From NCBI GenBank assembly GCA_000146045.2, contig BK006945.2, positions 928,001-992,000 on the forward strand: a stretch of 64,000 nucleotides of DNA, written 5' to 3'. The notes beneath the pieces were generated by a model. That model saw nothing but the letters and a program-made list of their open reading frames with translations. It was not told the origin of the DNA and ran no database searches. A program made the position numbers and the translations under genes. Positions within the stretch are counted from its first letter, which is position 1, and every line of letters begins with the position of its first letter. The stretch is from TPA_inf: Saccharomyces. Taxonomy: Eukaryota. This document shows positions 1 to 64,000 of the stretch, piece by piece.

Positions 1-742
1 TACTTCCTTCTGTTCTGATGTATTAAAAACTATTTTTATTCTAAGAAAAGAAACTTTAATTCTTCTTATTCATGCTCTAAATCTTAAATAAAAGGTTCCG
101 TTTTTTATCTGCAATTCTGTGTATTTGTAAGTGAATTACCATGCACGTTGTCGGATCGTTTTTCTAGGCAGAAACTATCTTATTGAACCATTAAAAGATT
201 ACTTAAATATTACAATTAATCTTACGAAGCATATTAATTAGACTGGAATTACAGCGCAACTATCACAGGTTAATAATTGGTTGAGAAAATATTATAGTTT
301 TGTTAGTAATGTTGAACTTTTATTTTATACACTTATGAAAGTAAATTAATTCAATATCAATAATAATATACTATAAGTAACTTAAAAAGCAACCTTCCTC
401 CCAAACCTACAATCCAATCACGCTGATAAGTATTATCTAGAAAGTTGACAACACCAAGCCATATGGTCAAGAAACATTTATTGAGAGTTATTTTGTAAAT
501 AAGACTTTTCGTCATCCATATAAAGCAACCTAATTGTTCATCTAATACTAGAGTCGCTCTTTTGAAAGTTAAGTATAACTACCTCATCATTAGTTGCTAC
601 TATGTGTATAATTTGAAAATCTCAACGTAAGGTTATTAAAAATATAAATGCGCGTAAGACAGAAAAATAGAGACAGCTTACGGCAAATTATCAAAATGTG
701 AATCCAAGGTTTCAAGAAAATAAGATAAAGTGAATAGGAAGG

Positions 743-1600
743 ATGAAAATCAATGTATCCCGTCCATTACAGTTTTTACAATGGAGTTCATATATTGTTG
801 TTGCATTTCTGATACAATTGCTAATCATTCTTCCTTTATCGATCTTAATATATCACGATTTTTACCTAAGACTATTACCTGCCGATTCCTCTAACGTAGT
901 CCCCCTTAATACGTTCAACATTTTAAATGGCGTACAATTTGGTACAAAATTCTTCCAATCTATTAAAAGCATTCCGGTAGGTACAGATCTGCCGCAAACA
1001 ATAGACAATGGCTTATCACAGTTAATCCCCATGCGTGACAACATGGAATACAAGCTCGATCTAAACCTACAGCTTTATTGCCAGAGCAAAACTGACCATT
1101 TAAATTTAGACAATTTGTTAATTGATGTTTACAGAGGTCCAGGCCCGCTATTGGGTGCTCCTGGAGGAAGTAACAGCAAAGATGAAAAAATCTTTCACAC
1201 TTCTAGACCTATTGTCTGCCTCGCACTGACGGATTCCATGTCGCCTCAGGAGATCGAACAACTAGGCCCATCACGTCTAGACGTTTACGATGAAGAATGG
1301 CTAAATACAATAAGAATAGAGGACAAAATATCGTTAGAGTCTTCATATGAAACAATCTCGGTGTTCTTGAAAACGGAGATTGCCCAAAGAAATCTAATAA
1401 TACATCCAGAAAGTGGGATTAAGTTTAGGATGAATTTTGAGCAGGGATTAAGAAACTTGATGCTTCGAAAAAGATTTTTATCTTATATTATTGGCATTTC
1501 AATTTTCCATTGCATAATATGTGTACTTTTTTTTATCACAGGTTGCACTGCATTCATTTTTGTTAGAAAGGGTCAGGAAAAATCCAAGAAACATAGCTGA
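743..1600 (+). CDS. SEI1: Seipin, lipid-droplet biogenesis protein (YLR404W), 285 aa
   Basis: ATG-initiated 285-aa ORF with N- and C-terminal hydrophobic helices. Size and position immediately upstream of DUS4 match YLR404W (FLD1/SEI1) synteny. Confidence 0.8.
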   Translation: MKINVSRPLQFLQWSSYIVVAFLIQLLIILPLSILIYHDFYLRLLPADSSNVVPLNTFNILNGVQFGTKFFQSIKSIPVGTDLPQTIDNGLSQLIPMRDNMEYKLDLNLQLYCQSKTDHLNLDNLLIDVYRGPGPLLGAPGGSNSKDEKIFHTSRPIVCLALTDSMSPQEIEQLGPSRLDVYDEEWLNTIRIEDKISLESSYETISVFLKTEIAQRNLIIHPESGIKFRMNFEQGLRNLMLRKRFLSYIIGISIFHCIICVLFFITGCTAFIFVRKGQEKSKKHS

Positions 1601-1788
1601 TAGAATTGTACTTCTCGCTATATAATTTTAAAACCTAGCTGTTATTTTCTAAGTAAGTAGGCTCTTCCAGCATTCTGCTTCTTCGCCCTGAATAAAAAAA
1701 AGATGATCAGCGAAAAAACTCAAAATGAAAATAAGAGATGGATTCTTCAAAGTTATAATTCATATGCAGAATAAAGATTCTAAAGAAA

Positions 1789-2892
1789 ATGCACACAATG
1801 CATATTCCATCCGGTGATGTTCTGATACCGAAGCCGAAGCTTATTACTGAAGAAACAGATCCACTGCATATAATAAAGACGAGGCAAAAGACACATGGTC
1901 GGCCCGTGACCATTGCAGGCCCAATGGTTCGGTATTCCAAGTTACCATTCCGTCAGTTGTGCCGAGAATATAACGTTGATATAGTTTACTCCCCCATGAT
2001 TTTGGCAAGAGAATATGTCCGTAATGAGCATGCAAGAATCTCAGACCTTTCTACAAATAATGAGGACACCCCGCTAATCGTCCAAGTAGGTGTAAATAAC
2101 GTGGCTGATTTACTAAAATTTGTGGAAATGGTTGCCCCATACTGTGATGGTATTGGTATTAACTGTGGTTGTCCTATAAAGGAACAAATCCGAGAGGGCA
2201 TAGGTTGCGCTCTGATATACAATTCAGATTTGTTATGCAGTATGGTCCATGCTGTGAAAGATAAGTATGGCGACAAACTAAGAATTGAAACGAAAATAAG
2301 AATACATGAGGCATTGGACGAGACGGTGGAGTTATGTAGAAAGCTATGTGATGCTGGGGTAGATTGGATTACGATTCATGGCCGAACACGTAGAACTAGG
2401 TCATCGCAGCCGGCTAACCTGGATGCGATAAAATATATCATCGAGAACATCAGCGACAAAAATGTGCCTGTAATAGCGAATGGGGATTGTTTTAAGTTAT
2501 CCGATTTGGAAAGAATCACCAAATACACTGGTGCACATGGTGTCATGGCTGTGCGTGGGTTGTTAAGCAATCCAGCGTTATTTGCTGGATATACTACCTG
2601 CCCTTGGGGCTGCATTGAGAAGTTTTGTTATTGGGCTCTAGAGTTTGGTGGCTTGCCTTTTCAATTGGCTCAGCACCATCTGTACTGTATGCTTGAAAAT
2701 ATGGAGTTGAAGAAATCTCTGTTAAAGAAAATGATGAATCTTAAAAATTACATTAGTCTGATCGACTGGTTTAATAAAACCTTTGAGTTCAAGCGTTACG
2801 GCGAGGATGGATTTGGCATGGGCGTTGAAATTCCTTATAAAGCTAATAGCTGTGTGCAGAGGAGCGCCTCAGTGGTTGAGAGACAAGAATGA
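1789..2892 (+). CDS. DUS4: tRNA dihydrouridine synthase Dus4 (YLR405W), 367 aa
   Basis: 367-aa ORF with a Dus-family TIM-barrel signature, including the catalytic Cys region GINCGCP and the FMN-binding stretch. Length matches Dus4. Confidence 0.85.
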   Translation: MHTMHIPSGDVLIPKPKLITEETDPLHIIKTRQKTHGRPVTIAGPMVRYSKLPFRQLCREYNVDIVYSPMILAREYVRNEHARISDLSTNNEDTPLIVQVGVNNVADLLKFVEMVAPYCDGIGINCGCPIKEQIREGIGCALIYNSDLLCSMVHAVKDKYGDKLRIETKIRIHEALDETVELCRKLCDAGVDWITIHGRTRRTRSSQPANLDAIKYIIENISDKNVPVIANGDCFKLSDLERITKYTGAHGVMAVRGLLSNPALFAGYTTCPWGCIEKFCYWALEFGGLPFQLAQHHLYCMLENMELKKSLLKKMMNLKNYISLIDWFNKTFEFKRYGEDGFGMGVEIPYKANSCVQRSASVVERQE

Positions 2893-3061
2893 ATAAATTT
2901 TGAATTACAAAAATCTAATAAACTGTGGTACTGAAATTGTATATATTTTCCTATCATTCAAGAGCGTATACTCGTACCCCGAAAGCAGCTCTGTTTGTGT
3001 AATAATATAACCTAAAAGAAATAAAATGCTTATAAGATGGACATTATTTTTTTTTTTTTAC

Positions 3062-3755
3062 AATTTAAGCATCTTCTTCAACGACAACGGTTTGTAGACC
3101 CTTAGCAGAGGCAACCAAAACTGGTTCGACGTAGGAAAACAATGGGTTCTTGGCATCTTCTTCTTCGTTTCTCTTTCTGGAGATTCTCAATCTCAATCTG
3201 TATTCAACACCCTTAACACCTCTTTTCCAGATAGCTTGGTTCAATTCTGGGGCTAGACGGACATCTTCAGTACCCATGTGTAATTTGGCGAATTTCTTGA
3301 TTTCCTTCACAGCTCTTGGAGCTCTCTTTTTGAAACTGACACCATGTAGCTATATTAATATCAATTCAAGATTGGTCTGTTAGTAAAAAAAAAGTTGTTA
3401 TAAGAAGGTGGAACTAAAGCATCACGCCAAAAACATCGGCCCAAGCGCCATTATAGTGTAAACGTGAGGTACGGATATCGATCGCAGAACACAGAGAAAT
3501 GCAGTACCGAAGAAGAACCTTCCAGTCCTTGCATCACGCATTCCATATAATAACCTCTAATATTCCGAATTAAAACCTGGGGTCAATCATTGGAAAATGA
3601 AATTTCACCCGTATAGATTTCGCTTGGTATTTCACCACAATATCGCTTGTTGGCTTTCAATAATTTCCCACGTAAAGACAACGCTAATTTCGACATACTC
3701 TTTTGTGCAAGTTGATGGTGTATTCACGAGTGACAACGTCTTTTAAACCGGCCAT
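3062..3755 (-). CDS. RPL31B: Ribosomal protein L31 (YLR406C), two exons: 3699..3755 and 3062..3349, 113 aa
   Basis: Exon 2 translates to LHGVSFKKRAPRAVKEIKKFAKLHMGTEDVRLAPELNQAIWKRGVKGVEYRLRLRISRKRNEEEDAKNPLFSYVEPVLVASAKGLQTVVVEEDA. Exon 1 (rc of 3699..3755) translates to MAGLKDVVTREYTINLHKR and is followed directly by GTATGT. The track ORF 3065..3310 is a GTG-started fragment of exon 2. Confidence 0.9.
3350..3698 (-). other. RPL31B: RPL31B spliceosomal intron (349 nt)
   Basis: 5' splice site GTATGT (rc of 3693..3698), branch point TACTAAC (rc of 3379..3385), and 3' splice site AG (rc of 3350..3351). Joining the exons reconstitutes a full 113-aa L31. Confidence 0.85.
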
Positions 3756-4252
3756 TTTCAAGTACTTTGGATTATCTGCTCGTGCAATTGAAATATACTA
3801 AGACCCAAGACTATGTAAAACTAAGGAACCTATCAACAATGAGACTGGTCAAATAATAGAGTAAACATGTACATGAAGCACTACCATCAGAAAGAGCTTA
3901 CAAGGTTACGAAACAACGTCAGTGCCCTCTGTCGCATTACCCTCGGTTTCGCGCCCTTCCAGTTGGCATTTGAAGTGCCAATCCAATTGTGAGCACATCC
4001 AACTAGCGTGCCCTTGCAATCCCAGAGGACACCATACAACTTCCAGCCTAGTAGTGAACTTACCAGGCGAGGAGCGCGGGCGCCAGAGGGCAGCTCATCT
4101 GCGTTCCGGCTCTAACGAGAAGGGCGGAAATGGCACCATCACCTGAAAAAGAACGTAATCTAGGCTGAGCCGCGCCTTTAAGTTTTTGTCGCATCTGGCT
4201 GCGCTTCATTTAAACGGCACTCCTAAAAAATTGTATGAGGTGATTTTTTTTG

Positions 4253-4313
4253 TGTACAGATGTACGGATGTACGGATGTACGGATGTATACTATGTAATA
4301 ATGCACGGATGTA
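4253..4313 (-). promoter_or_regulatory. Tandem Rap1-like sites (UASrpg) upstream of RPL31B
   Basis: The 8-bp unit TGTACGGA is repeated three times perfectly (4261..4284) with imperfect flanking copies, and CACGGATGTA follows at 4303..4312. On the RPL31B strand these read ACATCCGTACA, a known Rap1 site variant, about 500-560 bp upstream of the RPL31B ATG. Confidence 0.45.
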
Positions 4314-4966
4314 GAGAAACAGAAACGAGGATAATAAAATCGGTTTTTGTATCATCTGGCGGCGATATGGCGCAAGGCTTTAAGTAAACGTCCTATATGG
4401 TACTAACGGGGTTTTATTCCGAATCAAAAGAAAAAGAGATACGAAGTCTCTCTTAGTAAAAAAGTCTTTATGGAAGATTATCGATAATTCGATAATTCTA
4501 CCGACAACAGTGGTTTTGTTTGGCTCAGCAAACGTGCAGCACCATGATCTTGGTAGATTTCTTCTTTACCCTCACCTTCCCCACACCATGTTTGCTTGCT
4601 ACCCGTGTGTAATGCTATCAGCGCGCGTTTCTTTTTTTTTCTTGCTAACATTTTTCAACTTTAAAATGAAACGATGCATGAGTGATAGAGGCATTGAACT
4701 TTAGTAAACAATAGAAATAACCATCGGAGTTATTATTTTTTTCTGCTTATTCTTTGGTCGCAAAAAAGTGTGTTGTATAATTCTTTGGAATATTTATAAA
4801 AACAGGGAATACTCTAACAACAAACGCTAGTGCTTAGCTACTCTTCCGCTGGTACTTCAATATAGCTTGTCACATATTTTTGTCCATTAAGGTCGTTAAA
4901 ACCCGAATAATTTTGTACGATCAGTTTAGTAAAAGAAATACAGTATTCAAAAGCTAACGGTTTATT

Positions 4967-5653
4967 ATGACTGTTTCTACTTCCAAGACCCCAAAAAAGA
5001 ATATTAAGTATACCTTAACACATACTTTACAAAAATGGAAAGAAACTTTAAAGAAAATTACCCACGAAACGTTGAGTAGTATCGATGACTCTAGTGGAAG
5101 CGATGAAAAAATAGAGGCTCTGTTTACTGTGTCTCAGCCTGCCGTCGTAGCCTCCAAGGGTATAGACAGAGATAGTGGTGCTTCTATGTCGCAGGTAGGA
5201 GGAGGTGTCAATAGTACATTGGAGATGAAGCTCACAGATGAGAGTGAGGAATCTAGCTCTGCTAATAACACGACCACAACCGCCTCGCATACTCTATCGA
5301 ATTCGAAGAAGTCTACGCAGAACTTTGAAAACTATAACGTAGTGGAGGAACGCATAAAATTAGCACAGAAAAGTAAGGCGCCGTTTTGTAACGCTGAGAA
5401 AATCTGGAAACGAAGAAGACAACTCTGGACACAACCCACTGAGCAAAGTGAAAGCGCCAATAATGACGGAGTTACTCGAAGGGAGATTTTCCAAGCTATA
5501 CCTCAGGAATATTATGCTCGAGTTTACAAGAAACTGGTGGTAGATGATAAGCCATTGAGAGAGCCTCTAAATCTGGAAGATGCTTTACAAGTCATAAATG
5601 CAGGCTGGACGGAAACGAGAAAGTGGGCTAATGCTGCCAAGGGCATGCCATGA
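4967..5653 (+). CDS. Uncharacterized protein YLR407W, 228 aa
   Basis: ATG-initiated 228-aa Ser/Thr-rich ORF. Size and position between RPL31B and BLS1 match YLR407W. No recognizable domain. Confidence 0.65.
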   Translation: MTVSTSKTPKKNIKYTLTHTLQKWKETLKKITHETLSSIDDSSGSDEKIEALFTVSQPAVVASKGIDRDSGASMSQVGGGVNSTLEMKLTDESEESSSANNTTTTASHTLSNSKKSTQNFENYNVVEERIKLAQKSKAPFCNAEKIWKRRRQLWTQPTEQSESANNDGVTRREIFQAIPQEYYARVYKKLVVDDKPLREPLNLEDALQVINAGWTETRKWANAAKGMP

Positions 5654-5884
5654 CTGAGTGTCGACGTCCTTTTTGTTTTGCCTTATAGCATCTTTTCCTT
5701 TCTTCAAATTTGCATTACACAACTTTAACTCAGTTAAAGAACTTCGTCATTTACTTATTCTTCTTTTTTTTCTTACCCTTCTTTCTCAAATCTTATTTCT
5801 GTATAAAATACGTATTGATTCATTCCATTAATAATAACATATAATAATAGTACTAATTTAAAAACATTGAATATATTTATCGTT

Positions 5885-6253
5885 TTATTTCGAGTTGCGA
5901 TTCTTTTCTATCAGTTGGTACGTCATTTCAAGGATTCGGAGATCCCTATCCACAAGCTCTGCTTCCTTTTGTAATGCTTCGGTATGCCCCATATACGGAG
6001 TGTACTTTTCCAACATATAGTTAATAGGAGAAACACACTTATTTTTAAATGAGTCGTCATGAAGTCGCAATAACTTCTTCAACTGTACATTTAAAATATA
6101 TGATTGATTATTTTCAATTTCTTGCAAAGTCTTCGAGGCTTCTGTTCTATGCGGAGAGTTGATTATTTTGTCGAGTAATCGGTCAAGTTCTTCAGACCTG
6201 TTTGGCATTTTTACGATTATCCAGTTCACACACATTGAGAATGTAAGGAACAT
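5885..6253 (-). CDS. BLS1: BLOC-1 complex subunit (YLR408C), 122 aa
   Basis: 122-aa ORF on the minus strand. Size and synteny match YLR408C/BLS1. Confidence 0.65.
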
Positions 6254-6413
6254 TTATTTATTGTCGATCATTTATTAAATGTGGGAGGGACCCTTTAAGA
6301 ACACTGCAACAAACCCAATAAATAATTCTTGGTTACCCTCTCAAAAAACATCATAGGAAAAAGAAAAATATACAATCTGCCTTTGTTACTAATATACTTG
6401 TTCTATATAATGC

Positions 6414-9233
6414 TCACGCGGTGGTCACAAAAGCTGCCACTCCCATGCAAAACTTCACAAGATCATCTAATCTGTCTTCCTTCTTATGTACATCCTCCCA
6501 ATTTTGAAGAGCAGAGGCAATATCTTGATTCTTGTTGTTAGCATGAATAACATCACCGTGTGCCTTAAACAGTAAGCTCATAAACGTTTCATAAAGTTCG
6601 AAATTTTTATTGCTCTTCAACCCCTGTGTTAACGCGTCGATAAACCACACAATTTCATCAAATGGCTCAAAGGAATTCAATGATCTTATCTCCAAATCCA
6701 CTGCAGCAGGTGAGAAATTTATTAGAGTGGCCAGCAATGATGAATAGTCCTTGGATTGTGAGCCCTCTCGTAATTGCTTTGTGAAATGTGATTCAAACCC
6801 TAATCTTCCTGTAACTTTGAATTTATTCATTTGCTCTTCTGCATCTAACTTCTTTTGTGCTTCTTGATCTCTGCGATGGATTTCTTCTGGTGTTTCATGT
6901 GCTATGCCTTCTCTGACAGAGGCTTCATCCCCAACCTTTTCCCCAGATAGTTGCAAGAAAAATGGAAGCTTTTCTGATTTCTTTGGAGCTTCCTTTGGCT
7001 TAGAACGTTTTCTGATAACATCTAAATGAAGCAATGTGTTCATTTTACTTCTAGGTCCTATTGATAAAGTCAACAGCTCCTTATCAATCTGTTCCAATGA
7101 TGTATAAGTGTTGAAATCAATATCATTTAGGTCTTCTCCTCCATTGCTTTCTAAAGCCCCTGATAACATCGAGTCGTTCCCTCGAACAGATGTGCTAGGT
7201 AACGCCATTCTTGCAAATTCAGACTCATCGATGGTTCTTGTCGATACTGTCTTAAATTGTGCTCTGTTCGTCCAGATGCATATACCATTACCAGTAACAT
7301 GGGTAGTGGCAAGCAAGTCACCATTCGGAGAAAACTTTACATTCGTAGCGACATTATCTACTATGATACCATCGATACATCCTCCGGTTGGAAGATCCCA
7401 CGTTCTAATGGTGGAATCTAGAGAAGCGGAAACAATCCAACGGCCCTCAGGTGAGAAATCAAATGCAGTTATTCTATTACTATGACCCCATAATTGACGA
7501 ACAACTCTTTGAGTAACTGCGTCAATAACAACAATTGATAAGTCGTCTAAAGCCAATGCAAATAGATCGGAAGAACGATGATAAACCATTGCGGTAATAG
7601 GTGCATCCAATTTCAATTTTCCCAACAAGGTTGACTTGTTAAAGTCATAAAAACCAACAATACCGTCTAGTCCACAAGAAACCATTTTACGATTCATACC
7701 ATCTAAGGATATACCGGTGACTGCTCTTTTGTGCAATTTGTATTTTTTACGGAGTATACCACTTTGCATATTATAGATGGTGATAGAGCCGTTAGAAGAA
7801 CCGATGAATCCAAAATTACCACATTGCGACATGGCCACAGATTTAACAAATCCATCATCAGTAGTATCAAAAGTCCACCTGCCAACTCTTTTATTTCGCA
7901 TATCCCAGGTTCTTGCAAACTTTTCATCTTTATGTGCAGTGATAATGTTTTCCCATTCACCTATTCTGGCATTTTCAATTGCAAGAGCCACTATTTCAGG
8001 AAATTTAGACTTAATTGTACTACCACCTACCCTGCCGCCATCTTGTTTCTTGTGTAACCTTTGTGACATTTCTTGCGACTGTGCATCTTTACGCAGAGAA
8101 AAGCTCCATAATGATCTATCTTTGGATGCTGATAGCATGAAGTGTGATTGCGAATCAGCAAACGCAATGTATGAAGGTGGTTGAGAATGACCCCCTCTGG
8201 AACGTAGATATCTTGGCGGTTGAACAACTACATCACCGCTTCCTTGAGATAATGACGGATCGAAAACGTACTCCTTCAGGGAATTGTCACCACCTGATGT
8301 AACAATAATGGGTTGACCATTTAAAAAAGTAGCCTGAGTGACACCACCGTACGATTCTCTATGAATGTTCTTCAAAACGTGTATTCTTGAACGGCGATCT
8401 AAATCATAAAATATTAGATCACCACTGCTCGTTCCCACACTCAAATGAGAAGAACCGTCGGTTCTGAAACTCAATGAGGAGATTCTTGATTGCGGAATCT
8501 TAATTGTGCGGATCCTTTTACCTTTTCTCATATTAAACATAATAACCTCACCGGTCACGGTACCTAGAGCAATAATATCCAGGACTGGAGCGGGTTCAGC
8601 AGTTGTGATTTGGTCTGGAAATTCGTTTGATGTGAATACAAGCTTCCCGGTTCTGACGTTAAAAAGTAAAACGTTAGATTTGGTAACGACAGTTAATTTA
8701 TTCAAATAAGTTGCCAAATGTTGTAAAGACACAATTTCGCCACCTTGAATTTCAGTAACGGTAAGTTTAGTGTAGAATTCTGATGGATATTTATCTTGCG
8801 GATCGGACTTCTTGTATATAAAGATGGAATTGTCGTCGGTGGAAGCGCAAAGATAATCTCCGAATATGCACAAATGTTCGACATTTGCATCAGTTTCTAG
8901 CTCAAGCAAATGTTCCTCAATACCCCTCTTGTAAATACCAACCTTGTTTTCATATGCTGCGTAGACGTAGTGAAAGTGTGCTGATAATGCTACAATTGAG
9001 GATGGTGTTTCTTTCTCGGAAACAAAAAGTAAATGTAAGGTATTCGCATCATATATCTGAAATGTTTTACCAACACACGTTACAATGTAAAAGGTAGATC
9101 CCAATGTACCAGTAGCAAAAGGAACACCATTGCTAACATTACCAATAATCCGGAAAGGGGAAAATATCTTAGAATTTTTCCCTCTACTTCTTACGTCTTC
9201 TTCGACTTTTCTTTTTTTCAAGTCGATAGACAT
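6414..9233 (-). CDS. UTP21: U3 snoRNP / SSU processome WD40 protein Utp21 (YLR409C), 939 aa
   Basis: 939-aa ORF with multiple WD40 repeats and a Utp21-type C-terminal domain. The promoter carries PAC and RRPE ribosome-biogenesis motifs. Confidence 0.85.
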   Translation of the reverse strand: MSIDLKKRKVEEDVRSRGKNSKIFSPFRIIGNVSNGVPFATGTLGSTFYIVTCVGKTFQIYDANTLHLLFVSEKETPSSIVALSAHFHYVYAAYENKVGIYKRGIEEHLLELETDANVEHLCIFGDYLCASTDDNSIFIYKKSDPQDKYPSEFYTKLTVTEIQGGEIVSLQHLATYLNKLTVVTKSNVLLFNVRTGKLVFTSNEFPDQITTAEPAPVLDIIALGTVTGEVIMFNMRKGKRIRTIKIPQSRISSLSFRTDGSSHLSVGTSSGDLIFYDLDRRSRIHVLKNIHRESYGGVTQATFLNGQPIIVTSGGDNSLKEYVFDPSLSQGSGDVVVQPPRYLRSRGGHSQPPSYIAFADSQSHFMLSASKDRSLWSFSLRKDAQSQEMSQRLHKKQDGGRVGGSTIKSKFPEIVALAIENARIGEWENIITAHKDEKFARTWDMRNKRVGRWTFDTTDDGFVKSVAMSQCGNFGFIGSSNGSITIYNMQSGILRKKYKLHKRAVTGISLDGMNRKMVSCGLDGIVGFYDFNKSTLLGKLKLDAPITAMVYHRSSDLFALALDDLSIVVIDAVTQRVVRQLWGHSNRITAFDFSPEGRWIVSASLDSTIRTWDLPTGGCIDGIIVDNVATNVKFSPNGDLLATTHVTGNGICIWTNRAQFKTVSTRTIDESEFARMALPSTSVRGNDSMLSGALESNGGEDLNDIDFNTYTSLEQIDKELLTLSIGPRSKMNTLLHLDVIRKRSKPKEAPKKSEKLPFFLQLSGEKVGDEASVREGIAHETPEEIHRRDQEAQKKLDAEEQMNKFKVTGRLGFESHFTKQLREGSQSKDYSSLLATLINFSPAAVDLEIRSLNSFEPFDEIVWFIDALTQGLKSNKNFELYETFMSLLFKAHGDVIHANNKNQDIASALQNWEDVHKKEDRLDDLVKFCMGVAAFVTTA

Positions 9234-9338
9234 AATGTACTATTCCTAACTCGCTATAGCCTTTTCAGTGTCTTATTCCTTGCTGCTGTTTCGCTGTATA
9301 TTTATTGTGCTTAGGACTTATTAAATTTCATTAGCAAT

Positions 9339-9391
9339 CTCATCGCGAAATTTTTCTCAAAATTTTTCAGTTAAAAAAAAAAAAGCACGTG
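9339..9391 (-). promoter_or_regulatory. PAC (GCGATGAG), two RRPE (AAAATTTT) motifs and a CACGTG E-box in the UTP21/VIP1 divergent promoter
   Basis: CTCATCGC at 9339..9346 is GCGATGAG on the UTP21 strand. GAAATTTTTC at 9347..9356, AAAATTTTTC at 9359..9368 and CACGTG at 9386..9391 lie within 160 bp upstream of the UTP21 ATG. Confidence 0.5.
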
Positions 9392-9540
9392 CTCAAAAAT
9401 GTTTTTAGAAAATCATTTATTTAAGATAGGAAAAATGCAATTAATCATTGAATCAATATGTTCACCACTTAAATTACCCACTGAGCATTTCATACAAATT
9501 CAAAAGCATCTCGTAGCATATTAATATATTGCAGAAGGTC

Positions 9541-12500
9541 ATGAGTGGGATAAAGAAGGAACCGATTGAATCTGATGAGGTTCCTCAACAAGAGACAAAA
9601 AATAACTTACCTAGTGCACCTTCTGAGATGTCACCCCTTTTCCTAAACAAAAACACACAGAAGGCTATGCAATCTATTGCACCAATATTGGAGGGTTTCA
9701 GTCCTAAGACGTCAGCTAGCGAAAATATGTCTTTGAAATTGCCACCTCCCGGTATTCAAGATGATCACAGTGAAGAGAATCTCACCGTGCATGATACTCT
9801 GCAAAGAACCATAAGCACTGCACTAGGAAACGGAAACAACACCAATACAGTTACAACTTCCGGTTTAAAAAAGGCAGACAGTGAATCAAAGTCAGAAGCT
9901 GATCCTGAGGGGCTCAGCAATTCTAACATAGTCAATGATGCAGATAACATAAATTCCATCTCCAAGACCGGATCGCCCCATTTACCTCAAGGAACAATGG
10001 ACGCTGAGCAGACTAACATGGGAACTAACTCTGTACCTACTTCATCAGCTTCTTCACGCAAATCCTCGACTAGTCATCCCAAACCTAGGCTACCCAAGGT
10101 AGGGAAGATTGGGGTATGTGCAATGGATGCAAAAGTCCTTTCAAAGCCAATGAGACACATTTTGAATCGTTTAATTGAACATGGTGAATTTGAAACTGTC
10201 ATTTTTGGAGATAAGGTGATTCTAGATGAAAGAATAGAGAATTGGCCAACTTGCGACTTTTTGATATCTTTCTTTTCTTCAGGATTTCCCCTAGATAAAG
10301 CAATTAAATACGTCAAGTTACGCAAGCCTTTCATTATCAATGATTTAATAATGCAAAAGATTTTGTGGGACAGGAGATTATGTCTACAAGTATTAGAAGC
10401 CTACAACGTTCCAACACCTCCTAGACTGGAAATCAGTAGAGATGGTGGTCCCCGTGCCAACGAAGAATTAAGGGCAAAATTACGTGAGCATGGCGTAGAA
10501 GTTAAACCCGTTGAAGAACCGGAATGGAAAATGGTTGATGATGATACTTTAGAAGTTGATGGGAAAACCATGACTAAGCCCTTTGTTGAAAAGCCCGTTG
10601 ATGGTGAAGACCACAACATTTATATATACTATCATTCTAAGAACGGAGGAGGCGGTCGTCGTCTATTCCGTAAAGTTGGTAACAAGTCTTCTGAGTTTGA
10701 TCCTACTTTGGTTCATCCTCGTACGGAGGGGTCTTACATTTATGAGCAGTTTATGGATACCGATAATTTCGAAGATGTGAAGGCTTATACGATTGGTGAG
10801 AACTTTTGTCACGCTGAAACTAGGAAATCACCTGTGGTTGATGGTATAGTTAGAAGAAATACTCATGGTAAAGAAGTTAGATATATTACTGAGTTATCAG
10901 ACGAAGAGAAAACCATTGCTGGGAAAGTTTCCAAAGCTTTTTCACAAATGATCTGTGGTTTCGATTTGCTTCGCGTTTCTGGTAAAAGTTACGTCATTGA
11001 TGTTAACGGATTTTCTTTTGTAAAGGATAACAAAGCTTACTATGATTCATGCGCCAATATATTGAGAAGTACCTTCATTGAAGCCAAAAAGAAGATGGAT
11101 ATGGAAAAGAAGAATCTGCCCATTATTCGTGAAGAAAAGGAACAAAAGTGGGTATTCAAAGGACTGGCTATCATTATCCGTCACGCGGACAGAACACCAA
11201 AACAGAAATTCAAACATTCATTCACTTCGCCTATTTTTATATCGTTACTAAAAGGTCACAAAGAAGAAGTTGTCATTCGGAATGTAAATGATTTAAAGAT
11301 TGTTCTTCAGGCCTTAAGAATTGCGTTAGATGAAAAAGCAGGAAATCCAGCTAAAATTAAAGTGTTAGCAAACGCTCTAGAAAAGAAACTGAATTTTCCC
11401 GGTACGAAAATACAATTGAAACCGGTTTTAAATAAAGAGAACGAAGTGGAAAAAGTTCAGTTTATTTTGAAATGGGGTGGTGAACCCACTCATTCTGCCA
11501 AATATCAGGCTACGGAACTCGGAGAGCAAATGAGACAAGATTTTGACCTATTGAATAAGAGCATTCTACAAAACATCAAGATATTTTCATCGTCTGAGAG
11601 ACGTGTTCTTCATACGGCGCAGTACTGGACCAGAGCTCTTTTTGGGGCCGATGAATTAGGTAGCGATGAAATCAGTATTAGAAAGGATCTTTTAGATGAC
11701 AGTAATGCCGCCAAAGATTTAATGGATAAGGTGAAAAAGAAGTTGAAGCCACTTTTAAGAGAGGGTAAGGAAGCTCCCCCACAATTTGCCTGGCCTTCAA
11801 AGATGCCGGAGCCATATTTAGTCATAAAGCGAGTGGTTGAATTGATGAATTACCATAAAAAAATTATGGATAACAACTTTGCTAAAAAGGATGTCAACTC
11901 GATGCAAACAAGATGGTGTACTTCTGAAGATCCTAGTTTGTTTAAGGAAAGGTGGGATAAACTTTTCAAAGAATTCAATAATGCTGAAAAAGTCGATCCT
12001 TCTAAAATTTCTGAATTGTATGATACTATGAAGTATGATGCTCTTCACAACAGGCAGTTCCTAGAGAACATATTTGACCCGGGTCTTCCAAATGAAGCTA
12101 TCGCCGATGAACTCGGCAGTCATTCTTTAGTTGACCGATACCCAATTAACGTTCTCGCCAAAAATAATTTTAAGATAATAGACAGTCATAGCATGAACAA
12201 TTCTGGAAAGAACAGTAGTAATAGTGTTGGGTCGTTAGGATGGGTTCTGGAAAGCGGAAAAACATCTACAGCAAGAAACCCCAAATCTTCTTCTCAATTC
12301 GATGAGCCACGCTTTATGCAGTTGCGGGAGCTGTATAAGCTGGCCAAAGTATTGTTTGATTTTATCTGCCCCAAAGAATATGGTATTTCAGATGCAGAGA
12401 AACTGGATATCGGTTTGTTAACTTCGTTGCCTTTGGCAAAGCAAATACTAAATGATATAGGAGACATGAAAAATAGAGAAACTCCAGCTTGTGTTGCGTA

Positions 12501-12981
12501 CTTCACCAAAGAGTCCCATATTTACACTCTATTGAATATCATATACGAATCTGGTATTCCAATGAGAATCGCTAGAAATGCTTTACCAGAACTAGACTAC
12601 TTGTCGCAGATCACTTTTGAACTTTATGAGAGTACGGATGCTTCTGGTCAAAAATCGCATTCCATTAGACTAAAAATGTCTCCTGGGTGTCATACTCAAG
12701 ATCCGTTAGATGTTCAATTAGATGACAGGCATTATATTAGTTGTATTCCAAAGATTTCCCTGACGAAGCATTTGGATATGGACTATGTTCAACAGAAATT
12801 GAGAAACAAATTTACCAGGGTCATTATGCCTCCGAAATTTACACCAGTAAACATTACGAGCCCCAACTTGAGTTTCCAGAAACGCAAAACCAGAAGAAAG
12901 TCGGTATCTGTTGAGAAGTTGAAACGTCCTGCCTCGTCCGGATCTTCATCATCTACCTCCGTTAACAAGACATTAGATTAG
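9541..12981 (+). CDS. VIP1: Inositol hexakisphosphate/diphosphoinositol-pentakisphosphate kinase Vip1 (YLR410W), 1146 aa
   Basis: N-terminal ATP-grasp kinase domain plus a C-terminal histidine acid phosphatase-like domain (RHADRTPKQK motif). The track ORF starts at TTG 9529; the true ATG is at 9541 (MSGIKKEPIESDE...). Confidence 0.9.
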   Translation: MSGIKKEPIESDEVPQQETKNNLPSAPSEMSPLFLNKNTQKAMQSIAPILEGFSPKTSASENMSLKLPPPGIQDDHSEENLTVHDTLQRTISTALGNGNNTNTVTTSGLKKADSESKSEADPEGLSNSNIVNDADNINSISKTGSPHLPQGTMDAEQTNMGTNSVPTSSASSRKSSTSHPKPRLPKVGKIGVCAMDAKVLSKPMRHILNRLIEHGEFETVIFGDKVILDERIENWPTCDFLISFFSSGFPLDKAIKYVKLRKPFIINDLIMQKILWDRRLCLQVLEAYNVPTPPRLEISRDGGPRANEELRAKLREHGVEVKPVEEPEWKMVDDDTLEVDGKTMTKPFVEKPVDGEDHNIYIYYHSKNGGGGRRLFRKVGNKSSEFDPTLVHPRTEGSYIYEQFMDTDNFEDVKAYTIGENFCHAETRKSPVVDGIVRRNTHGKEVRYITELSDEEKTIAGKVSKAFSQMICGFDLLRVSGKSYVIDVNGFSFVKDNKAYYDSCANILRSTFIEAKKKMDMEKKNLPIIREEKEQKWVFKGLAIIIRHADRTPKQKFKHSFTSPIFISLLKGHKEEVVIRNVNDLKIVLQALRIALDEKAGNPAKIKVLANALEKKLNFPGTKIQLKPVLNKENEVEKVQFILKWGGEPTHSAKYQATELGEQMRQDFDLLNKSILQNIKIFSSSERRVLHTAQYWTRALFGADELGSDEISIRKDLLDDSNAAKDLMDKVKKKLKPLLREGKEAPPQFAWPSKMPEPYLVIKRVVELMNYHKKIMDNNFAKKDVNSMQTRWCTSEDPSLFKERWDKLFKEFNNAEKVDPSKISELYDTMKYDALHNRQFLENIFDPGLPNEAIADELGSHSLVDRYPINVLAKNNFKIIDSHSMNNSGKNSSNSVGSLGWVLESGKTSTARNPKSSSQFDEPRFMQLRELYKLAKVLFDFICPKEYGISDAEKLDIGLLTSLPLAKQILNDIGDMKNRETPACVAYFTKESHIYTLLNIIYESGIPMRIARNALPELDYLSQITFELYESTDASGQKSHSIRLKMSPGCHTQDPLDVQLDDRHYISCIPKISLTKHLDMDYVQQKLRNKFTRVIMPPKFTPVNITSPNLSFQKRKTRRKSVSVEKLKRPASSGSSSSTSVNKTLD

Positions 12982-13067
12982 TGATCACACCCAATTTTTA
13001 ATTTAGTAACCCAAAACTAAATAAGTATTTACTCAACTTTTTTTTAAAAAAAAAAAACTTAATTGAA

Positions 13068-13122
13068 TTTTGCTCGCGATCTTTAGGTCCGGAGTTTTCG
13101 TTGAACCCTTAGACGAGCAAAT
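13068..13122 (+). promoter_or_regulatory. Two inverted copper-response elements (Mac1 CuRE, TTTGCTCG) and a TATA box of the CTR3 promoter, now upstream of the Ty2
   Basis: TTTGCTCG at 13068..13075 and its reverse complement CGAGCAAA at 13115..13122. TATATAAAG at about 13174..13182. The Ty2 insertion point is 13192. Confidence 0.55.
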
Positions 13123-13191
13123 TAGCGCCATAAGGATATGCGTCAGAGCACATTAATTAGTGACATATACCTATATAAAGAGCAACCTTCT

Positions 13192-13523
13192 TGTTGGAAT
13201 AAAAATCAACTATCATCTACTAACTAGTATTTACGTTACTAGTATATTATCATATACGGTGTTAGAAGATGACGCAAATGATGAGAAATAGTCATCTAAA
13301 TTAGTGGAAGCTGAAACGCAAGGATTGATAATGTAATAGGATCAATGAATATTAACATATAAAATGATGATAATAATATTTATAGAATTGTGTAGAATTG
13401 CAGATTCCCTTTTATGGATTCCTAAATCCTCGAGGAGAACTTCTAGTATATCTACATACCTAATATTATTGCCTTATTAAAAATGGAATCCCAACAATTA
13501 CATCAAAATCCACATTCTCTTCA
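13192..13523 (+). repeat. Ty2 5' LTR (delta), 332 bp
   Basis: TGTTGG...CA termini. It contains the TYA ATG (13483) and is identical to the 3' LTR. Confidence 0.9.
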
Positions 13524-14799
13524 TGGTAGCGCCTATGCTTCGGTTACTTCTAAGGAAGTCCCATCAAATCAAGATCCGTTAGCCGTTTCAGCTTCCAATT
13601 TACCGGAATTTGATAGAGATTCCACTAAGGTTAATTCTCAACAAGAGACAACACCTGGGACATCAGCTGTTCCAGAGAACCATCATCATGTCTCTCCTCA
13701 ACCTGCTTCAGTACCACCTCCACAGAATGGACAGTACCAACAGCACGGCATGATGACCCCAAACAAAGCTATGGCCTCTAACTGGGCACATTACCAACAA
13801 CCATCTATGATGACGTGTTCACATTATCAAACGTCACCTGCGTATTATCAACCGGACCCACACTATCCGTTGCCACAGTATATCCCACCACTGAGTACTT
13901 CCTCACCTGATCCAATCGATTTAAAAAATCAACACTCTGAAATACCTCAAGCTAAGACAAAGGTGGGAAATAACGTCTTACCACCACACACTTTAACATC
14001 AGAAGAAAACTTTTCTACATGGGTTAAATTTTACATCAGATTTTTGAAGAACTCTAATCTCGGTGACATCATTCCAAATGACCAGGGTGAAATCAAAAGA
14101 CAAATGACTTATGAAGAACATGCGTATATATACAATACCTTCCAAGCATTTGCCCCATTTCATTTATTGCCAACATGGGTAAAACAAATTTTAGAAATTA
14201 ATTATGCTGACATCCTTACAGTCCTTTGTAAAAGTGTGTCCAAAATGCAAACTAACAATCAAGAATTAAAGGATTGGATAGCTCTTGCCAACCTTGAGTA
14301 CGACGGAAGTACATCTGCTGATACATTTGAAATTACAGTCAGTACGATCATTCAGAGGCTAAAAGAAAACAATATCAATGTTAGCGACAGATTGGCCTGT
14401 CAACTAATACTTAAAGGTCTATCCGGTGACTTCAAATACCTACGTAATCAATATCGTACCAAAACGAACATGAAACTTTCCCAATTATTCGCTGAAATTC
14501 AATTAATATATGACGAAAATAAAATCATGAATCTAAATAAACCGTCCCAATACAAACAACACAGCGAATACAAAAATGTTTCTCGCACATCTCCAAACAC
14601 GACTAACACAAAGGTTACAACTCGTAATTATCATAGAACAAATAGTTCAAAACCAAGAGCAGCAAAAGCTCACAATATTGCTACATCTAGTAAATTCTCA
14701 AGGGTGAACAATGATCACATTAATGAATCAACCGTTTCATCACAATACTTAAGCGATGACAACGAACTTAGTCTTAGGCCAGCAACAGAAAGAATCTAA
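13483..14799 (+). CDS. Ty2 Gag (TYA), 438 aa
   Basis: ORF starting inside the 5' LTR, 438 aa, Ty2-type capsid protein. Confidence 0.9.
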
Positions 14800-17700
14800 G
14801 CCAACACACACAATAGACTCGAATGACGAACTACCTGATCACCTTCTTATTGATTCAGGAGCTTCGCAAACGCTTGTCAGATCAGCCCATTATTTACACC
14901 ATGCAACACCCAATTCTGAAATAAACATAGTCGATGCTCAAAAACAAGACATTCCTATAAATGCCATTGGTAATCTTCACTTCAACTTTCAGAACGGCAC
15001 CAAAACATCAATAAAAGCACTACACACACCAAACATAGCCTATGATCTATTAAGTTTGAGTGAGCTGGCTAACCAAAATATTACTGCCTGCTTTACCAGA
15101 AACACTTTAGAAAGATCGGATGGTACAGTACTAGCTCCCATAGTCAAACATGGAGACTTTTACTGGTTATCTAAAAAATACCTAATTCCTTCGCACATTT
15201 CAAAGCTAACAATAAACAACGTCAACAAAAGCAAAAGCGTAAATAAATATCCATATCCGTTAATACATCGAATGCTTGGACATGCTAACTTCCGAAGTAT
15301 TCAGAAGTCTCTTAAGAAGAATGCAGTTACATATTTGAAGGAATCGGATATTGAATGGTCTAACGCTAGCACATATCAATGTCCTGACTGTCTAATCGGC
15401 AAAAGCACGAAACATAGACATGTCAAAGGATCACGACTAAAGTACCAAGAATCATATGAGCCTTTTCAGTACTTGCATACCGATATATTTGGTCCTGTAC
15501 ATCACTTACCGAAAAGTGCACCTTCTTACTTTATATCGTTTACAGATGAGAAAACCAGATTCCAATGGGTGTACCCATTACACGACCGTCGTGAAGAATC
15601 TATCCTCAATGTTTTTACATCGATATTAGCATTTATTAAGAACCAATTCAATGCTCGCGTTCTAGTTATCCAGATGGATCGTGGCTCCGAGTACACTAAC
15701 AAAACTCTTCATAAGTTCTTTACGAACAGAGGTATTACTGCATGCTATACAACCACGGCAGATTCTAGAGCACACGGTGTCGCTGAACGATTAAATCGTA
15801 CTTTATTAAACGATTGTCGCACACTGCTTCATTGCAGTGGTCTACCAAATCATCTATGGTTCTCAGCAGTCGAATTTTCTACTATAATCAGAAATTCATT
15901 AGTCTCACCAAAAAACGATAAATCTGCAAGACAACATGCAGGTTTAGCTGGACTGGACATTACTACTATACTACCTTTCGGTCAACCGGTTATAGTTAAC
16001 AACCATAATCCCGACTCGAAAATACATCCTCGTGGCATTCCAGGTTACGCCTTACATCCGTCACGAAACTCTTATGGCTATATTATCTATCTTCCATCAT
16101 TAAAAAAGACAGTAGATACTACCAATTACGTTATATTACAAGACAACCAATCCAAATTGGACCAATTCAATTATGATACACTCACCTTTGATGATGATCT
16201 CAATCGTTTAACAGCCCATAACCAATCTTTTATTGAACAAAATGAAACAGAGCAGTCATATGATCAAAATACAGAATCTGATCATGACTATCAATCGGAG
16301 ATTGAAATAAACTCTGATCCTCTAGTGAACGACTTCTCGTCCCAATCAATGAACCCCTTACAATTAGACCACGAACCAGTCCAAAAAGTACGTGCACCAA
16401 AAGAAGTTGATGCCGACATATCTGAATACAATATTCTTCCATCTCCTGTACGATCTCGTACACCCCATATCATTAATAAAGAGAGTACCGAAATGGGTGG
16501 TACCATTGAATCAGATACTACTTCACCTAGACACTCGTCTACCTTCACTGCACGAAACCAAAAGCGACCTGGTAGTCCCAATGATATGATTGATTTGACC
16601 TCACAGGATAGAGTTAATTATGGACTTGAAAACATCAAAACTACACGTTTGGGTGGTACGGAGGAACCATATATTCAACGAAATAGTGATACAAATATCA
16701 AATACAGGACTACAAATAGTACGCCCTCAATAGATGACCGTTCGTCCAACAGTGAATCCACTACTCCCATCATCTCCATAGAAACAAAGGCTGTATGTGA
16801 TAATACACCCTCCATTGATACGGATCCGCCAGAATATCGATCTTCTGACCATGCGACTCCTAATATAATGCCTGACAAATCCTCAAAAAATGTTACGGCT
16901 GATTCTATTCTTGACGACCTCCCACTTCCTGACTTAACCCATAAATCTCCTACGGACACTTCTGATGTTTCAAAAGATATTCCACACATACACTCTCGTC
17001 AGACTAATTCCAGTTTGGGTGGTATGGATGATTCTAATGTTCTGACTACTACCAAAAGTAAGAAAAGATCATTAGAAGATAATGAAACTGAAATTGAGGT
17101 ATCCCGAGACACATGGAATAATAAGAATATGAGAAGTCTGGAACCACCAAGATCGAAGAAACGCATAAATTTAATTGCAGCAATAAAAGGAGTGAAATCG
17201 ATCAAACCAGTTCGAACGACCTTAAGATATGATGAAGCAATTACATATAATAAAGACAACAAAGAAAAAGACAGATATGTTGAAGCTTATCATAAAGAAA
17301 TTAGCCAACTATTGAAAATGAACACTTGGGATACAAACAAATATTATGATAGAAATGACATAGATCCTAAAAAAGTAATAAACTCAATGTTTATATTTAA
17401 CAAGAAACGTGATGGTACACACAAAGCTAGATTTGTTGCAAGAGGCGACATTCAACACCCCGATACATATGATTCTGATATGCAATCCAATACCGTACAT
17501 CACTATGCACTGATGACGTCACTGTCAATCGCATTAGACAACGACTATTATATCACACAGCTGGACATATCCTCTGCTTACTTATATGCTGATATCAAAG
17601 AAGAATTATACATAAGACCTCCACCACATTTAGGTTTGAATGATAAATTACTACGTTTGAGAAAATCACTCTATGGTTTGAAACAAAGTGGTGCAAACTG

Positions 17701-18796
17701 GTATGAAACCATTAAATCATATTTAATAAATTGTTGCGACATGCAAGAAGTTCGCGGATGGTCATGCGTATTTAAGAATAGTCAAGTAACAATTTGCTTA
17801 TTCGTTGATGATATGATATTATTCAGCAAAGACTTAAATGCAAATAAGAAAATCATAACAACACTCAAGAAACAATACGATACAAAGATAATAAATCTGG
17901 GTGAAAGAGATAACGAAATTCAGTACGACATACTTGGATTAGAGATCAAATATCAAAGAAGCAAGTACATGAAATTAGGTATGGAAAAATCCTTGACAGA
18001 AAAATTACCCAAACTAAACGTACCTTTGAACCCAAAAGGAAAGAAACTTAGAGCTCCAGGTCAACCAGGTCATTATATAGACCAGGATGAACTAGAAATA
18101 GATGAAGATGAATACAAAGAGAAGGTACATGAAATGCAAAAGTTGATTGGTCTAGCTTCATATGTTGGATATAAATTTAGATTTGACTTACTATACTACA
18201 TCAACACACTTGCTCAACATATACTATTCCCCTCTAGACAAGTTTTAGACATGACATATGAGTTAATACAATTCATGTGGGACACTAGAGATAAACAATT
18301 AATATGGCACAAAAACAAACCTACCAAGCCAGATAATAAACTAGTCGCAATAAGCGATGCTTCATATGGTAACCAACCATATTACAAGTCACAAATTGGT
18401 AACATTTTCCTACTCAACGGAAAAGTGATTGGAGGAAAGTCGACAAAGGCTTCGTTAACATGCACTTCAACTACAGAAGCAGAAATACACGCAGTCAGTG
18501 AAGCTATACCGCTATTGAATAACCTCAGTCACCTTGTGCAAGAACTTAACAAGAAACCAATTATTAAAGGCTTACTTACTGATAGTAGATCAACGATCAG
18601 TATAATTAAGTCTACAAATGAAGAGAAATTTAGAAACAGATTTTTTGGCACAAAGGCAATGAGACTTAGAGATGAAGTATCAGGTAATAATTTATACGTA
18701 TACTACATCGAGACCAAGAAGAACATTGCTGATGTGATGACAAAACCTCTTCCGATAAAAACATTTAAACTATTAACAAACAAATGGATTCATTAG
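14756..18796 (+). CDS. Ty2 Pol (TYB: protease, integrase, reverse transcriptase, RNase H), expressed as a Gag-Pol fusion via +1 frameshift at CTTAGGC (14773..14779)
   Basis: 1346-aa +1-frame ORF with integrase zinc motif ([11 protein letters not shown]...CPDCLIGK), DDE integrase core, RT motif (FVDDMILFS) and RNase H (AISDASYG...TEAEIHA). Confidence 0.9.
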
Positions 18797-18818
18797 ATCT
18801 ATTACATTATGGGTGGTA

Positions 18819-19150
18819 TGTTGGAATAAAAATCAACTATCATCTACTAACTAGTATTTACGTTACTAGTATATTATCATATACGGTGTTAGAAGATGAC
18901 GCAAATGATGAGAAATAGTCATCTAAATTAGTGGAAGCTGAAACGCAAGGATTGATAATGTAATAGGATCAATGAATATTAACATATAAAATGATGATAA
19001 TAATATTTATAGAATTGTGTAGAATTGCAGATTCCCTTTTATGGATTCCTAAATCCTCGAGGAGAACTTCTAGTATATCTACATACCTAATATTATTGCC
19101 TTATTAAAAATGGAATCCCAACAATTACATCAAAATCCACATTCTCTTCA
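18819..19150 (+). repeat. Ty2 3' LTR (delta), 332 bp
   Basis: Identical to 13192..13523 and preceded by the polypurine tract. Confidence 0.9.
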
Positions 19151-19252
19151 CTTCTCCGATAGACTTGTAATTTATCTTATTTCATTTCCTAACACTTTGA
19201 TCGAAGAAGAGGGATAACAACAGACGAAAACACATTTAAGGGCTATACAAAG

Positions 19253-19978
19253 ATGAATATGGGAGGCAGTAGCAGCACTGCTGCCAAAAAAGCGACTTGT
19301 AAAATATCGATGTTATGGAATTGGTATACCATTGACACCTGCTTCATTGCCAGATCTTGGAGAAATGACACCAAAGGAAAATTTGCTGGTTCTTGCATCG
19401 GCTGTTTTGCGCTTGTGGTGGTAGCTCAATGGCTTACTCGTTTTTCAAGGCAATTTGACGTAGAGCTATTAAAAAGACAGAAAATAAAGCATTTAGCTAG
19501 TTACTCGCCAGAGGAGTACGTTGTCAAATGTGGAGAAGAGGATGCTAAATCTGATATAGAAGAACTACAAGGCTTTTACAACGAACCAAGCTGGAAAACA
19601 ACTTTAATTTCCTTACAAAAAAGTTTCATTTATAGTTTTTACGTTTGGGGTCCAAGGAGATTGAACGAGCCAGAAGACGACCTGTTAAAGAAGGTCCTAT
19701 CATGCTGTACATTAATAACGCCAGTGGATTTGTACCCAACTTTTTTGGATCACATGATAAGAGTTACTATTTTCGTATTACAGTGGGGGTTATCTTATAT
19801 CATCATGCTGCTGTTCATGTACTATAACGGCTATATCATTATTAGTTGTTTAATAGGTGCTATCGTTGGTCGTTTCATATTTTGCTATGAACCTCTAGGC
19901 TCATTGGGTGCTAATGGATCAGCCCAGGGTACAGTGAGTTATGATAAAGAGAGTGATGATCGCAAATGCTGCTTGTAG
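19253..19978 (+). CDS. CTR3: High-affinity copper transporter Ctr3 (YLR411W), 241 aa
   Basis: 241-aa Cys-rich membrane protein with three TM segments and a GG4-like motif (CLIGAIVG). It lies immediately downstream of the Ty2, as in S288C. Confidence 0.85.
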   Translation: MNMGGSSSTAAKKATCKISMLWNWYTIDTCFIARSWRNDTKGKFAGSCIGCFALVVVAQWLTRFSRQFDVELLKRQKIKHLASYSPEEYVVKCGEEDAKSDIEELQGFYNEPSWKTTLISLQKSFIYSFYVWGPRRLNEPEDDLLKKVLSCCTLITPVDLYPTFLDHMIRVTIFVLQWGLSYIIMLLFMYYNGYIIISCLIGAIVGRFIFCYEPLGSLGANGSAQGTVSYDKESDDRKCCL

Positions 19979-20367
19979 AAAGACAAAAATGAATAGAGGA
20001 AAGCCGAGAGGTTTGTTTCAAAAATTGACGCCTTCCTCATTTTTTTCATAATTAGCTGGTAAAAGTTACTATTTGTAACGACTGCTAAATAACAAATAAT
20101 TATTCGTGTAAAAATAAATAGCTAATACCACCAGGTGTTCATATTCCATGACTGCATATTTGGGAAACGAGACGGTTTGAACATCCTTAGTTGATGTAAA
20201 ACTATAATAAAAGCTCTATGGGAAGTAAACTATCTGCGGGTCGGGTAAGGAATGATGCTTGCTCGACGTGTAGCGATGAAAAAAGTGAAAACTTATTTGA
20301 ACTCTAGAAAACTGCTAAGATCCTGAACTGATACCGAAGTTAATGACCTTGACCGGTCTTCTGCTGT

Positions 20368-21192
20368 ATGGATTTTAAAGCAAGTGGGACAAAGTTTAAG
20401 AAAACTGGCAAGAAGGTAGTGCCTGCTAAAGCGTTTGAAGAAATTGTTCAGACAAATAGAGATGTTCTGAAAAAATCAGCATTCCTCTCAGATTTACTTG
20501 AAAATTTACAACCGCACCTCAATAACATTAAGAAAATACGATGTGTTGCAATTGGAAATTTCAAGGAGGATTTTCCTGCGACGTACCAATTCGCTCTTCT
20601 CCTAGAGATTACTGATTATATAAAAAGTGAGGATGAAAGGGATGTCGTTGTTTCCCTGTATGATCCAATATTTACTAAAGAAGAGATACAGTACTTGAAA
20701 AGTTTAGGAAGCAAATGGCTGATAGAGGAAGAATTTTCAGAGAACGATGCAATTGATTATGAATCGGTATTATATTTCCTTCCCCATGCTCCTTTGGATT
20801 TAACTGAGAACATACTATCGTCACAGCGACCACACTTATGGCTGGCAAATAATATGATATCACACACCGATAGATACACCAAAGCAAAACTTTGTGAAAA
20901 CTATCCTAATTTAAGCAAGCTAGTTCATTACTTGCAGACTAACGCTCCGCCAGAAGTTAAAAAAGCACATGATGTAGATGGTTTTGCAACATTCATTCCA
21001 AAGAGAAAAAGAAAAAACAGAAACAACTCCTCTAAACTCAAGGTCACACCATCTGATATAGACTATGATTCAATAGCACCGAAGTTTAAGTCCTGCCAAA
21101 TACTCACCGATTTTGATGAAGGAAAGTATTTGAAGGAAAAACCCTGGATCAATTCCTTCTCTGACTTGACGTTACATGCTATAGAGTACTAA
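20368..21192 (+). CDS. BER1: Benomyl-sensitivity protein Ber1 (YLR412W), 274 aa (SRR1-like)
   Basis: 274-aa ORF. Size and synteny match YLR412W. Confidence 0.7.
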
Positions 21193-23155
21193 CATATCAT
21201 TCACTACATAGTACTTTATAACTAAACTGTAACCTTTCAGGGCATCGTAACCTGACGCTTTACCATCAATAACGACACGAGACCGCTTTATCTATGATAC
21301 TGGAACAATCAACATGATTGTTATAAATGTACTCGACAGGATCATGAAAGGATACCAACTTAGTTGCCGGTTCATTGAAATGGAAAGCTCAAGAACGTAT
21401 ACTGAAAGAGAGCGACGTCTACTTTGCCCACAAAAATCTACTCTCTGAATTGAATAGTATTTAGAGATTGCATAATTCAAGCCCTCCTCGAGGAAAGGAT
21501 ATAAATGAAAATACCGTTTTTCCTGCTGATGGTTATCGTCCCTGTCAAGGATACTTCTCGGACTCGAACAACGTTACAGCTCAACTTAAAGAAGGCTAAA
21601 TACGACAAGGGCGCTTGCCCTAAGAGGAACTGTTTCTAAGTTCTAACGAGTGCCTGCGAAGATCGGTTTTTTTTAACTTCGCGGGCGAATTGATAAATAA
21701 AGTTCTTCTTGCAATTTTTTAAGATCAAGGTTGGGGCAAAAAGGACGCAAACGAATGGTTGGGTTAAGAAAGTGGAAAGACCCAAACCTGAAGTTCATTT
21801 AGTTCTTGGCGGAATGAATCATTCGAACGGCGCAATACGCTCGTCAAAGAAGGAGGTATGATTTATGACGGTTTGTGGGTAGCCCTCTAAACACGTGGAG
21901 AGTAACCTTTTCTGTTTAGCGATCCTAGAACTGCGAACAATGGTAGCTATTCGCTTACTCAACAATATTGTTCTTGATTAATGCATTCAAATATGTAACT
22001 TCGTCCCTCATATAAGCGTCTGACGCGTCGTGAAAATTTACCCTCTCAAGAAAATACAAGAGATTACGTAAAATTAGAAACCAAAAGATATGAGTGGAAC
22101 AGACACATATCACCCATATTTCCTTTTCACGTAAGAAAACTTAAGTACTAGTGCGGTGCCTGCGTTAGTGCTTGTCTTTAGGTCAAACAGGTCATCTTGA
22201 CCAACTTAGCTTATAATAAGAATGATAATCGATTACTCTAAATAGCATTCTTTCATTTGCGGCATCTTATAACCCACACACCGCATTTAGGACCCGTTTT
22301 TTTTCTTTTTTTTTTTGTTGAAAAAATTCAACAGTTCCTATTTTTTTCTTTTCATTCTTTTTTTTTGCCTTGCCTTCGTTTCGAGAATTCTTTTTCTTTT
22401 TCTTTAGGTAAGGGACCTTCTCAGCTGAGGCACGGTGGGGTTTGTAATAGTGTCCATTCTGGCACAAATGCATAAGTGATGCTAAAATAGTGATACGTCT
22501 AAACAAAACGGTTTGGATGCCTAGCAAATAGTAAAAAGACTTGAATATATCACTTTTATCACTATGTAAAAAAACTGAGTTATATTATTAAGTTTTTTTT
22601 GAAATGTTCCCGTTTGACGTGTATTTAGTACAGTATGTTCCGTGGATACTGTTTAGGTGCATTTAAGCGCTCCAGAACTCTCCTTTAAATTCCTGCAGCA
22701 CTCCGTCAGTTGCTTCGTAAATCCGCCTGGATACCGCCTTGAAGATTAAAGTTCCCCTCAGTACTCGTTTAGCTTGAATCCACCGCATTATGGCCTGGTA
22801 AATTCCCTAGTTGCTTTTTTCTATACGGCGTCGTCCCTGGAAAAAAAAAACTTGCCTACAGATCTTAGTAGACAAATTTAACTACGTCAATCTATTGTTC
22901 TGCTTAAAAAAAAAGTTGAAATTGTTAAATCCTCAACAAACTTATCGCTTTTCAAGCTGCTGCAATCATAGATCTTACACTTCTACACAGAATTTTTTTT
23001 TCCTGTAAAAAGAACGACAAAATATATAAACCTTTGACAATCTAGCTGCATTTACTCACATTAAGCCTTGAGATTTTCATTTACTTCATAATAGCTTGTA
23101 GATGCGATGCTGATACAGTAAAATAAAAATTCAGTAATACAGTCAAATTATTGCG

Positions 23156-25183
23156 ATGAATTTTAAAATACTCCTCCCGATTTGTGCTTTATTGACACTT
23201 ACAACATTTCTGTTGACCATTATTGCAACTGCGGGTTCTACCTCAAATTATAAGCCAATAACGAACATTTATATCGGTGATGCTGATATATCAAAAATCA
23301 ACGTTACAAAAGTTATGCCACAAGTTGGCCCAATTTTGACTGTGTTAGGTTCTGCTCTAACCGCTCCAAATACAACGGTGGATACCATCTTCGGCGCTCT
23401 TAAGGCAATCGCTTCTACCGAAGCCTTGTCTCCTTTACTGCACTTGTTGTCTAATGCTGCTAACACTTCAGCCACATTATCATCTTTGACACAGTTGGCT
23501 CCAATGGCTTTGCTAGGAACCAATACCGCTACTACCACGACCTTCTCCGCTCTTGATGAGTTATTGACTACCTCTAAAAACACAACCGAACTCTTGGATG
23601 GGTTTAGCACATTGATGTCATCTATGTCAACCAACACTTCTTCTACTTCGGCTTCCTTAGAAAATACTGTTCTAACCCTATTAGTGGATTCGACCAATCC
23701 TATAGGCACTACTGAGTCTTTGATCACTTTAAATAATATGACCACAGAAGAAAAGACAAAATTGTCGCCTGTATTCGAGTTATTCGCAAGTTCCAAGAAC
23801 ATTACTGCCACATGCGATGCGTTAGAAACCATAATGAACTCTACCATTCCAACTTCAACGGTCTCCTCATTGTTTTCTAGTCTAAAAACCAGTCTTGCGG
23901 AAGGTGGCAATGCTACTGAAACTATTATGCAATTAGGCTCCCTCGTTCCTTCGAGTTTAAAACCAGCTGTCCAAGCTGTTGTTACTCTGTTTGATGAAAC
24001 TACATCTCAAAATGTAACATTATCCGTATTGAGCACTATGATTGCCGAAAACATTACCCAATCATCTTCCGCTAAAGCTGCCATGGGTGCTTTGACTGAC
24101 TTGTTGAATTACACTACAAACCAAACAGAGCTGCTAACATCTGTCGAAAGTTTGGCCCTCTCTAAAGAAGCCGCTTCCTCTACTAACCAATTGGTGGCAC
24201 TTGATGAAATCCTTTCTGCAAGTGCTAACGCATCCACAGTTGTTTCCATAATCCCTACTTTGGAATCCCAATTGGCCAATAACACCGTATTACTTAAGTA
24301 CGTTCCATACTTGTTCAGCCTATTAGCTGCGTCAAGCGACCCCGTGTCAAGTTTCTCTTCTCTGGTTAATATCACCAAATGGGCAGAAACTAATGCCGCT
24401 ACATTTATGCCCATGTTGAAAATTTTAAACTCTGCTGTAAACATGACAACTATCACACCAGAACAACTCAAGGAAATGACTCCTTCTATCCTTGAATATC
24501 TACACATCCCTGTCATATACCGTTTGTCCATTTTCACAATGTGTCGTGCTCACTTAAACAGAACAATGTACTCGTGTAGCAAGTCACACGCTGTTCAAAA
24601 CATGGATTTCCGGTCGATTGTTTACAACAACATTGAAGGCTCGGACTTTAAACCTTATATGGATGCCCTGAACATCGGTAAGGACGATTTGCATTTAGAT
24701 GGTGAATTACAAGACAGACAACACATGTATGTCCCAGCAGTGAAAGCAGCTTTAGCTATGAACTTAATGTGCATAATCACATCCTTCTTCTTAATGGTAT
24801 TCTTGTTGCTACTAAGTAGACGTTCCGTGGTGAGTCAAAAATTATGGTTGGCATTGGGCTTTATTTCCTGTTGGATATGTATTTTCAGCGGGTTGGGAAG
24901 CACAATCTTTAGCGTCATCCTTAATATGATGAAATCCGGCTCCAAGAAGGACAATTACGATGTCATTATTTCTGGCTCTTCTCCATTTTATGGCCTAATG
25001 TGGTCTGGATTTGTATTTGCCGTCCTTGTATTTCTCTGCATTGCATACTGCTGGTGGAGCAGCAGAAAGGGAGCTGCCATCGTGGAAGCTGAGAAAGCTG
25101 TTCAAGAAAGTGACTCTACTACCTCAAGAATCATTGAAGAACACGAAAGCCCCATTGATGCTGAAAAAAACTTTGCAAGGTAA
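23156..25183 (+). CDS. INA1: Plasma-membrane SUR7/Pun1-family protein with a large Ser/Thr/Ala/Leu-rich extracellular insert (YLR413W), 675 aa
   Basis: Signal/TM N-terminus. The N-terminal about 45 aa and the C-terminal 3-TM region are clearly homologous to the adjacent PUN1. Size matches YLR413W. Confidence 0.8.
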
Positions 25184-25352
25184 AATAATAAAAAGAAGAT
25201 CATGCAACATCACCCCGTAAATTTTTTCAATTCTCCATCCTTTTAATTTTCTTCATTATAATTTTCTGAATTGTATATAGACAATATATTTTAATCATAT
25301 TTAATATGAAACGGAACACAAAAATTAATTAATAACCTTGCCTTTTTCAAAT

Positions 25353-26144
25353 TCAAATCAATGGTTTTTCCTCAATTGGAGCGTTCGCATAGATGACGGT
25401 GGGCCTCGATCTCACGCTACACCATAGAATGAAATTCAGTAATGCTCCAACGACAGCCCCCCACATCAAACCCTGGTAGTTCCTACCAATGCTCATTGAA
25501 ATACCGTAATCACTATAGTTATGCTTTAGGATGTATTTGATGTATGAGTAAGTGCCCAAACACGAACCTATACTGACTAATAGGGCGGCAAAGGCGAAAA
25601 ATGAAAAAAAGGCACCAAACCACGTTAGCGGCCTTATGTGGATGATCCAGCGCAATACGTTGAACACTAGATTCACAAAGGTCAAGACAATACCAATAAG
25701 AATGGTAATGAACATACACTTGACCAAATTGTTGTAGTATGTCATTTTACTTTTTAGTTTTTCGGGCAAAACAACACTGGCCACGGAATCCATAAGCTCC
25801 AGAGCCTCATTGTTGTTGATATTGTCATACACTAATGACGATAGGTTAAAATTCTGGATACCGTGAGGCGAAGAACATGATTGGATGTTATGCGAGGAGT
25901 CCACTGTACAGTACGACCAAAGCCCTATATTTATATATGAGGGCAGGCCCAACGAAGATAGCGTAGCAGAACTCAAAGAAGGGAGCACCGTCGATACCTT
26001 CATCTGCGACAGATCCAATTCTGCACAGTAAATTTTATTTATGGGACTGTAATTTTTCGTTGATCCTGCGCATGCAACAATGGCTAATATAAGTGCTCCT
26101 AGCGAAAATATAGCTGCAAAAAATAACGTGAAAAAATTCCTCAT
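25353..26144 (-). CDS. PUN1: Plasma-membrane SUR7-family protein Pun1 (YLR414C), 263 aa
   Basis: 263-aa four-TM protein with the conserved GLMWG C-terminal motif. Convergent with INA1. Confidence 0.8.
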   Translation of the reverse strand: MRNFFTLFFAAIFSLGALILAIVACAGSTKNYSPINKIYCAELDLSQMKVSTVLPSLSSATLSSLGLPSYINIGLWSYCTVDSSHNIQSCSSPHGIQNFNLSSLVYDNINNNEALELMDSVASVVLPEKLKSKMTYYNNLVKCMFITILIGIVLTFVNLVFNVLRWIIHIRPLTWFGAFFSFFAFAALLVSIGSCLGTYSYIKYILKHNYSDYGISMSIGRNYQGLMWGAVVGALLNFILWCSVRSRPTVIYANAPIEEKPLI

Positions 26145-27009
26145 GCTTATAGCGTCCTTCGATGATGTGTTTGTTTTTTTCTTAATAGTTCTCTATTGCT
26201 TTAATCAAGTTTCACTACTGCGCAGCGTTGTATGATCTTGATCTAGTTTCTTTTAGTTCTACTTCCAAACAACTGGTCCAGAATGAAACACCACTGGACA
26301 CTCATTGACTACTGAGACATGGAAGAGCAACATTCTCGCGTATATATACTTCTCAGCCAATTTTCCTGCGAGAAGCGCTAAAAATACCGAGCTGGGCTTG
26401 GCTGATAGTACGCCCGATTTGGAAATAACGCTCGAGGCGTGCTGCGTCCTTTTTTGCCTGGCCAGGCCAGGCCGGGTTGTCCCGCACCATTCAACGGCGG
26501 CTATCTGGCGATGTTGAAAGAGGGGGGGAGTGGAGAGGGCTCTGAGGGTCAAGTGGGAGGCTGTGACAGTTCTCATAAGCTGGGCACTGAGATACATGGA
26601 AAGAAATAGGCTGTTCACAGTGTACGTCAATGTGTGGCTGACTAACCGTTAGCGGGGCGGAACCGACATGTCTGGTGCAGTGTATGTAAGAAAAAAAGAA
26701 TGACAATGCATGGCCAAACTTTTGATCTGTGACGTTCGCAAAACGCACTACTTTGCTTTCTGTATGCAATGGGAATGAGGCGTAGCGACATATTAAGAAG
26801 CCTTTTCCATGTGAGGAAGCTTCGCCTTGTTTTCCAGACGCGCTTTTTTTAGGATCAACGAAGAGGAAAAAGGGTTTCACATGTTTCATCTGGAAAAGAT
26901 GGAGACTGAAAAACAAAAAAGCAGAGAAAAGGTCATCCAAGATAGAATAGGGGACCTCGGCTAGGAATCAGGAAGTGTGTTTTGAAAGTCATTCTTTTTT
27001 TTTCAAAAG

Positions 27010-28710
27010 ATGGAGTACTGGCATTATGTGGAAACTACGTCATCGGGCCAACCTCTTCTTCGAGAAGGTGAAAAAGATATCTTTATCGATCAGTCCGTAG
27101 GTCTTTACCATGGCAAATCTAAGATTCTACAGCGACAGAGGGGCAGAATCTTTTTAACGTCACAAAGAATTATCTACATCGACGATGCAAAGCCCACTCA
27201 GAACTCGCTTGGGTTGGAATTGGACGATCTAGCGTATGTAAACTATTCATCTGGCTTCTTGACCAGATCACCTCGTCTGATCCTGTTTTTCAAGGACCCC
27301 TCCAGTAAGGATGAACTTGGTAAAAGTGCGGAAACAGCAAGTGCCGACGTTGTTTCGACGTGGGTCTGCCCCATCTGTATGGTTTCGAACGAAACGCAGG
27401 GGGAATTCACTAAAGACACTCTACCTACACCCATTTGTATCAATTGCGGTGTGCCAGCGGACTATGAGCTCACCAAGTCGTCTATAAATTGTTCTAATGC
27501 AATCGACCCGAACGCCAACCCACAGAATCAGTTCGGAGTGAACTCTGAGAACATTTGCCCCGCCTGTACTTTTGCTAATCATCCTCAAATAGGAAATTGC
27601 GAGATTTGCGGCCACAGATTGCCTAATGCATCCAAAGTACGATCAAAGCTGAACAGGCTAAACTTTCATGATTCTAGGGTCCATATTGAGCTAGAAAAAA
27701 ATTCACTGGCTAGAAACAAGAGCTCGCACTCGGCATTATCGTCCTCGTCCTCGACAGGATCATCGACAGAATTCGTGCAATTGAGTTTCCGCAAATCTGA
27801 TGGCGTATTGTTTTCACAAGCTACAGAGAGGGCTTTGGAGAATATACTCACTGAAAAGAATAAGCATATTTTCAATCAGAATGTGGTTTCTGTAAATGGT
27901 GTAGACATGAGGAAAGGGGCTAGTTCTCACGAATACAACAATGAGGTGCCATTTATTGAGACTAAATTGAGCAGAATTGGCATATCAAGCTTGGAAAAAT
28001 CTAGAGAAAACCAGCTTTTGAACAATGACATTCTCTTTAACAATGCGTTGACCGACCTAAACAAGCTAATGTCGCTGGCTACCAGCATCGAAAGACTATA
28101 CAAAAATAGCAACATAACGATGAAAACCAAGACATTGAACTTACAGGATGAATCAACCGTGAATGAACCGAAAACGAGAAGACCGCTATTGATACTTGAT
28201 AGAGAGAAGTTCCTAAATAAAGAGCTGTTCTTGGATGAGATTGCGAGAGAAATTTACGAGTTCACGTTGTCCGAGTTTAAAGATTTGAACAGTGATACCA
28301 ACTATATGATCATAACTCTGGTAGATCTATATGCAATGTACAACAAATCTATGCGTATAGGTACAGGCCTGATATCTCCCATGGAAATGAGAGAAGCATG
28401 CGAAAGATTCGAGCATTTAGGTCTAAATGAATTGAAGTTAGTGAAAGTTAACAAAAGAATATTATGTGTAACGAGCGAAAAATTCGACGTTGTAAAAGAA
28501 AAGCTAGTAGATCTGATCGGTGATAATCCTGGTTCTGATCTCCTAAGATTGACACAGATTTTGAGTTCCAATAATTCAAAATCAAACTGGACGCTAGGTA
28601 TCCTTATGGAGGTATTACAAAATTGTGTCGATGAAGGCGATTTACTGATAGACAAGCAACTGAGTGGGATTTACTACTATAAAAACTCTTATTGGCCCTC
28701 GCATATATAA
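27010..28710 (+). CDS. VPS36: ESCRT-II subunit Vps36 (YLR417W), 566 aa
   Basis: GLUE domain N-terminus with two inserted NZF zinc fingers (WVCPICMVSNE..., ICPACTFANH...CEICGH) and winged-helix C-terminal domains. Confidence 0.85.
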   Translation: MEYWHYVETTSSGQPLLREGEKDIFIDQSVGLYHGKSKILQRQRGRIFLTSQRIIYIDDAKPTQNSLGLELDDLAYVNYSSGFLTRSPRLILFFKDPSSKDELGKSAETASADVVSTWVCPICMVSNETQGEFTKDTLPTPICINCGVPADYELTKSSINCSNAIDPNANPQNQFGVNSENICPACTFANHPQIGNCEICGHRLPNASKVRSKLNRLNFHDSRVHIELEKNSLARNKSSHSALSSSSSTGSSTEFVQLSFRKSDGVLFSQATERALENILTEKNKHIFNQNVVSVNGVDMRKGASSHEYNNEVPFIETKLSRIGISSLEKSRENQLLNNDILFNNALTDLNKLMSLATSIERLYKNSNITMKTKTLNLQDESTVNEPKTRRPLLILDREKFLNKELFLDEIAREIYEFTLSEFKDLNSDTNYMIITLVDLYAMYNKSMRIGTGLISPMEMREACERFEHLGLNELKLVKVNKRILCVTSEKFDVVKEKLVDLIGDNPGSDLLRLTQILSSNNSKSNWTLGILMEVLQNCVDEGDLLIDKQLSGIYYYKNSYWPSHI

Positions 28711-28913
28711 GTAATAAATGCATGGTTTGATTACCTGCTCGTAATACTACATTCTCCCAAATAAATAGTTTACATATAAACGCGCGGCTAAACTTCACTT
28801 CGTTACTTGAAATGCCAATAATAACACATAACATAGAGTACAAAATCGGAATAGAAACGCCGACTGAAGAAACACTTTCAATGGCCGAAATACCATTCTT
28901 CCGTTTATCGTAT

Positions 28914-30095
28914 TCAACGGTATCCTCTTGAAATAAGTTCCTTTTCTAAACTATGCCAGAAATAACGCACGACTTCCACATCCTTAAATCTTTTATTTTT
29001 GTCAAGTTCGACCTTTTCTACATTCCATTGCTGCACGTGTTGTGGTACAGAATCACCGGCAAAGTGGAAATAGTAGCCTTTGCAGCGTTGAAATAATTCC
29101 TGTGGCGAATTCCACTGATAGTTATTAAACTGCCACGTATGACCAGTAGTGAAGATAGCGACAACTCTGTCCCAATATTCTGGCTTAGTAAACATCCTAG
29201 TGTTATCGACTATAATAAATCTAATTGGTCTTGATATACGTTCGAAGTTTTTCTCTATGTTAACTAATCCGTTTGGCACTGACGGTAAGTTACGAGGATT
29301 CACGTATTTTGACTCCAGCAGGAACTGTTTTATATTTGCAACAGTTAAAATTGATGACGCAGCCGAAGGAATCAAAATAATTGGATCTTTGCGAGGGCCA
29401 CCTGATGAACCATTTGTTTTGGAAATACGACCGTGCGCGCCCTTATGACCGGGAGGCAATTTAGATCCTCGTAAAGATCCTTTGATCGACTGTACTAATT
29501 TTAGTTCTGCATCTTTTATTAGATAACCAAAGTTGATCGGCTTAGCACCACGCAATGCAGAGTTGTGGTCCACCAATATACGTTCATGTTTCATTGTTTC
29601 CACCACAACTGGATCGGAAACTTCACTATCATTTTCAAGAGATGCTGAAGTGGTTGATTTTACAGTCGACAATTCACCAGCCAAAGTTTTATTTTCTATA
29701 TCTACTTTATCGGATGTCTCGCCTTTCTGACCGGGTGCTTTCAGATATTGGGATGATTCCGTATTGCCAGACAACCAATTTATTAAATCAGTTCTTTGTA
29801 AAAATGAAACATTAGTCAATTGTTTATTCTGACAGTCTGCTAGATAGTCTGCGGCACTTGAGTCCTTATTCATCCAACAATGAACAATTATTCGTAACTG
29901 TACCAATGAACCATCAATCTCAATTTCCGTTTCTTCATTCAATGGAAAACTATCTTGGGTACTACCATCACTGGATAGAGTTTCTACCATGGTTGCTTTC
30001 GTAATATCATCAGTAGACTGTCCCTCATTATTTTTTAGAACCAGTTTATCGCCGTTCTTTAAGTGTTCTCTCAGTCTGTCTAATGAGTTCGCCAT
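28914..30095 (-). CDS. CDC73: Paf1 complex subunit Cdc73 (YLR418C), 393 aa
   Basis: 393-aa ORF with a Cdc73 C-terminal Ras-like domain. Size and synteny match. Confidence 0.8.
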   Translation of the reverse strand: MANSLDRLREHLKNGDKLVLKNNEGQSTDDITKATMVETLSSDGSTQDSFPLNEETEIEIDGSLVQLRIIVHCWMNKDSSAADYLADCQNKQLTNVSFLQRTDLINWLSGNTESSQYLKAPGQKGETSDKVDIENKTLAGELSTVKSTTSASLENDSEVSDPVVVETMKHERILVDHNSALRGAKPINFGYLIKDAELKLVQSIKGSLRGSKLPPGHKGAHGRISKTNGSSGGPRKDPIILIPSAASSILTVANIKQFLLESKYVNPRNLPSVPNGLVNIEKNFERISRPIRFIIVDNTRMFTKPEYWDRVVAIFTTGHTWQFNNYQWNSPQELFQRCKGYYFHFAGDSVPQHVQQWNVEKVELDKNKRFKDVEVVRYFWHSLEKELISRGYR

Positions 30096-30427
30096 AATTT
30101 TTTCACCAGTTTCTTGCTCAAATTATTATTCTTTTAACGCCCCGAATTAAGAAACAGCCTGTTTTGGAAACGCAATTTGAAAAAGGGTGGAATATTCGTT
30201 GAAGTACTTGTTTTAAACCTGTCCAATCGAAATTTTCATCCTTATGCTTTGAGAACAATATTGCGTTGCCGGTTAACCGTCTCGGTGTTCGATGAGTTGA
30301 AAAATTATACACTAAAAAGATACATACTATTCAAAGTTGTAAAAGAGACTCTTAGCTAAGGGAAGTATTAACAATAATCATTCACTTTATACTTTACATC
30401 GCAATTGCTTTCATTAATTTTTGATAA

Positions 30428-33400
30428 ATGGCCAAAAAAACGAAAAATAACTCAAAAAGTTCAACTCCAGTGAATGATGTACCAACAACTGCTGGCAAAA
30501 AGAAAGCAAAAGGAAAAAAGGGACAAGAACCAGAGCCAGAAGATGACAAAAGGGCCAAGCAACAAAGTAATAGAGCAAAAGTGACATCCACAGCAAGCTG
30601 GACAGGTAAATTGCCTCATACAATCTTACACGAAACATGTCAGAAACGAAAATGGAATAAGGTAGAGTATGATATGAAGAAAATCGGTGATAAAGGTTTC
30701 ATTGCAATTGCAGTTTTGTCATTCACTGACCCAAAGACAAAAGAAACATTGACTGCAAGAATGAACGATCCAACCTATGACAAAGCTTCAGGAAAAGGCC
30801 TTGTAATTCCTCAAGAAACTCCAATTGAAGCTAGACACATGGCCTCCACTATTGCGCTATATCGCATTGCATACAACACCAACCTGCACATGATGCTTCC
30901 GCCAAACCATAGAAAAACATGGTATGCCCTCGACGATTTTCGAAAAGATAACCTGAAAACAGACGAAAAGCGTATAAACAAACTATTTGATCTTGATCCC
31001 TTCAAGACAATGGTGGAAGACAGAAAGCTCAAAGCCCAACGTGAAAAAGAACAAGTGGCCCAGAATAATCAAGCACAGAAAGAACAAGTTGCACGAACCA
31101 TTTTATCTAGCCATGGTGGAATTTCTTCTTCTGGAAAGGACAGGCAAGAGAGAAAAGTAGCATCTCATAAAAACTCACATAATCCTTCATTAGTGCGGTT
31201 TCCAAAAAAGGTTTGGGAAAATTCTATATTTGTTGACCTTGATGAATCGTCTAGACAACTGATAGAAACTTCATTGAAAGAGAAAATTGATTGGCAAGCT
31301 AAAAAAATTAGCCATAAAAATGAGACAATTGCTGAAAATCGGGAAGATCTCAAGGCAAAATTATTAACTCTACAATTTAGACCAAAACACGTAGAGGAAG
31401 CCATGCTTTATAAAGATCCATTGTCTTTCTTATTGTTTAACTTACCGGAAGATGATTTACCACCATTTTTTCATAAAAAGAAAGGTGATACAAAAAACAA
31501 GGTTGAAATAACAAACCTACCGTTATCAACTAGAATGATCGTTGAGCGTTTAACAGAAATTGGTGTCTCTTCAGATGAAGCCTTATTGGCTTTACAACAA
31601 AACGATATGAATGAAAATGAAGCGGCCGGGTTCTTGACGAGGGAAATTTTACCAACTTTAAATAGCAATACGAATGAACCTGTATCAGAAACTGAATCTA
31701 TAGAATGTTGGAACCAAGAGCTAGAGAGCCTAGAGAGCATTTATGAGGGCTGCGTGATGGACGCCAAGGAAGATTCACACTACACGCTCAATTTAATTGA
31801 AAAACTCAAAATAAAATTGAAAGTATATAGAACCAAAAATTATCCTGCATCATTACCTGGTATTGTAGTTTCAACCTTTGATAAAAATTACAAGCTACCT
31901 GATTATATTAAGAAACAAATATTAACCAGGTTACTGCATTATCTCCAGGAAGGAAATCTAATAGGCGATATGTTAGTATATCATATTTATGAATGGTTGA
32001 AAGAGAATATATCTAAGATAATTGACAACCCTGGCCCATTAATTCCAGATTCAGATTCGAAAGGTGCAATAAACAAAAGAAACATTTCAAACGGTAAGAG
32101 AAGTATAAATAATTCTAGTTCGAGAAAATTCACAAAAACCACCATTTCTGAAGACACGCTCTCTGTCCTAAGGGAAGAGTACACAAAAAGGATCAAAAGT
32201 TCTGAATACAAAAGTATGCAGTTAGTTAGAGAACAACTGCCTGCCTGGAAGAAGCAAAAGGTTATTATAGATATCATCAATAAAAACGAAGTTGTATTGA
32301 TTACTGGTGAAACAGGTTCGGGTAAATCCACTCAGGTCGTTCAGTTTATACTAGATTTCTTACAGAAGGAAAAAGGAGATTTCGGTAAGACTAAAATCGT
32401 ATGTACGCAACCCAGAAGAATCTCGGCTATTGGGCTTGCTGAACGTGTTTCTGATGAACGCTGTGTAACTTGTGGGGAAGAGGTAGGTTACGTAATAAGA
32501 GGTGTCAATAAAACCAAAGCTTCCACACGTATCAAGTTCATGACCACAGGTGTTCTTGTTAGGTTGTTACAGAATGCTAGAACTATGTTAGAAAACACAA
32601 TTGTTGTTATTGATGAAGTTCATGAACGTTCTATTGATACTGACTTGATAGTGACATTGATGAAAAATCTCTTACATAGAGTTCGCGGCATGAAAATTGT
32701 TTTAATGAGTGCTACTGTTAACGTTGACTTGTTCAAAAAATTCTTTCCGGGGCTAGCAACATGTCACATAGAAGGACGCACTTTCCCCATCACTGATTAC
32801 TTCTTGGAAGACATTCTTAGTGACCTTGACTTCAAGATCAAGAGAGAGAAGGCTTTGTCTTATGATGATGATAGCGTTGATGAAAGAAATAATGACGACC
32901 AATATTTGAAGCCGAGAGCAGATTCTAAGTTTTTTACATCTGGGCAAATCAATTATGATTTGCTTTGTCAAGTGGTTGAATATGTACATAAACGCCTGAA
33001 AGCTGCTAATGACAACGGATCTATTATCGTTTTTTTGCCTGGTGTGGGAGAGATTAATAAGTGCTGCAATTTGCTAGCTAATAAATCAAATGAAGCAGAT
33101 TTTATGGTTCTACCCTTGCACTCCGCTCTAACTCCTGAAGACCAAAAAAGGGTGTTCAAAAAATATCATGGGAAAAGGAAAGTTGTTGTATCCACAAATA
33201 TTGCTGAAACATCTATTACTATAGATGACTGTGTTGCAACTATTGACACAGGCCGTGCCAAATCGATGTTCTATAATCCAAAGGATAATACTACAAAACT
33301 AATTGAGTCGTTTATTTCAAAAGCTGAAGTTAAACAACGTAGAGGTCGTGCTGGTAGAGTACGTGAAGGTTTATCTTACAAATTATTTTCTAAAAATTTA

Positions 33401-34735
33401 TACGAAAACGACATGATATCAATGCCAATTCCAGAAATCAAAAGAATCCCGTTGGAATCCCTTTATTTATCTGTTAAGGCTATGGGTATAAAGGACGTTA
33501 AAGCGTTTTTGAGCACAGCTTTGGATGCCCCTCCTTTACCAGCTCTGCAAAAGGCAGAAAGAATATTAACAACGATAGGACTTGTTGATGAGTCCGACAA
33601 GTCACTCACACAGCTAGGTCAATTTATTAGCCTGATGCCTGTCATGGATAGTAAGCATGGTAAATTACTAATATACGGCATTCTGTTTGGCTGTACGGAC
33701 ATTTCTGTTTTACTTGTCTCGATACTCGGTATTGGAGTTTTGCCTTTCATCGGAGGTTTTGAAAATAGGGAAAAGATAAAAAAACTGCTATGTAAATATG
33801 AAAGTCGTGGGGATTTATTTGCAGTATTGGAAATTGTCAGAGATTACTTCAAAATCAAAGATTCGAGCATCAAAAGGAAATATTTGAGAGACAATTTACT
33901 TTCCTATAATAAAATTAATGAAATTAAGTCATCAACAGCCCAATATTATTCTATTTTGAAAGATGTAGGCTTTCTACCAATGGACTATAAAGTTGGAAGC
34001 ATTTCTGATTTGAATAGGAACGAGCGAAATTTTGATATCCTAAGGGCCATTCTCACGGGTGCGTTTTATCCACACATAGCCAGGGTGCAACTACCAGATG
34101 TAAAGTATCTATCAACAAGTTCCGGTGCTGTTGAAAAAGATCCTGAAGCCAAAATGATCAAATACTGGATTCGAAGCGAAGAGTATCAGGACAAATTAGA
34201 AGAATATAAGACGAAAATTTCGCAAGAGACGCAAAAGGTTGATTTGGAAGATTTACCGTTACCTGCTACTAGGGCATTCATTCATCCAAGTTCAGTCTTA
34301 TTTTCAACCAATTCAGTAAACTTGGAAGACGCTAAGTTACTCTCTGAGGTGGATGGTCCAATATCCCGTCAATCCAAAATACCAACCGTTGTAAAATACC
34401 CATTTGTTTTGTTTACCACGTCTCAAGTTACTAATAAGTTGTATTTGAGGGACTTAACCCCAACTACTACATTATCATTACTATTATTCGGAGGGGCAAT
34501 CTCTTATGACATTGGAGGTACTATTCATTCACCGGGCATCGTTGTCGACAACTGGCTCCCAATTAGAACCTGGTGTAAGAATGGTGTTTTAATCAAGGAA
34601 CTGAGAACACAACTTGATGAGGCCATAAGGAAAAAGTTAGAAAGTCCCGATTATGCTAAAAAATCTCAAATTGATAATTCTGGTGCTGATAAAACTCTAA
34701 AAATTGTTGAAAAAATTATAGCTTCCGAACAATAG
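30428..34735 (+). CDS. Putative DEAH-box RNA helicase YLR419W, 1435 aa
   Basis: Walker A GETGSGKST, DEVHERS (DEAH) box, SAT motif, and HA2/OB C-terminal domains. It has an N-terminal R3H/UBA-like region. Confidence 0.85.
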   Translation: MAKKTKNNSKSSTPVNDVPTTAGKKKAKGKKGQEPEPEDDKRAKQQSNRAKVTSTASWTGKLPHTILHETCQKRKWNKVEYDMKKIGDKGFIAIAVLSFTDPKTKETLTARMNDPTYDKASGKGLVIPQETPIEARHMASTIALYRIAYNTNLHMMLPPNHRKTWYALDDFRKDNLKTDEKRINKLFDLDPFKTMVEDRKLKAQREKEQVAQNNQAQKEQVARTILSSHGGISSSGKDRQERKVASHKNSHNPSLVRFPKKVWENSIFVDLDESSRQLIETSLKEKIDWQAKKISHKNETIAENREDLKAKLLTLQFRPKHVEEAMLYKDPLSFLLFNLPEDDLPPFFHKKKGDTKNKVEITNLPLSTRMIVERLTEIGVSSDEALLALQQNDMNENEAAGFLTREILPTLNSNTNEPVSETESIECWNQELESLESIYEGCVMDAKEDSHYTLNLIEKLKIKLKVYRTKNYPASLPGIVVSTFDKNYKLPDYIKKQILTRLLHYLQEGNLIGDMLVYHIYEWLKENISKIIDNPGPLIPDSDSKGAINKRNISNGKRSINNSSSRKFTKTTISEDTLSVLREEYTKRIKSSEYKSMQLVREQLPAWKKQKVIIDIINKNEVVLITGETGSGKSTQVVQFILDFLQKEKGDFGKTKIVCTQPRRISAIGLAERVSDERCVTCGEEVGYVIRGVNKTKASTRIKFMTTGVLVRLLQNARTMLENTIVVIDEVHERSIDTDLIVTLMKNLLHRVRGMKIVLMSATVNVDLFKKFFPGLATCHIEGRTFPITDYFLEDILSDLDFKIKREKALSYDDDSVDERNNDDQYLKPRADSKFFTSGQINYDLLCQVVEYVHKRLKAANDNGSIIVFLPGVGEINKCCNLLANKSNEADFMVLPLHSALTPEDQKRVFKKYHGKRKVVVSTNIAETSITIDDCVATIDTGRAKSMFYNPKDNTTKLIESFISKAEVKQRRGRAGRVREGLSYKLFSKNLYENDMISMPIPEIKRIPLESLYLSVKAMGIKDVKAFLSTALDAPPLPALQKAERILTTIGLVDESDKSLTQLGQFISLMPVMDSKHGKLLIYGILFGCTDISVLLVSILGIGVLPFIGGFENREKIKKLLCKYESRGDLFAVLEIVRDYFKIKDSSIKRKYLRDNLLSYNKINEIKSSTAQYYSILKDVGFLPMDYKVGSISDLNRNERNFDILRAILTGAFYPHIARVQLPDVKYLSTSSGAVEKDPEAKMIKYWIRSEEYQDKLEEYKTKISQETQKVDLEDLPLPATRAFIHPSSVLFSTNSVNLEDAKLLSEVDGPISRQSKIPTVVKYPFVLFTTSQVTNKLYLRDLTPTTTLSLLLFGGAISYDIGGTIHSPGIVVDNWLPIRTWCKNGVLIKELRTQLDEAIRKKLESPDYAKKSQIDNSGADKTLKIVEKIIASEQ

Positions 34736-34971
34736 TAATCAGTTCCTACTGTAGTCCCTGTATAATAATTATCATCTTCATTTTCGAAAAGGAATTTTTT
34801 TAACATATAGAAGTGTCAAAGTATAAAACACTAACAAAAATCTAAGAGATTATTGCGACTGCGTGTTTTTCTCTTTGCTGAATCAGGGCTAGAATCCCGT
34901 AAACTACATAGCACATTGTCTTTGCCATATTTTAAAAATTTTGTGGCGCCGTCAAAATAAAAAAAAAATAC

Positions 34972-35055
34972 TGAAGGATGCGAGGTTCGAACTCGCGCGG
35001 ACAACCGTCCAACAGATCTTAAGTCTGCCGCCTTAGACCACTCGGCCAACCCTCC
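34972..35055 (-). tRNA. tL(UAA): tRNA-Leu (anticodon UAA), intronless, 84 nt
   Basis: The reverse complement of 34972..35055 reads GGAGGGTTGGCCGAGTGGTCTAAGGCGGCAGACTTAAGATCTG...GAGTTCGAACCTCGCATCCTTCA. It has A/B boxes, a long variable arm, anticodon loop CTTAAGA, and a downstream oligo-T Pol III terminator (rc of 34961..34970). Confidence 0.85.
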
Positions 35056-35182
35056 GTCGATAATACAACAACAAGGAAATACAGGATACGAACACCATCC
35101 AGTTTAACTTGATTAATCTTTACGCATGCATATTGCTACATCTTTTTTATTCTGCAATATACATCTGTTTATATCTCATTAA

Positions 35183-35541
35183 TGTTGGTAAGCCTCTGAA
35201 AAATTTATCAAATACTAGTACAATTGTTTACCAACATCATTTTCGTTGCTAGAAAATTACTATACACCGTTAAGAAAAGACATAAATCATGAGACTAATA
35301 GAACAACACTAGGGATTAGCCAATTTAATGGGAGCTGAAATGCAGGGATTAATTATGCAATTACAAAATGAATGGTATCGTTTGAAATGAAAGAAGAAAC
35401 ACTAATATTATAACATAGAAATATCGATTTCTTCCTGCGAATTCCCATGTCCTCGTTGAGAACTTCTAATATGTTTTGTATGCCTAATATTATAGCTTTA
35501 CAAAAAAATAGAATCTCAACAATTATCCCACAATTCACTCA
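35183..35541 (+). repeat. Diverged solo delta (Ty1/Ty2 LTR) 127 bp upstream of tL(UAA)
   Basis: Starts TGTTGG and ends ...CACTCA. Internal blocks (GGAGCTGAAATGCAGGGATTAATTATG..., ...CCTCGTTGAGAACTTCTAATATG...) align with delta consensus with many substitutions. No intact TSD. Confidence 0.65.
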
Positions 35542-35652
35542 TGTCATGCTGCCTCTCGCGTATTTTTTCTTGAAACCGATGCTAGTTTAGTTGTCTTTCG
35601 GCATCAGCTCTAATTTTTTCAAGAATAGTATCTACAGAGTCAAATTTCATCA

Positions 35653-35668
35653 TTCGGAGAATTCCGAT
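35653..35668 (+). promoter_or_regulatory. Ppr1-type UAS (TTCGG-N6-CCGA) in the URA4 promoter
   Basis: TTCGGAGAATTCCGAT lies about 120 bp upstream of the URA4 ATG. The CGG-N6-CCG core is typical of Ppr1 sites in pyrimidine biosynthesis genes. Confidence 0.45.
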
Positions 35669-35784
35669 GAATCGGCATCGTCAGAGAAGCTATATAAGAA
35701 GAGATAAACACATTTGAAAGATAGGATATACTTTGAAAGTGTTCTGGTGACCACTATATCACTTAAGTAATACCTAACAAAGCA

Positions 35785-36879
35785 ATGGTACAAGAAATCG
35801 ATTTAGGTTTGACATGTGATATGCATGTTCATGTAAGAGAGGGTGCGATGTGTGAACTAGTCACCCCCAAGATTAGAGATGGTGGGGTTTCAATTGCTTA
35901 CATCATGCCAAATTTACAACCTCCAATTACCACACTAGATAGAGTGATTGAATACAAAAAGACACTGCAGAAACTAGCTCCTAAAACTACCTTCTTAATG
36001 AGTTTTTATCTTTCAAAAGACTTAACTCCAGATTTAATTCATGAAGCTGCCCAACAACATGCCATTCGTGGAGTAAAGTGTTATCCAGCGGGAGTAACAA
36101 CAAATTCGGCTGCTGGGGTGGATCCAAATGACTTCAGCGCATTTTACCCAATTTTCAAGGCTATGCAAGAAGAGAACCTGGTATTAAATTTGCATGGGGA
36201 AAAACCTTCTGTCCATGATGGAGACAAAGAACCTATTCATGTATTGAATGCAGAGGAAGCCTTTTTGCCAGCCTTGAAAAAATTGCATAATGATTTCCCA
36301 AACCTGAAAATAATTCTGGAACACTGCACTAGCGAGTCGGCAATAAAGACAATCGAGGATATAAATAAGAACGTGAAGAAAGCCACTGACGTAAAGGTTG
36401 CTGCCACATTAACGGCTCATCACTTATTTTTAACAATTGATGATTGGGCCGGAAATCCGGTAAATTTTTGCAAACCTGTTGCGAAACTTCCAAATGACAA
36501 AAAGGCTCTAGTCAAAGCTGCTGTATCAGGGAAACCATATTTTTTCTTTGGATCTGATTCAGCACCTCATCCTGTACAAAATAAGGCCAATTACGAGGGT
36601 GTTTGCGCAGGAGTTTACTCACAATCTTTTGCGATCCCTTATATCGCCCAAGTTTTTGAAGAGCAAAATGCCTTGGAGAACTTAAAGGGCTTTGTTTCCG
36701 ACTTCGGAATTTCCTTTTATGAGGTTAAAGATAGCGAAGTGGCTTCTTCAGATAAGGCAATATTATTCAAAAAAGAACAAGTTATCCCTCAGGTTATCAG
36801 CGATGGCAAAGACATAAGCATCATCCCATTTAAAGCAGGTGATAAACTAAGTTGGTCGGTGAGATGGGAACCTCGTTAA
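35785..36879 (+). CDS. URA4: Dihydroorotase (YLR420W), 364 aa
   Basis: Amidohydrolase-superfamily metal-binding motif DMHVHVREG near the N-terminus. 364 aa. Confidence 0.9.
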   Translation: MVQEIDLGLTCDMHVHVREGAMCELVTPKIRDGGVSIAYIMPNLQPPITTLDRVIEYKKTLQKLAPKTTFLMSFYLSKDLTPDLIHEAAQQHAIRGVKCYPAGVTTNSAAGVDPNDFSAFYPIFKAMQEENLVLNLHGEKPSVHDGDKEPIHVLNAEEAFLPALKKLHNDFPNLKIILEHCTSESAIKTIEDINKNVKKATDVKVAATLTAHHLFLTIDDWAGNPVNFCKPVAKLPNDKKALVKAAVSGKPYFFFGSDSAPHPVQNKANYEGVCAGVYSQSFAIPYIAQVFEEQNALENLKGFVSDFGISFYEVKDSEVASSDKAILFKKEQVIPQVISDGKDISIIPFKAGDKLSWSVRWEPR

Positions 36880-37089
36880 TATGCAACAATATGTAGGCTC
36901 ATTTGAGAGTATAGACCATATATACATATTTATGGGAAAAATAAACTTACCTTCCAATAGAAGTTATAGATGCCATCATCATGCCTATTGTTATGGTCCG
37001 TATCTCTTTACAGAAGTTCACAGCCAAATGCGTTGATATGGTATATTTTTTCTCTTCAGTTTTTTATCAAAAAATGCCACAACCTTGAT

Positions 37090-37560
37090 TTAATCTTGCA
37101 TACTAACATCCACATCTTGAGCTTTTTGCTTTTCGTCATTGCTTTCTTCCTCATCACTTTCACTACTATTATTCAGCACTCCAATCATCTTATTGTAAAT
37201 TTCTTTATCTTTCGCACTCAATTCATTTAAGGGCAAATTACCTGAGTTCTTCTCTTGCAGCCAAAAGAAGTACCTTTCGTTGGATGAAAAAACTAAAGCA
37301 AATATTCTGCCACTTTTACTGGATTTTATTGGAACCCACATGGTCTCTCCAGGAATTAAAATCAAAGAAATAGGATCAAGTTCCCTCCCGACCGGCTTTT
37401 CCGTTGGACGCCACTCGAAATCCCAAAATCCCAATTCTTCCTCTTCATTTGGTTTGATCTCGATTTCACCCTGAACTGGAATTGGCGTACATAGACGTGA
37501 ATCTTCGTTGTATTCACAAACACCAGCCCTGAATTTAATTACAGTTGAACTCATACTCAT
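37090..37560 (-). CDS. RPN13: Proteasome ubiquitin receptor Rpn13 (YLR421C), 156 aa
   Basis: Pru-domain protein MSMSSTVIKFRAGVCEYNE.... The track ORF begins two codons upstream (M-L) of the true ATG at 37560. Confidence 0.8.
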   Translation of the reverse strand: MSMSSTVIKFRAGVCEYNEDSRLCTPIPVQGEIEIKPNEEEELGFWDFEWRPTEKPVGRELDPISLILIPGETMWVPIKSSKSGRIFALVFSSNERYFFWLQEKNSGNLPLNELSAKDKEIYNKMIGVLNNSSESDEEESNDEKQKAQDVDVSMQD

Positions 37561-37896
37561 CAACACTCTTTTAAAATTTATAAGTCAACCAGCACTTAGG
37601 TAGTTTTCTGGCACCCTTATAGAACCTAATCTACTGGTCATAGTAGAGTATTTAGTAGCAAAGCTTTCGCCACCTCGCGAATAATATATCACGAAATACG
37701 GAGGAATTTTAACTGAAATATATCAATAACGCATATCAAGGAGGGGATGACTTGATGAGTTGAAAATAATATAAATGGTTCAAGCAACCGTTTGTACACC
37801 ACTCAGTCAATTATTGCTTCAATTGAAATTATAGAGGACCGAAGATTAGTCATATAAAACAGGGGTCTTTTTTTCTTTAGGGAGATTACTATTACA

Positions 37897-40800
37897 ATGT
37901 CGCAACAGGATTCACAGCGCTGGCTGCCCACGGATCGGCTAATATATGGTGTGCTAGTCAAATCTTTCCTTCCCTTACAAAGGTATCCTGAGCTGGTATA
38001 TGAAAACAGCAATTATGCGAACGTTTATGTGGGTGCAGAAGTTTACGTCTTCGAAGAATCTGTGGATAAGAAATGGTGTAGAGCGTACCAATGTTTACGA
38101 CCCTTTCCTGAAGAATTCATATCGAATATGAACTCGGCGAATGATGTACTGCCAGACGTGAAACCGAAAGTAGTGATATTTCCTAGAAAATATGTTCATT
38201 TTGAAGCAGAAAAAGCCGTCAGCACAATGCCATTTTTCAAAGCACCTAGTGCTGAGGATTTTAAACCATTGATAAGTAAAGAATGTGAGTCCCGCTCCTT
38301 TTGTGACAGCCTATATGTTAGCTCTACTGATGATATATCAACTGGTAAACCAAGAAAGACACCGAGACCTCCGTTCCCCTTTTTCAGATACCAAAAGAGG
38401 TCCTTTAAGGACGAAATGGGTCCTATATTATCTCTTATTTCCTCGCATGTTTACTCTATGTATTCAATTGGCGAGTTTTCTATATATAGGAAAATGATAA
38501 AACTTTATTATGATTTGGACACTATACGATTTAGATTGTCTATGAATTTAACCACAGAGGCTGAGAAAATAAATCTGATAAGAGCAGCAACATCCCTAAG
38601 AACTAAAATCGCAAAATTTTTGTCCTCCACATACAGGAAGAATAAACTAATTGCTAACTCTACTCCAAGAAACCCAGATCCTTATGGTTTCGAAGGAATT
38701 TTTGCCAGGGATATTGATACTGGCGAATTGCTCTCATACGAGATCGACAAATTAAGAACTTTAGTGTCATCGTCAATGCTTTGTGGTTTAACTAATAATT
38801 TTCCTACTGTACCTGTGGTAGAGTCCGATGATGAGTCCTCATCTAACGGACTATTCGGCACAGTTAGATCGAGCATTTTGGTTAACTTGAAAGATCTGGC
38901 ATGGGATCCCTCTATATCAGATCCTAAATATCAAGATCTTTCTATTTGTGTATACTTGAGAACCAAAGACGAAGTTTTAACAGAGTCTTTTACCATGACG
39001 AAGTCGTCCAATATGGAATCAGCTCTAGATGAAATTCCTGCAATGTTATTCAAGAATATTTTGGAAACGATAGTCCATAAAAATAAAGTATACTTAGTAG
39101 TAGTGCTGAAGGAAACAATAGCAATTACAACAGAAACTGCTCCGGAAATTTCATCTTACAATATATCTACCGAAGAGTCAAGTTCACATTCCCCATTTTC
39201 TCCATTTAATTCATCGACTGAGAATAAGATTGACCACGTAAAAAAGGGCTTAGCTGCCGGAGTTATTAACATATCTCCGGTATTCAAGTTTTATAACGGC
39301 CTATCAGTTGCGAATAAAGCTCAGAGGTTTAACCTTTATCTTTATAGCTCCGATTCCTCGGATTCGCAAAACTTCAACTCTTCAAAGGATGCGGATTTAG
39401 GTTGGGGCGGGTTAATAAATAAGATAATAAAAGATTCTTCTGAAGGCGTTTCTGTGAACCCTAGGGCTGTTTCTTTATCGGTAACTGTAAAGGAAATTAT
39501 AGGCAAACAAGAGGCGGAAAAAGTGCTCTCCACATCTTTAGTACCGATAAGATCTATTCCCACATACTTTTATGATACCATGTTTAGCCAAGCAGAAAGA
39601 ATTTATCTGAACTTAGGTAGGGTGTCGCTTTATGGACTTCCTGCAGCTGATACAAATATAGAAAATGTTACCGTTCAAATATCCTGCAGGAATAAGGCCG
39701 TAAAATTTTGCAAAAATAAGCTCGAAGAGAGATCTGGGGACTGGAAGTTTGTTTCAGTTCGTCCAAATGAGAGCATAGGCGAATCGATTAGAATAGAAGG
39801 GGTAGAGAACATGAACGAAGACGAGACATTAAGAGTATTGGTATATTTGAATGGATTTTTGATGGCAAAATCAAATATACATATCAAGAAAAAGAACGAA
39901 ATCATAGAATATAGAAAGGGTACCGTATTCCAAATAATGTCATCCAAATCAGTACCTCTAATTCATTTAGAGCTTGAAGCATCATATTTTGGTCGGAGAT
40001 ATAATATCAACCCTGCCATTACAAATTTCTTAGTTCTTCAAACCAAAAATGTTGAATTCGACCAGCAACTTAAAGAGCACTATTCAGTTACATTGAAGCA
40101 GCTGAATAACGTTTCTTTTAAAGATTTACTAAAGCATTTTGACACAATTTTAGCACACTATTTGTTACTTCTTGAATCGGTGAATGAAGCTACTGATAAA
40201 AAAGGCCCTTCTTCAAGTTTACCCAATATTGTATTCAGTGAATTCGTCAAGTTTTTAAATTTAATGTTAACACACCAAGAAAACTCTAGATATTGGTTTA
40301 ATAGACTGTACAAAAAAGTCATGTCAAAGGAACTAGAATGTCCCAATGTTGCACCGATACTAATAAAACATATGACAACGATCTTTGATAGGAGTCATTC
40401 TTCTTGGACTAGAACAGGAACTGCAATCTGCCGAACCATCCTGTACATAATTGTGTTGGCAATCGGTTCGTCTCATTCTGATGAAATGCCTAATTTCAGT
40501 CATTTTTTCAGAAGCTTGCACAAATTTTTAATGCTTGCTGATGAGCCAATAATGGCGGATCAAATTTTGTTAATAGAAAGTATTCCCTCTATGCTGGAGA
40601 CAATGACCAATCACTGTAAGGTGGAAGACTTAGTTCGTTTTGCGATCGGACTGTTTGAATGTTGCCAGGAAAAAGAAATGAATCAAAAAATGTACTCCAG
40701 GCCACTCTCAGTTCGAGAAGAAGAATATTTGAATACAAAGTTTAATTGCCTGTTGAAGTTAATTAACAAGAAGGTTTTGCAAAATTATTTAACCAATACG

Positions 40801-43695
40801 GAATCCGTAGATAAACTGAGGTTACAGTTTTTATCTAAAACCCTTGAGTGGTTACTTACGCCGTATACTCCAGGCGATGACAAATGTTTTCACGTAGAAT
40901 CCTTACGCTTGGTTAATTCTGTTTTCATTACAATAATCGAAGATTACAAATTTGACATGCTACAAAGGAACTTGATAAGGTTACTACCATATTTGTGTAA
41001 GTCCTTCGTCCATTTAAGAAGGTACTGTAAGAAAGCACGTTTAATGAGGCCTCGAAGAGTTTTTACCATGCTTTTTCCCAGAGAAATTCCATGCAACTAC
41101 ATACCGGTTGATTCAATAGTGAATGATGAAGTAGTCGTAGAAGTTCTTCTAGAGCTTGCCATCATAATTTGTGAAATAACGAAAATTGCATCAAGCAGAT
41201 TTCCATCATATCAATCTTTCAGCGAAATCATAAACTTGTGCGATAAAGACACTCTTTTTCAATCAAATTTTTATTCACGACAAATCACGAATGAAAATGT
41301 CTATACAATAACCAAAACAGTTTTTTTGTTTTTTAAACAAGATTGGTTCCCAGGAATGAAGTGGCTTGGCGTATCAGCGTTATTAGGAAGATCGTCTCTA
41401 ATATTGCTTAGTTTATGCAAGGATTATATCATAGAAAATAATTCACCTTCTCCATCAAAGGAGTCTGAAAAGAGGGTTGACATGCGACTTTGGGCAGAAT
41501 ATGTAAAAGTCATACTACTAGTTTCAAACCATAAAAGTGCATCCTTGACTAAGTTAGCTATTACTCCACGTAAGGCCGTTTATTTGATATCGGGTGACCT
41601 GAAAAAAATTTCAGCATATATCCTAAATGAATGTTGGGATGCCCTAGCCACTGGGCACTATAATATCACTTATGCTAAAAAGTATGGATTAGGAGCCTTG
41701 AGTGATTGCCAATTTGAATTGTTTGTTCATAATCAATTTTTGATACGTGAGATCTTTATTTTTGCTTTCCATAGACATATCGATGCAACAAGAATTTGTT
41801 GCAAAATACTATGGGGATTAGGGCTAAATTTTTGGAGGATATTTGGGTCCCTACAACCAGCAGTGAACGCATGTATCCCAGAATTATTCAGCGCATACCA
41901 AATCGGGAAGCTTCGTTTGAATGATTACGAATTGGAAAGGTTTGTTTCTTGTTTGTTTTTTATGATGCACGTTCCCGATTCTGACACCTTTTTTCCTGCT
42001 TGTATGGATTTCTTAAGAGATTTACTTGGTTTTTTGCATATTGTAAATGAAATCTACAAAATACCTAATCAAGAAGAATTTGATGATGATCGGACTGCTC
42101 GGCACATAGAGATGTTCGAGTACTTGCTAGAAGCAAACAGGCCAGAGTTGTTTCATAAAATGATATATGATTTGTTTATCCACTTTATTCAGAAAAAAGA
42201 CTTTGTTCAAGCAGCTTTGAGTCTAGAACTCTTGGCAGGTACGTACGCTTGGGATTCTAATGATACTCTTGAAGCAATATCTTTCCCGCCATTGCCAGAG
42301 CAATCTTCATTTGAGAGGAAGGAATATCTTCTTAAGGAATCCGCAAGAAACTTTTCGAGAGGCCAAAAACCAGAAAAAGCTTTAGCGGTATACAAGGACT
42401 TGATAAAAGCCTACGATGAGATCAATTATGATTTAAACGGGCTGGCCTTTGTACATGACCAAATAGCAGGCATTTATACCAGATTACAGTCCATTGATAG
42501 ACTGGTTCCAACGTATTTTAAAGTTTCTTTCATGGGATTTGGTTTTCCAAAATCATTAAGAAATAAATCGTTCGTCTTTGAGGGTCTCCCATTTGAACAC
42601 ATTACGTCTATGCATGACAGGCTTCTACGAAGCTATCATGGGTCAAATATTGTACACTCACAAGAAGAAGTGGATATGTTATTGATGAATCCTCCAATGG
42701 GAAAATACATTCATGTAGCTTCCGTCGAACCGTGCTTAAGTATATCCGATAATTACAACAGTAGTGACAAGAAAAGCTCAATTAACAACAAAGTGCGGAT
42801 GTACATTGAGAATAGAGATTTGAGGACTTTCAGTAATTCTCGACGTTTGCCAGGCGCAAAAGGAGTCACTGACCTGTGGGTGGAGGAATATACGTATCAT
42901 ACTATGAATACTTTTCCAACACTAATGAATAGATCAGAAATTGTAAAGGTTACGAAGAGCAAACTTTCTCCACTTGAAAATGCAATTCGTTCCTTACAAG
43001 TTAAAATACAGGAGTTATATGGGCTTGAAAACATGTGCAATAAAACTCTGAAGGACCACGGTGATGTGAACGATTTATTTACCGAGCTTTCTACAAATAT
43101 TACGGGAACAATATCAGCTCCAGTTAATGGAGGCATATCACAGTACAAGGCCTTTTTAGAACCCTCCACATCCAAGCAGTTCAGTACTGATGATTTAGGA
43201 AGATTGACGCTAGCTTTTGATGAGCTTGTTGCAGTATTAGGTCGCTGTCTAACGTTGCATGCAGAACTACTACCATCAAAGGATCTAAAACCATCACATG
43301 ATCTTCTAGTGCGTCTTTTTGAGGAAAATTTCGCTGAGGAGATAGAAAGATATAGTCGTACTCTCAGTGAGGCCAATCGTAGCAGGAATAACATGATTAC
43401 TGCTCGAATAATTTCGCACAAGAACCCCAATAAAAAGGCAAGCTTTTCTGGAAGGGATCATCACACCTCAGGGTCCAATCATAGCCAATTTGTATTAGAA
43501 CATAGCGACTCATTTGGCCCAAACAGTTTACTTTTTGGAAAATATTTAACAAGAACGTTATCCCACTCGTCCACTACGAGCAGTTTGGATAAAAGTGGAA
43601 TTGTTTCCGGCACTTCGAGCACCTTTTTGGCAGGGTCACAGCCAAACACCAACACAGATTCACAGCACAAGCATGATTACTCACATTCGGGATAA
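37897..43695 (+). CDS. DCK1: DOCK-family Rac GEF Dck1 (YLR422W), 1932 aa
   Basis: 1932-aa ORF with DHR-1 and DHR-2 (DOCKER) regions. Size and synteny match. Confidence 0.85.
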   Translation: MSQQDSQRWLPTDRLIYGVLVKSFLPLQRYPELVYENSNYANVYVGAEVYVFEESVDKKWCRAYQCLRPFPEEFISNMNSANDVLPDVKPKVVIFPRKYVHFEAEKAVSTMPFFKAPSAEDFKPLISKECESRSFCDSLYVSSTDDISTGKPRKTPRPPFPFFRYQKRSFKDEMGPILSLISSHVYSMYSIGEFSIYRKMIKLYYDLDTIRFRLSMNLTTEAEKINLIRAATSLRTKIAKFLSSTYRKNKLIANSTPRNPDPYGFEGIFARDIDTGELLSYEIDKLRTLVSSSMLCGLTNNFPTVPVVESDDESSSNGLFGTVRSSILVNLKDLAWDPSISDPKYQDLSICVYLRTKDEVLTESFTMTKSSNMESALDEIPAMLFKNILETIVHKNKVYLVVVLKETIAITTETAPEISSYNISTEESSSHSPFSPFNSSTENKIDHVKKGLAAGVINISPVFKFYNGLSVANKAQRFNLYLYSSDSSDSQNFNSSKDADLGWGGLINKIIKDSSEGVSVNPRAVSLSVTVKEIIGKQEAEKVLSTSLVPIRSIPTYFYDTMFSQAERIYLNLGRVSLYGLPAADTNIENVTVQISCRNKAVKFCKNKLEERSGDWKFVSVRPNESIGESIRIEGVENMNEDETLRVLVYLNGFLMAKSNIHIKKKNEIIEYRKGTVFQIMSSKSVPLIHLELEASYFGRRYNINPAITNFLVLQTKNVEFDQQLKEHYSVTLKQLNNVSFKDLLKHFDTILAHYLLLLESVNEATDKKGPSSSLPNIVFSEFVKFLNLMLTHQENSRYWFNRLYKKVMSKELECPNVAPILIKHMTTIFDRSHSSWTRTGTAICRTILYIIVLAIGSSHSDEMPNFSHFFRSLHKFLMLADEPIMADQILLIESIPSMLETMTNHCKVEDLVRFAIGLFECCQEKEMNQKMYSRPLSVREEEYLNTKFNCLLKLINKKVLQNYLTNTESVDKLRLQFLSKTLEWLLTPYTPGDDKCFHVESLRLVNSVFITIIEDYKFDMLQRNLIRLLPYLCKSFVHLRRYCKKARLMRPRRVFTMLFPREIPCNYIPVDSIVNDEVVVEVLLELAIIICEITKIASSRFPSYQSFSEIINLCDKDTLFQSNFYSRQITNENVYTITKTVFLFFKQDWFPGMKWLGVSALLGRSSLILLSLCKDYIIENNSPSPSKESEKRVDMRLWAEYVKVILLVSNHKSASLTKLAITPRKAVYLISGDLKKISAYILNECWDALATGHYNITYAKKYGLGALSDCQFELFVHNQFLIREIFIFAFHRHIDATRICCKILWGLGLNFWRIFGSLQPAVNACIPELFSAYQIGKLRLNDYELERFVSCLFFMMHVPDSDTFFPACMDFLRDLLGFLHIVNEIYKIPNQEEFDDDRTARHIEMFEYLLEANRPELFHKMIYDLFIHFIQKKDFVQAALSLELLAGTYAWDSNDTLEAISFPPLPEQSSFERKEYLLKESARNFSRGQKPEKALAVYKDLIKAYDEINYDLNGLAFVHDQIAGIYTRLQSIDRLVPTYFKVSFMGFGFPKSLRNKSFVFEGLPFEHITSMHDRLLRSYHGSNIVHSQEEVDMLLMNPPMGKYIHVASVEPCLSISDNYNSSDKKSSINNKVRMYIENRDLRTFSNSRRLPGAKGVTDLWVEEYTYHTMNTFPTLMNRSEIVKVTKSKLSPLENAIRSLQVKIQELYGLENMCNKTLKDHGDVNDLFTELSTNITGTISAPVNGGISQYKAFLEPSTSKQFSTDDLGRLTLAFDELVAVLGRCLTLHAELLPSKDLKPSHDLLVRLFEENFAEEIERYSRTLSEANRSRNNMITARIISHKNPNKKASFSGRDHHTSGSNHSQFVLEHSDSFGPNSLLFGKYLTRTLSHSSTTSSLDKSGIVSGTSSTFLAGSQPNTNTDSQHKHDYSHSG

Positions 43696-43916
43696 TATGT
43701 CAGAAGTTGTTCACTATAAAATATACGCATATGTAATCATTTATTTATTCATTCATGACTTTTAGTTGAAAAGGGCACATTTTTCTTTGTCGTAAAAGTG
43801 AAGAAGACAGCGAATTTTTTCCTTTCTCCTTCAAGTATTGCTTTTTTGATAAAGTATTTTTCGAAATATTGATACAATTATTGAATCTTTGTACCGTATC
43901 CTTTTTTTCCTTTTTT

Positions 43917-45170
43917 CTAAGGATTCTTCACGTTGTAATTTAAAGTGTACAGGGAAGAAAAATCGTCAATTTTACCGGGCCAGATTGTCTCAGGAAGATA
44001 AGTTCCATTTTCCGCTATAAAATTCTGACGTTCTTCCTGGTCCTGAGCATCTAAATTCTGCAACTGCTTTTCACAATCTTTCAATATAGTTTTCATTCTG
44101 TTTGCCACATCCTTTCTCCTCTTTGCTTCTAGAACTAAGTTACCGTAGCTTTCTTCAAAATTATCATAAAATTCACAAAGTTCCTTAGTTGTTTGAATAT
44201 CTTGTGTACAGGAATTTTTGAAGCTATCAATCAGATTGGAAATATCTTTAAAGATTAATAGATATTCCAAATTTCTATTGAAATCGTTTATTATTTCAGA
44301 AACTTCGCTGTGTAGTTCTGTCTTTTCCTTTATTTTTGCCTGCAAAAATTGACCCAAGTTAAGAATTGTTTTGTCCACGTCATCAATTACCTCATGCAGA
44401 GTTTTGAAAATGTTGTATAGTTCTTTGTCGTCGCCTTGTACCACCTTAAACAGCTCCTCACGTTCATCGTTATCAATTTTTTTATCTTGTAACAGCAATG
44501 TCTTATCAAAGTGCTGTGTCAATGAATTCATTATCTCTGCTAAATCTTTTTCAAGGTCCGTTAGTTCCCTGCTAAACTGCTCTGCAACATTTGTTTCCAT
44601 CAGGTTATCTATACCAAATTTACTTTGGAATTTTTGAGTTACGTCCGTCAACTTGGTATCAATCAGTTCTTTGTTAACTTTTCTGACCATATTTTCGTAT
44701 TGAAGCTTAATGTTTTCAATTTGACGCTCAATTACTGGCACTTCTTTCAGTTTGTCATTCAATAAGTTAACGTTGTCTCTCGAGATGTAATCTCCTAGTT
44801 TAGAGGGATCGGTATCATCTTTTTCTGATATGCTCAATTCATTTACTATACCATCCAACCTTTGTACTTTAGAAGTGATTTCATATTGCCAGTACTTCAT
44901 CTCATCAACTAAGACCACTAAGACAGCTTGATTCCATTGTTTCTGGATTAGCTTTGTCCCAATGCCTTCCTTTAAAATAGTGTAAAGAAACTTTCCTTGC
45001 TGTCTCAAGCCAACTATTAGAAAATTGAGTTTTGAAATACTCAACTGCCAAGATGACAATTTTTTCTTAATATCTACAATCCTTAAATTAGCACTTGAAC
45101 ATAAAAGTTGAGCATCGGTCAGCGTTTTCCTGGCATTATTAACAAATTTTGTAACATCTGCTTCGTTCAT
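43917..45170 (-). CDS. ATG17: Autophagy scaffold Atg17 (YLR423C), 417 aa
   Basis: 417-aa coiled-coil protein. Synteny between DCK1 and SPP382. Confidence 0.8.
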
Positions 45171-45394
45171 AGGTGTTAAATACGTTGATAATATCCTCGC
45201 AGTATCGAATTTATCGTACGTTATGCGACTTTCAAATAATTATCAAGTTAGGGATATCTTGCAATTTTTAATACTGAGGCCTTAGAGCGCGCATCTAGTA
45301 TTTACATTATGTCAAAACAATAACAAAAATCCAAAATTTCGAAATAGTACAACCGAGAGAGGTCGAAGAACTTAAGCCTTCAGTACGCCAAAAC

Positions 45395-47521
45395 ATGGAG
45401 GATTCGGACTCCAACACAGATAAAAAGTTCTTTTTCAAAAAAAGAAGAATCGATTCCTATAATTATAGCGATGAGGAAGATAATAATTCAAGCATGAATA
45501 GTGACATGACATACACTAATGATGCCTTGAAAACTAGTAGCGGCAATGCCCCAACGATCTCAAAATTAACGAAGACATATGGTATTGGTGCGAAGTTACT
45601 TTCGAGTATGGGATATGTTGCGGGAAAAGGCCTTGGGAAGGATGGTTCTGGTATAACTACACCAATAGAAACCCAAAGCCGACCTATGCACAATGCAGGT
45701 CTAGGAATGTTTTCAAATACCAACTCCAGTAACTATCACAGTGAAAATGAGGATTACTTGAGCTCTGAGGATGAGGTGGTTGAAGGTATAGAACAAGTCA
45801 AATTCAATAAAACCTCCACGGAGGTTTTAGGCGAAGCGTTGTTAAATGATAGTGGTGATATGACTATAGTGCGAACACTGAGAGAATTGAGGTTAGCAGG
45901 GGTACAATTACCAGAGAGTATCCTAAAAGAATTAGACCCTTTAAATGCAGTACCAAAGCCGAAAAAAGATGTTGTTGTGGAGATATTGCAAGAGCTGCTG
46001 GGTATTGAAAAAAGTTTGGAAGCTATTCGTCAGCGCACCTCTCCGTTAGAAGTGCAAGTCAAAGAATATTATGGACAAGAGAGGCTTCTTTCTGAATTGG
46101 AGGTTACTTTGAGGGACGAAAGCAAGCATGTTTCCCTGTATGATAAGATTGGTGCTATTTTAAAATTGTCCGACGACGAGCTCATAGATAGGCTAACGTC
46201 CTGCTTATTGAGAAAAGAATTACTAATAGAATTTGATTTGGATCATTTAGAAAAGCCAAACGATATACTTGATGAGTTAACGCAAATTATAGAACTACTC
46301 GCATATAGAATGGATACAACTTCGAAATTTTTGAACAGGACACAAACAACAATCTTTAAAGTTATATATCCCAAACTCAAAAAATTTTGGGAAGGGTTTG
46401 ATATGACTAAATCAAAAATCGACAGCGCTATCACCCTATTACTGGATTTCCAACAAGTGCTAAGTTTTATCGGGTGTAAAGAGCATATCATGGAGGAATT
46501 CGTCTATCCAAAGCTATTACAGGAATTAGATAATTGGGAACTTCACGATGAAGTAGACCATGTTTCGCCAAGAATATGGGTCTTGGATTTTATGGTTTTA
46601 ATTGACGATAAGATCAAAGACACAATTGTGGACAAGATTGAAGCAAAATTTTTTGCTTATTGTAAAAATTGGTACCATAGGGAATCATTTTGTATCACTA
46701 ATTCTGATATTATATTTATCAAAGAACTTATCTGCGAACGAAGATATTACAAAATTTTATGTAAAGAGTTTCTTCCTAAATTCCTGGACGAGCTGTGGGA
46801 AAGACATAATGACCCCATCTACGAGTTAGAGGATTGGAAGGAAAAACAGGAATGGAAAGAAAAAGATTCTGGATTTTTCTATTTTATGAAAAAACTGAGA
46901 AGTTATACCCATTATTTTCATCCAAAACAGTATGAATTGATGATGCGGGGAACCTTTAATAATATAAACAAAATACTCTATCAATGGCATCTTTATAGTA
47001 CAGTGGAAGACTTACACAAGTCAAAGTGGTGGCTTAATTGGCTGATGAATACGGTATTTGAGCACTCTTTACCAACAGAAATAGAACTATCGGAGATCAG
47101 AAAAAGCTATAATATATTCGCTATGTCTCATAGGTACCACCTTGATAAATCTACATTAGATGAAGATTTCGATTTGAGACAGGGTTTACGAAACTTAATG
47201 GAAACACAAGTGATCGACGATATTAGTCAAAGCGAACAAGAACCTACCTATACTGTACAAAATATTCCGCTTGGAAAAGTTAGCAGCTCTTTCAAGGATG
47301 TGGTAGAAGACTACTGCCTGGAAAAAGGGTACTTGATCAGCAAAATACCAAATAGGTACACTCAACTGCCATATGGAAGAGACCAAGATTGTATAGTTCC
47401 TTTATTTGAGATCCGAAACGGGAAGAAAAAAATGGAAGTTGCTTTGAAACATGATATTCTTTGGGTGGAGGATTCCAGTGGGACCTTTAAGCCAATTTAT
47501 TTATGGGCCCTTGACCTCTAG
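45395..47521 (+). CDS. SPP382: Spliceosome disassembly factor Ntr1/Spp382 (YLR424W), 708 aa
   Basis: G-patch motif (TYGIGAKLLSSMGYVAGKGLGKDGSGITTPI) at about aa 60-105. 708 aa. Confidence 0.85.
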   Translation: MEDSDSNTDKKFFFKKRRIDSYNYSDEEDNNSSMNSDMTYTNDALKTSSGNAPTISKLTKTYGIGAKLLSSMGYVAGKGLGKDGSGITTPIETQSRPMHNAGLGMFSNTNSSNYHSENEDYLSSEDEVVEGIEQVKFNKTSTEVLGEALLNDSGDMTIVRTLRELRLAGVQLPESILKELDPLNAVPKPKKDVVVEILQELLGIEKSLEAIRQRTSPLEVQVKEYYGQERLLSELEVTLRDESKHVSLYDKIGAILKLSDDELIDRLTSCLLRKELLIEFDLDHLEKPNDILDELTQIIELLAYRMDTTSKFLNRTQTTIFKVIYPKLKKFWEGFDMTKSKIDSAITLLLDFQQVLSFIGCKEHIMEEFVYPKLLQELDNWELHDEVDHVSPRIWVLDFMVLIDDKIKDTIVDKIEAKFFAYCKNWYHRESFCITNSDIIFIKELICERRYYKILCKEFLPKFLDELWERHNDPIYELEDWKEKQEWKEKDSGFFYFMKKLRSYTHYFHPKQYELMMRGTFNNINKILYQWHLYSTVEDLHKSKWWLNWLMNTVFEHSLPTEIELSEIRKSYNIFAMSHRYHLDKSTLDEDFDLRQGLRNLMETQVIDDISQSEQEPTYTVQNIPLGKVSSSFKDVVEDYCLEKGYLISKIPNRYTQLPYGRDQDCIVPLFEIRNGKKKMEVALKHDILWVEDSSGTFKPIYLWALDL

Positions 47522-47982
47522 AAAGTACCTATAAAAGAGGTGAGATAGGCACGATTTATATATTATTGTCGAAAAACAAAATTGATTAGATTACTAAATA
47601 AATAATAATTGCATTACCATTTTTAGACAATGGATTAATTTAAAGTGGAGTCTATTAATTCCCCTTATTTGATAGTTGTTGGTATTTTGCCCTTGAAATG
47701 TTTCCAAAATTTATTGTTTAAACTTTTATACTTCGCTAGACTCTCGTAGTTAGACTGTTAAGAGTTGTGGCAGAAGGAAACGAGTTTCGGATGGGATCAA
47801 AGGACCTTTTTTATATCAAGATCAAATGGAGCTGTTATTTTCCAAGAAAGACAGAAGAAAGCCCGAATGTGGCTAAGTAGTGAGCCTAATCAAGTAGTCA
47901 GCTTCACTTGATATTAGTTTATACGATTACTATTTTAATGGAGTTTTTAGCTCACTAAATAATTTAATGCAAAAAAAATAAA

Positions 47983-48056
47983 CGACCCCAGTGAGGGTTG
48001 AACTCACGATCTTGCGATTAACAGTCGCACGCCTTAACCAACTTGGCCATGGAGTC
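47983..48056 (-). tRNA. tN(GUU): tRNA-Asn (anticodon GUU), 74 nt
   Basis: The reverse complement reads GACTCCATGGCCAAGTTGGTTAAGGCGTGCGACTGTTAATCGCAAGATCGTGAGTTCAACCCTCACTGGGGTCG. It has a cloverleaf with anticodon loop CTGTTAA and an oligo-T terminator downstream (rc of 47971..47979). Confidence 0.9.
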
Positions 48057-48256
48057 TTTTATTTCCGATATCTGCTGAGTTAAAAATTATATAATATTAT
48101 TGATAGCTTCTATCATTGACCTTCAATTACTTATGTTGGAATATCAAAAATGTGAGATTTTTTTTTTCAAATAGTTTTGAAGAATCAGCGAATAATTTGA
48201 TACTTTTTGGGATTCTTGTTAGTAACGGCTATTGTTGGAGTTAAACTTCTTTAAAT

Positions 48257-48588
48257 TTGTAGAGTATGTGGATTTTGATGTAATTGTTGGGATTCCATTG
48301 TGATTAAGGCTATAATATTAGGTATGTAGATATACTAGAAGTTCTCCTCGAGGATTTAGGAATCCATAAAAGGGAATCTGCAATTCTACACAATTCTATA
48401 AATATTATTATCATCATTTTATATGTTAATATTCATTGATCCTATTACATTATCAATCCTTGCGTTTCAGCTTCCACTAATTTAGATGACTATTTCTCAT
48501 CATTTGCGTCATCTTCTAACACCGTATATGATAATATACTAGTAACGTAAATACTAGTTAGTAGATGATAGTTGATTTTTATTCCAAC
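48257..48588 (-). repeat. Ty2 copy 2 3' LTR (delta), 332 bp
   Basis: rc reads TGTTGGAATAAAAATC...CCACATACTCTACA. It differs from its partner LTR at 3 positions. Confidence 0.85.
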
Positions 48589-48611
48589 ATACCACCCATA
48601 ATGTAATAGAT

Positions 48612-51600
48612 CTAATGAATCCATTTGTTAGTTAATAGTTTAAATGTTTTTATCGGAAGAGGTTTTGTCATCACATCAGCAATGTTCTTCTTGGTCTCGA
48701 TGTAGTATACGTATAAATTATTACCTGATACTTCATCTCTAAGTCTCATTGCCTTTGTGCCAAAAAATCTGTTTCTAAATTTCTCTTCATTTATTTCTAG
48801 TTCATCCTGGTCTATATAATGACCTGGTTGACCTGGAGCTCTAAGTTTCTTTCCTTTTGGGTTCAAAGGTACGTTTAGTTTGGGTAATTTTTCTGTCAAG
48901 GATTTTTCCATACCTAATTTCATGTACTTGCTTCTTTGATATTTGATCTCTAATCCAAGTATGTCGTACTGAATTTCGTTATCACCTTCACCCAGATTTA
49001 TTATCTTTGTATCGTATTGTTTCTTGAGTGTTGTTATGATTTTCTTATTTGCATTTAAGTCTTTGCTGAATAATATCATATCATCAACGAATAAGCAAAT
49101 TGTTACTTGACTATTCTTAAATACGCATGACCATCCGCGAACTTCTTGCATGTCGCAACAATTTATTAAATATGATTTAATGGTTTCATACCAGTTTGCA
49201 CCACTTTGTTTCAAACCATAGAGTGATTTTCTCAAACGTAGTAACTTATCATTCAAACCTAAATGTGGTGGAGGTCTTATGTATAATTCTTCTTTGATAT
49301 CAGCATATAAGTAAGCAGAGGATATGTCCAGCTGTGTGATATAATAGTCATTGTCTAATGCGATTGACAATGACGTCATCAGTGCATAGTGATGTACGGT
49401 ATTGGATTGCATATCAGAATCATATGTATCGGGGTGTTGAATGTCGCTTCTTGCAACAAATCTAGCTTTGTGTGTACCATCACGTTTCTTGTTAAATATA
49501 AACATTGAGTTTATTACTTTTTTAGGATCTATGTCATTTCTATCATAATATTTGTTTGTATCCCAAGTGTTCATTTTCAATAGTTGGCTAATTTCTTTAT
49601 GATAAGCTTCAACATATCTGTCTTTTTCTTTGTTGTCTTTATTATATGTAATTGCTTCATCATATCTTAAGGTCGTTCGAACTGGTTTGATCGATTTCAC
49701 TCCTTTTATTGCTGCAATTAAATTTATGCGTTTCTTCGATCTTGGTGGTTCCAGACTTCTCATATTCTTATTATTCCATGTGTCTCGGGATACCTCAATT
49801 TCAGTTTCATTATCTTCTAATGATCTTTTCTTACTTTTGGTAGTAGTCAGAACATTAGAATCATCCATACCACCCAAACTGGAATTAGTCTGACGAGAGT
49901 GTATGTGTGGAATATCTTTTGAAACATCAGAAGTGTCCGTAGGAGATTTATGGGTTAAGTCAGGAAGTGGGAGGTCGTCAAGAATAGAATCAGCCGTAAC
50001 ATTTTTTGAGGATTTGTCAGGCATTATATTAGGAGTCGCATGGTCAGAAGATCGATATTCTGGCGGATCCGTATCAATGGAGGGTGTATTATCACATACA
50101 GCCTTTGTTTCTATGGAGATGATGGGAGTAGTGGATTCACTGTTGGACGAACGGTCATCTATTGAGGGCGTACTATTTGTAGTCCTGTATTTGATATTTG
50201 TATCACTATTTCGTTGAATATATGGTTCCTCCGTACCACCCAAACGTGTAGTTTTGATGTTTTCAAGTCCATAATTAACTCTATCCTGTGAGGTCAAATC
50301 AATCATCTCATTGGTACTACCAGGTCGGTTTTGGTTTCGTGCAGTGAAGGTAGACGAGTGTCTAGGTGAAGTAGTATCTGATTCAACGGTACCACCCATT
50401 TCGGTACTCTCTTTATTAATGATATGGGGTGTACGAGATCGTATAGTAGATGGAAGAATATTGTATTCAGATATGTCGGCATCAACTTCTTTTGGTGCAC
50501 GTACTTTTTGGACTGGTTCCTTGTCTAATTGTAAAGGGTTTATTGATTGGGACGAGAAGTCGTTCACTAGAGGATCAGAGTTTATTTCAATCTCCGATTG
50601 ATAGTCATGATCAGATTCTTTATTTTGATCATATGACTGCTCTGTTTCATTTTGTTCAATAAAAGATTGGTTATGGGCTGTTAAACGATTGAGATCATCA
50701 TCAAAAGTGAGTGTATCGTAGTCGAACTGGTCCAATTTCGTTTGCTTGTTTTGTAATATAACGTAATTGGTAGTATCTACTGTCTTTTTTAAGGATGGAA
50801 GATAGATAATATAGCCATAAGAGTTTCGTGATGGATGTAAGGCGTAACCTGGAATGCCACGAGGATGTATTTTCGAGTCGGGATTATGGTTGTTAACTAT
50901 AACCGGTTGACCGAAAGGTAGTATAGTAGTAATGTCCAGTCCAGCTAAACCTGCATGTTGTCTTGCAGATTTATCGTTTTTTGGTGAGACTAATGAATTT
51001 CTGATTATAGTAGAAAATTCGACTGCTGAGAACCATAGATGATTTGGTAGACCACTGCAATGAAGCAGTGTGCGACAATCGTTTAATAAAGTACGATTTA
51101 ATCGTTCAGCGACACCGTGTGCTCTAGAATCTGCCGTGGTTGTATAGCATGCAGTAATACCTCTGTTCGTAAAGAACTTATGAAGAGTTTTGTTAGTGTA
51201 CTCGGAGCCACGATCCATCTGGATAACTAGAACGCGAGCATTGAATTGGTTCTTAATAAATGCTAATATCGATGTAAAAACATTGAGGATAGATTCTTCA
51301 CGACGGTCGTGTAATGGGTACACCCATTGGAATCTGGTTTTCTCATCTGTAAACGATATAAAGTAAGAAGGTGCACTTTTCGGTAAGTGATGTACAGGAC
51401 CAAATATATCGGTATGCAAGTACTGAAAAGGCTCATATGATTCTTGGTACTTTAGTCGTGATCCTTTGACATGCCTATGTTTCGTGCTTTTGCCGATTAG
51501 ACAGTCAGGACATTGATATGTGCTAGCGTTAGACCATTCAATATCCGATTCTTTCAAATATGTAACTGCATTCTTCTTAAGAGACTTCTGAATACTTCGG

Positions 51601-52136
51601 AAGTTAGCATGTCCAAGCATTCGATGTATTAACGGATATGGATATTTATTTACGCTTTTGCTTTTGTTGACGTTGTTTATTGTTAGCTTTGAAATGTGCG
51701 AAGGAATTAGGTATTTTTTAGATAACCAGTAAAAGTCTCCATGTTTGACTATGGGAGCTAGTACTGTACCATCCGATCTTTCTAAAGTGTTTCTGGTAAA
51801 GCAGGCAGTAATATTTTGGTTAGCCAGCTCACTCAAACTTAATAGATCATAGGCTATGTTTGGTGTGTGTAGTGCTTTTATTGATGTTTTGGTGCCGTTC
51901 TGAAAGTTGAAGTGAAGATTACCAATGGCATTTATAGGAATGTCTTGTTTTTGAGCATCGACTATGTTTATTTCAGAATTGGGTGTTGCATGGTGTAAAT
52001 AATGGGCTGATCTGACAAGCGTTTGCGAAGCTCCTGAATCAATAAGAAGGTGATCAGGTAGTTCGTCATTCGAGTCTATTGTGCGTGTTGGCTTAGATTC
52101 TTTCTGTTGCTGGCCTAAGACTAAGTTCGTTGTCAT
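48612..52136 (-). CDS. Ty2 Pol (TYB) of copy 2, 1174 aa. In-frame deletion of 172 codons removes the RNase H catalytic core.
   Basis: Collinear with copy 1 TYB except ...DQDELEI[172 aa missing]NEEKFRN.... The protease, integrase and RT regions are intact. Confidence 0.85.
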
Positions 52137-53409
52137 CGCTTAAGTATTGTGATGAAACGGTTGATTCATTAATGTGATCATTGTTCACCCTTGAGAATTT
52201 ACTGGATGTAGCAATATTGTGAGCTTTTGCTGCTCTTGGTTTTGAACTATTTGTTCTATGATAATTACGAGTTGTAACCTTCGTGTTAGTCGTGTTTGGA
52301 GATGTGCGAGAAACATTTTTGTATTCGCTGTGTTGTTTGTATTGGGACGGTTTATTTAGATTCATGATTTTATTTTCGTCATATATTAATTGAATTTCAG
52401 CGAATAATTGGGAAAGTTTCATGTTCGTTTTGGTACGATATTGATTACGTAGGTATTTGAAATCACCGGATAGACCTTTAAGTATTAGTTGACAGGCCAA
52501 TCTGTCGCTAACATTGATATTGTTTTCTTTTAGCCTTTGAATGATCGTGCTGACTGTAATTTCAAATGTATCAGCAGATGTACTTCCGTTGTACTCAAGG
52601 TTGGCAAGAGCTATCCAATCTTTTAATTCTTGATTGTTAGTTTGCATTTTGGACACACTTTTACAAAGGACAGTAAGGATGTCAGAATAATTAATTTCTA
52701 AAATTTGTTTTACCCATGTTGGCAATAAATGAAATGGGGCAAATGCTTGGAAGGTATTGTATATATACGCATGTTCTTCATAAGTCATTTGTCTTTTGAT
52801 TTCACCCTGGTCATTTGGAATAATGTCACCGAGATTAGAGTTCTTCAAAAATCTGATGTAAAATTTAACCCATGTAGAAAAGTTTTCTTCTGATGTTAAA
52901 GTGTGTGGTGGTAAGACATTATTTCTCACCTTTGTCTTAGCTTGAGGTACTTCAGAGTGTTGATCCTGTGAATCGATTGGATCAGGTGAGGAAGTACTCA
53001 GCGGTGGGATATACTGTGGCAGCGGATAGTGTGGGTCCGGTTGATAATACGCAGGTGACGTTTGATAATGTGAACACGTCATCATAGATGGTTGTTGGTA
53101 ATGTGCCCAGTTAGAAGCCATAGCTTTGTTTGGGGTCATCATGCCGTGCTGTTGGTACTGTCCATTCTGTGGAGGTGGTACTGAAGCAGGTTGAGGAGAG
53201 ACATGATGATGGTTCTCTGGAACAGCTGATGTCCCAGGTGTTGTCTCTTCTTGAGAATTAACCTTAGTGGAATCTCTATCAAATTCCGGTAAATTGGAAG
53301 CTGAAACGGCTAACGGATCTTGATTTGATGGGACTTCCTTAGAAGTAACCGAAGCATAGGCGCTACCATGTAGAGAATGTGGATTTTGATGTAATTGTTG
53401 GGATTCCAT
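52093..53409 (-). CDS. Ty2 Gag (TYA) of copy 2, 438 aa
   Basis: About 98 percent identical to copy 1 TYA. Confidence 0.9.
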
Positions 53410-53700
53410 TGTGATTAAGGCTATAATATTAGGTATGTAGATATACTAGAAGTTCTCCTCAAGGATTTAGGAATCCATAAAAGGGAATCTGCAATTCTAC
53501 ACAATTCTATAAATATTATTATCATCGTTTTATATGTTAATATTCATTGATCCTATTACATTATCAATCCTTGCGTTTCAGCTTCCACTAATTTAGATGA
53601 CTATTTCTCATCATTTGCGTCATCTTCTAACACCGTATATGATAATATACTAGTAACGTAAATACTAGTTAGTAGATGATAGTTGATTTTTATTCCAACA
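53369..53700 (-). repeat. Ty2 copy 2 5' LTR (delta), 332 bp
   Basis: rc reads TGTTGGAATAAAAATC...CCACATTCTCTACA, followed by the PBS. It contains the TYA ATG. Confidence 0.85.
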
Positions 53701-54893
53701 GGTTCACACGAAGATTGAAAGTGTGGCCACGCTAATTTAGTTTATTAGGGAAATGCTCCTGGTCAGTTCTAATTCACCCAACGTAGCGCGGAATATTTTA
53801 AAGTTAATATAGTATTTCGATATGACAAGCACCTCTAAACAAAAGGTTATTTTCGCTTTTGTTCATTGAGCGTGTACTTCAAGCCTGATCCTGCTTTTTC
53901 TTCTGATTTGATCTGATTCGATTAAGCAAGCGGTACTACCCTAAAACCGCCATCTGTTGTAATATAGTAACGTCGCAATAAACCTGTCATATAATTAGCA
54001 GCTAATCCTTATATTCCATCTCCTCAATTTGTGATATTTATCGTATATAATTCCCATTTCAGACCGTCATTTAGTAGTAGGCATCTAACTATGGAACGGC
54101 TTTACCCGATCTTGGTATGTATGCCATAATGTACTACCGCTATCGATTTACCTTAACCCTAACGAGTGTCTCTAGCCAGTATTTTAAACTTCCATATCAC
54201 AACTAATGTTGAAGATTGTATAATAAAAACATCAAGCTATTTAATAGATGCGATTAATCTCCTAATCGAAAACAGTTTGTTCGGTGTCCAAATACTGTTT
54301 TAGTGGACTATGATAAACGTTATAACAGCTATTTTGACTAAAACAACCGTAAATTTACACAGATAGGTGTTCACAGTAATTTTTTGGGGAGTTAGGTCGA
54401 AATCTTTTCCAAAACCAGTCATGCAAAGGAAATGCGTCAACTTTTGGGGACTTTTCCCCTACTCAAACACAGTTAGTCAACATTTAAAGGTTGTGTCTTT
54501 ACTTAAGAGAAAATTAACTGAGCTTCGGTCATACATACGTAATTTCGCTGCTTCCAGTCGAGCAGTTGGTGCGCTATAATCATTTGATGTTTTTAGCTTA
54601 CGGCTTCTTAAGATTTTCTATTGTTCATACTGACTCGTCGCATAGGCCGCAATATAAATCATTTAGAGAAAACGTTAACACATCGTTTAGGTAAACAACC
54701 CCTAGAGAGGATGATCAGTACGCAATATAACTGTTCAAAATCCATTTCTTGCATCAATATTTTATTCAACTATTATTTCTGGAGGTTTTAGTGGTTCTGT
54801 ATACCCCCTCCAGCCACTGTTATGAACAATTAATTGATACTACTTCGAATATAAACATTAAAACAAAAAACTTATTGAGTGCAGCAAGTTAAC

Positions 54894-57800
54894 ATGTATC
54901 GATATAATAGAAGTTCCCCTTTTGAACGAACACCAGAAAAACGAGTAAGCCGTCAAGAAAGCCAACGAAAGAGCATCGAATTGCCCAAACTGCCACCATT
55001 GAATACGAGGAACTCCTTTTTGGATGATTCTGATAACGGAACAGATAATATCTCAATTGGCTGGACACCAATCAGTGACACCCAGCAATTCCAAAGCCCG
55101 GTCCCTCAGGCTTTTACCTTTACATCAAAACATAGTGCAAGGGGAAACGGTACTAGCTCTTCAGAATCCACACCCAAATCGACAAAGTACGTCAAAGAAA
55201 GACGACCACCACCACCGCCACCCCTTTTGTATTCCACTGAATCAATACGGATAGACTCACCCATGGTATCTCCCAGTTCTCAGTCCCGGGAAAGATCACC
55301 TAATAAACTATCCTTTATAGGAAACTCAGAGGAACGACATCACATGGAATACATATCTAACCATTCCAGGATCTTAAAATCACCATTTGCGAACGGATTT
55401 AGTCCAAATTCCCCTAAATCTCCAAGAGATAGTAGCAAACAGCAGGCTCACTTCTCTGATGAATCAGATCTACGGTGTCATGAAAGAGAAAAAGCTTTAC
55501 CCCCAATTCCTTTCACTACTACTCTTCTGCTATCTCCTTTTGATGATGAAGACTCAGAATTTTTTACGAAACCACCACCGCCTCTATCAACATCTAGAAA
55601 CGTAAGTGGGAATAGCCGAGTATCAGAAGCCCTAGAAAGTGTTTATTCTGACTCAGATTATACTTTTAATAACTCAAATGCCAGGCAAAGTAGTTTTAAC
55701 TCTTTACTAGGAGCCAAGCCATTAGAATTAGCACCAAGCATTACTGCACCGACACAACCATTTTCAATTCAATCTATCGATGAGCACAAGCTTTATCAAT
55801 GTGATAATGTTTACAAACTTTCTGCTATTTATGAGTGGATTTTGAAAGTTTATTTTGAATGGTTTAATGAATGTGTCTTCACGAAAATCGATCTTTTCCA
55901 AATTGTTCAATTACTTTTAGAGTTTCAAATGCCTACAAATTTCGATCAAGATACGATAGACTCAAATGTGGATAATATTATGGCTTCGTTTATTTCCCAG
56001 AAAGCAGTAAGATTCGATATCATTAACGATGAAGAGGTAGCCGTAGTTGTGGGAGGGCTGGATATTACTGGTGTTTTCACCGAACTACTACCGTGCTATT
56101 CATTCATCGATAATACTTATGGATCTACAAACTCCCTGATTTGTTATTCCAACGTTTGCACACATGGCCAAAGCTCTGGCTTCAGAAAAGAAATAAAACT
56201 TTCCGAAATCATAAATAAATCAGTTGGACTTTGGACAGAATACTGGCACTTGACTCCAGATGATTTAGCAGAAATTAATCCCCGTGAAGTACAAAGACAA
56301 AGCTTTATATTTGACTTAATTATTTTAGAAGAAAGATCCTTAAACATGGCTACTGCCGCGGTAGAAATCTATGGGAAACGGTTTGACAAATCCCTACTTC
56401 CAGATGAGCCTGAGTTCAAGGCATTGGCATTTGATATCTTCGAACCTCTAATACAATTACATACCGAATTTCTTTTGACGCCAATATTTTGGAAATTAAA
56501 AACGAGAGGTAAGTTTATTGATGGCGTTGGAAAAATCTATTCAAAATGGTGTGGTGAAGCCAAGAATATATATTTGAATTACGCGAAAGCTATGGCAACG
56601 GTACACGAAATCATAATGTGGGAGAAGAAAAACAAGACGAAATTTGTAACATGGCTTAAGGAGATTGATAACTCGGTTGAAATTACAAGATCGAAGATGT
56701 ATCATGATGTTATATTCTTTGGGGGGTTTTTCAAATCTTTACAAAACATGCCCGTAACTCTGCGCTCAATTTTGAAGAACACGGATCCTTCCATGGAGGA
56801 TTATGAATACCTGAAAATAGTAATTAAGGAAGTAGAAAAGTTGAACTTTGAAGTTAATCAGGTACATGGATTAGCAATTGACCATAGGAAACTAGTAAGG
56901 TTTTCGAAACAATTAGTATTAAGTACTAATAGTAGTAATGCAACAAGCTATGTGAACGTCGGTGGTAGTACTAACGCAAATGACGATGATGCAATTCAGG
57001 ATAAACTAGCTCTTGGTTTAACTTATCCGGAAAGGAAGTTAGTACTATCTGGCACTGTTTATAAAAAGAGGGATTTATGGCTGGACCCAACCCCAGTGTA
57101 TATCGCATTATTGGACAATTGCTTACTGATTACAGAGGAAATAAGTAAAGGAGAAACTCAAAAATATAAGCTTATTGAAAGACCTATCCCAATAGATTAT
57201 TTAAGTCTCGAGAAAAGGAAAATTCCAGGAACAAGTAAACAGCCTCTGAGAAACTACTCTCAGAAAGAACATAAATCCCCAATGCATAATTTTTCGACAC
57301 CGATTAACTCCATGAGACCTCTGCTTAAAAGTTCTGGAAATCACATGTCAACAGCGTATGGAGATAGAAAGACTAGTAATACTGAAATTTCTAACGCGAA
57401 TCCAAACACAGACGAGTTCTCATTTAAGATCAGAAATACAGCCACAGGTGAATCGTTCAAATTTTTTACAGAAAGTGCAGAAGTACTCAACCAATGGATT
57501 GATGCTATCATGGAATCTTTTAAAAGAAATGCAGAAAATCATGATTTAAATGCCTTTGAATTTACAGTGTTGAGCTCTGAGTTCGCATACTTCGACAAGG
57601 ATGCACCGGTGAATCTACCTGTAGCTCCGGAAGGATCAGAAATTGATGTAGCACTCAAAGCTTACGCTCAAAAAGCAAACAAAGATTCATGTTCATGGAG
57701 TAAGACAACACGGATTCTTTGTTGTGAAGATGTTAAATTCGAGGGCAGAATTTACCTATTTGTGGCTACAACAGACGGTATCTATGTGAAATATAGAGAC

Positions 57801-58817
57801 GATTATGGTAGTGGTTTCGTTAAAATATTAGAATTAAACGACGTCAAAAGAATGGAAGCCAATGTTAAGTTGGGGCTCTTGTTTGTATTGGATAACAGAA
57901 AGTTGTGCTATTTTAATATCTCAACGGTAGTGAGCCGTTACCTAGCGCAAGGAAACACTCTAGATGAAAACTGCATTGTGGGAACAGTAATCAGAGATAA
58001 GGTGAGATTCTTCAAAATTGCTGATGATTTTGGTAACTCAAAACATTTATTTTTTGAAAGAAAGGGGAAGATAGTTATATTAACACCAGAATTTGATCAA
58101 TTGACAAACCAAGTAAAATATTTCAAATTTTACAAAGAGTATAAGCTCCCAAGTTCAAGTAATAACATTCTGAATAACGAAATTGAGGATATTGCCATAT
58201 TCAGGAAAAGTTTTGCTGTGTGTACAAAGAAAACAGTCATACTTTATCAAGATTCATTCGAGGATAACGGAATAGTCTTACCATCTTTTTTGAATGATAA
58301 AGATATGATGGCACACTTGAGGCATCCACATTTGAATAGCTTACCGTTCAAAAGTGCTACAGACTCCAAGAAACGCCCCTCCATAGAATCTCTCACTGAA
58401 GAAGCAAAAAAGGATATCGCCACTTGCAAAGCTATACCGGTCAATTTTTTTCAAATATCACAATCTAGTTTTTTTGCCTTGGTTTATGATGAAGCCGTAG
58501 TGAAAATAAACTGCTACGGTGAGATGTCTGATTGGAGAAAGGATATTCTCTTACTTGATTTTTGTTGTACCGGCGCGAGCTTCCATGGTAATCATTTGAT
58601 TCTCGTTGGCGACAATTTGATACAGATTTACGACTTAAAAAATGTTGAGCAGAACCTAGGCGAATTGGTTCCCGTCCAGATCATAAAAGGAAAGAAGATA
58701 AAGCTGGCTAGTTCAGAAAGGAGAGAGAAAACAATTCTTGTGTTAAGTCATCCAAATATACTTAATAGACAATTATTAGTCGCGTGCAATCCTGTAGCAA
58801 TGGCAGATCATCAATAA
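54894..58817 (+). CDS. TUS1: Rho1 guanine-nucleotide exchange factor Tus1 (YLR425W), 1307 aa
   Basis: Ser-rich N-terminus, a central DH-PH module and a C-terminal CNH domain. The track ORF starts at GTG 54879; the true ATG is at 54894 (MYRYNRSSPFERTPE...). Confidence 0.85.
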   Translation: MYRYNRSSPFERTPEKRVSRQESQRKSIELPKLPPLNTRNSFLDDSDNGTDNISIGWTPISDTQQFQSPVPQAFTFTSKHSARGNGTSSSESTPKSTKYVKERRPPPPPPLLYSTESIRIDSPMVSPSSQSRERSPNKLSFIGNSEERHHMEYISNHSRILKSPFANGFSPNSPKSPRDSSKQQAHFSDESDLRCHEREKALPPIPFTTTLLLSPFDDEDSEFFTKPPPPLSTSRNVSGNSRVSEALESVYSDSDYTFNNSNARQSSFNSLLGAKPLELAPSITAPTQPFSIQSIDEHKLYQCDNVYKLSAIYEWILKVYFEWFNECVFTKIDLFQIVQLLLEFQMPTNFDQDTIDSNVDNIMASFISQKAVRFDIINDEEVAVVVGGLDITGVFTELLPCYSFIDNTYGSTNSLICYSNVCTHGQSSGFRKEIKLSEIINKSVGLWTEYWHLTPDDLAEINPREVQRQSFIFDLIILEERSLNMATAAVEIYGKRFDKSLLPDEPEFKALAFDIFEPLIQLHTEFLLTPIFWKLKTRGKFIDGVGKIYSKWCGEAKNIYLNYAKAMATVHEIIMWEKKNKTKFVTWLKEIDNSVEITRSKMYHDVIFFGGFFKSLQNMPVTLRSILKNTDPSMEDYEYLKIVIKEVEKLNFEVNQVHGLAIDHRKLVRFSKQLVLSTNSSNATSYVNVGGSTNANDDDAIQDKLALGLTYPERKLVLSGTVYKKRDLWLDPTPVYIALLDNCLLITEEISKGETQKYKLIERPIPIDYLSLEKRKIPGTSKQPLRNYSQKEHKSPMHNFSTPINSMRPLLKSSGNHMSTAYGDRKTSNTEISNANPNTDEFSFKIRNTATGESFKFFTESAEVLNQWIDAIMESFKRNAENHDLNAFEFTVLSSEFAYFDKDAPVNLPVAPEGSEIDVALKAYAQKANKDSCSWSKTTRILCCEDVKFEGRIYLFVATTDGIYVKYRDDYGSGFVKILELNDVKRMEANVKLGLLFVLDNRKLCYFNISTVVSRYLAQGNTLDENCIVGTVIRDKVRFFKIADDFGNSKHLFFERKGKIVILTPEFDQLTNQVKYFKFYKEYKLPSSSNNILNNEIEDIAIFRKSFAVCTKKTVILYQDSFEDNGIVLPSFLNDKDMMAHLRHPHLNSLPFKSATDSKKRPSIESLTEEAKKDIATCKAIPVNFFQISQSSFFALVYDEAVVKINCYGEMSDWRKDILLLDFCCTGASFHGNHLILVGDNLIQIYDLKNVEQNLGELVPVQIIKGKKIKLASSERREKTILVLSHPNILNRQLLVACNPVAMADHQ

Positions 58818-59061
58818 TATAAGATATAGACACTTTTAATGGTAAATATCGTTGTAATAATATAAGCCAACAAGAATATAGTCCAGTAATTATGCTATTT
58901 GCAGTAACTCACATCATTATTCTCTCTGTTCATATAATCCTGAATAACAGGTTACCCTCGGAAGTGCATTTAGCCGTATAACAAGTAGCTCTTTAAAATC
59001 AGTAGAACAGATACATTAATATGTGATAATACGGCTGTGAGGAAAAGGTGAAGTTCTGGTG

Positions 59062-60113
59062 ATGAATATAGACTGTTTGTGTCGTTGGGTAGTTCTGCCA
59101 CTGCTGCGCTATCCACTTCTGGTAGCTCTTGTATTGAGATGGTATGTAAAGTAGAAAATAGGCATGAGGTTAGAAACAGCGTTTTTTATACTAACATGAC
59201 GAACTAACCTAGGTCTCTAAGCGACTCGATAAGCATTTGTCTAACAATCTATACACTACTGATAAATGCATTCCTCATTGCTAATTCCTATATAAAGCGG
59301 TCGGGACAGGTCGCCTGGAAGAGCCTTCGTGAATTTAAGAATGGCATAGTTCTTATTACTGGAGGAAGTAAAGGACTTGGACGGGCCATAGTATCTCAAC
59401 TCCTACAAGACTACAGCAACCTGACCATCTTGAATGTCGACATATGCCCATCATCAGTGAGGAATACTCGCGTGAAGGATCTCATCTGCGACCTGAGTGA
59501 TGATGAAGAAGTTGCAGCACTACTGAATTTGTTGAAAAGAAAGTATAAAAATGAAATCCGATTGATTGTGAACAATGCTGGAGTAAGGGCCAACTTCACC
59601 GGATTCAACGGCATGGAACGGGATAATCTTGATAAGATTTTTAAGATAAACACATTTGCACCACTTCAGTTCATTCAAGAACTGGCCCCTAGTAGACACT
59701 CAACTAGACAGTGTTATATTGTCAATATCGCAAGCATTTTGGGCATATTGACGCCGGCCAAAGTAGCAGCTTATGCGGCGAGCAAAGCAGCATTGATAGC
59801 CTTTCATCAGTCGTACAGTTTTGAATTGCAAAACGAAGGCGTAAGAAATATCAGAACACTATTAGTGACCCCAGGGCAACTGAATACGGAAATGTTTGCA
59901 GGATTCAAGCCTCCTCGCCAGTTCTTTGCCCCTGTAATAGACATTACTACTCTAGCTGCCAAGATAGTCCGTTATTGTGAGCTGGGTCAGAGGGGACAGC
60001 TAAATGAACCCTTTTATTGTAGTTTTGCTCATCTTTTGATGTGCGTACCTTATTCGCTACAACGCATTGTAAGAAGCTTCTCTCGCATAGATTGCTGCCT
60101 CCCGGACGAGTAG
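59062..60113 (+). CDS. TDA5: Short-chain dehydrogenase/reductase Tda5 (YLR426W), two exons: 59062..59141 and 59213..60113, 326 aa
   Basis: Exon 2 carries the SDR cofactor motif ITGGSKGLGRA and the catalytic YAASK. Exon 1 (MNIDCLCRWVVLPLLRYPLLVALVLR-) ends at GTATGT (59142..59147). TACTAAC at 59188..59194 and 3' AG at 59211..59212. Splicing gives a continuous 326-aa frame with an N-terminal TM helix. Confidence 0.75.
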
Positions 60114-60427
60114 AAAGCTATACATAGTAAATAGAATATTTATAGATGAATCCGAGTAGACAGCCTTGGTGTTTGCTTATACATTCTTTGCAATTATGCA
60201 CGCCCTCATTACCGTTGCTCATATTTTTGGGCATTAATTGTATTTTGAAAAGTGCTCGTTCAGGCCCGTGTAAAAAAAGGTGATGAAGCAAACATTATAA
60301 TAAACACTTCTGAGAAGCCACGTGTAGAGGGGTAAGCTATATCGTAAACACCGTTGGATGTGGACCACGGTGCACTGATAAAATAAAGATATAGTAGTAG
60401 AATCTGTTACTAATCTTAACACTTTTG

Positions 60428-62440
60428 ATGGTAGAACCGGACATGCAGAAGAAGGCAAGTGGTGGCAGTGGCGGTTCCGAGATGGATACTTTAAATGCTA
60501 CCAGCAACAGTAGTAAACAAGGAGTTTCAAATAATAAAAGGAATCCGGTCAGTAAAAAGAAACCAGGGAATAAGGTCTCTGATGGAAGAGATAATGCACA
60601 TAATTATCACGGGGAAGGCCGCAGAAAAAGTAGCAAACAACAGAGGTCAAGAACGCCCTATAAGGAGACTAGTACTAGGATCAATGATCAAGATATAGAT
60701 TTATCTATCCAGGAAGAAATTCTTGGTGGTAATTTCAAATTACGAGGCAGGAAAACTCAAGTTTCCATTAATCATTTGTTGAATTTCCAGTTACCTGAAG
60801 TCGAAAGGGAAAAAAGTAGGTCCTCTTCAAGTAAGAAATCGAATAGGAGACGCGATGAGCACGTACATTTACACGGTGACACATTTGTTAATGTTAATTA
60901 CCGTCTTTTGGTAGATGATCGTTTTGACTACCCAGAGCAAAACTGTAACCCGAACGTTCCTGTCGATCAAGAAAAGATTCTAAGAGTCATAGTGCCAAAG
61001 GGTCAGAATTGTTCTATTTGTCTGAGCGAGGAACCGGTGGCTCCCAGAATGGTTACTTGTGGCCATATTTTCTGTCTAAGTTGTCTCTTGAACTTTTTCT
61101 CCATTGAAGAAACCGTCAAAAATAAAGAGACTGGGTACTCAAAGAAGAAGAAATATAAAGAATGCCCGCTTTGTGGAAGTATTATTGGCCCTAAAAGGGT
61201 CAAGCCTGTTCTGTATGAGGACGACTTTGATGTAACCAGGTTAAATCAAAAACCCGAACCTGGTGCCACAGTACATCTACAACTGATGTGTAAACCACAC
61301 GGTTCACTATTACCTTTGCCAGTAGCCTTACATTTAGACCCTCTAAAATGTGGAAATTTCCCTCCCGCAAACTTAGGATCAATAAAGCATTATGCGCATA
61401 TTATGAAGTGTGGCGTGTCTTACTCCTTGGAGCTCTATCAAAAGGACATTGTTGCTATTCAGGAACAATATGAAATCGACAAGGCCATTTATAATGATAG
61501 TGGAAAATTTGTTAAGCAGTCGATTGAAAATATCAATGATCAAATTTCGACGTTGCTGGCTGCAACCACTGATTTGAGCCCACTTTCCAACGATATTAAC
61601 AACGGTTTGGACAATTTTCATTTTGATGACGATCTCTTGACCAAATACGATGATTCTTCCGCTTATTTTTTCTACCAGACGTTGGTGGCATCGTCCACGA
61701 AATACTTCTTATCTCCACTGGATGTAAAAATCTTATTGACTATTTTCCACTATTATTCCAAGTTTCCAGAAAGCATCGAGACGACAGTCGAAAATATACA
61801 TTATGATACAGTGGTAACGGAGCAATTAATCCGCCGCTACAAGTACATCGGCCACCTTCCAATCGGCACTGAGATTGCCCTTTTAGACTTGGACTGGCGT
61901 AAAATACCATTCCTTCCCAAGGAAATTTACGAACAGTTTGCTCATGAGCTAAAACAACGTCGAAGAAAATTCACAATGAAAAAGCAAAAGGAAGATAAGG
62001 AAAAGAAACTATATGAAAAAAGGTTGGAACAAGAACATGCCGAGTTCTACAGAAAGGAAAATGGCAATTCTCTCAAGTTTGAAGACTCTGTACAGATGGC
62101 TACCCATTATGAATCCATTGTAAGCTCTTCCATACCTCTCAACTCCTTAGGAATTTCTATGCTGGGTCCACCGACAAATTCCTGCTCTACTCCTCAAAAG
62201 CAAGCGCCCTCCCACACGAAAAGAACAATTTGGGGGACATCAATTGCAGTGACGGAAGACGAAAAAGCATCAAAGGAGAACAAAGAATTTCAAGATATGT
62301 TATTGCAGCGAATAAGGCAGGAAGATAGTTCGGATGTCACAGATTCGACGGATTCTCCTCCTACAAGTAATGGTAAGCGAGGCAGGAAGAAGAAAGGTAA
62401 AGTCATGCTATTCAGCAGCAATCATCAAGCCTTGGGTTAG
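60428..62440 (+). CDS. MAG2: RING-finger protein Mag2 (YLR427W), 670 aa
   Basis: C3HC4 RING (CSICLSEEPVAPRMVTCGHIFCLSCL...CPLC). The track ORF begins at TTG 60425; the ATG is at 60428. Confidence 0.8.
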   Translation: MVEPDMQKKASGGSGGSEMDTLNATSNSSKQGVSNNKRNPVSKKKPGNKVSDGRDNAHNYHGEGRRKSSKQQRSRTPYKETSTRINDQDIDLSIQEEILGGNFKLRGRKTQVSINHLLNFQLPEVEREKSRSSSSKKSNRRRDEHVHLHGDTFVNVNYRLLVDDRFDYPEQNCNPNVPVDQEKILRVIVPKGQNCSICLSEEPVAPRMVTCGHIFCLSCLLNFFSIEETVKNKETGYSKKKKYKECPLCGSIIGPKRVKPVLYEDDFDVTRLNQKPEPGATVHLQLMCKPHGSLLPLPVALHLDPLKCGNFPPANLGSIKHYAHIMKCGVSYSLELYQKDIVAIQEQYEIDKAIYNDSGKFVKQSIENINDQISTLLAATTDLSPLSNDINNGLDNFHFDDDLLTKYDDSSAYFFYQTLVASSTKYFLSPLDVKILLTIFHYYSKFPESIETTVENIHYDTVVTEQLIRRYKYIGHLPIGTEIALLDLDWRKIPFLPKEIYEQFAHELKQRRRKFTMKKQKEDKEKKLYEKRLEQEHAEFYRKENGNSLKFEDSVQMATHYESIVSSSIPLNSLGISMLGPPTNSCSTPQKQAPSHTKRTIWGTSIAVTEDEKASKENKEFQDMLLQRIRQEDSSDVTDSTDSPPTSNGKRGRKKKGKVMLFSSNHQALG

Positions 62441-62776
62441 GTTACAGCATGTTCTGCTTAAAAATCTCTTTCCAAGCCAGAAATGTGGGAGGACCTATTC
62501 TATATCATTTCAAAATCGAACTCTATATCTTTATGTATAACTTCAAACGCTATTGCATATAAACAATTACTCATATATAGTCCAAATGCATTCATACCAT
62601 GTTATACTATTCAATTCTAGTGTCGTTGTGCGTGATTTTTCACTTTTGACCGTAAATAGAATTTCGGTGATATTATTTTAACTCTCGAAGAAAATAAAGT
62701 AGATTCATGTACACGTATATCAAAAGAGTACAGTGAAAAAGGGATAAAGGATACACTCCACTTAGAAGGGCGCAAG

Positions 62777-64000
62777 ATGAGTGGAAAATTTGTTCGTGCT
62801 TCTAAATATAGACACGTCTTTGGCCAAGCGGCCAAAAAGGAACTGCAATATGAAAAACTCAAAGTGACCAACAACGCATGGGACTCCAACTTGCTAAAAA
62901 CGAATGGTAAATTTATTGCGGTGAATTGGAATGCCTCTGGAGGTGGTGCATTCGCTGTCATTCCGATCGAGGAAGTGGGCAAGGCTCCAGATCAAGTGCC
63001 TTTGTTCAGAGGCCACACTGCGCAGGTCTTGGATACCGATTTTGATCCGTTTAATGACCACAGGATTGCTTCCGGTTCCGATGATTCTAAGATTGGTATT
63101 TGGGACATACCGGAAAACTACAAATTTCACGATCATGTAGATGAAGATGGAGAGCCAATTGATATCAAACCAGTAAAGTTTTTGACAGGACACGCAAGGA
63201 AAGTTGGACATGTTCTTTATCATCCCGTCGCTGAGAATGTATTAGCATCCTCTTCAGGTGACTATACTGTTAAATTATGGAATGTGGAAACTGGAAAGGA
63301 CATGATTACTTTGAAACATCCAGATATGGTCACATCCATGTCATTTTCGTATGATGGTAATTATCTTGCCACAGTGGCTCGAGATAAGAAACTACGAGTC
63401 TGGAATATCAGAGAAGAAAAAATTGTTAGCGAAGGGCCTGCCCATACGGGTGCAAAAAACCAAAGGGTGGTATGGTTAGGAAACTCTGACAGATTGGCTA
63501 CTACTGGTTTTTCAAAATTGAGTGATCGTCAAATCGGTATTTGGGATGCCTTCAACATTGAAAAGGGAGATTTGGGAGGCTTCTACACTGTCGACCAATC
63601 ATCAGGTATTTTGATGCCCTTTTATGACGAAGGGAATAAGATTCTTTACTTGGTGGGGAAAGGTGATGGTAATATTCGATACTACGAATTTCAAAACGAC
63701 GAGCTGTTTGAGTTGTCTGAATTCCAATCCACAGAAGCACAGAGAGGCTTTGCTGTAGCGCCTAAGCGAATGGTGAACGTCAAAGAAAACGAAGTCTTAA
63801 AAGGTTTCAAGACTGTCGTTGATCAGCGTATCGAACCGGTATCTTTCTTTGTTCCAAGGAGATCAGAGGAGTTCCAAGAAGATATCTACCCGGATGCACC
63901 TTCCAATAAGCCAGCTTTAACTGCTGAAGAGTGGTTTTCTGGCAAGTCTGTTGAAGGTCCAATTCTCGTTAGTATGAGATCTATCTATGACGGTTCCGCA
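62777..64000 (+). CDS. CRN1: Coronin (YLR429W), 5' part only (about 408 codons, continues beyond the window)
   Basis: The open frame from ATG 62777 translates to MSGKFVRASKYRHVFGQAAKKELQYEKLKVTNNAWDSN...GHTAQVLDTDFDPFNDHRIASGSDDSKIGIWDIP..., i.e. the coronin N-terminal signature and WD40 beta-propeller. No stop occurs before the window end, so it is absent from the ORF track. Confidence 0.9.
   Translation, partial: MSGKFVRASKYRHVFGQAAKKELQYEKLKVTNNAWDSNLLKTNGKFIAVNWNASGGGAFAVIPIEEVGKAPDQVPLFRGHTAQVLDTDFDPFNDHRIASGSDDSKIGIWDIPENYKFHDHVDEDGEPIDIKPVKFLTGHARKVGHVLYHPVAENVLASSSGDYTVKLWNVETGKDMITLKHPDMVTSMSFSYDGNYLATVARDKKLRVWNIREEKIVSEGPAHTGAKNQRVVWLGNSDRLATTGFSKLSDRQIGIWDAFNIEKGDLGGFYTVDQSSGILMPFYDEGNKILYLVGKGDGNIRYYEFQNDELFELSEFQSTEAQRGFAVAPKRMVNVKENEVLKGFKTVVDQRIEPVSFFVPRRSEEFQEDIYPDAPSNKPALTAEEWFSGKSVEGPILVSMRSIYDGSA

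Follow-up and report, generated by a model that had tools for sequence, protein, structure and literature searches.

What becomes of the copper regulation of CTR3 when a retrotransposon comes to lie between the promoter elements of that gene and its start codon? We addressed this question in a window of 64,000 nucleotides, the whole stretch of DNA analyzed here, to which all positions refer and in which features lie on the plus strand unless indicated otherwise. VIP1 (9541–12981), encoding a 1,146-residue inositol pyrophosphate kinase/phosphatase with the Pfam domains PPIP5K2_N, RimK and His_Phos_2, is followed in this window by CTR3 (19253–19978), an intact open reading frame (ORF) for a high-affinity copper transporter of 241 residues that carries the Ctr domain (PF04145, E = 5.8e-38) and exactly matches the CTR3 protein of S288C. 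The order VIP1–CTR3–SRR1-domain gene is kept in four species, and VIP1 was called at 1,146 residues and in the same relative position in ten S. cerevisiae assemblies (L001–L010). The ancestral intergenic region, which comprises 307 bp, begins at the VIP1 stop codon.

In the window this region is interrupted by a Ty element spanning 13192–19150 (5,959 bp), as read directly from the sequence and checked by script. The 5′ LTR (delta; 13192–13523, with TG...CA termini) and the 3′ LTR (18819–19150, with a TATAAA of its own at 18985) are both 332 bp long and showed no differences, with the identity ending exactly at the LTR edges, and the script located the two copies of the target-site duplication CTTCT at 13187–13191 on the left and at 19151–19155 on the right. 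A perfect direct repeat of 332 bp together with a 5-bp duplication cannot have arisen by chance. The CTR3 ATG at 19253 was found exactly 102 nt beyond the last base of the 3′ LTR, and a preliminary description of this DNA had thereby been right about the insertion point at 13192, the distance from the LTR end at 19150 to the ATG, the identity of the LTRs and the perfect duplication.

The internal parts of the element were likewise in place. Adjoining the 5′ LTR is the primer-binding site TGGTAGCGCC (13524–13533), which we take, from knowledge of Ty1 and Ty2, to be complementary to the 3′ end of the initiator tRNA-Met, and directly 5′ of the 3′ LTR is TGGGTGGTA (18810–18818), assigned on the same presumption as the polypurine tract. 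Ty RNA would presumably start at GAGGAGAA, at LTR position 241 (window position 13432), and the corresponding start site in the 3′ LTR, a full copy having both the TATAAA and the canonical start motif, is assumed to lie at about 19059. The TYA (Gag) ORF of 438 residues (13483–14799; Pfam TYA, E = 2.9e-205) begins within the 5′ LTR and overlaps the TYB (Pol) frame (14777–18796), which by Pfam covers protease, integrase and reverse transcriptase/RNase H. In the Pol ORF of 1,346 residues, the domains Pol_BBD, gag_pre-integrs, rve, SH3_retrovirus and RVT_2 were found, with integrase (rve, residues 235–335) ahead of RVT_2 (872–1046), as in the copia order. Joining the two frames at the +1 programmed frameshift heptamer CTT-AGG-C (14773–14779) gives a Gag-Pol protein of 1,770 residues. 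With primer-binding site, polypurine tract and both ORFs intact, the element is, as judged from its sequence, full-length and coding-competent.

The Gag protein was an exact match to Ty2-LR1 Gag (P0C2J4), as was the rebuilt Gag-Pol to Ty2-LR1 Gag-Pol (P0C2J3, S288C NP_058174.3), which is on record in exact form on only one contig; compared with Ty2-C, 1757 of the 1770 Gag-Pol residues were identical (99%). Both matches identify the internal sequence as specific for Ty2 and not for Ty1, and by the same sequence comparisons the element is a Ty2 of the Ty1/copia-type LTR retrotransposons (Pseudoviridae), namely Ty2-LR1, also denoted YLRWTy2-1. Ty elements often cause misassembly, and delta LTRs are common to Ty1 and Ty2, as would suit an assembly artefact, a misclassified Ty1 or a Ty1/Ty2 hybrid collapsed at this site; such an error has next to no probability, considering the exact Gag and Gag-Pol matches, the perfect CTTCT duplication and the presence of this Ty2, inserted at the identical junction, in an independent assembly (L008, GCA_016858165.1) that differs from the window by one mismatch in 16,726 bp. 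Together with the exact match of CTR3, these protein identities upheld the central claim of the preliminary description, that an intact Ty2 separates the copper-response element (CuRE) and TATA region from the CTR3 ORF.

A second element in the window, Ty2-LR2, belongs to the same family and is 98.8% identical to Ty2-LR1. It is found 201 bp from a tRNA-Asn gene, in the usual target zone of Ty1 and Ty2 near Pol III genes, unlike Ty2-LR1, which has its nearest tRNA gene 15.8 kb away and lies within a Pol II promoter, thus representing a minority class of insertions.

It had been proposed that strains lacking the insertion should present a contiguous site with a single CTTCT, and this is what we found in nine other S. 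cerevisiae assemblies (L001–L007, L009 and L010), in which the VIP1–CTR3 spacer is 307 bp long and base-for-base identical to the window after removal of the Ty2 and one CTTCT. The spacer is also uninterrupted in S. paradoxus (305 bp), S. uvarum (316 bp) and S. eubayanus (313 bp). These sequence comparisons showed that the Ty2 insertion in the CTR3 promoter is derived and polymorphic. If the insertion were instead ancestral, Ty2-free alleles would have arisen by loss of the element, but LTR elements are lost through LTR–LTR recombination, which leaves a solo LTR. All nine empty sites were devoid of an LTR and had CTTCT only once, in full agreement with the site as reconstructed for the time before insertion, and this refuted such loss as the origin of the empty alleles; the uninterrupted outgroup spacers and the identical LTRs also speak against an ancestral insertion, for which nothing specific can be cited other than that the Ty2 is carried by most laboratory references, and we give it practically no credence. 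The Ty2 had furthermore been called young, and the identity of its LTRs agrees with that, but identical LTRs bound the age only loosely.

With regard to strain background, the single mismatch to the Ty2-bearing assembly is to be compared with 40–64 mismatches across the same flanks for each of the empty-site strains. The one variant site, at window position 16238, may be identical with ‘ChrXII 944238’ in PMC6106823; if it is, position 1 of the window would correspond to 928,001 on chrXII. The proteins of Ty2-LR1 and Ty2-LR2 were exact matches to those recorded for S288C, and these matches and the near-identity to that assembly bore out the proposed S288C-like background. Published accounts place the insertion in ‘many lab strains’, so that the Ty2 taken alone says less about the background than does the identity of the sequence as a whole. 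The S288C CTR3::Ty2 allele (YLRWTy2-1/YLR410W-A, YLR410W-B, upstream of YLR411W) has the same locus, element and junction as the window, with no detectable difference; the window itself is apparently S288C reference sequence.

The promoter from which CTR3 has been parted was analyzed by alignment of S. cerevisiae, S. paradoxus, S. uvarum and S. eubayanus. A conserved block holding two CuREs and the TATA box (13068–13186) was invariant at 99 of its 119 positions (83%), as compared with about 31% in the 5′ leader downstream of it. The distal CuRE, with the Mac1-type consensus TTTGCTCG, is located at 13069–13076 with its core TTTGCTC at 13069–13075, and the proximal CuRE has the same sequence on the minus strand (CGAGCAAA on the plus strand) at 13114–13121, with its core at 13115–13121. 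The 7-nt cores, TTTGCTC and GAGCAAA, are both invariant in all four species, with the eighth base of the distal element being A in S. eubayanus and the flanking C of the proximal one being T in S. uvarum. The two inverted TTTGCTCG motifs were thus present upstream of the Ty2 as first described, but the starts given for them, 13068 and 13115, were each off by 1 nt, since the 8-mers start at 13069 and 13114. The TATA box announced near 13174 was found as TATATAAA at 13172–13179, ending 12 nt before the Ty2 insertion point, and its ATATAAAGAG is invariant in all four species.

The number of such motifs proves nothing by itself, because TTTGCTC shows no enrichment across the window (13 matches compared with 11.5 expected, with 38 of 100 shuffles reaching 13). 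Nor does conservation single out the motifs, as it covers the whole stretch between the CuREs. It is their arrangement as an inverted pair, with 39 bp (13076–13114) between the 7-nt cores, the cross-species conserved block and the literature that together lift the CuREs above chance. Two copies of the consensus TTTGC(T/G)C(A/G) were found in the CTR3 promoter, at 13069 on the plus strand and at 13121–13114 on the minus strand; the CuRE consensus has been stated as TTTGCTCA-like (PMC11563359), and CTR3 has been described as carrying two perfect Mac1 consensus sites (PMC3514956), a paper that also cites Labbe et al. 1997 on the Mac1 dependence of CTR3, with regard to Mac1 binding and to the need for these sites in induction by copper starvation.

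The remaining native leader of CTR3, together with the initiation region (19156–19252), is now 5,964 bp away from its own TATA box and CuREs. The native start sites probably lay within this segment, at 40–110 nt from the TATA box on its downstream side before the insertion, and the geometry suggests that the Ty2 is placed between the TATA box and those start sites. We find it highly probable that the window represents the S288C allele of the VIP1–CTR3 interval on S. cerevisiae chromosome XII, and that the Ty2 in the promoter silences copper-regulated expression of CTR3. Ty2-LR1, oriented like CTR3 itself, would have entered the promoter of that gene at a point 12 nt past the TATA box and 102 nt short of the ATG, displacing the two Mac1-type CuREs and the TATA box by 5,964 bp from the initiation region and the ORF, so that Mac1 would no longer be able to drive CTR3 in copper starvation, a silencing step that we take from the cited papers. 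Ty2 RNA may end in the 3′ LTR and thus insulate CTR3 from upstream transcription, with residual CTR3 RNA possibly beginning in the 3′ LTR at about 19059. The CTR3 ORF would thus be intact yet effectively silent, leaving copper-regulated uptake to CTR1.

Having a full copy of the LTR with TATAAA and canonical start motif directly ahead of it, CTR3 might alternatively have been rewired rather than silenced, with the 3′ LTR acting as a portable promoter that supports useful expression independently of copper. Deprived of the TYA activating sequences downstream, the promoter in a Ty 3′ LTR is weak, which counts against such rewiring. Moreover, RNA that began in the 3′ LTR and continued into CTR3 would always carry a chimeric upstream ORF (uORF) of 35 codons ahead of the CTR3 ATG, which on translation begins at the TYA start codon of the 3′ LTR and extends into the CTR3 leader (19110–19217). 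In RNA-seq, CTR3 was much lower in the Ty2-bearing BYZ1 than in YJS329 (PMC3484046), and its expression has been reported as abolished or absent in BY4741 (PMC7956333, PMC11747415, bioRxiv 10.1101/350652), with PMC11747415 finding it without expression. Useful copper-independent expression from the 3′ LTR is accordingly improbable. The secondary literature is mixed, and this counts against silencing: some passages have expression ‘abolished’, some have it ‘much lower’ or report ‘loss of copper regulation’, and one describes CTR3 as ‘driven by the transposon promoter’.

Silencing of copper-regulated CTR3 by the Ty2 is also the published view. Knight et al. 1996 (Genes Dev 10:1917), as represented in papers citing it (PMC3514956, PMC3484046, PMC7956333, PMC11747415, PMC2515631 and PMC3556494), found that the insertion abolishes copper-regulated CTR3 expression in S288C-derived strains. 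CTR3 of S288C fails to respond to copper and is ‘known to possess an inactivating Ty2’ (PMC3514956). The locus in these papers is the same as that studied here, as the preliminary description had held, and the Ty2 insertion at CTR3 is real, correctly interpreted and already published.

The uORF could have a further consequence, as it would be expected to depress CTR3 translation and to expose the RNA to nonsense-mediated decay (NMD). LTR-initiated read-out RNAs are NMD-sensitive (PMC1657058), and CTR3 is among the potential NMD targets listed in PMC9674712. At the other end of the element, the Mac1/CuRE and TATA module now faces the 5′ LTR of the Ty2 at a distance of 12 nt and in the same orientation. 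We only tentatively suggest, as a joint proposal, that copper starvation drives read-in of Ty2-LR1 specifically and that the CTR3 RNA of S288C-type strains is a 3′ LTR chimera with the uORF. If that were true, Ty2-LR1 alone would become copper-regulated, and the uORF would explain CTR3 as an NMD target in laboratory-strain data, making this an artefact of the Ty2 allele and not a native property of CTR3. This is one small addition, a point for reinterpreting data sets and not a discovery.

Some Ty elements inserted on the 5′ side of Pol II genes inactivate or re-regulate those genes, with examples in his4-912, his4-917 and the ROAM class. The Ty2 at CTR3 resembles these cases in that a Ty1 or Ty2 in the promoter parts upstream elements from the gene and imposes its own transcription signals. 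It differs in being oriented like the gene and in lying between TATA box and start region, and its outcome is loss of expression, whereas ROAM alleles typically show mating-type-dependent activation.

The locus is a clean textbook case of a young polymorphic LTR retrotransposon with a verifiable empty site. Beyond that, the importance of the finding is confined to a caveat about strains that is already widely recognized: BY4741, BY4742 and other strains derived from S288C have an effectively silent CTR3 allele, and for that reason ctr1-delta phenotypes, copper-regulon studies, expression compendia and cross-species comparisons based on such strains differ from what applies to wild or industrial strains.

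The retrotransposon lying between the CTR3 promoter and the CTR3 open reading frame was found, by direct reading of positions 12800–13700 and 18700–20100 and a scripted check of all coordinates, to span positions 13192–19150 (5,959 bp), bounded by LTRs of 332 bp each (13192–13523 and 18819–19150) that start with TG and end with CA. The scripted check gave no base differences between the two LTRs, with the identity ending exactly at their edges, and a repeat finder returned 100% identity over their first 300 nt. Copies of the target site CTTCT flank the element on both sides (13187–13191 and 19151–19155), the insertion junction reading GAGCAACCTTCT / TGTTGGAATA. Next to the 5' LTR is the primer-binding site TGGTAGCGCC, and next to the 3' LTR the polypurine tract TGGGTGGTA. 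The ATG of the 241-codon CTR3 ORF is at 19253 and follows the end of the 3' LTR by exactly 102 nt. Reading and script together thus recovered all structural features of the preliminary description, which had placed an intact Ty2 with identical LTRs and a perfect 5-bp duplication between the CuRE/TATA region and CTR3, with the ATG at this same distance.

Pfam analysis placed a 438-aa ORF of the element among the Ty capsid proteins (E = 2.9e-205) and found a protease barrel, an integrase and an RVT_2 reverse transcriptase, in copia order, within a 1,346-aa ORF. Fusing the two frames at CTT-AGG-C (14773), the canonical heptamer for a +1 frameshift, gave a Gag-Pol of 1,770 aa, identical to Ty2-C Gag-Pol at 1757 of 1770 positions and matching exactly 'Ty2-LR1 Gag-Pol' (NP_058174.3), which is on record on a single contig; an exact-sequence look-up of Gag likewise returned 'Transposon Ty2-LR1 Gag polyprotein'. 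Judged by the domains, these exact matches, the primer-binding site and the polypurine tract, the element is an intact Ty2, specifically the S288C copy Ty2-LR1 (YLRWTy2-1). The exact Gag and Gag-Pol matches also led us to reject a Ty1 or hybrid element. Rfam and tRNA scans of 13068–19260 gave no matches. Fragments of Ty2 Gag and Pol in the same 90% protein cluster carried the labels Streptococcus uberis and Parabacteroides merdae, most likely reflecting yeast DNA contamination of those two bacterial assemblies.

Pfam placed the 241-aa ORF downstream in the Ctr family of copper transporters, and an exact look-up of that ORF returned 'high-affinity Cu transporter CTR3 [S. cerevisiae S288C]'; the flanking ORFs encode a VIP1-type kinase/phosphatase and an SRR1-domain protein. 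With exact matches for both Ty2-LR1 and CTR3, what the window carries is no mere likeness of the S288C CTR3::Ty2 allele but the published allele itself. The literature consulted on that allele describes exactly this case, citing Knight et al. (1996, Genes Dev 10:1917), in line with the match proposed in the preliminary description. The case set out in the preliminary description is real, was read correctly there and is already known.

The promoter left upstream of the element holds two copies of the Mac1-type copper-response element (CuRE) TTTGCTCG, at 13069–13076 on the plus strand and 13114–13121 on the minus strand, as located by direct reading and script. An inverted pair had been described beforehand, and the pair stood, with the start positions of 13068 and 13115 each needing correction by one base. 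A TATA box, TATATAAA, follows at 13172–13179, its last base lying 12 nt before the insertion point. Statistical support from enrichment of the CuRE core TTTGCTC was dropped, as its 13 matches across the window against 11.5 expected were no higher than chance, and support was taken instead from cross-species conservation and the literature. When the empty spacers of four species (S. cerevisiae, S. paradoxus, S. uvarum and S. eubayanus) were aligned, 13068–13186 proved strongly conserved (99 of 119 positions invariant), with both 7-nt CuRE cores and ATATAAAGAG unchanged, as compared with about 31% of positions invariant from the insertion point to the ATG. The insertion point falls at the downstream edge of the conserved block. 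Every diagnostic feature that sequence can show was present for the Ty2 element, for the Ctr transporter gene and for the predicted two-CuRE Mac1-type promoter.

Yeast start sites usually lie 40–120 nt downstream of a TATA box. Since the TATA box here ends at 13179, this geometry would place the native CTR3 start sites within 19156–19252, and we infer that the Ty2 separates the TATA box from the CTR3 initiation region. In the papers searched, a statement placing the insertion relative to both TATA box and start site was not found, and the arrangement proposed here follows from the sequence geometry.

To define the empty site, contigs encoding the identical CTR3 protein were collected, giving ten distinct genomic contexts. 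In nine of these, the spacer from the stop codon of the neighbouring gene VIP1 to the CTR3 ATG was 307 bp and corresponded base for base to 12982–13191 plus 19156–19252, i.e. lacking the Ty2 and one CTTCT, with the junction ...GAGCAAC CTTCT CCGATAG.... The collapse to a contiguous spacer with a single CTTCT, foreseen in the earlier description, was thereby seen in every Ty2-free context. The tenth (L008, GCA_016858165.1) carried the same Ty2 with the same junction and differed from the window at 1 of 16,726 bases, so that an assembly artefact could be rejected. The spacers of S. paradoxus, S. uvarum and S. eubayanus were uninterrupted. Given these empty sites, the L008 junction and the uninterrupted spacers of the three other species, the insertion is, on sequence comparison, a derived and recent one that is polymorphic in S. 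cerevisiae. The identical LTRs agree with recency, although 664 bp of sequence can bound the age from above only loosely. An ancestral insertion that was later excised is excluded, because LTR–LTR recombination leaves a solo LTR and the empty sites hold a clean single CTTCT with no solo LTR.

Flank mismatches were counted on BLAST alignments, since ungapped counts were inflated by indels. The empty-site strains differed from the window at 4–35 positions in the left flank (7.9 kb) and 27–38 in the right (8.8 kb). The S288C-like background suggested initially is supported by overall sequence identity, which is stronger evidence for it than the Ty2 alone. Divergence was asymmetric between 5289–13191 and 19151–27978, with most Ty2-free strains at 4–10 on the left and 27–38 on the right, and one context (L001) standing apart at 35 on the left. 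The insertion may lie close to a haplotype or mosaic boundary, or the two sides may simply be under different constraint.

The sole difference between the window and L008, at 16238, is a C>A change in TYB converting CAA (Gln) to AAA (Lys). 'ChrXII YLR410W-B 944238 Q<->K' has been listed as a mutation private to a mutant derived from BY4742 (PMC6106823); if the site is the same, the first base of the window is chrXII 928,001, and that 'mutation' may be a difference that already existed between the strain and the reference, or an effect of mapping among Ty2 copies.

Two further Ty-related sites were seen in the window. A second Ty2 on the minus strand (48258–53700, 5,443 bp, 98.8% identical to Ty2-LR1) has a Gag matching exactly 'Ty2-LR2, putative pseudogene', is missing some 507 bp of the TYB present in Ty2-LR1 (LR1 positions ~4918–5424) and has LTRs differing at 3 sites. 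Its flanks, GAACC and AATTT, show no target-site duplication, which suggests past Ty–Ty recombination. It lies 201 bp from a tRNA-Asn(GTT) gene (47983–48056), the vicinity of tRNA genes being the usual target zone of Ty1 and Ty2. It stands 29 kb from Ty2-LR1 in inverted orientation, so that recombination between the two could in principle invert the DNA between them. The other site, 35322–35538, is a degenerate delta-like fragment, 68% identical to LTR positions 107–322, about 270 bp from tRNA-Leu(TAA) (34972–35055), and is probably an old solo-LTR remnant.

Regarding the effect on CTR3, S288C was the only strain among those tested whose CTR3 stayed unresponsive to low copper, which was put down to 'an inactivating Ty2 transposon', and two perfect Mac1 consensus sites are present in each of the four Mac1 targets, CTR3 among them (PMC3514956). 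By RNA-seq, CTR3 expression was much lower in the Ty2-bearing BYZ1 than in YJS329 (PMC3484046). Physical separation is the best-supported mechanism of the loss: the Mac1-bound CuREs and the TATA box now stand 5,964 bp away from the region where CTR3 transcription would start, Ty2 RNA would end in the 3' LTR, and any remaining CTR3 transcription would be at most weak and copper-independent, arising from the 3' LTR.

The orphaned CuRE/TATA module points into the similarly oriented 5' LTR, and might drive copper-starvation-dependent read-in transcription of Ty2-LR1. Copper-responsive Ty2-LR1 transcription was not found in the literature on YLR410W-A/B and YLRWTy2-1, where these names occur in unrelated uses (probes, primers and a knockout without phenotype), nor in PMC1929147, which does not mention the Ty2. 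The 3' LTR, being a complete copy, has at 19059 the motif GAGGAGAA at which Ty RNA starts, and at 19110 the start codon of TYA, from which translation gives a chimeric upstream ORF of 35 codons (19110–19217) with its stop at 19215–19217, 35 nt before the CTR3 ATG. A transcript from 19059 reading into CTR3 would meet this upstream ORF first. LTR-initiated read-out RNAs have been reported as sensitive to nonsense-mediated decay (NMD; PMC1657058), and CTR3 is among the potential NMD targets in lab-strain studies (PMC9674712). The upstream ORF may explain that listing, and it is plausible that the NMD sensitivity of CTR3 is a trait of the Ty2 allele that native CTR3 lacks.

What the first reader, a model, noticed from the sequence alone, without database searches (positions are those of the whole stretch)
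48252..53705. Second Ty2 lacks a target-site duplication and its two LTRs differ, suggesting a recombinant or gene-converted element
The 5 bp flanking the element are AAATT (48252..48256) on one side and GGTTC (53701..53705) on the other, so there is no direct repeat. Copy 1 has a perfect CTTCT. The two 332-bp LTRs of copy 2 also differ at 3 positions (GAGTATG vs GAGAATG, CCTCGAGG vs CCTCAAGG, CATCATTTTA vs CATCGTTTTA). LTRs are identical at insertion, and those of copy 1 still are. Together with the internal deletion, this points to an element reshaped by inter-element recombination or gene conversion, for example an exchange between two nearby Ty insertions in this tRNA-proximal hotspot, rather than a simple primary insertion. 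A delta-like TGTTGGAATA start at 48138 and a TGTTG-initiated segment at 53957 in the flanks may be remnants of older LTRs.
Basis: partly seen in the sequence, partly recalled or inferred. Interest (0 to 1): 0.55.

Follow-up and report, generated by a model that had tools for sequence, protein, structure and literature searches.

The report
Ty2 reshaped by neighbouring solo-LTR crossover
This yeast Ty2 retrotransposon lacks matching flanking repeats because, after a normal insertion, one of its LTRs recombined with an older solo LTR 150 bp away and deleted the 482 bp between them, which is a well-known and ordinary kind of event.

Summary
Its two 332-bp LTRs differ at 3 positions. It carries an in-frame 516-bp deletion.

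Other S. cerevisiae assemblies of the same SPP382-tRNA-Asn-TUS1 interval explain the missing repeat.
- Empty alleles read AAATT, 140 bp, GGTTC.
- Several strains have a solo Ty2 LTR with a perfect GGTTC/GGTTC duplication.
- One assembly (L008/L023) has the identical Ty2 with a perfect AAATT/AAATT duplication, then the 150-bp spacer, then that solo LTR in the same orientation.

The window allele equals that precursor minus exactly 482 bp (one LTR plus the spacer). The cause is a homologous crossover between the Ty2 5' LTR and the neighbouring solo LTR, within LTR positions 1-173 (window 53528-53700).

The three LTR differences and the internal deletion are already in the precursor, so the crossover did not cause them.

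Linking it to the LTR differences and the deletion is not. This is a textbook mechanism acting on what is, by its position, the Ty2 named YLRCTy2-2 in the reference strain (not checked against that record), so interest is low.

The parts
47983..48056 (-). tRNA-Asn(GUU) gene. Its upstream side faces the Ty2, and the AAATT insertion site lies 197-201 bp upstream of its 5' end.
   Evidence: ARAGORN; distances.
48253..48257 (.). AAATT, the surviving left copy of the target-site duplication made by this Ty2 insertion.
   Evidence: In L008/L023 the same 5-mer flanks both ends of the identical element.
48258..48589 (-). 3' LTR of Ty2 copy 2 (332 bp; T174, C240, A325).
48590..48599 (-). Polypurine tract (reverse complement ATGGGTGGTA) abutting the 3' LTR. 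It fixes the LTR boundary.
   Evidence: Read directly from the sequence. The same 10-mer precedes 3' LTRs in other loci.
48612..52136 (-). TYB (pol) reading frame, 1174 aa instead of 1346. It has the Pol_BBD, gag_pre-integrs, rve, SH3_retrovirus and RVT_2 domains. The 516-bp in-frame deletion junction lies between 48792 and 48793. It removes residues 1116-1287 of the copy 1 frame, downstream of RVT_2 in the C-terminal region where RNase H is expected.
52093..53409 (-). TYA (gag) reading frame, 438 aa. The +1 frameshift heptamer CTTAGGC is at 52113-52119 in the TYA/TYB overlap.
   Evidence: (PF01021 TYA, E=8e-204).
53359..53368 (-). Primer-binding site TGGTAGCGCC, immediately 3' of the 5' LTR in element sense. 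It fixes the LTR boundary.
   Evidence: Read directly from the sequence.
53369..53700 (-). 5' LTR (332 bp; C174, T240, T325). This is the recombinant LTR: its inner part comes from the Ty2's own 5' LTR and its outer end from the neighbouring solo LTR.
53528..53700 (-). Interval that must contain the crossover (LTR positions 1-173). Here the Ty2 5' LTR and the solo LTR are identical.
   Evidence: Variant table: the solo LTR has T174/C240 and the window keeps C174/T240.
53701..53705 (.). GGTTC, the surviving right copy of the duplication made by the older insertion (now a solo LTR in other strains).
   Evidence: solo LTRs in L003, L007, L002, L008, L018, L021 and L022 are flanked by GGTTC on both sides.
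13192..19150 (+). Ty2 copy 1, used as the intact reference. It is 5959 bp with identical LTRs and a CTTCT/CTTCT duplication.

Best explanation
Copy 2 is an ordinary Ty2 (Ty1/copia-type LTR retrotransposon). By position and synteny it should be the element named YLRCTy2-2 in the S. cerevisiae reference strain on chromosome XII. I infer this and did not check it against the reference record.

It integrated normally about 200 bp upstream of tRNA-Asn(GUU) and made an AAATT duplication. The chromosome it entered already carried a solo Ty2 LTR in the same orientation, 150 bp further from the tRNA, with its own GGTTC duplication.

Later, homologous recombination occurred between the Ty2 5' LTR and that solo LTR, which are direct repeats. 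The route could have been an intrachromatid pop-out, unequal sister-chromatid exchange or single-strand annealing. The crossover lay within LTR positions 1-173. It deleted 482 bp: one LTR equivalent plus the 150-bp spacer, which holds one AAATT copy, 140 bp of unique DNA with an old delta fragment, and one GGTTC copy. The result is one Ty2 flanked by AAATT on one side and GGTTC on the other.

Shown: the four allele states, the exact 482-bp difference and the crossover interval. Inferred: the direction of change (by parsimony), the molecular route of the deletion, and that the GGTTC insertion came first.

The three LTR differences and the 516-bp deletion in the presumed RNase H region are older than the crossover and independent of it. 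Most likely they are post-insertion substitutions, or for position 174 a short conversion tract, plus a deletion that arose during or after insertion.
For: 1. Locus and synteny. The ATG17-like, G-patch (SPP382/YLR424W) and RhoGEF (TUS1/YLR425W) genes flank the site. Pfam and 23 loci from other assemblies show the same gene order in every strain.

2. Allele series.
- Empty alleles (L004, L005, L009, L010, L016, L020) read ...ctttAAATT, 140 bp, GGTTCacacg...
- Solo-LTR alleles (L003, L007, L018, L022, and also L002/L017 and L021) have a minus-strand Ty2 LTR with GGTTC on both sides.
- L008/L023 has a Ty2 with AAATT on both sides, then the 150-bp spacer (identical to the empty alleles, 0 differences), then the GGTTC-flanked solo LTR.
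- The window, L001/L015 and L011 have AAATT-Ty2-GGTTC.

3. The window and L008 are identical from 47918 to 57040 except for one 482-bp gap. Only one more substitution (at 47917) occurs back to 39302. The Ty2 itself has 0 differences over 5443 bp.

4. The LTR variant table shows that the L008 5' LTR equals the window 5' LTR (C174, T240, T325). The solo LTR is T174, C240, T325, so the exchange lies in positions 1-173.

5. The precursor junction LTR|AAATTATCATTTG occurs only in L008/L023. It cannot be rebuilt from window-type, solo or empty alleles by recombination, which fixes the direction of change.

6. The deletion junction is present in every allele that carries the AAATT insertion.

7. The window-type allele is seen in at least three other assemblies, plus 6-7 similar places that were not shown, so it is not an assembly artefact.
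Against: The precursor allele was retrieved from a single assembly (GCA_029991815.1). The tool reports a second sample with that contig and one further similar place, but I could not inspect them.

The identity of the recombination partner at the time of the event cannot be fixed. It could have been the solo LTR or the 5' LTR of a still full-length element at GGTTC. L006 and L019 have N-gapped Ty sequence at the GGTTC site.

The origin of the three LTR differences is not resolved. 0.9% divergence between the LTRs is high for a polymorphic, apparently young insertion.

I could not retrieve Kim et al. 1998 or the SGD record, so I could not confirm what the reference annotation already says about this element.
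Confidence: 0.92

Rival explanations
1. Same kind of event but a different partner. Two full-length Ty2 elements sat in tandem orientation at AAATT and GGTTC, and the crossover was between their two 5' LTRs. It deleted the spacer and the whole GGTTC element, rather than involving an already formed solo LTR.
For: L006 and L019 show LTR fragments at the GGTTC site interrupted by N-gaps and a scaffolded 527-602-bp Ty internal fragment. This suggests a full-length Ty at GGTTC in some strains.
Against: The only allele that carries both insertions (L008/L023) has a solo LTR at GGTTC. Around the site it differs from the window by one SNP and the 482-bp gap, so the one-step route from that allele is the most economical. 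The L006 and L019 structures come from gapped assemblies, and the internal fragment is in the wrong orientation relative to the LTRs.
Confidence: 0.06
2. Ectopic exchange, or gene conversion with crossover, with a distant Ty2 on the same or another chromosome. This would give an inversion or translocation, so the two flanks of copy 2 would come from different loci. It is the reader's broader reading.
For: Ty elements without matching duplications can arise this way. Ty-mediated translocations involving a chromosome XII Ty2 named YLRCTy2-2 have been produced experimentally (PMC3102749).
Against: Both flanks are collinear with the empty allele and only 140 bp apart there. Gene order is identical in all strains. 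Copy 1, the other Ty2 in the window, has its own intact CTTCT duplication and identical LTRs.
Confidence: 0.01
3. Integrase-independent entry. Ty2 cDNA recombined with the pre-existing solo LTR, so no duplication was ever made.
For: cDNA recombination with resident LTRs is a known minor pathway for Ty1 (my knowledge, not tested here).
Against: That route would leave the element flanked by GGTTC on both sides. Instead the left junction is at AAATT, and the identical element exists with a perfect AAATT/AAATT duplication in L008/L023.
Confidence: 0.01

Closest known systems
Ty2 elements of S. cerevisiae (Ty1/copia, Pseudoviridae); by position this should be YLRCTy2-2 of the reference strain
   Same: 332-bp TG...CA LTRs. 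Primer-binding site TGGTAGCGCC and a polypurine tract. TYA and TYB frames overlapping at CTTAGGC. Domain order integrase before reverse transcriptase. 98.8% identity to the intact copy 1. Insertion about 200 bp upstream of a tRNA gene.
   Different: It lacks a matching 5-bp duplication and 516 bp of pol (the presumed RNase H region), and its LTRs differ at 3 positions.
LTR-LTR homologous recombination: the process that makes solo LTRs, and its inter-element form that makes deletions and rearrangements between neighbouring Ty insertions
   Same: A crossover between directly repeated LTRs deletes everything between them and leaves one hybrid LTR (described generally in PMC3511429, and PMC7175516).
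   Different: The two LTRs belonged to different insertions: a full element and an adjacent solo LTR. So the element survived and only the spacer, one LTR equivalent and the inner duplication copies were lost. The visible mark is a full-length element with mismatched flanking 5-mers.
Ty-mediated gross chromosomal rearrangements (translocations, inversions, segmental duplications)
   Same: They also produce Ty elements whose two flanks come from different insertion events (PMC3102749).
   Different: Here the flanks are 140 bp apart in the ancestral chromosome, and gene order is unchanged.

Membership tests
Ty2 LTR retrotransposon (Ty1/copia type) | Two direct LTRs of about 332 bp beginning TG and ending CA | tested here: met
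   48258-48589 and 53369-53700; each differs from the copy 1 LTR at 6-7 of 332 positions (97.9-98.2% identity).
Ty2 LTR retrotransposon (Ty1/copia type) | Primer-binding site for initiator tRNA-Met next to the 5' LTR, and a polypurine tract next to the 3' LTR | tested here: met
   TGGTAGCGCC at 53359-53368 and GGGTGGTA at 48590-48597, both on the minus strand. That these motifs are the PBS and PPT is from my knowledge of Ty1/Ty2.
Ty2 LTR retrotransposon (Ty1/copia type) | gag (TYA) and pol (TYB) frames joined by a +1 frameshift, with integrase upstream of reverse transcriptase | tested here: met
   PF01021 TYA at E=8e-204. rve at residues 235-335 lies before RVT_2 at residues 872-1046. CTTAGGC is in the overlap at 52113-52119.
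Ty2 LTR retrotransposon (Ty1/copia type) | Complete pol including RNase H (an autonomous element) | tested here: not met
   172 codons are missing downstream of RVT_2 compared with copy 1. No Pfam RNase H model hit either copy, so assigning the missing region to RNase H rests on the known Ty1 domain order.
Ty2 LTR retrotransposon (Ty1/copia type) | 5-bp target-site duplication | tested here: not met
   The window has AAATT versus GGTTC. The feature is met for the same element in the precursor allele L008/L023, which has AAATT on both sides.
Product of inter-element LTR-LTR recombination | Each flank matches one side of a different, independently documented insertion with its own duplication | tested here: met
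   AAATT/AAATT flanks the Ty2 in L008. GGTTC/GGTTC flanks the solo LTR in seven distinct assemblies.
Product of inter-element LTR-LTR recombination | The sequence between the two insertions is missing, and the size difference equals one LTR plus the spacer | tested here: met
   482 = 332 + 150. This is the only difference from L008 across 47918-57040.
Product of inter-element LTR-LTR recombination | A hybrid LTR with a mappable exchange point | tested here: inconclusive
   The partners are identical over positions 1-173, so the hybrid LTR cannot be told from the Ty2's own 5' LTR. Only an interval can be given.
Gene-converted LTR (each LTR closest to a different donor) | Differences between the two LTRs match variants carried by other Ty2 copies | tested here: inconclusive
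   Only position 174 is polymorphic among the other Ty2 LTRs. It is C in L012, in the L002 solo LTR at GAGTT and in the L021 solo LTR at GAACA; it is T in copy 1 and the GGTTC solo LTR. T240 and A325 were seen in no other LTR sampled. The full set of genomic Ty2 LTRs was not available.

The most novel reading that the evidence does not exclude
The 516-bp in-frame deletion in the presumed RNase H region may already have been in the cDNA when the element integrated at AAATT. That would make copy 2 a non-autonomous Ty2 mobilised in trans by other Ty2 or Ty1 proteins. Every allele with the AAATT insertion carries the deletion, and the junction has only 1 nt of exact microhomology beside an 8/9 imperfect repeat, which fits a reverse-transcriptase template switch. 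Separately, the C/T difference at LTR position 174 may be a short conversion tract copied from the adjacent solo LTR.
Probability: 0.3. Interest if true: 0.2.

Novelty: already known. Interest (0 to 1): 0.12.

Why it matters
It matters little beyond bookkeeping. The locus is a clean, fully reconstructed natural example in which all four allele states still segregate among strains: empty, solo LTR, Ty2 plus solo LTR, and recombinant Ty2.

It shows that a full-length Ty with mismatched flanking 5-mers need not signal a large rearrangement. A 482-bp local deletion between neighbouring insertions in a tRNA hotspot is enough.

It is a useful caution for pipelines that date elements from LTR divergence or use target-site duplications to validate insertions. 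Here the LTR divergence is unrelated to the loss of the duplication.

Tried and rejected
- Boundary shift. I checked whether moving the LTR boundaries could produce a matching 5-mer. The primer-binding site and polypurine tract abut the LTRs exactly, so it cannot.
- Copy 1 as recombination partner. Rejected, because it has its own CTTCT duplication and identical LTRs.
- Look-up of the truncated TYB frame, to find the deleted element elsewhere. It is not on record.
- Look-up of the copy 2 TYA. It returned one more window-type allele (L011) and three metagenome scaffolds of other Ty2 copies.
- Two metagenome scans, one for the deletion junction and one for the precursor junction. Both found nothing, which says little because yeast is rare in that collection.
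- Attempts to read Kim et al. 1998 (Genome Res 8:464), by PubMed id and by a PMC id recalled from memory, to see what is already recorded about Ty elements without duplications. Neither id is held.
- BLAST of Ty2 and Ty1-like LTRs against the flanks. Nothing at 53957, and only weak traces at 48134-48232.
- Nearest full-length relative. I compared copy 2 with L012, a metagenome scaffold that may be chimeric, to guess the ancestral LTR state. The result is suggestive only.
Full report
**What is there**

The window is the right arm of S. cerevisiae chromosome XII. Around the finding the order is a DOCK-like gene, an ATG17-like gene, a G-patch gene of 708 aa (45395-47521, SPP382/YLR424W), tRNA-Asn(GUU) (47983-48056, minus strand), the Ty2, a RhoGEF/CNH gene of 1307 aa (54894-58817, TUS1/YLR425W), a short-chain dehydrogenase gene and a RING-finger gene. 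Twenty-three loci fetched from other assemblies share this order. The gene names come from my knowledge and from the paper listings. A chromosome XII right-arm Ty2 named YLRCTy2-2 appears in PMC3102749. That the window's copy 2 is this element is my inference from position.

**Checking the observation**

- Copy 2 occupies 48258-53700 on the minus strand and is 5443 bp long. Its LTRs are 48258-48589 (3' LTR in element sense) and 53369-53700 (5' LTR), each 332 bp and TGTTGG...CA.
- The boundaries do not depend on the flanks. The 5' LTR is followed directly by TGGTAGCGCC (the primer-binding site). The 3' LTR is preceded directly by ...GGGTGGTA (the polypurine tract).
There is no duplication, and no plausible boundary shift creates one.
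- Copy 1 (13192-19150, 5959 bp) has identical LTRs and CTTCT on both sides.
- Compared with copy 1, copy 2 has 66 substitutions and a single 516-bp gap (copy 1 element positions 4909-5424).
- The gap is in frame and removes residues 1116-1287 of the 1346-residue TYB frame. These lie downstream of the RVT_2 domain (872-1046), where RNase H sits in Ty1-type elements. Pfam gave no RNase H hit in either copy, so that assignment is by position.
- The deletion junction has 1 nt of exact microhomology next to an 8/9 imperfect repeat, A[G/A]ATGAAGA.
- TYA (52093-53409) and the shortened TYB (48612-52136) are otherwise open. The CTTAGGC frameshift site is in their overlap.

**What explains the missing duplication**

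I looked up the exact SPP382 and TUS1 proteins in public assemblies with 10-kb flanks. I then mapped Ty2 LTRs in the SPP382-TUS1 intergenic region. Four allele states appear.

1. Empty (L004, L005, L009, L010, L016, L020): ...ctttAAATT, 140 bp, GGTTCacacg... The 140 bp include an old delta fragment (LTR positions 34-108, 80% identity).
2. Solo LTR (L003, L007, L018, L022, and with extra insertions L002/L017 and L021): a minus-strand Ty2 LTR flanked by GGTTC on both sides.
3. Ty2 plus solo LTR (L008 and L023, the same assembly GCA_029991815.1): a Ty2 flanked by AAATT on both sides, then the 150-bp stretch AAATT...GGTTC, then the GGTTC-flanked solo LTR in the same orientation. That stretch is identical to the empty alleles.
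4. The window type (the window, L001/L015, L011, plus 6-7 similar places not shown): AAATT-Ty2-GGTTC.

The window and L008 differ between 47918 and 57040 by nothing except one 482-bp gap. There is one further substitution, at 47917, back to 39302. The 5443-bp Ty2 is identical base for base, including the 516-bp deletion and the three LTR differences.

The arithmetic fits: 482 = 332 (one LTR) + 150 (spacer with one copy of each 5-mer). The window allele is therefore the L008-type allele after a crossover between the Ty2 5' LTR and the neighbouring solo LTR, which are direct repeats.

The direction of change follows from the precursor-specific junction, LTR end|AAATTATCATTTG. It is found only in L008/L023. 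Only an integration at AAATT can make it, and recombination among window-type, solo and empty alleles cannot regenerate it.

The solo LTR carries T174/C240, while the window's 5' LTR keeps C174/T240. The exchange must therefore lie in LTR positions 1-173, which is window 53528-53700, where the two partners are identical.

**What the crossover does not explain**

The three LTR differences and the internal deletion are present unchanged in the allele that still has its AAATT/AAATT duplication. They are older than the crossover and independent of it.

Among the Ty2 LTRs I could sample, position 174 is a shared polymorphism. It is C in L012, in the solo LTR at GAGTT in L002/L017, and in the solo LTR at GAACA in L021. 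It is T in copy 1 and in the GGTTC solo LTR. T240 (5' LTR) and A325 (3' LTR) are unique to this element.

The nearest full-length relative I found is element A of metagenome scaffold L012, which has an identical Gag protein and may be a chimeric assembly. It matches copy 2 over the first 1616 nt except for T240, and it has C174/T325 in its downstream LTR. One reading is therefore one private change in the 5' LTR and two in the 3' LTR. The C-to-T change at 174 could be either a transition or a short conversion tract from a T174 LTR such as the adjacent solo LTR. The data here cannot decide between these.

**Rivals**

- A crossover with the 5' LTR of a still full-length element at GGTTC, rather than with a solo LTR, is possible. 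L006 and L019 have gapped Ty sequence at that site. It is less economical than the one-step route from the L008 type.
- An ectopic exchange with a distant Ty is excluded, because both flanks are collinear with the empty allele and 140 bp apart there.
- Integrase-independent entry of cDNA through the solo LTR would give GGTTC on both sides, which is not seen.
- Assembly artefact is excluded for the window type, since several independent assemblies show it. It is very unlikely for the precursor, because a misjoin would not produce a perfect 5-bp duplication at an exact LTR end.

**Comparison with what is known, and verdict**

The 5-bp duplication is the accepted signature of Ty integration (PMC5555480; PMC10911583). 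LTR-LTR recombination is the accepted source of solo LTRs and of Ty-associated deletions and rearrangements (PMC3511429; PMC7175516; PMC3102749).

From my own knowledge, the 1998 genome-wide Ty survey by Kim et al. already attributed full-length Ty elements without matching duplications to recombination. I could not retrieve that paper to cite it.

This is therefore a known mechanism acting on what is most likely an annotated reference-genome element. What the analysis adds is the exact reconstruction from a surviving precursor allele, and the separation of the crossover from the LTR differences and the deletion. Interest is low.

Noticed in passing
window 13192-19150 and 19253-19978: Ty2 copy 1 ends 102 bp upstream of a 241-aa Ctr-family copper-transporter frame (PF04145, E=6e-38). 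From my knowledge this matches the Ty2 insertion in front of CTR3 described in laboratory strains.
   Followed up: partly
window 35220-35545, upstream of tRNA-Leu(UAA) at 34972-35055 (minus strand): A degenerate delta LTR, 65-72% identical to Ty2 and Ty1-like LTRs over about 320 bp. It is an old solo LTR at a second tRNA gene.
   Followed up: partly
L002/L017 (solo LTR, + strand, GAGTT duplication; window-equivalent site 48238-48242) and L021 8635-8966 (solo LTR, minus strand, GAACA duplication; window-equivalent site 53860-53864): Across strains, four independent Ty2-type LTR insertions lie about 183, 197, 342 and 500 bp upstream of tRNA-Asn in empty-allele coordinates. Their duplications are GAGTT, AAATT, GGTTC and GAACA. 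This is a dense, polymorphic insertion hotspot.
   Followed up: partly
L006 intergenic 883-2208; L019 7495-8807: At the GGTTC site, two gapped assemblies show LTR fragments separated by runs of N and a 527-602-bp Ty internal fragment in the opposite orientation. This is probably an unresolved full-length Ty at that site.
   Followed up: partly
L001 14234-14235, 15098, 17137 (window-equivalent 49627, 50489, 52527): This assembly has four extra bases (2+1+1) and one substitution inside the otherwise identical Ty2. They are either real frameshifts or long-read indel errors.
   Followed up: no
copy 2 element positions 2869-3394 (window about 50307-50832): 18 of the 26 substitutions private to copy 2, compared with copy 1 and the two L012 elements, cluster in about 530 bp of the integrase C-terminal region. 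This looks like a patch from a different Ty lineage rather than scattered mutation.
   Followed up: no
L012 (metagenome scaffold, 12566 bp): Two Ty2 elements lie head to tail sharing one LTR, and the second ends in a Ty1-like LTR (84% identical to the Ty2 LTR). This is either a real tandem Ty array or a repeat-induced assembly loop.
   Followed up: no
window 48134-48143 and 48178-48232: An exact TGTTGGAATA 10-mer lies beside a weak match to the 3' end of a Ty1-like LTR on the opposite strand (72%, E=4e-4). They sit between the tRNA and the Ty2 and may be scraps of older insertions.
   Followed up: partly

Follow-up and report, generated by a model that had tools for sequence, protein, structure and literature searches.

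The window analyzed here, a 64,000-nucleotide stretch of Saccharomyces cerevisiae S288C (contig BK006945.2, positions 928,001 to 992,000), contains the two Ty2 elements compared in this work. The element of interest, copy 2, is inserted about 200 bp upstream of a tRNA-Asn gene, between a gene encoding a G-patch domain (SPP382-like) on one side and a gene encoding RhoGEF/CNH domains (TUS1-like) on the other. Copy 1, located in the CTR3 promoter, is grouped with intact Ty2 elements, including Ty2-C (P25384), and was used as the reference. The main features of both are the following:

13192..19150, plus strand: copy 1, 5959 bp, the intact Ty2 taken as reference; its two LTRs are identical, and CTTCT flanks it on both sides as target-site duplication
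14756..18796, plus strand: copy 1 TYB ORF, 1346 aa
47983..48056: tRNA-Asn gene
48258..53700, minus strand: copy 2, a complete Ty2 with an internal deletion, 5443 bp, delimited by alignment to copy 1, LTR matches and the UniProt match
53369..53700, minus strand: copy 2 5' LTR, 332 bp, TGTTGG...ACA, differing from the 3' LTR at 3 positions
53359..53368, minus strand: copy 2 primer-binding site (PBS) TGGTAGCGCC, directly 3' of the 5' LTR, intact and identical to copy 1
52093..53409, minus strand: copy 2 TYA (Gag), open ORF of 438 aa, the same as P0C2J6
52113..52119, minus strand: copy 2 +1 frameshift heptamer CTTAGGC, in the TYA frame within the TYA/TYB overlap, intact
48612..52136, minus strand: copy 2 TYB (Pol), open ORF of 1174 aa with Pfam matches, internally deleted
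49446..49448, minus strand: G897S codon in the KARxVAxG RT motif (copy 1 17444 G to A)
48615..48791, minus strand: C-terminal RNase H remnant, 59 aa (last helices, strand 5 and fourth Asp), keeping D155, T158 and K159 of alignment A2
48590..48597, minus strand: copy 2 3' polypurine tract (PPT) GGGTGGTA, adjoining the 3' LTR, intact and identical to copy 1
48258..48589, minus strand: copy 2 3' LTR, 332 bp, identified by LTR match

Copy 2 has the structure of a Ty2 element (Ty1/copia-type, Pseudoviridae). Its LTRs show TG...CA ends and are identical to each other at 329 of 332 positions (99.1%), and they enclose a PBS, presumably complementary to initiator tRNA-Met as established for Ty1/Ty2, the frameshift site and the PPT. 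Pfam domains in TYB (Pol_BBD 31-108, gag_pre-integrs 159-217, rve 235-335, SH3_retrovirus 402-465 and RVT_2 872-1046) follow the copia-type order PR-IN-RT-RNase H, the last domain being represented by the 59-aa remnant only. Copy 2 shares its LTRs, PBS, frameshift site, PPT and Pol domain order with intact Ty2 elements, at 98.8% nucleotide identity, but the intact elements encode a 1770-aa Gag-Pol with a complete RT-RNase H that copy 2 does not have: a +1 frameshift at CTTAGGC yields 1598 aa in copy 2 versus 1770 aa in copy 1. This 1598-aa product matches UniProt P0C2J5 residue for residue, and the 438-aa Gag matches P0C2J6 (Ty2-LR2 Gag) exactly. The former entry is titled "PUTATIVE PSEUDOGENE: Transposon Ty2-LR2 Gag-Pol polyprotein" (S288C) and the latter is also labelled a putative pseudogene. 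Copy 2 is the S. cerevisiae S288C chromosome XII element Ty2-LR2, which we take to be YLRCTy2-2 in SGD; its deletion is that of the reference element, already known and ordinary.

The identical LTRs and the 5-bp duplication of copy 1 are found in neither respect in copy 2, whose plus-strand flanks are AAATT (48253..48257) and GGTTC (53701..53705). The missing duplication signals later Ty-Ty recombination and not that the element lies outside Ty2. Together with the 3 differences in 332 LTR positions, it points to a history of post-integration recombination at this locus, in the course of which the deletion, too, could have occurred.

The original prediction described a TYB of 1174 aa in copy 2 against 1346 aa in copy 1, with one in-frame deletion of 516 bp in otherwise collinear sequence, and both the ORF lengths and the alignments confirmed it. 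BLASTN returned two collinear blocks, one pairing copy 1 13192..18112 with copy 2 53700..48781 and the other pairing 18616..19147 with 48792..48261, and the element lengths, full 332-bp LTRs included, differ by exactly 516 bp. When positions 18101..18616 were taken out of copy 1, the two elements aligned without gaps and with 66 mismatches (98.79% identity); thus, the length difference is a single block and not a set of scattered indels. The loss amounts to 172 codons (TYB 1116-1287, from DEDEYKEK... to ...ISIIKST). Neither the 516-bp segment nor its peptide occurs anywhere else in the window, which rules out a relocation of the RNase H motifs within the copy 2 ORF. The features of the deletion are:

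18100..18108, plus strand: left imperfect direct repeat AGATGAAGA, the same sequence in 5 of 5 full-length Ty2 copies
18101..18616, plus strand: the 516 bp absent from copy 2, encoding TYB 1116-1287 (putative RT thumb, then strands 1-4 and helices A and B of RNase H)
18616..18624, plus strand: right imperfect direct repeat AAATGAAGA, the copy kept in copy 2
48784..48792, minus strand: deletion junction with the single retained repeat AAATGAAGA, the breakpoint lying between 48792 and 48791

The deletion is bordered by an imperfect 9-nt direct repeat, A[G/A]ATGAAGA, and the junction in copy 2 reads GAAAT-AAATGAAGA-GAAATTT. A 7-bp repeat, ATGAAGA, had been placed next to each breakpoint: the right one is indeed at 18618..18624, but the left one is at 18102..18108 instead of 18101..18107, and both belong to the longer imperfect 9-mer. 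The right breakpoint lies at 18616/18617 and not near 18613. Among random pairs of breakpoints in copy 1, a repeat of at least 7 nt touched the junction in 0.10% and an in-register identity of at least 8 of 9 was seen in 0.024%; the microhomology at the deletion is beyond chance.

Microhomology-mediated deletion and RT template switching, the two origins proposed at the outset, fit this junction, but the fit does not prove them. We lean slightly towards a switch of template by RT while it was making minus-strand cDNA. The growing minus strand would have been extended across the 3' repeat as far as 18616, would then have paired with the 5' repeat through eight Watson-Crick pairs and one G.T pair, and would have resumed synthesis from 18099. 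In that event copy 2 would have been born defective from a functional parent, its own insertion requiring no help in trans. At the mismatched position copy 2 carries the A of the 3' repeat, the 5' repeat having G in 5 of 5 full-length Ty2 elements, and retention of this A is consistent with a switch that occurred during antisense synthesis. In general, a cycle of reverse transcription generates deletions between short repeats far more often than does a round of chromosomal replication, and template switching by RT from one short direct repeat to another has been shown experimentally in marked retroviral and Ty1 elements. The deletion mutants obtained in those systems resemble copy 2 in keeping one repeat, in a deleted length equal to the repeat spacing (516 here) and in minus-strand polarity, although the mechanism was established by experiment for the marked elements whereas for copy 2 it is deduced from the junction.

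A somewhat less probable course of events is that a full-length element was already integrated and lost the segment from the chromosome, by slippage or by microhomology-mediated end joining (MMEJ) or single-strand annealing between the 9-nt repeats. Slippage and MMEJ use the same microhomology, and either slippage in the antisense direction or MMEJ followed by mismatch resolution would give the same junction. Ty2 copies recombine with one another (PMC3511429), and the copy 2 locus, besides its lack of a target-site duplication and its LTR differences, shows 14 substitutions absent from other Ty2 elements (MAFFT, fast settings), a count that comes from 3-5 comparison copies only and should not be over-read. 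Slippage in the sense direction, however, is excluded, as it would leave the G of the left repeat, and the A seen here would be expected from MMEJ in just half of the cases. The much lower frequency of short-repeat deletions per chromosomal replication also weighs against an event in the host chromosome. A template switch guided by RNA structure found no support: the predicted fold of 18071..18654 contained no helix pairing the two breakpoints, and its stability was unremarkable (z = -1.66).

The deleted segment had been predicted to include the RNase H catalytic residues, and this proved correct. Since PDB chains searched with the RT-RNase H sequence gave nothing but a chance match (E = 0.5), we turned to structure prediction and Foldseek. 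The model of the copy 1 C-terminal domain (pLDDT 89.8) matched archaeal, bacterial, human and retroviral RNase H with a Foldseek probability of 1.00; according to this confident model, the domain has a type 1 RNase H fold like that of solved RNase HI structures. Residues D30, E70/E72, D105 and D155 of alignment A2 are conserved in copy 1. The deletion takes three of the four conserved carboxylates (D1201, E1243 and D1276), and the TDSRST motif and a 15-residue motif, both named in the original prediction, fall within TYB 1116-1287. Of the nearly invariant columns of alignment A1, G292, R302, D304, P319, D361, E401, E403 and D436 are inside the deletion and D486, T489 and K490 are outside it. 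A type 1 RNase H (DEDD active site) is built of a five-stranded sheet and helices and has four conserved carboxylates; with strands 1-4 and three carboxylates gone and only the D1326 equivalent kept, copy 2 does not contain such a domain.

The rest of the element had been described as encoding intact Gag, protease, integrase and RT. Gag, the frameshift site, a PR-like barrel, the integrase core and the RVT_2 match are kept, but the RT appears to be damaged at two sites. In the RT-RNase H model (pLDDT 91.8), which as a whole matches the MMLV, XMRV and HIV RTs, three helices (277-300, 303-313 and 321-336) precede the RNase H strands. They correspond to TYB 1117-1176, between the palm and RNase H, and carry the nearly invariant G292, R302, D304 and P319; the deletion begins one residue before them. 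On the basis of the AlphaFold model and general RT architecture, we infer that this three-helix subdomain is the RT thumb. The second site is the G897S substitution, at a position occupied by Gly in 41 of 41 aligned copia-type RT homologues and in every other Ty2 examined; Ser is common to copy 2 and to its counterpart in the independent assembly described below. The Pfam RVT_2 region (fingers and palm) and the YXDD-type motif FVDD, at 1016, are retained. Because of the putative thumb loss and G897S, the RT cannot be regarded as intact, and the polymerase of copy 2 is very probably dead as well as its RNase H. An autonomous element would need fingers, palm, thumb and RNase H; here the putative thumb and most of RNase H are deleted and G897S is added.

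It had also been suggested that RNase H alone, supplied in trans, would restore transposition of copy 2. The unchanged RVT_2 match and the FVDD motif would agree with such a functional polymerase, but the idea is very unlikely in view of the deleted helices between palm and RNase H and of the change at an invariant Gly. In addition, a single Ty1/Ty2 polypeptide comprises both RT and RNase H; the latter could therefore not be supplied on its own, and the whole RT-RNase H would be needed in trans.

An independent assembly of another strain (GCA_002571405.2, locus L001) contains the same element with the same junction and flanks at the same locus, and differs from the window over 12.6 kb by 1 mismatch and 5 single-base homopolymer indels. 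We therefore reject an assembly or sequencing artefact, for instance a collapse between short repeats, for which nothing speaks except that repeated Ty elements are in general hard to assemble, and whose probability is negligible given this agreement, the same 1598-aa product in a curated UniProt entry and a 9-nt repeat too short to collapse an assembly. On the whole, copy 2 is likely a decaying, non-autonomous Ty2 in which a single repeat-flanked deletion of 516 bp took out the putative thumb and most of RNase H, and we infer that, with G897S in addition, it is unable to make a working RT/RNase H of its own.

Yet copy 2 retains its signals in cis: the LTR ends, the PBS, the frameshift site, the PPT and the 5' and 3' regions that are sufficient for mini-Ty1. 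Hence, it could at most be copied by the proteins of other Ty2 elements. Mini-Ty1 elements with only 380-575 nt of the 5' region and the last 357 nt transpose when helper proteins are given (PMC5454406). They resemble copy 2 in having an internal deletion and the 5' and 3' cis regions, and their RNA is reverse-transcribed and integrated with helper Gag and Pol (PMC5454406); however, they are engineered and without nearly all of GAG and POL, whereas copy 2 is of natural origin, still encodes Gag, PR and IN, and is not known to move. The junction was found solely at the copy 2 locus, both in the window and in L001. It had no exact match among JGI metagenome contigs, a weak result as the undeleted site itself was present in just 2 contigs. 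No second copy of the junction at another locus, and so no evidence of mobilization in trans, was seen in the window, L001 or the JGI contigs. Three further ideas are very improbable: that Ty2-LR2 is a natural, non-autonomous parasite of other Ty2 elements, which co-package and mobilize its RNA, that its truncated Pol or its Gag interferes with Ty2 replication as a Ty2 analogue of copy-number control, or that the AGATGAAGA/AAATGAAGA pair is a recurrent hotspot of RT jumps from which this deletion arises independently in other strains.

There is no difference between copy 2 and the catalogued Ty2-LR2; what the present analysis adds to that entry is the exact breakpoints, the imperfect 9-nt repeat, the putative thumb loss, G897S and the absence of a target-site duplication. 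We found no open-access text describing the Ty2-LR2 deletion itself, and the one paper found to use Ty2-LR2 or YLRCTy2-2 treats it only as a rearrangement border. A comparable case is the Ty5 of S288C, which is likewise counted as "full-length" because it has two LTRs, although it carries internal deletions and is inactive (PMC3511429). Ty5 belongs to a different family and its LTRs are only 91% identical (PMC3511429), whereas copy 2 has LTRs of 99.1% identity and open ORFs. The significance of these data is mainly one of annotation hygiene, for an element that resides in the most studied eukaryotic reference genome: counts of two-LTR, "full-length" Ty elements include a copy apparently unable to make RT/RNase H. 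The junction also illustrates cleanly, in a natural element, the loss of sequence between imperfect 9-nt repeats; its polarity agrees with a minus-strand template switch, and its 44-nt sequence, GACCAGGATGAACTAGAAATAAATGAAGAGAAATTTAGAAACAG, provides a handy marker for this allele, or for any descendants mobilized in trans, in yeast population genomes.

Two Ty2 elements are present in the window, an intact copy on the plus strand (copy 1) and a shorter one on the minus strand (copy 2). Their limits, which include the final 3 LTR bases trimmed off by BLAST, and their Gag (TYA) and Pol (TYB) reading frames are as follows:

13192..19150, plus strand: copy 1 element, 5959 bp
13483..14799, plus strand: copy 1 TYA
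14756..18796, plus strand: copy 1 TYB ORF, 1346 aa
48258..53700, minus strand: copy 2 element, 5443 bp
52093..53409, minus strand: copy 2 TYA
48612..52136, minus strand: copy 2 TYB ORF, 1174 aa

A BLASTN comparison between the two copies revealed two collinear blocks, with the intervening copy-1 stretch missing in copy 2. Once 18101..18616 was removed from copy 1, the alignment showed zero gaps and 66 mismatches (98.79% identity), so that the difference is one block of 516 bp, or 172 codons, in frame. This corresponds to the single in-frame deletion in copy 2 TYB proposed by the original prediction and excludes scattered small indels. The peptide lost comprises TYB residues 1116-1287 in copy 1 numbering (DEDEYKEK...ISIIKST). 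Neither the 516-bp segment nor its translation occurs again in the rest of the window, which excludes RNase H motifs placed elsewhere. The differences between the copies are bunched in places, with four in 6 bp of TYA (copy 1 13922..13927) and nine in 45 bp of the integrase C-terminal region (16142..16186); such clusters resemble a variable patch or a gene-conversion tract more than an even scatter of point mutations.

The RT-RNase H region of copy 1 (TYB 841-1346) was aligned with 44 copia-type homologues. Numbered from TYB 841, the deleted part (276-447) contains the near-invariant positions G292, R302, D304, P319, D361, S372, G375, S398, E401, E403 and D436, and spares D486, T489 and K490. 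An AlphaFold model based on the homologue alignment was confident (pLDDT 91.8, pTM 0.91) and matched the MMLV, XMRV and HIV reverse transcriptases; it shows, in order, the palm, a loop of ~30 residues, helices at 277-300, 303-313 and 321-336, and the strands of the last domain. Modelled separately (pLDDT 89.8), the last 175 residues matched the solved RNase HI structures of Sulfolobus, E. coli and human, as well as the foamy virus, gammaretrovirus and HIV RNase H domains (Foldseek probability 1.00 throughout). The deletion removes RNase H strands 1-4 and helices A and B, together with the acidic residues D1201 (AISDASYG), E1241/E1243 (TEAEIHA) and D1276 (TDSRST), leaving a remnant of 59 residues that includes the fourth Asp. 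The predicted loss of the RNase H catalytic core is thus borne out.

The deletion starts exactly where a three-helix subdomain begins, in the interval between palm and RNase H. This subdomain (motif G..L.YL...TRPDI) is the best-conserved stretch besides the active sites and, judged from RT architecture and the overall model rather than from residue-level superposition, would be the RT thumb. RT appears intact at first reading because the Pfam RVT_2 match (872-1046) is unaltered in copy 2. However, the claim of an intact RT does not hold, given the deletion of the putative thumb and a substitution at an invariant glycine:

49446..49448, minus strand: G897S codon in an RT motif of copy 2, placed by alignment

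Residue 897 is Gly in 41/41 aligned copia-type homologues and in all other Ty2 proteins or loci compared; Ser recurs only in the allele of L001, the corresponding locus in a second assembly. From this conservation, G897S is a probable second inactivating lesion. The polymerase of copy 2 is very probably inactive too. In Ty1 and Ty2, RT and RNase H form one polypeptide, so copy 2 would require a complete RT-RNase H from another element, and not, as had been suggested, RNase H alone in trans.

The rest of copy 2 is preserved as predicted for Gag, protease and integrase: the Gag ORF is open, the frameshift site CTTAGGC is present, and a PR-like barrel, an integrase core and an SH3-like domain were detected. 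The PBS (TGGTAGCGCC) and PPT (GGGTGGTA) are the same as in copy 1. In Ty1, helper-dependent retrotransposition needs no more of the RNA than its initial 380-575 nt and its final 357 nt (PMC5454406); in copy 2, 534 nt separate the end of the deletion from the end of the element. By analogy, copy 2 would retain all cis requirements.

The copy 2 junction lies between 48792 and 48791 and reads GAAAT-AAATGAAGA-GAAA. In copy 1, the left breakpoint is GAAAT-AGATGAAGA-TGAA (repeat 18100..18108) and the right one TCTAC-AAATGAAGA-GAAA (repeat 18616..18624), an imperfect 9-mer homology with 8/9 identical positions whose spacing equals the deletion size. The ATGAAGA repeats expected at the breakpoints do exist as a perfect 7-nt core (18102..18108 and 18618..18624), with the left coordinate displaced by one base. 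Among random breakpoint pairs, 0.10% had a repeat of 7 nt or more touching the junction and 0.024% had at least 8/9 identity in register; a chance origin of the microhomology is unlikely. At the mismatch, the left repeat has G in 5/5 full-length Ty2 copies examined (copy 1, two copies in metagenome locus L002, and those of metagenome loci L003 and L004), and therefore copy 2 retained the whole right repeat.

The base kept at the mismatch is thus that of the 3' repeat, as expected of a jump during copying in the antisense direction. We slightly favour a jump by reverse transcriptase. Nascent minus-strand cDNA would copy the right repeat through 18616, re-pair with the left repeat of the same or a co-packaged RNA (8 Watson-Crick pairs, one G.T pair, matched 3' terminus), and resume synthesis from 18099. 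The sole reason for this preference is that a reverse-transcription cycle gives rise to deletions of this type much more often. A host event in the chromosome is a somewhat less probable but serious alternative: antisense-direction replication slippage, or microhomology-mediated end joining with later resolution of the mismatch, would give an identical product, and the later recombination history of copy 2 (no target-site duplication, LTR differences) leaves room for a chromosomal origin. A sense-direction jump, by plus-strand synthesis or slippage, is disfavoured as it would leave the G of the left repeat. Microhomology-mediated deletion or template switching, as originally put forward, is plausible, with homology beyond chance, yet unproven. 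RNA folding of the breakpoint region gave no structure pairing up the two breakpoints. If the reverse-transcriptase jump is true, copy 2 was born defective in a particle made by a functional parent, and its insertion needed no trans-complementation.

Copy 2 shows no 5-bp target-site duplication (flanks AAATT, 48253..48257, and GGTTC, 53701..53705) and its LTRs differ at 3/332 positions, which suggests a recombinant of two Ty2 insertions in a tRNA-proximal hotspot rather than a simple insertion. Copy 1 looks like a young insertion because its LTRs are identical and it is flanked by a CTTCT duplication (13187..19155). Ty1 and Ty2 usually lie upstream of Pol III genes, and copy 2 has this position relative to a tRNA-Asn gene; no tRNA gene was found within 15 kb of copy 1. 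Nearby features are:

19253..19978: Ctr-family copper transporter ORF, beginning 102 bp past the copy 1 3' LTR
47983..48056, minus strand: tRNA-Asn(GTT) gene, 5' end ~200 bp from the copy 2 3' LTR
34972..35055 and 35441..35525: tRNA-Leu(TAA) gene and degenerate LTR fragment, ~400 bp apart

With a length of ~85 bp and 78% identity to the LTR of Ty2, the fragment probably remains from an old solo LTR. Copy 1 is neighboured by a PPIP5K/His_Phos_2 gene and the Ctr transporter, and copy 2 by a G-patch and a RhoGEF/CNH gene, a neighbourhood that fits chromosome XII. Frequent Ty2-Ty2 recombination (PMC3511429) agrees with a recombinant copy 2. Copy 1 is itself a well-known insertion: in S288C-derived strains, CTR3 is silenced by this Ty2 in its promoter (PMC7956333).

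Frameshifting in copy 2 gives a Gag-Pol of 1598 aa that matched exactly UniProt P0C2J5, titled 'PUTATIVE PSEUDOGENE: Transposon Ty2-LR2 Gag-Pol polyprotein' (S. cerevisiae S288C), and the Gag of copy 2 matched P0C2J6 exactly. The deletion is an already catalogued feature of the reference genome, described here anew. Population surveys include this element among 13 'full-length' Ty2, the criterion being the presence of both LTRs (PMC3511429).

In the independent assembly (L001; GCA_002571405.2, CP046092.1), the copy-2 element, junction and flanks recur over 12.6 kb, the only differences being 1 mismatch and 5 one-base indels in homopolymers. This excludes an assembly artefact as the source of the deletion. 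We take this second strain, from its SCEN_ locus tags, to be CEN.PK113-7D. The deletion allele is common to at least two strains. Within L001 6710..12149, the five indels, in A or G runs, split the annotated Pol ORF and are probably long-read homopolymer errors. The junction had no match in JGI metagenome contigs, a negative of little weight as just two of them carry the undeleted site. The metagenome scaffolds L002 (743..12326), L003 and L004 show a head-to-tail Ty2-LTR-Ty2 arrangement with one shared LTR, a Gag identical to that of copy 2 and a full-length TYB (1346 aa); this pattern could reflect genuine tandem arrays or a repeated element on which the assembly wrapped around. Database entries under the name 'hypothetical protein [Streptococcus uberis]' (GAA5351190.1, GAA5349144.1 / WP_461254127.1) contain fragments of Ty2 Gag and RT, most likely because yeast DNA contaminated the bacterial assemblies.
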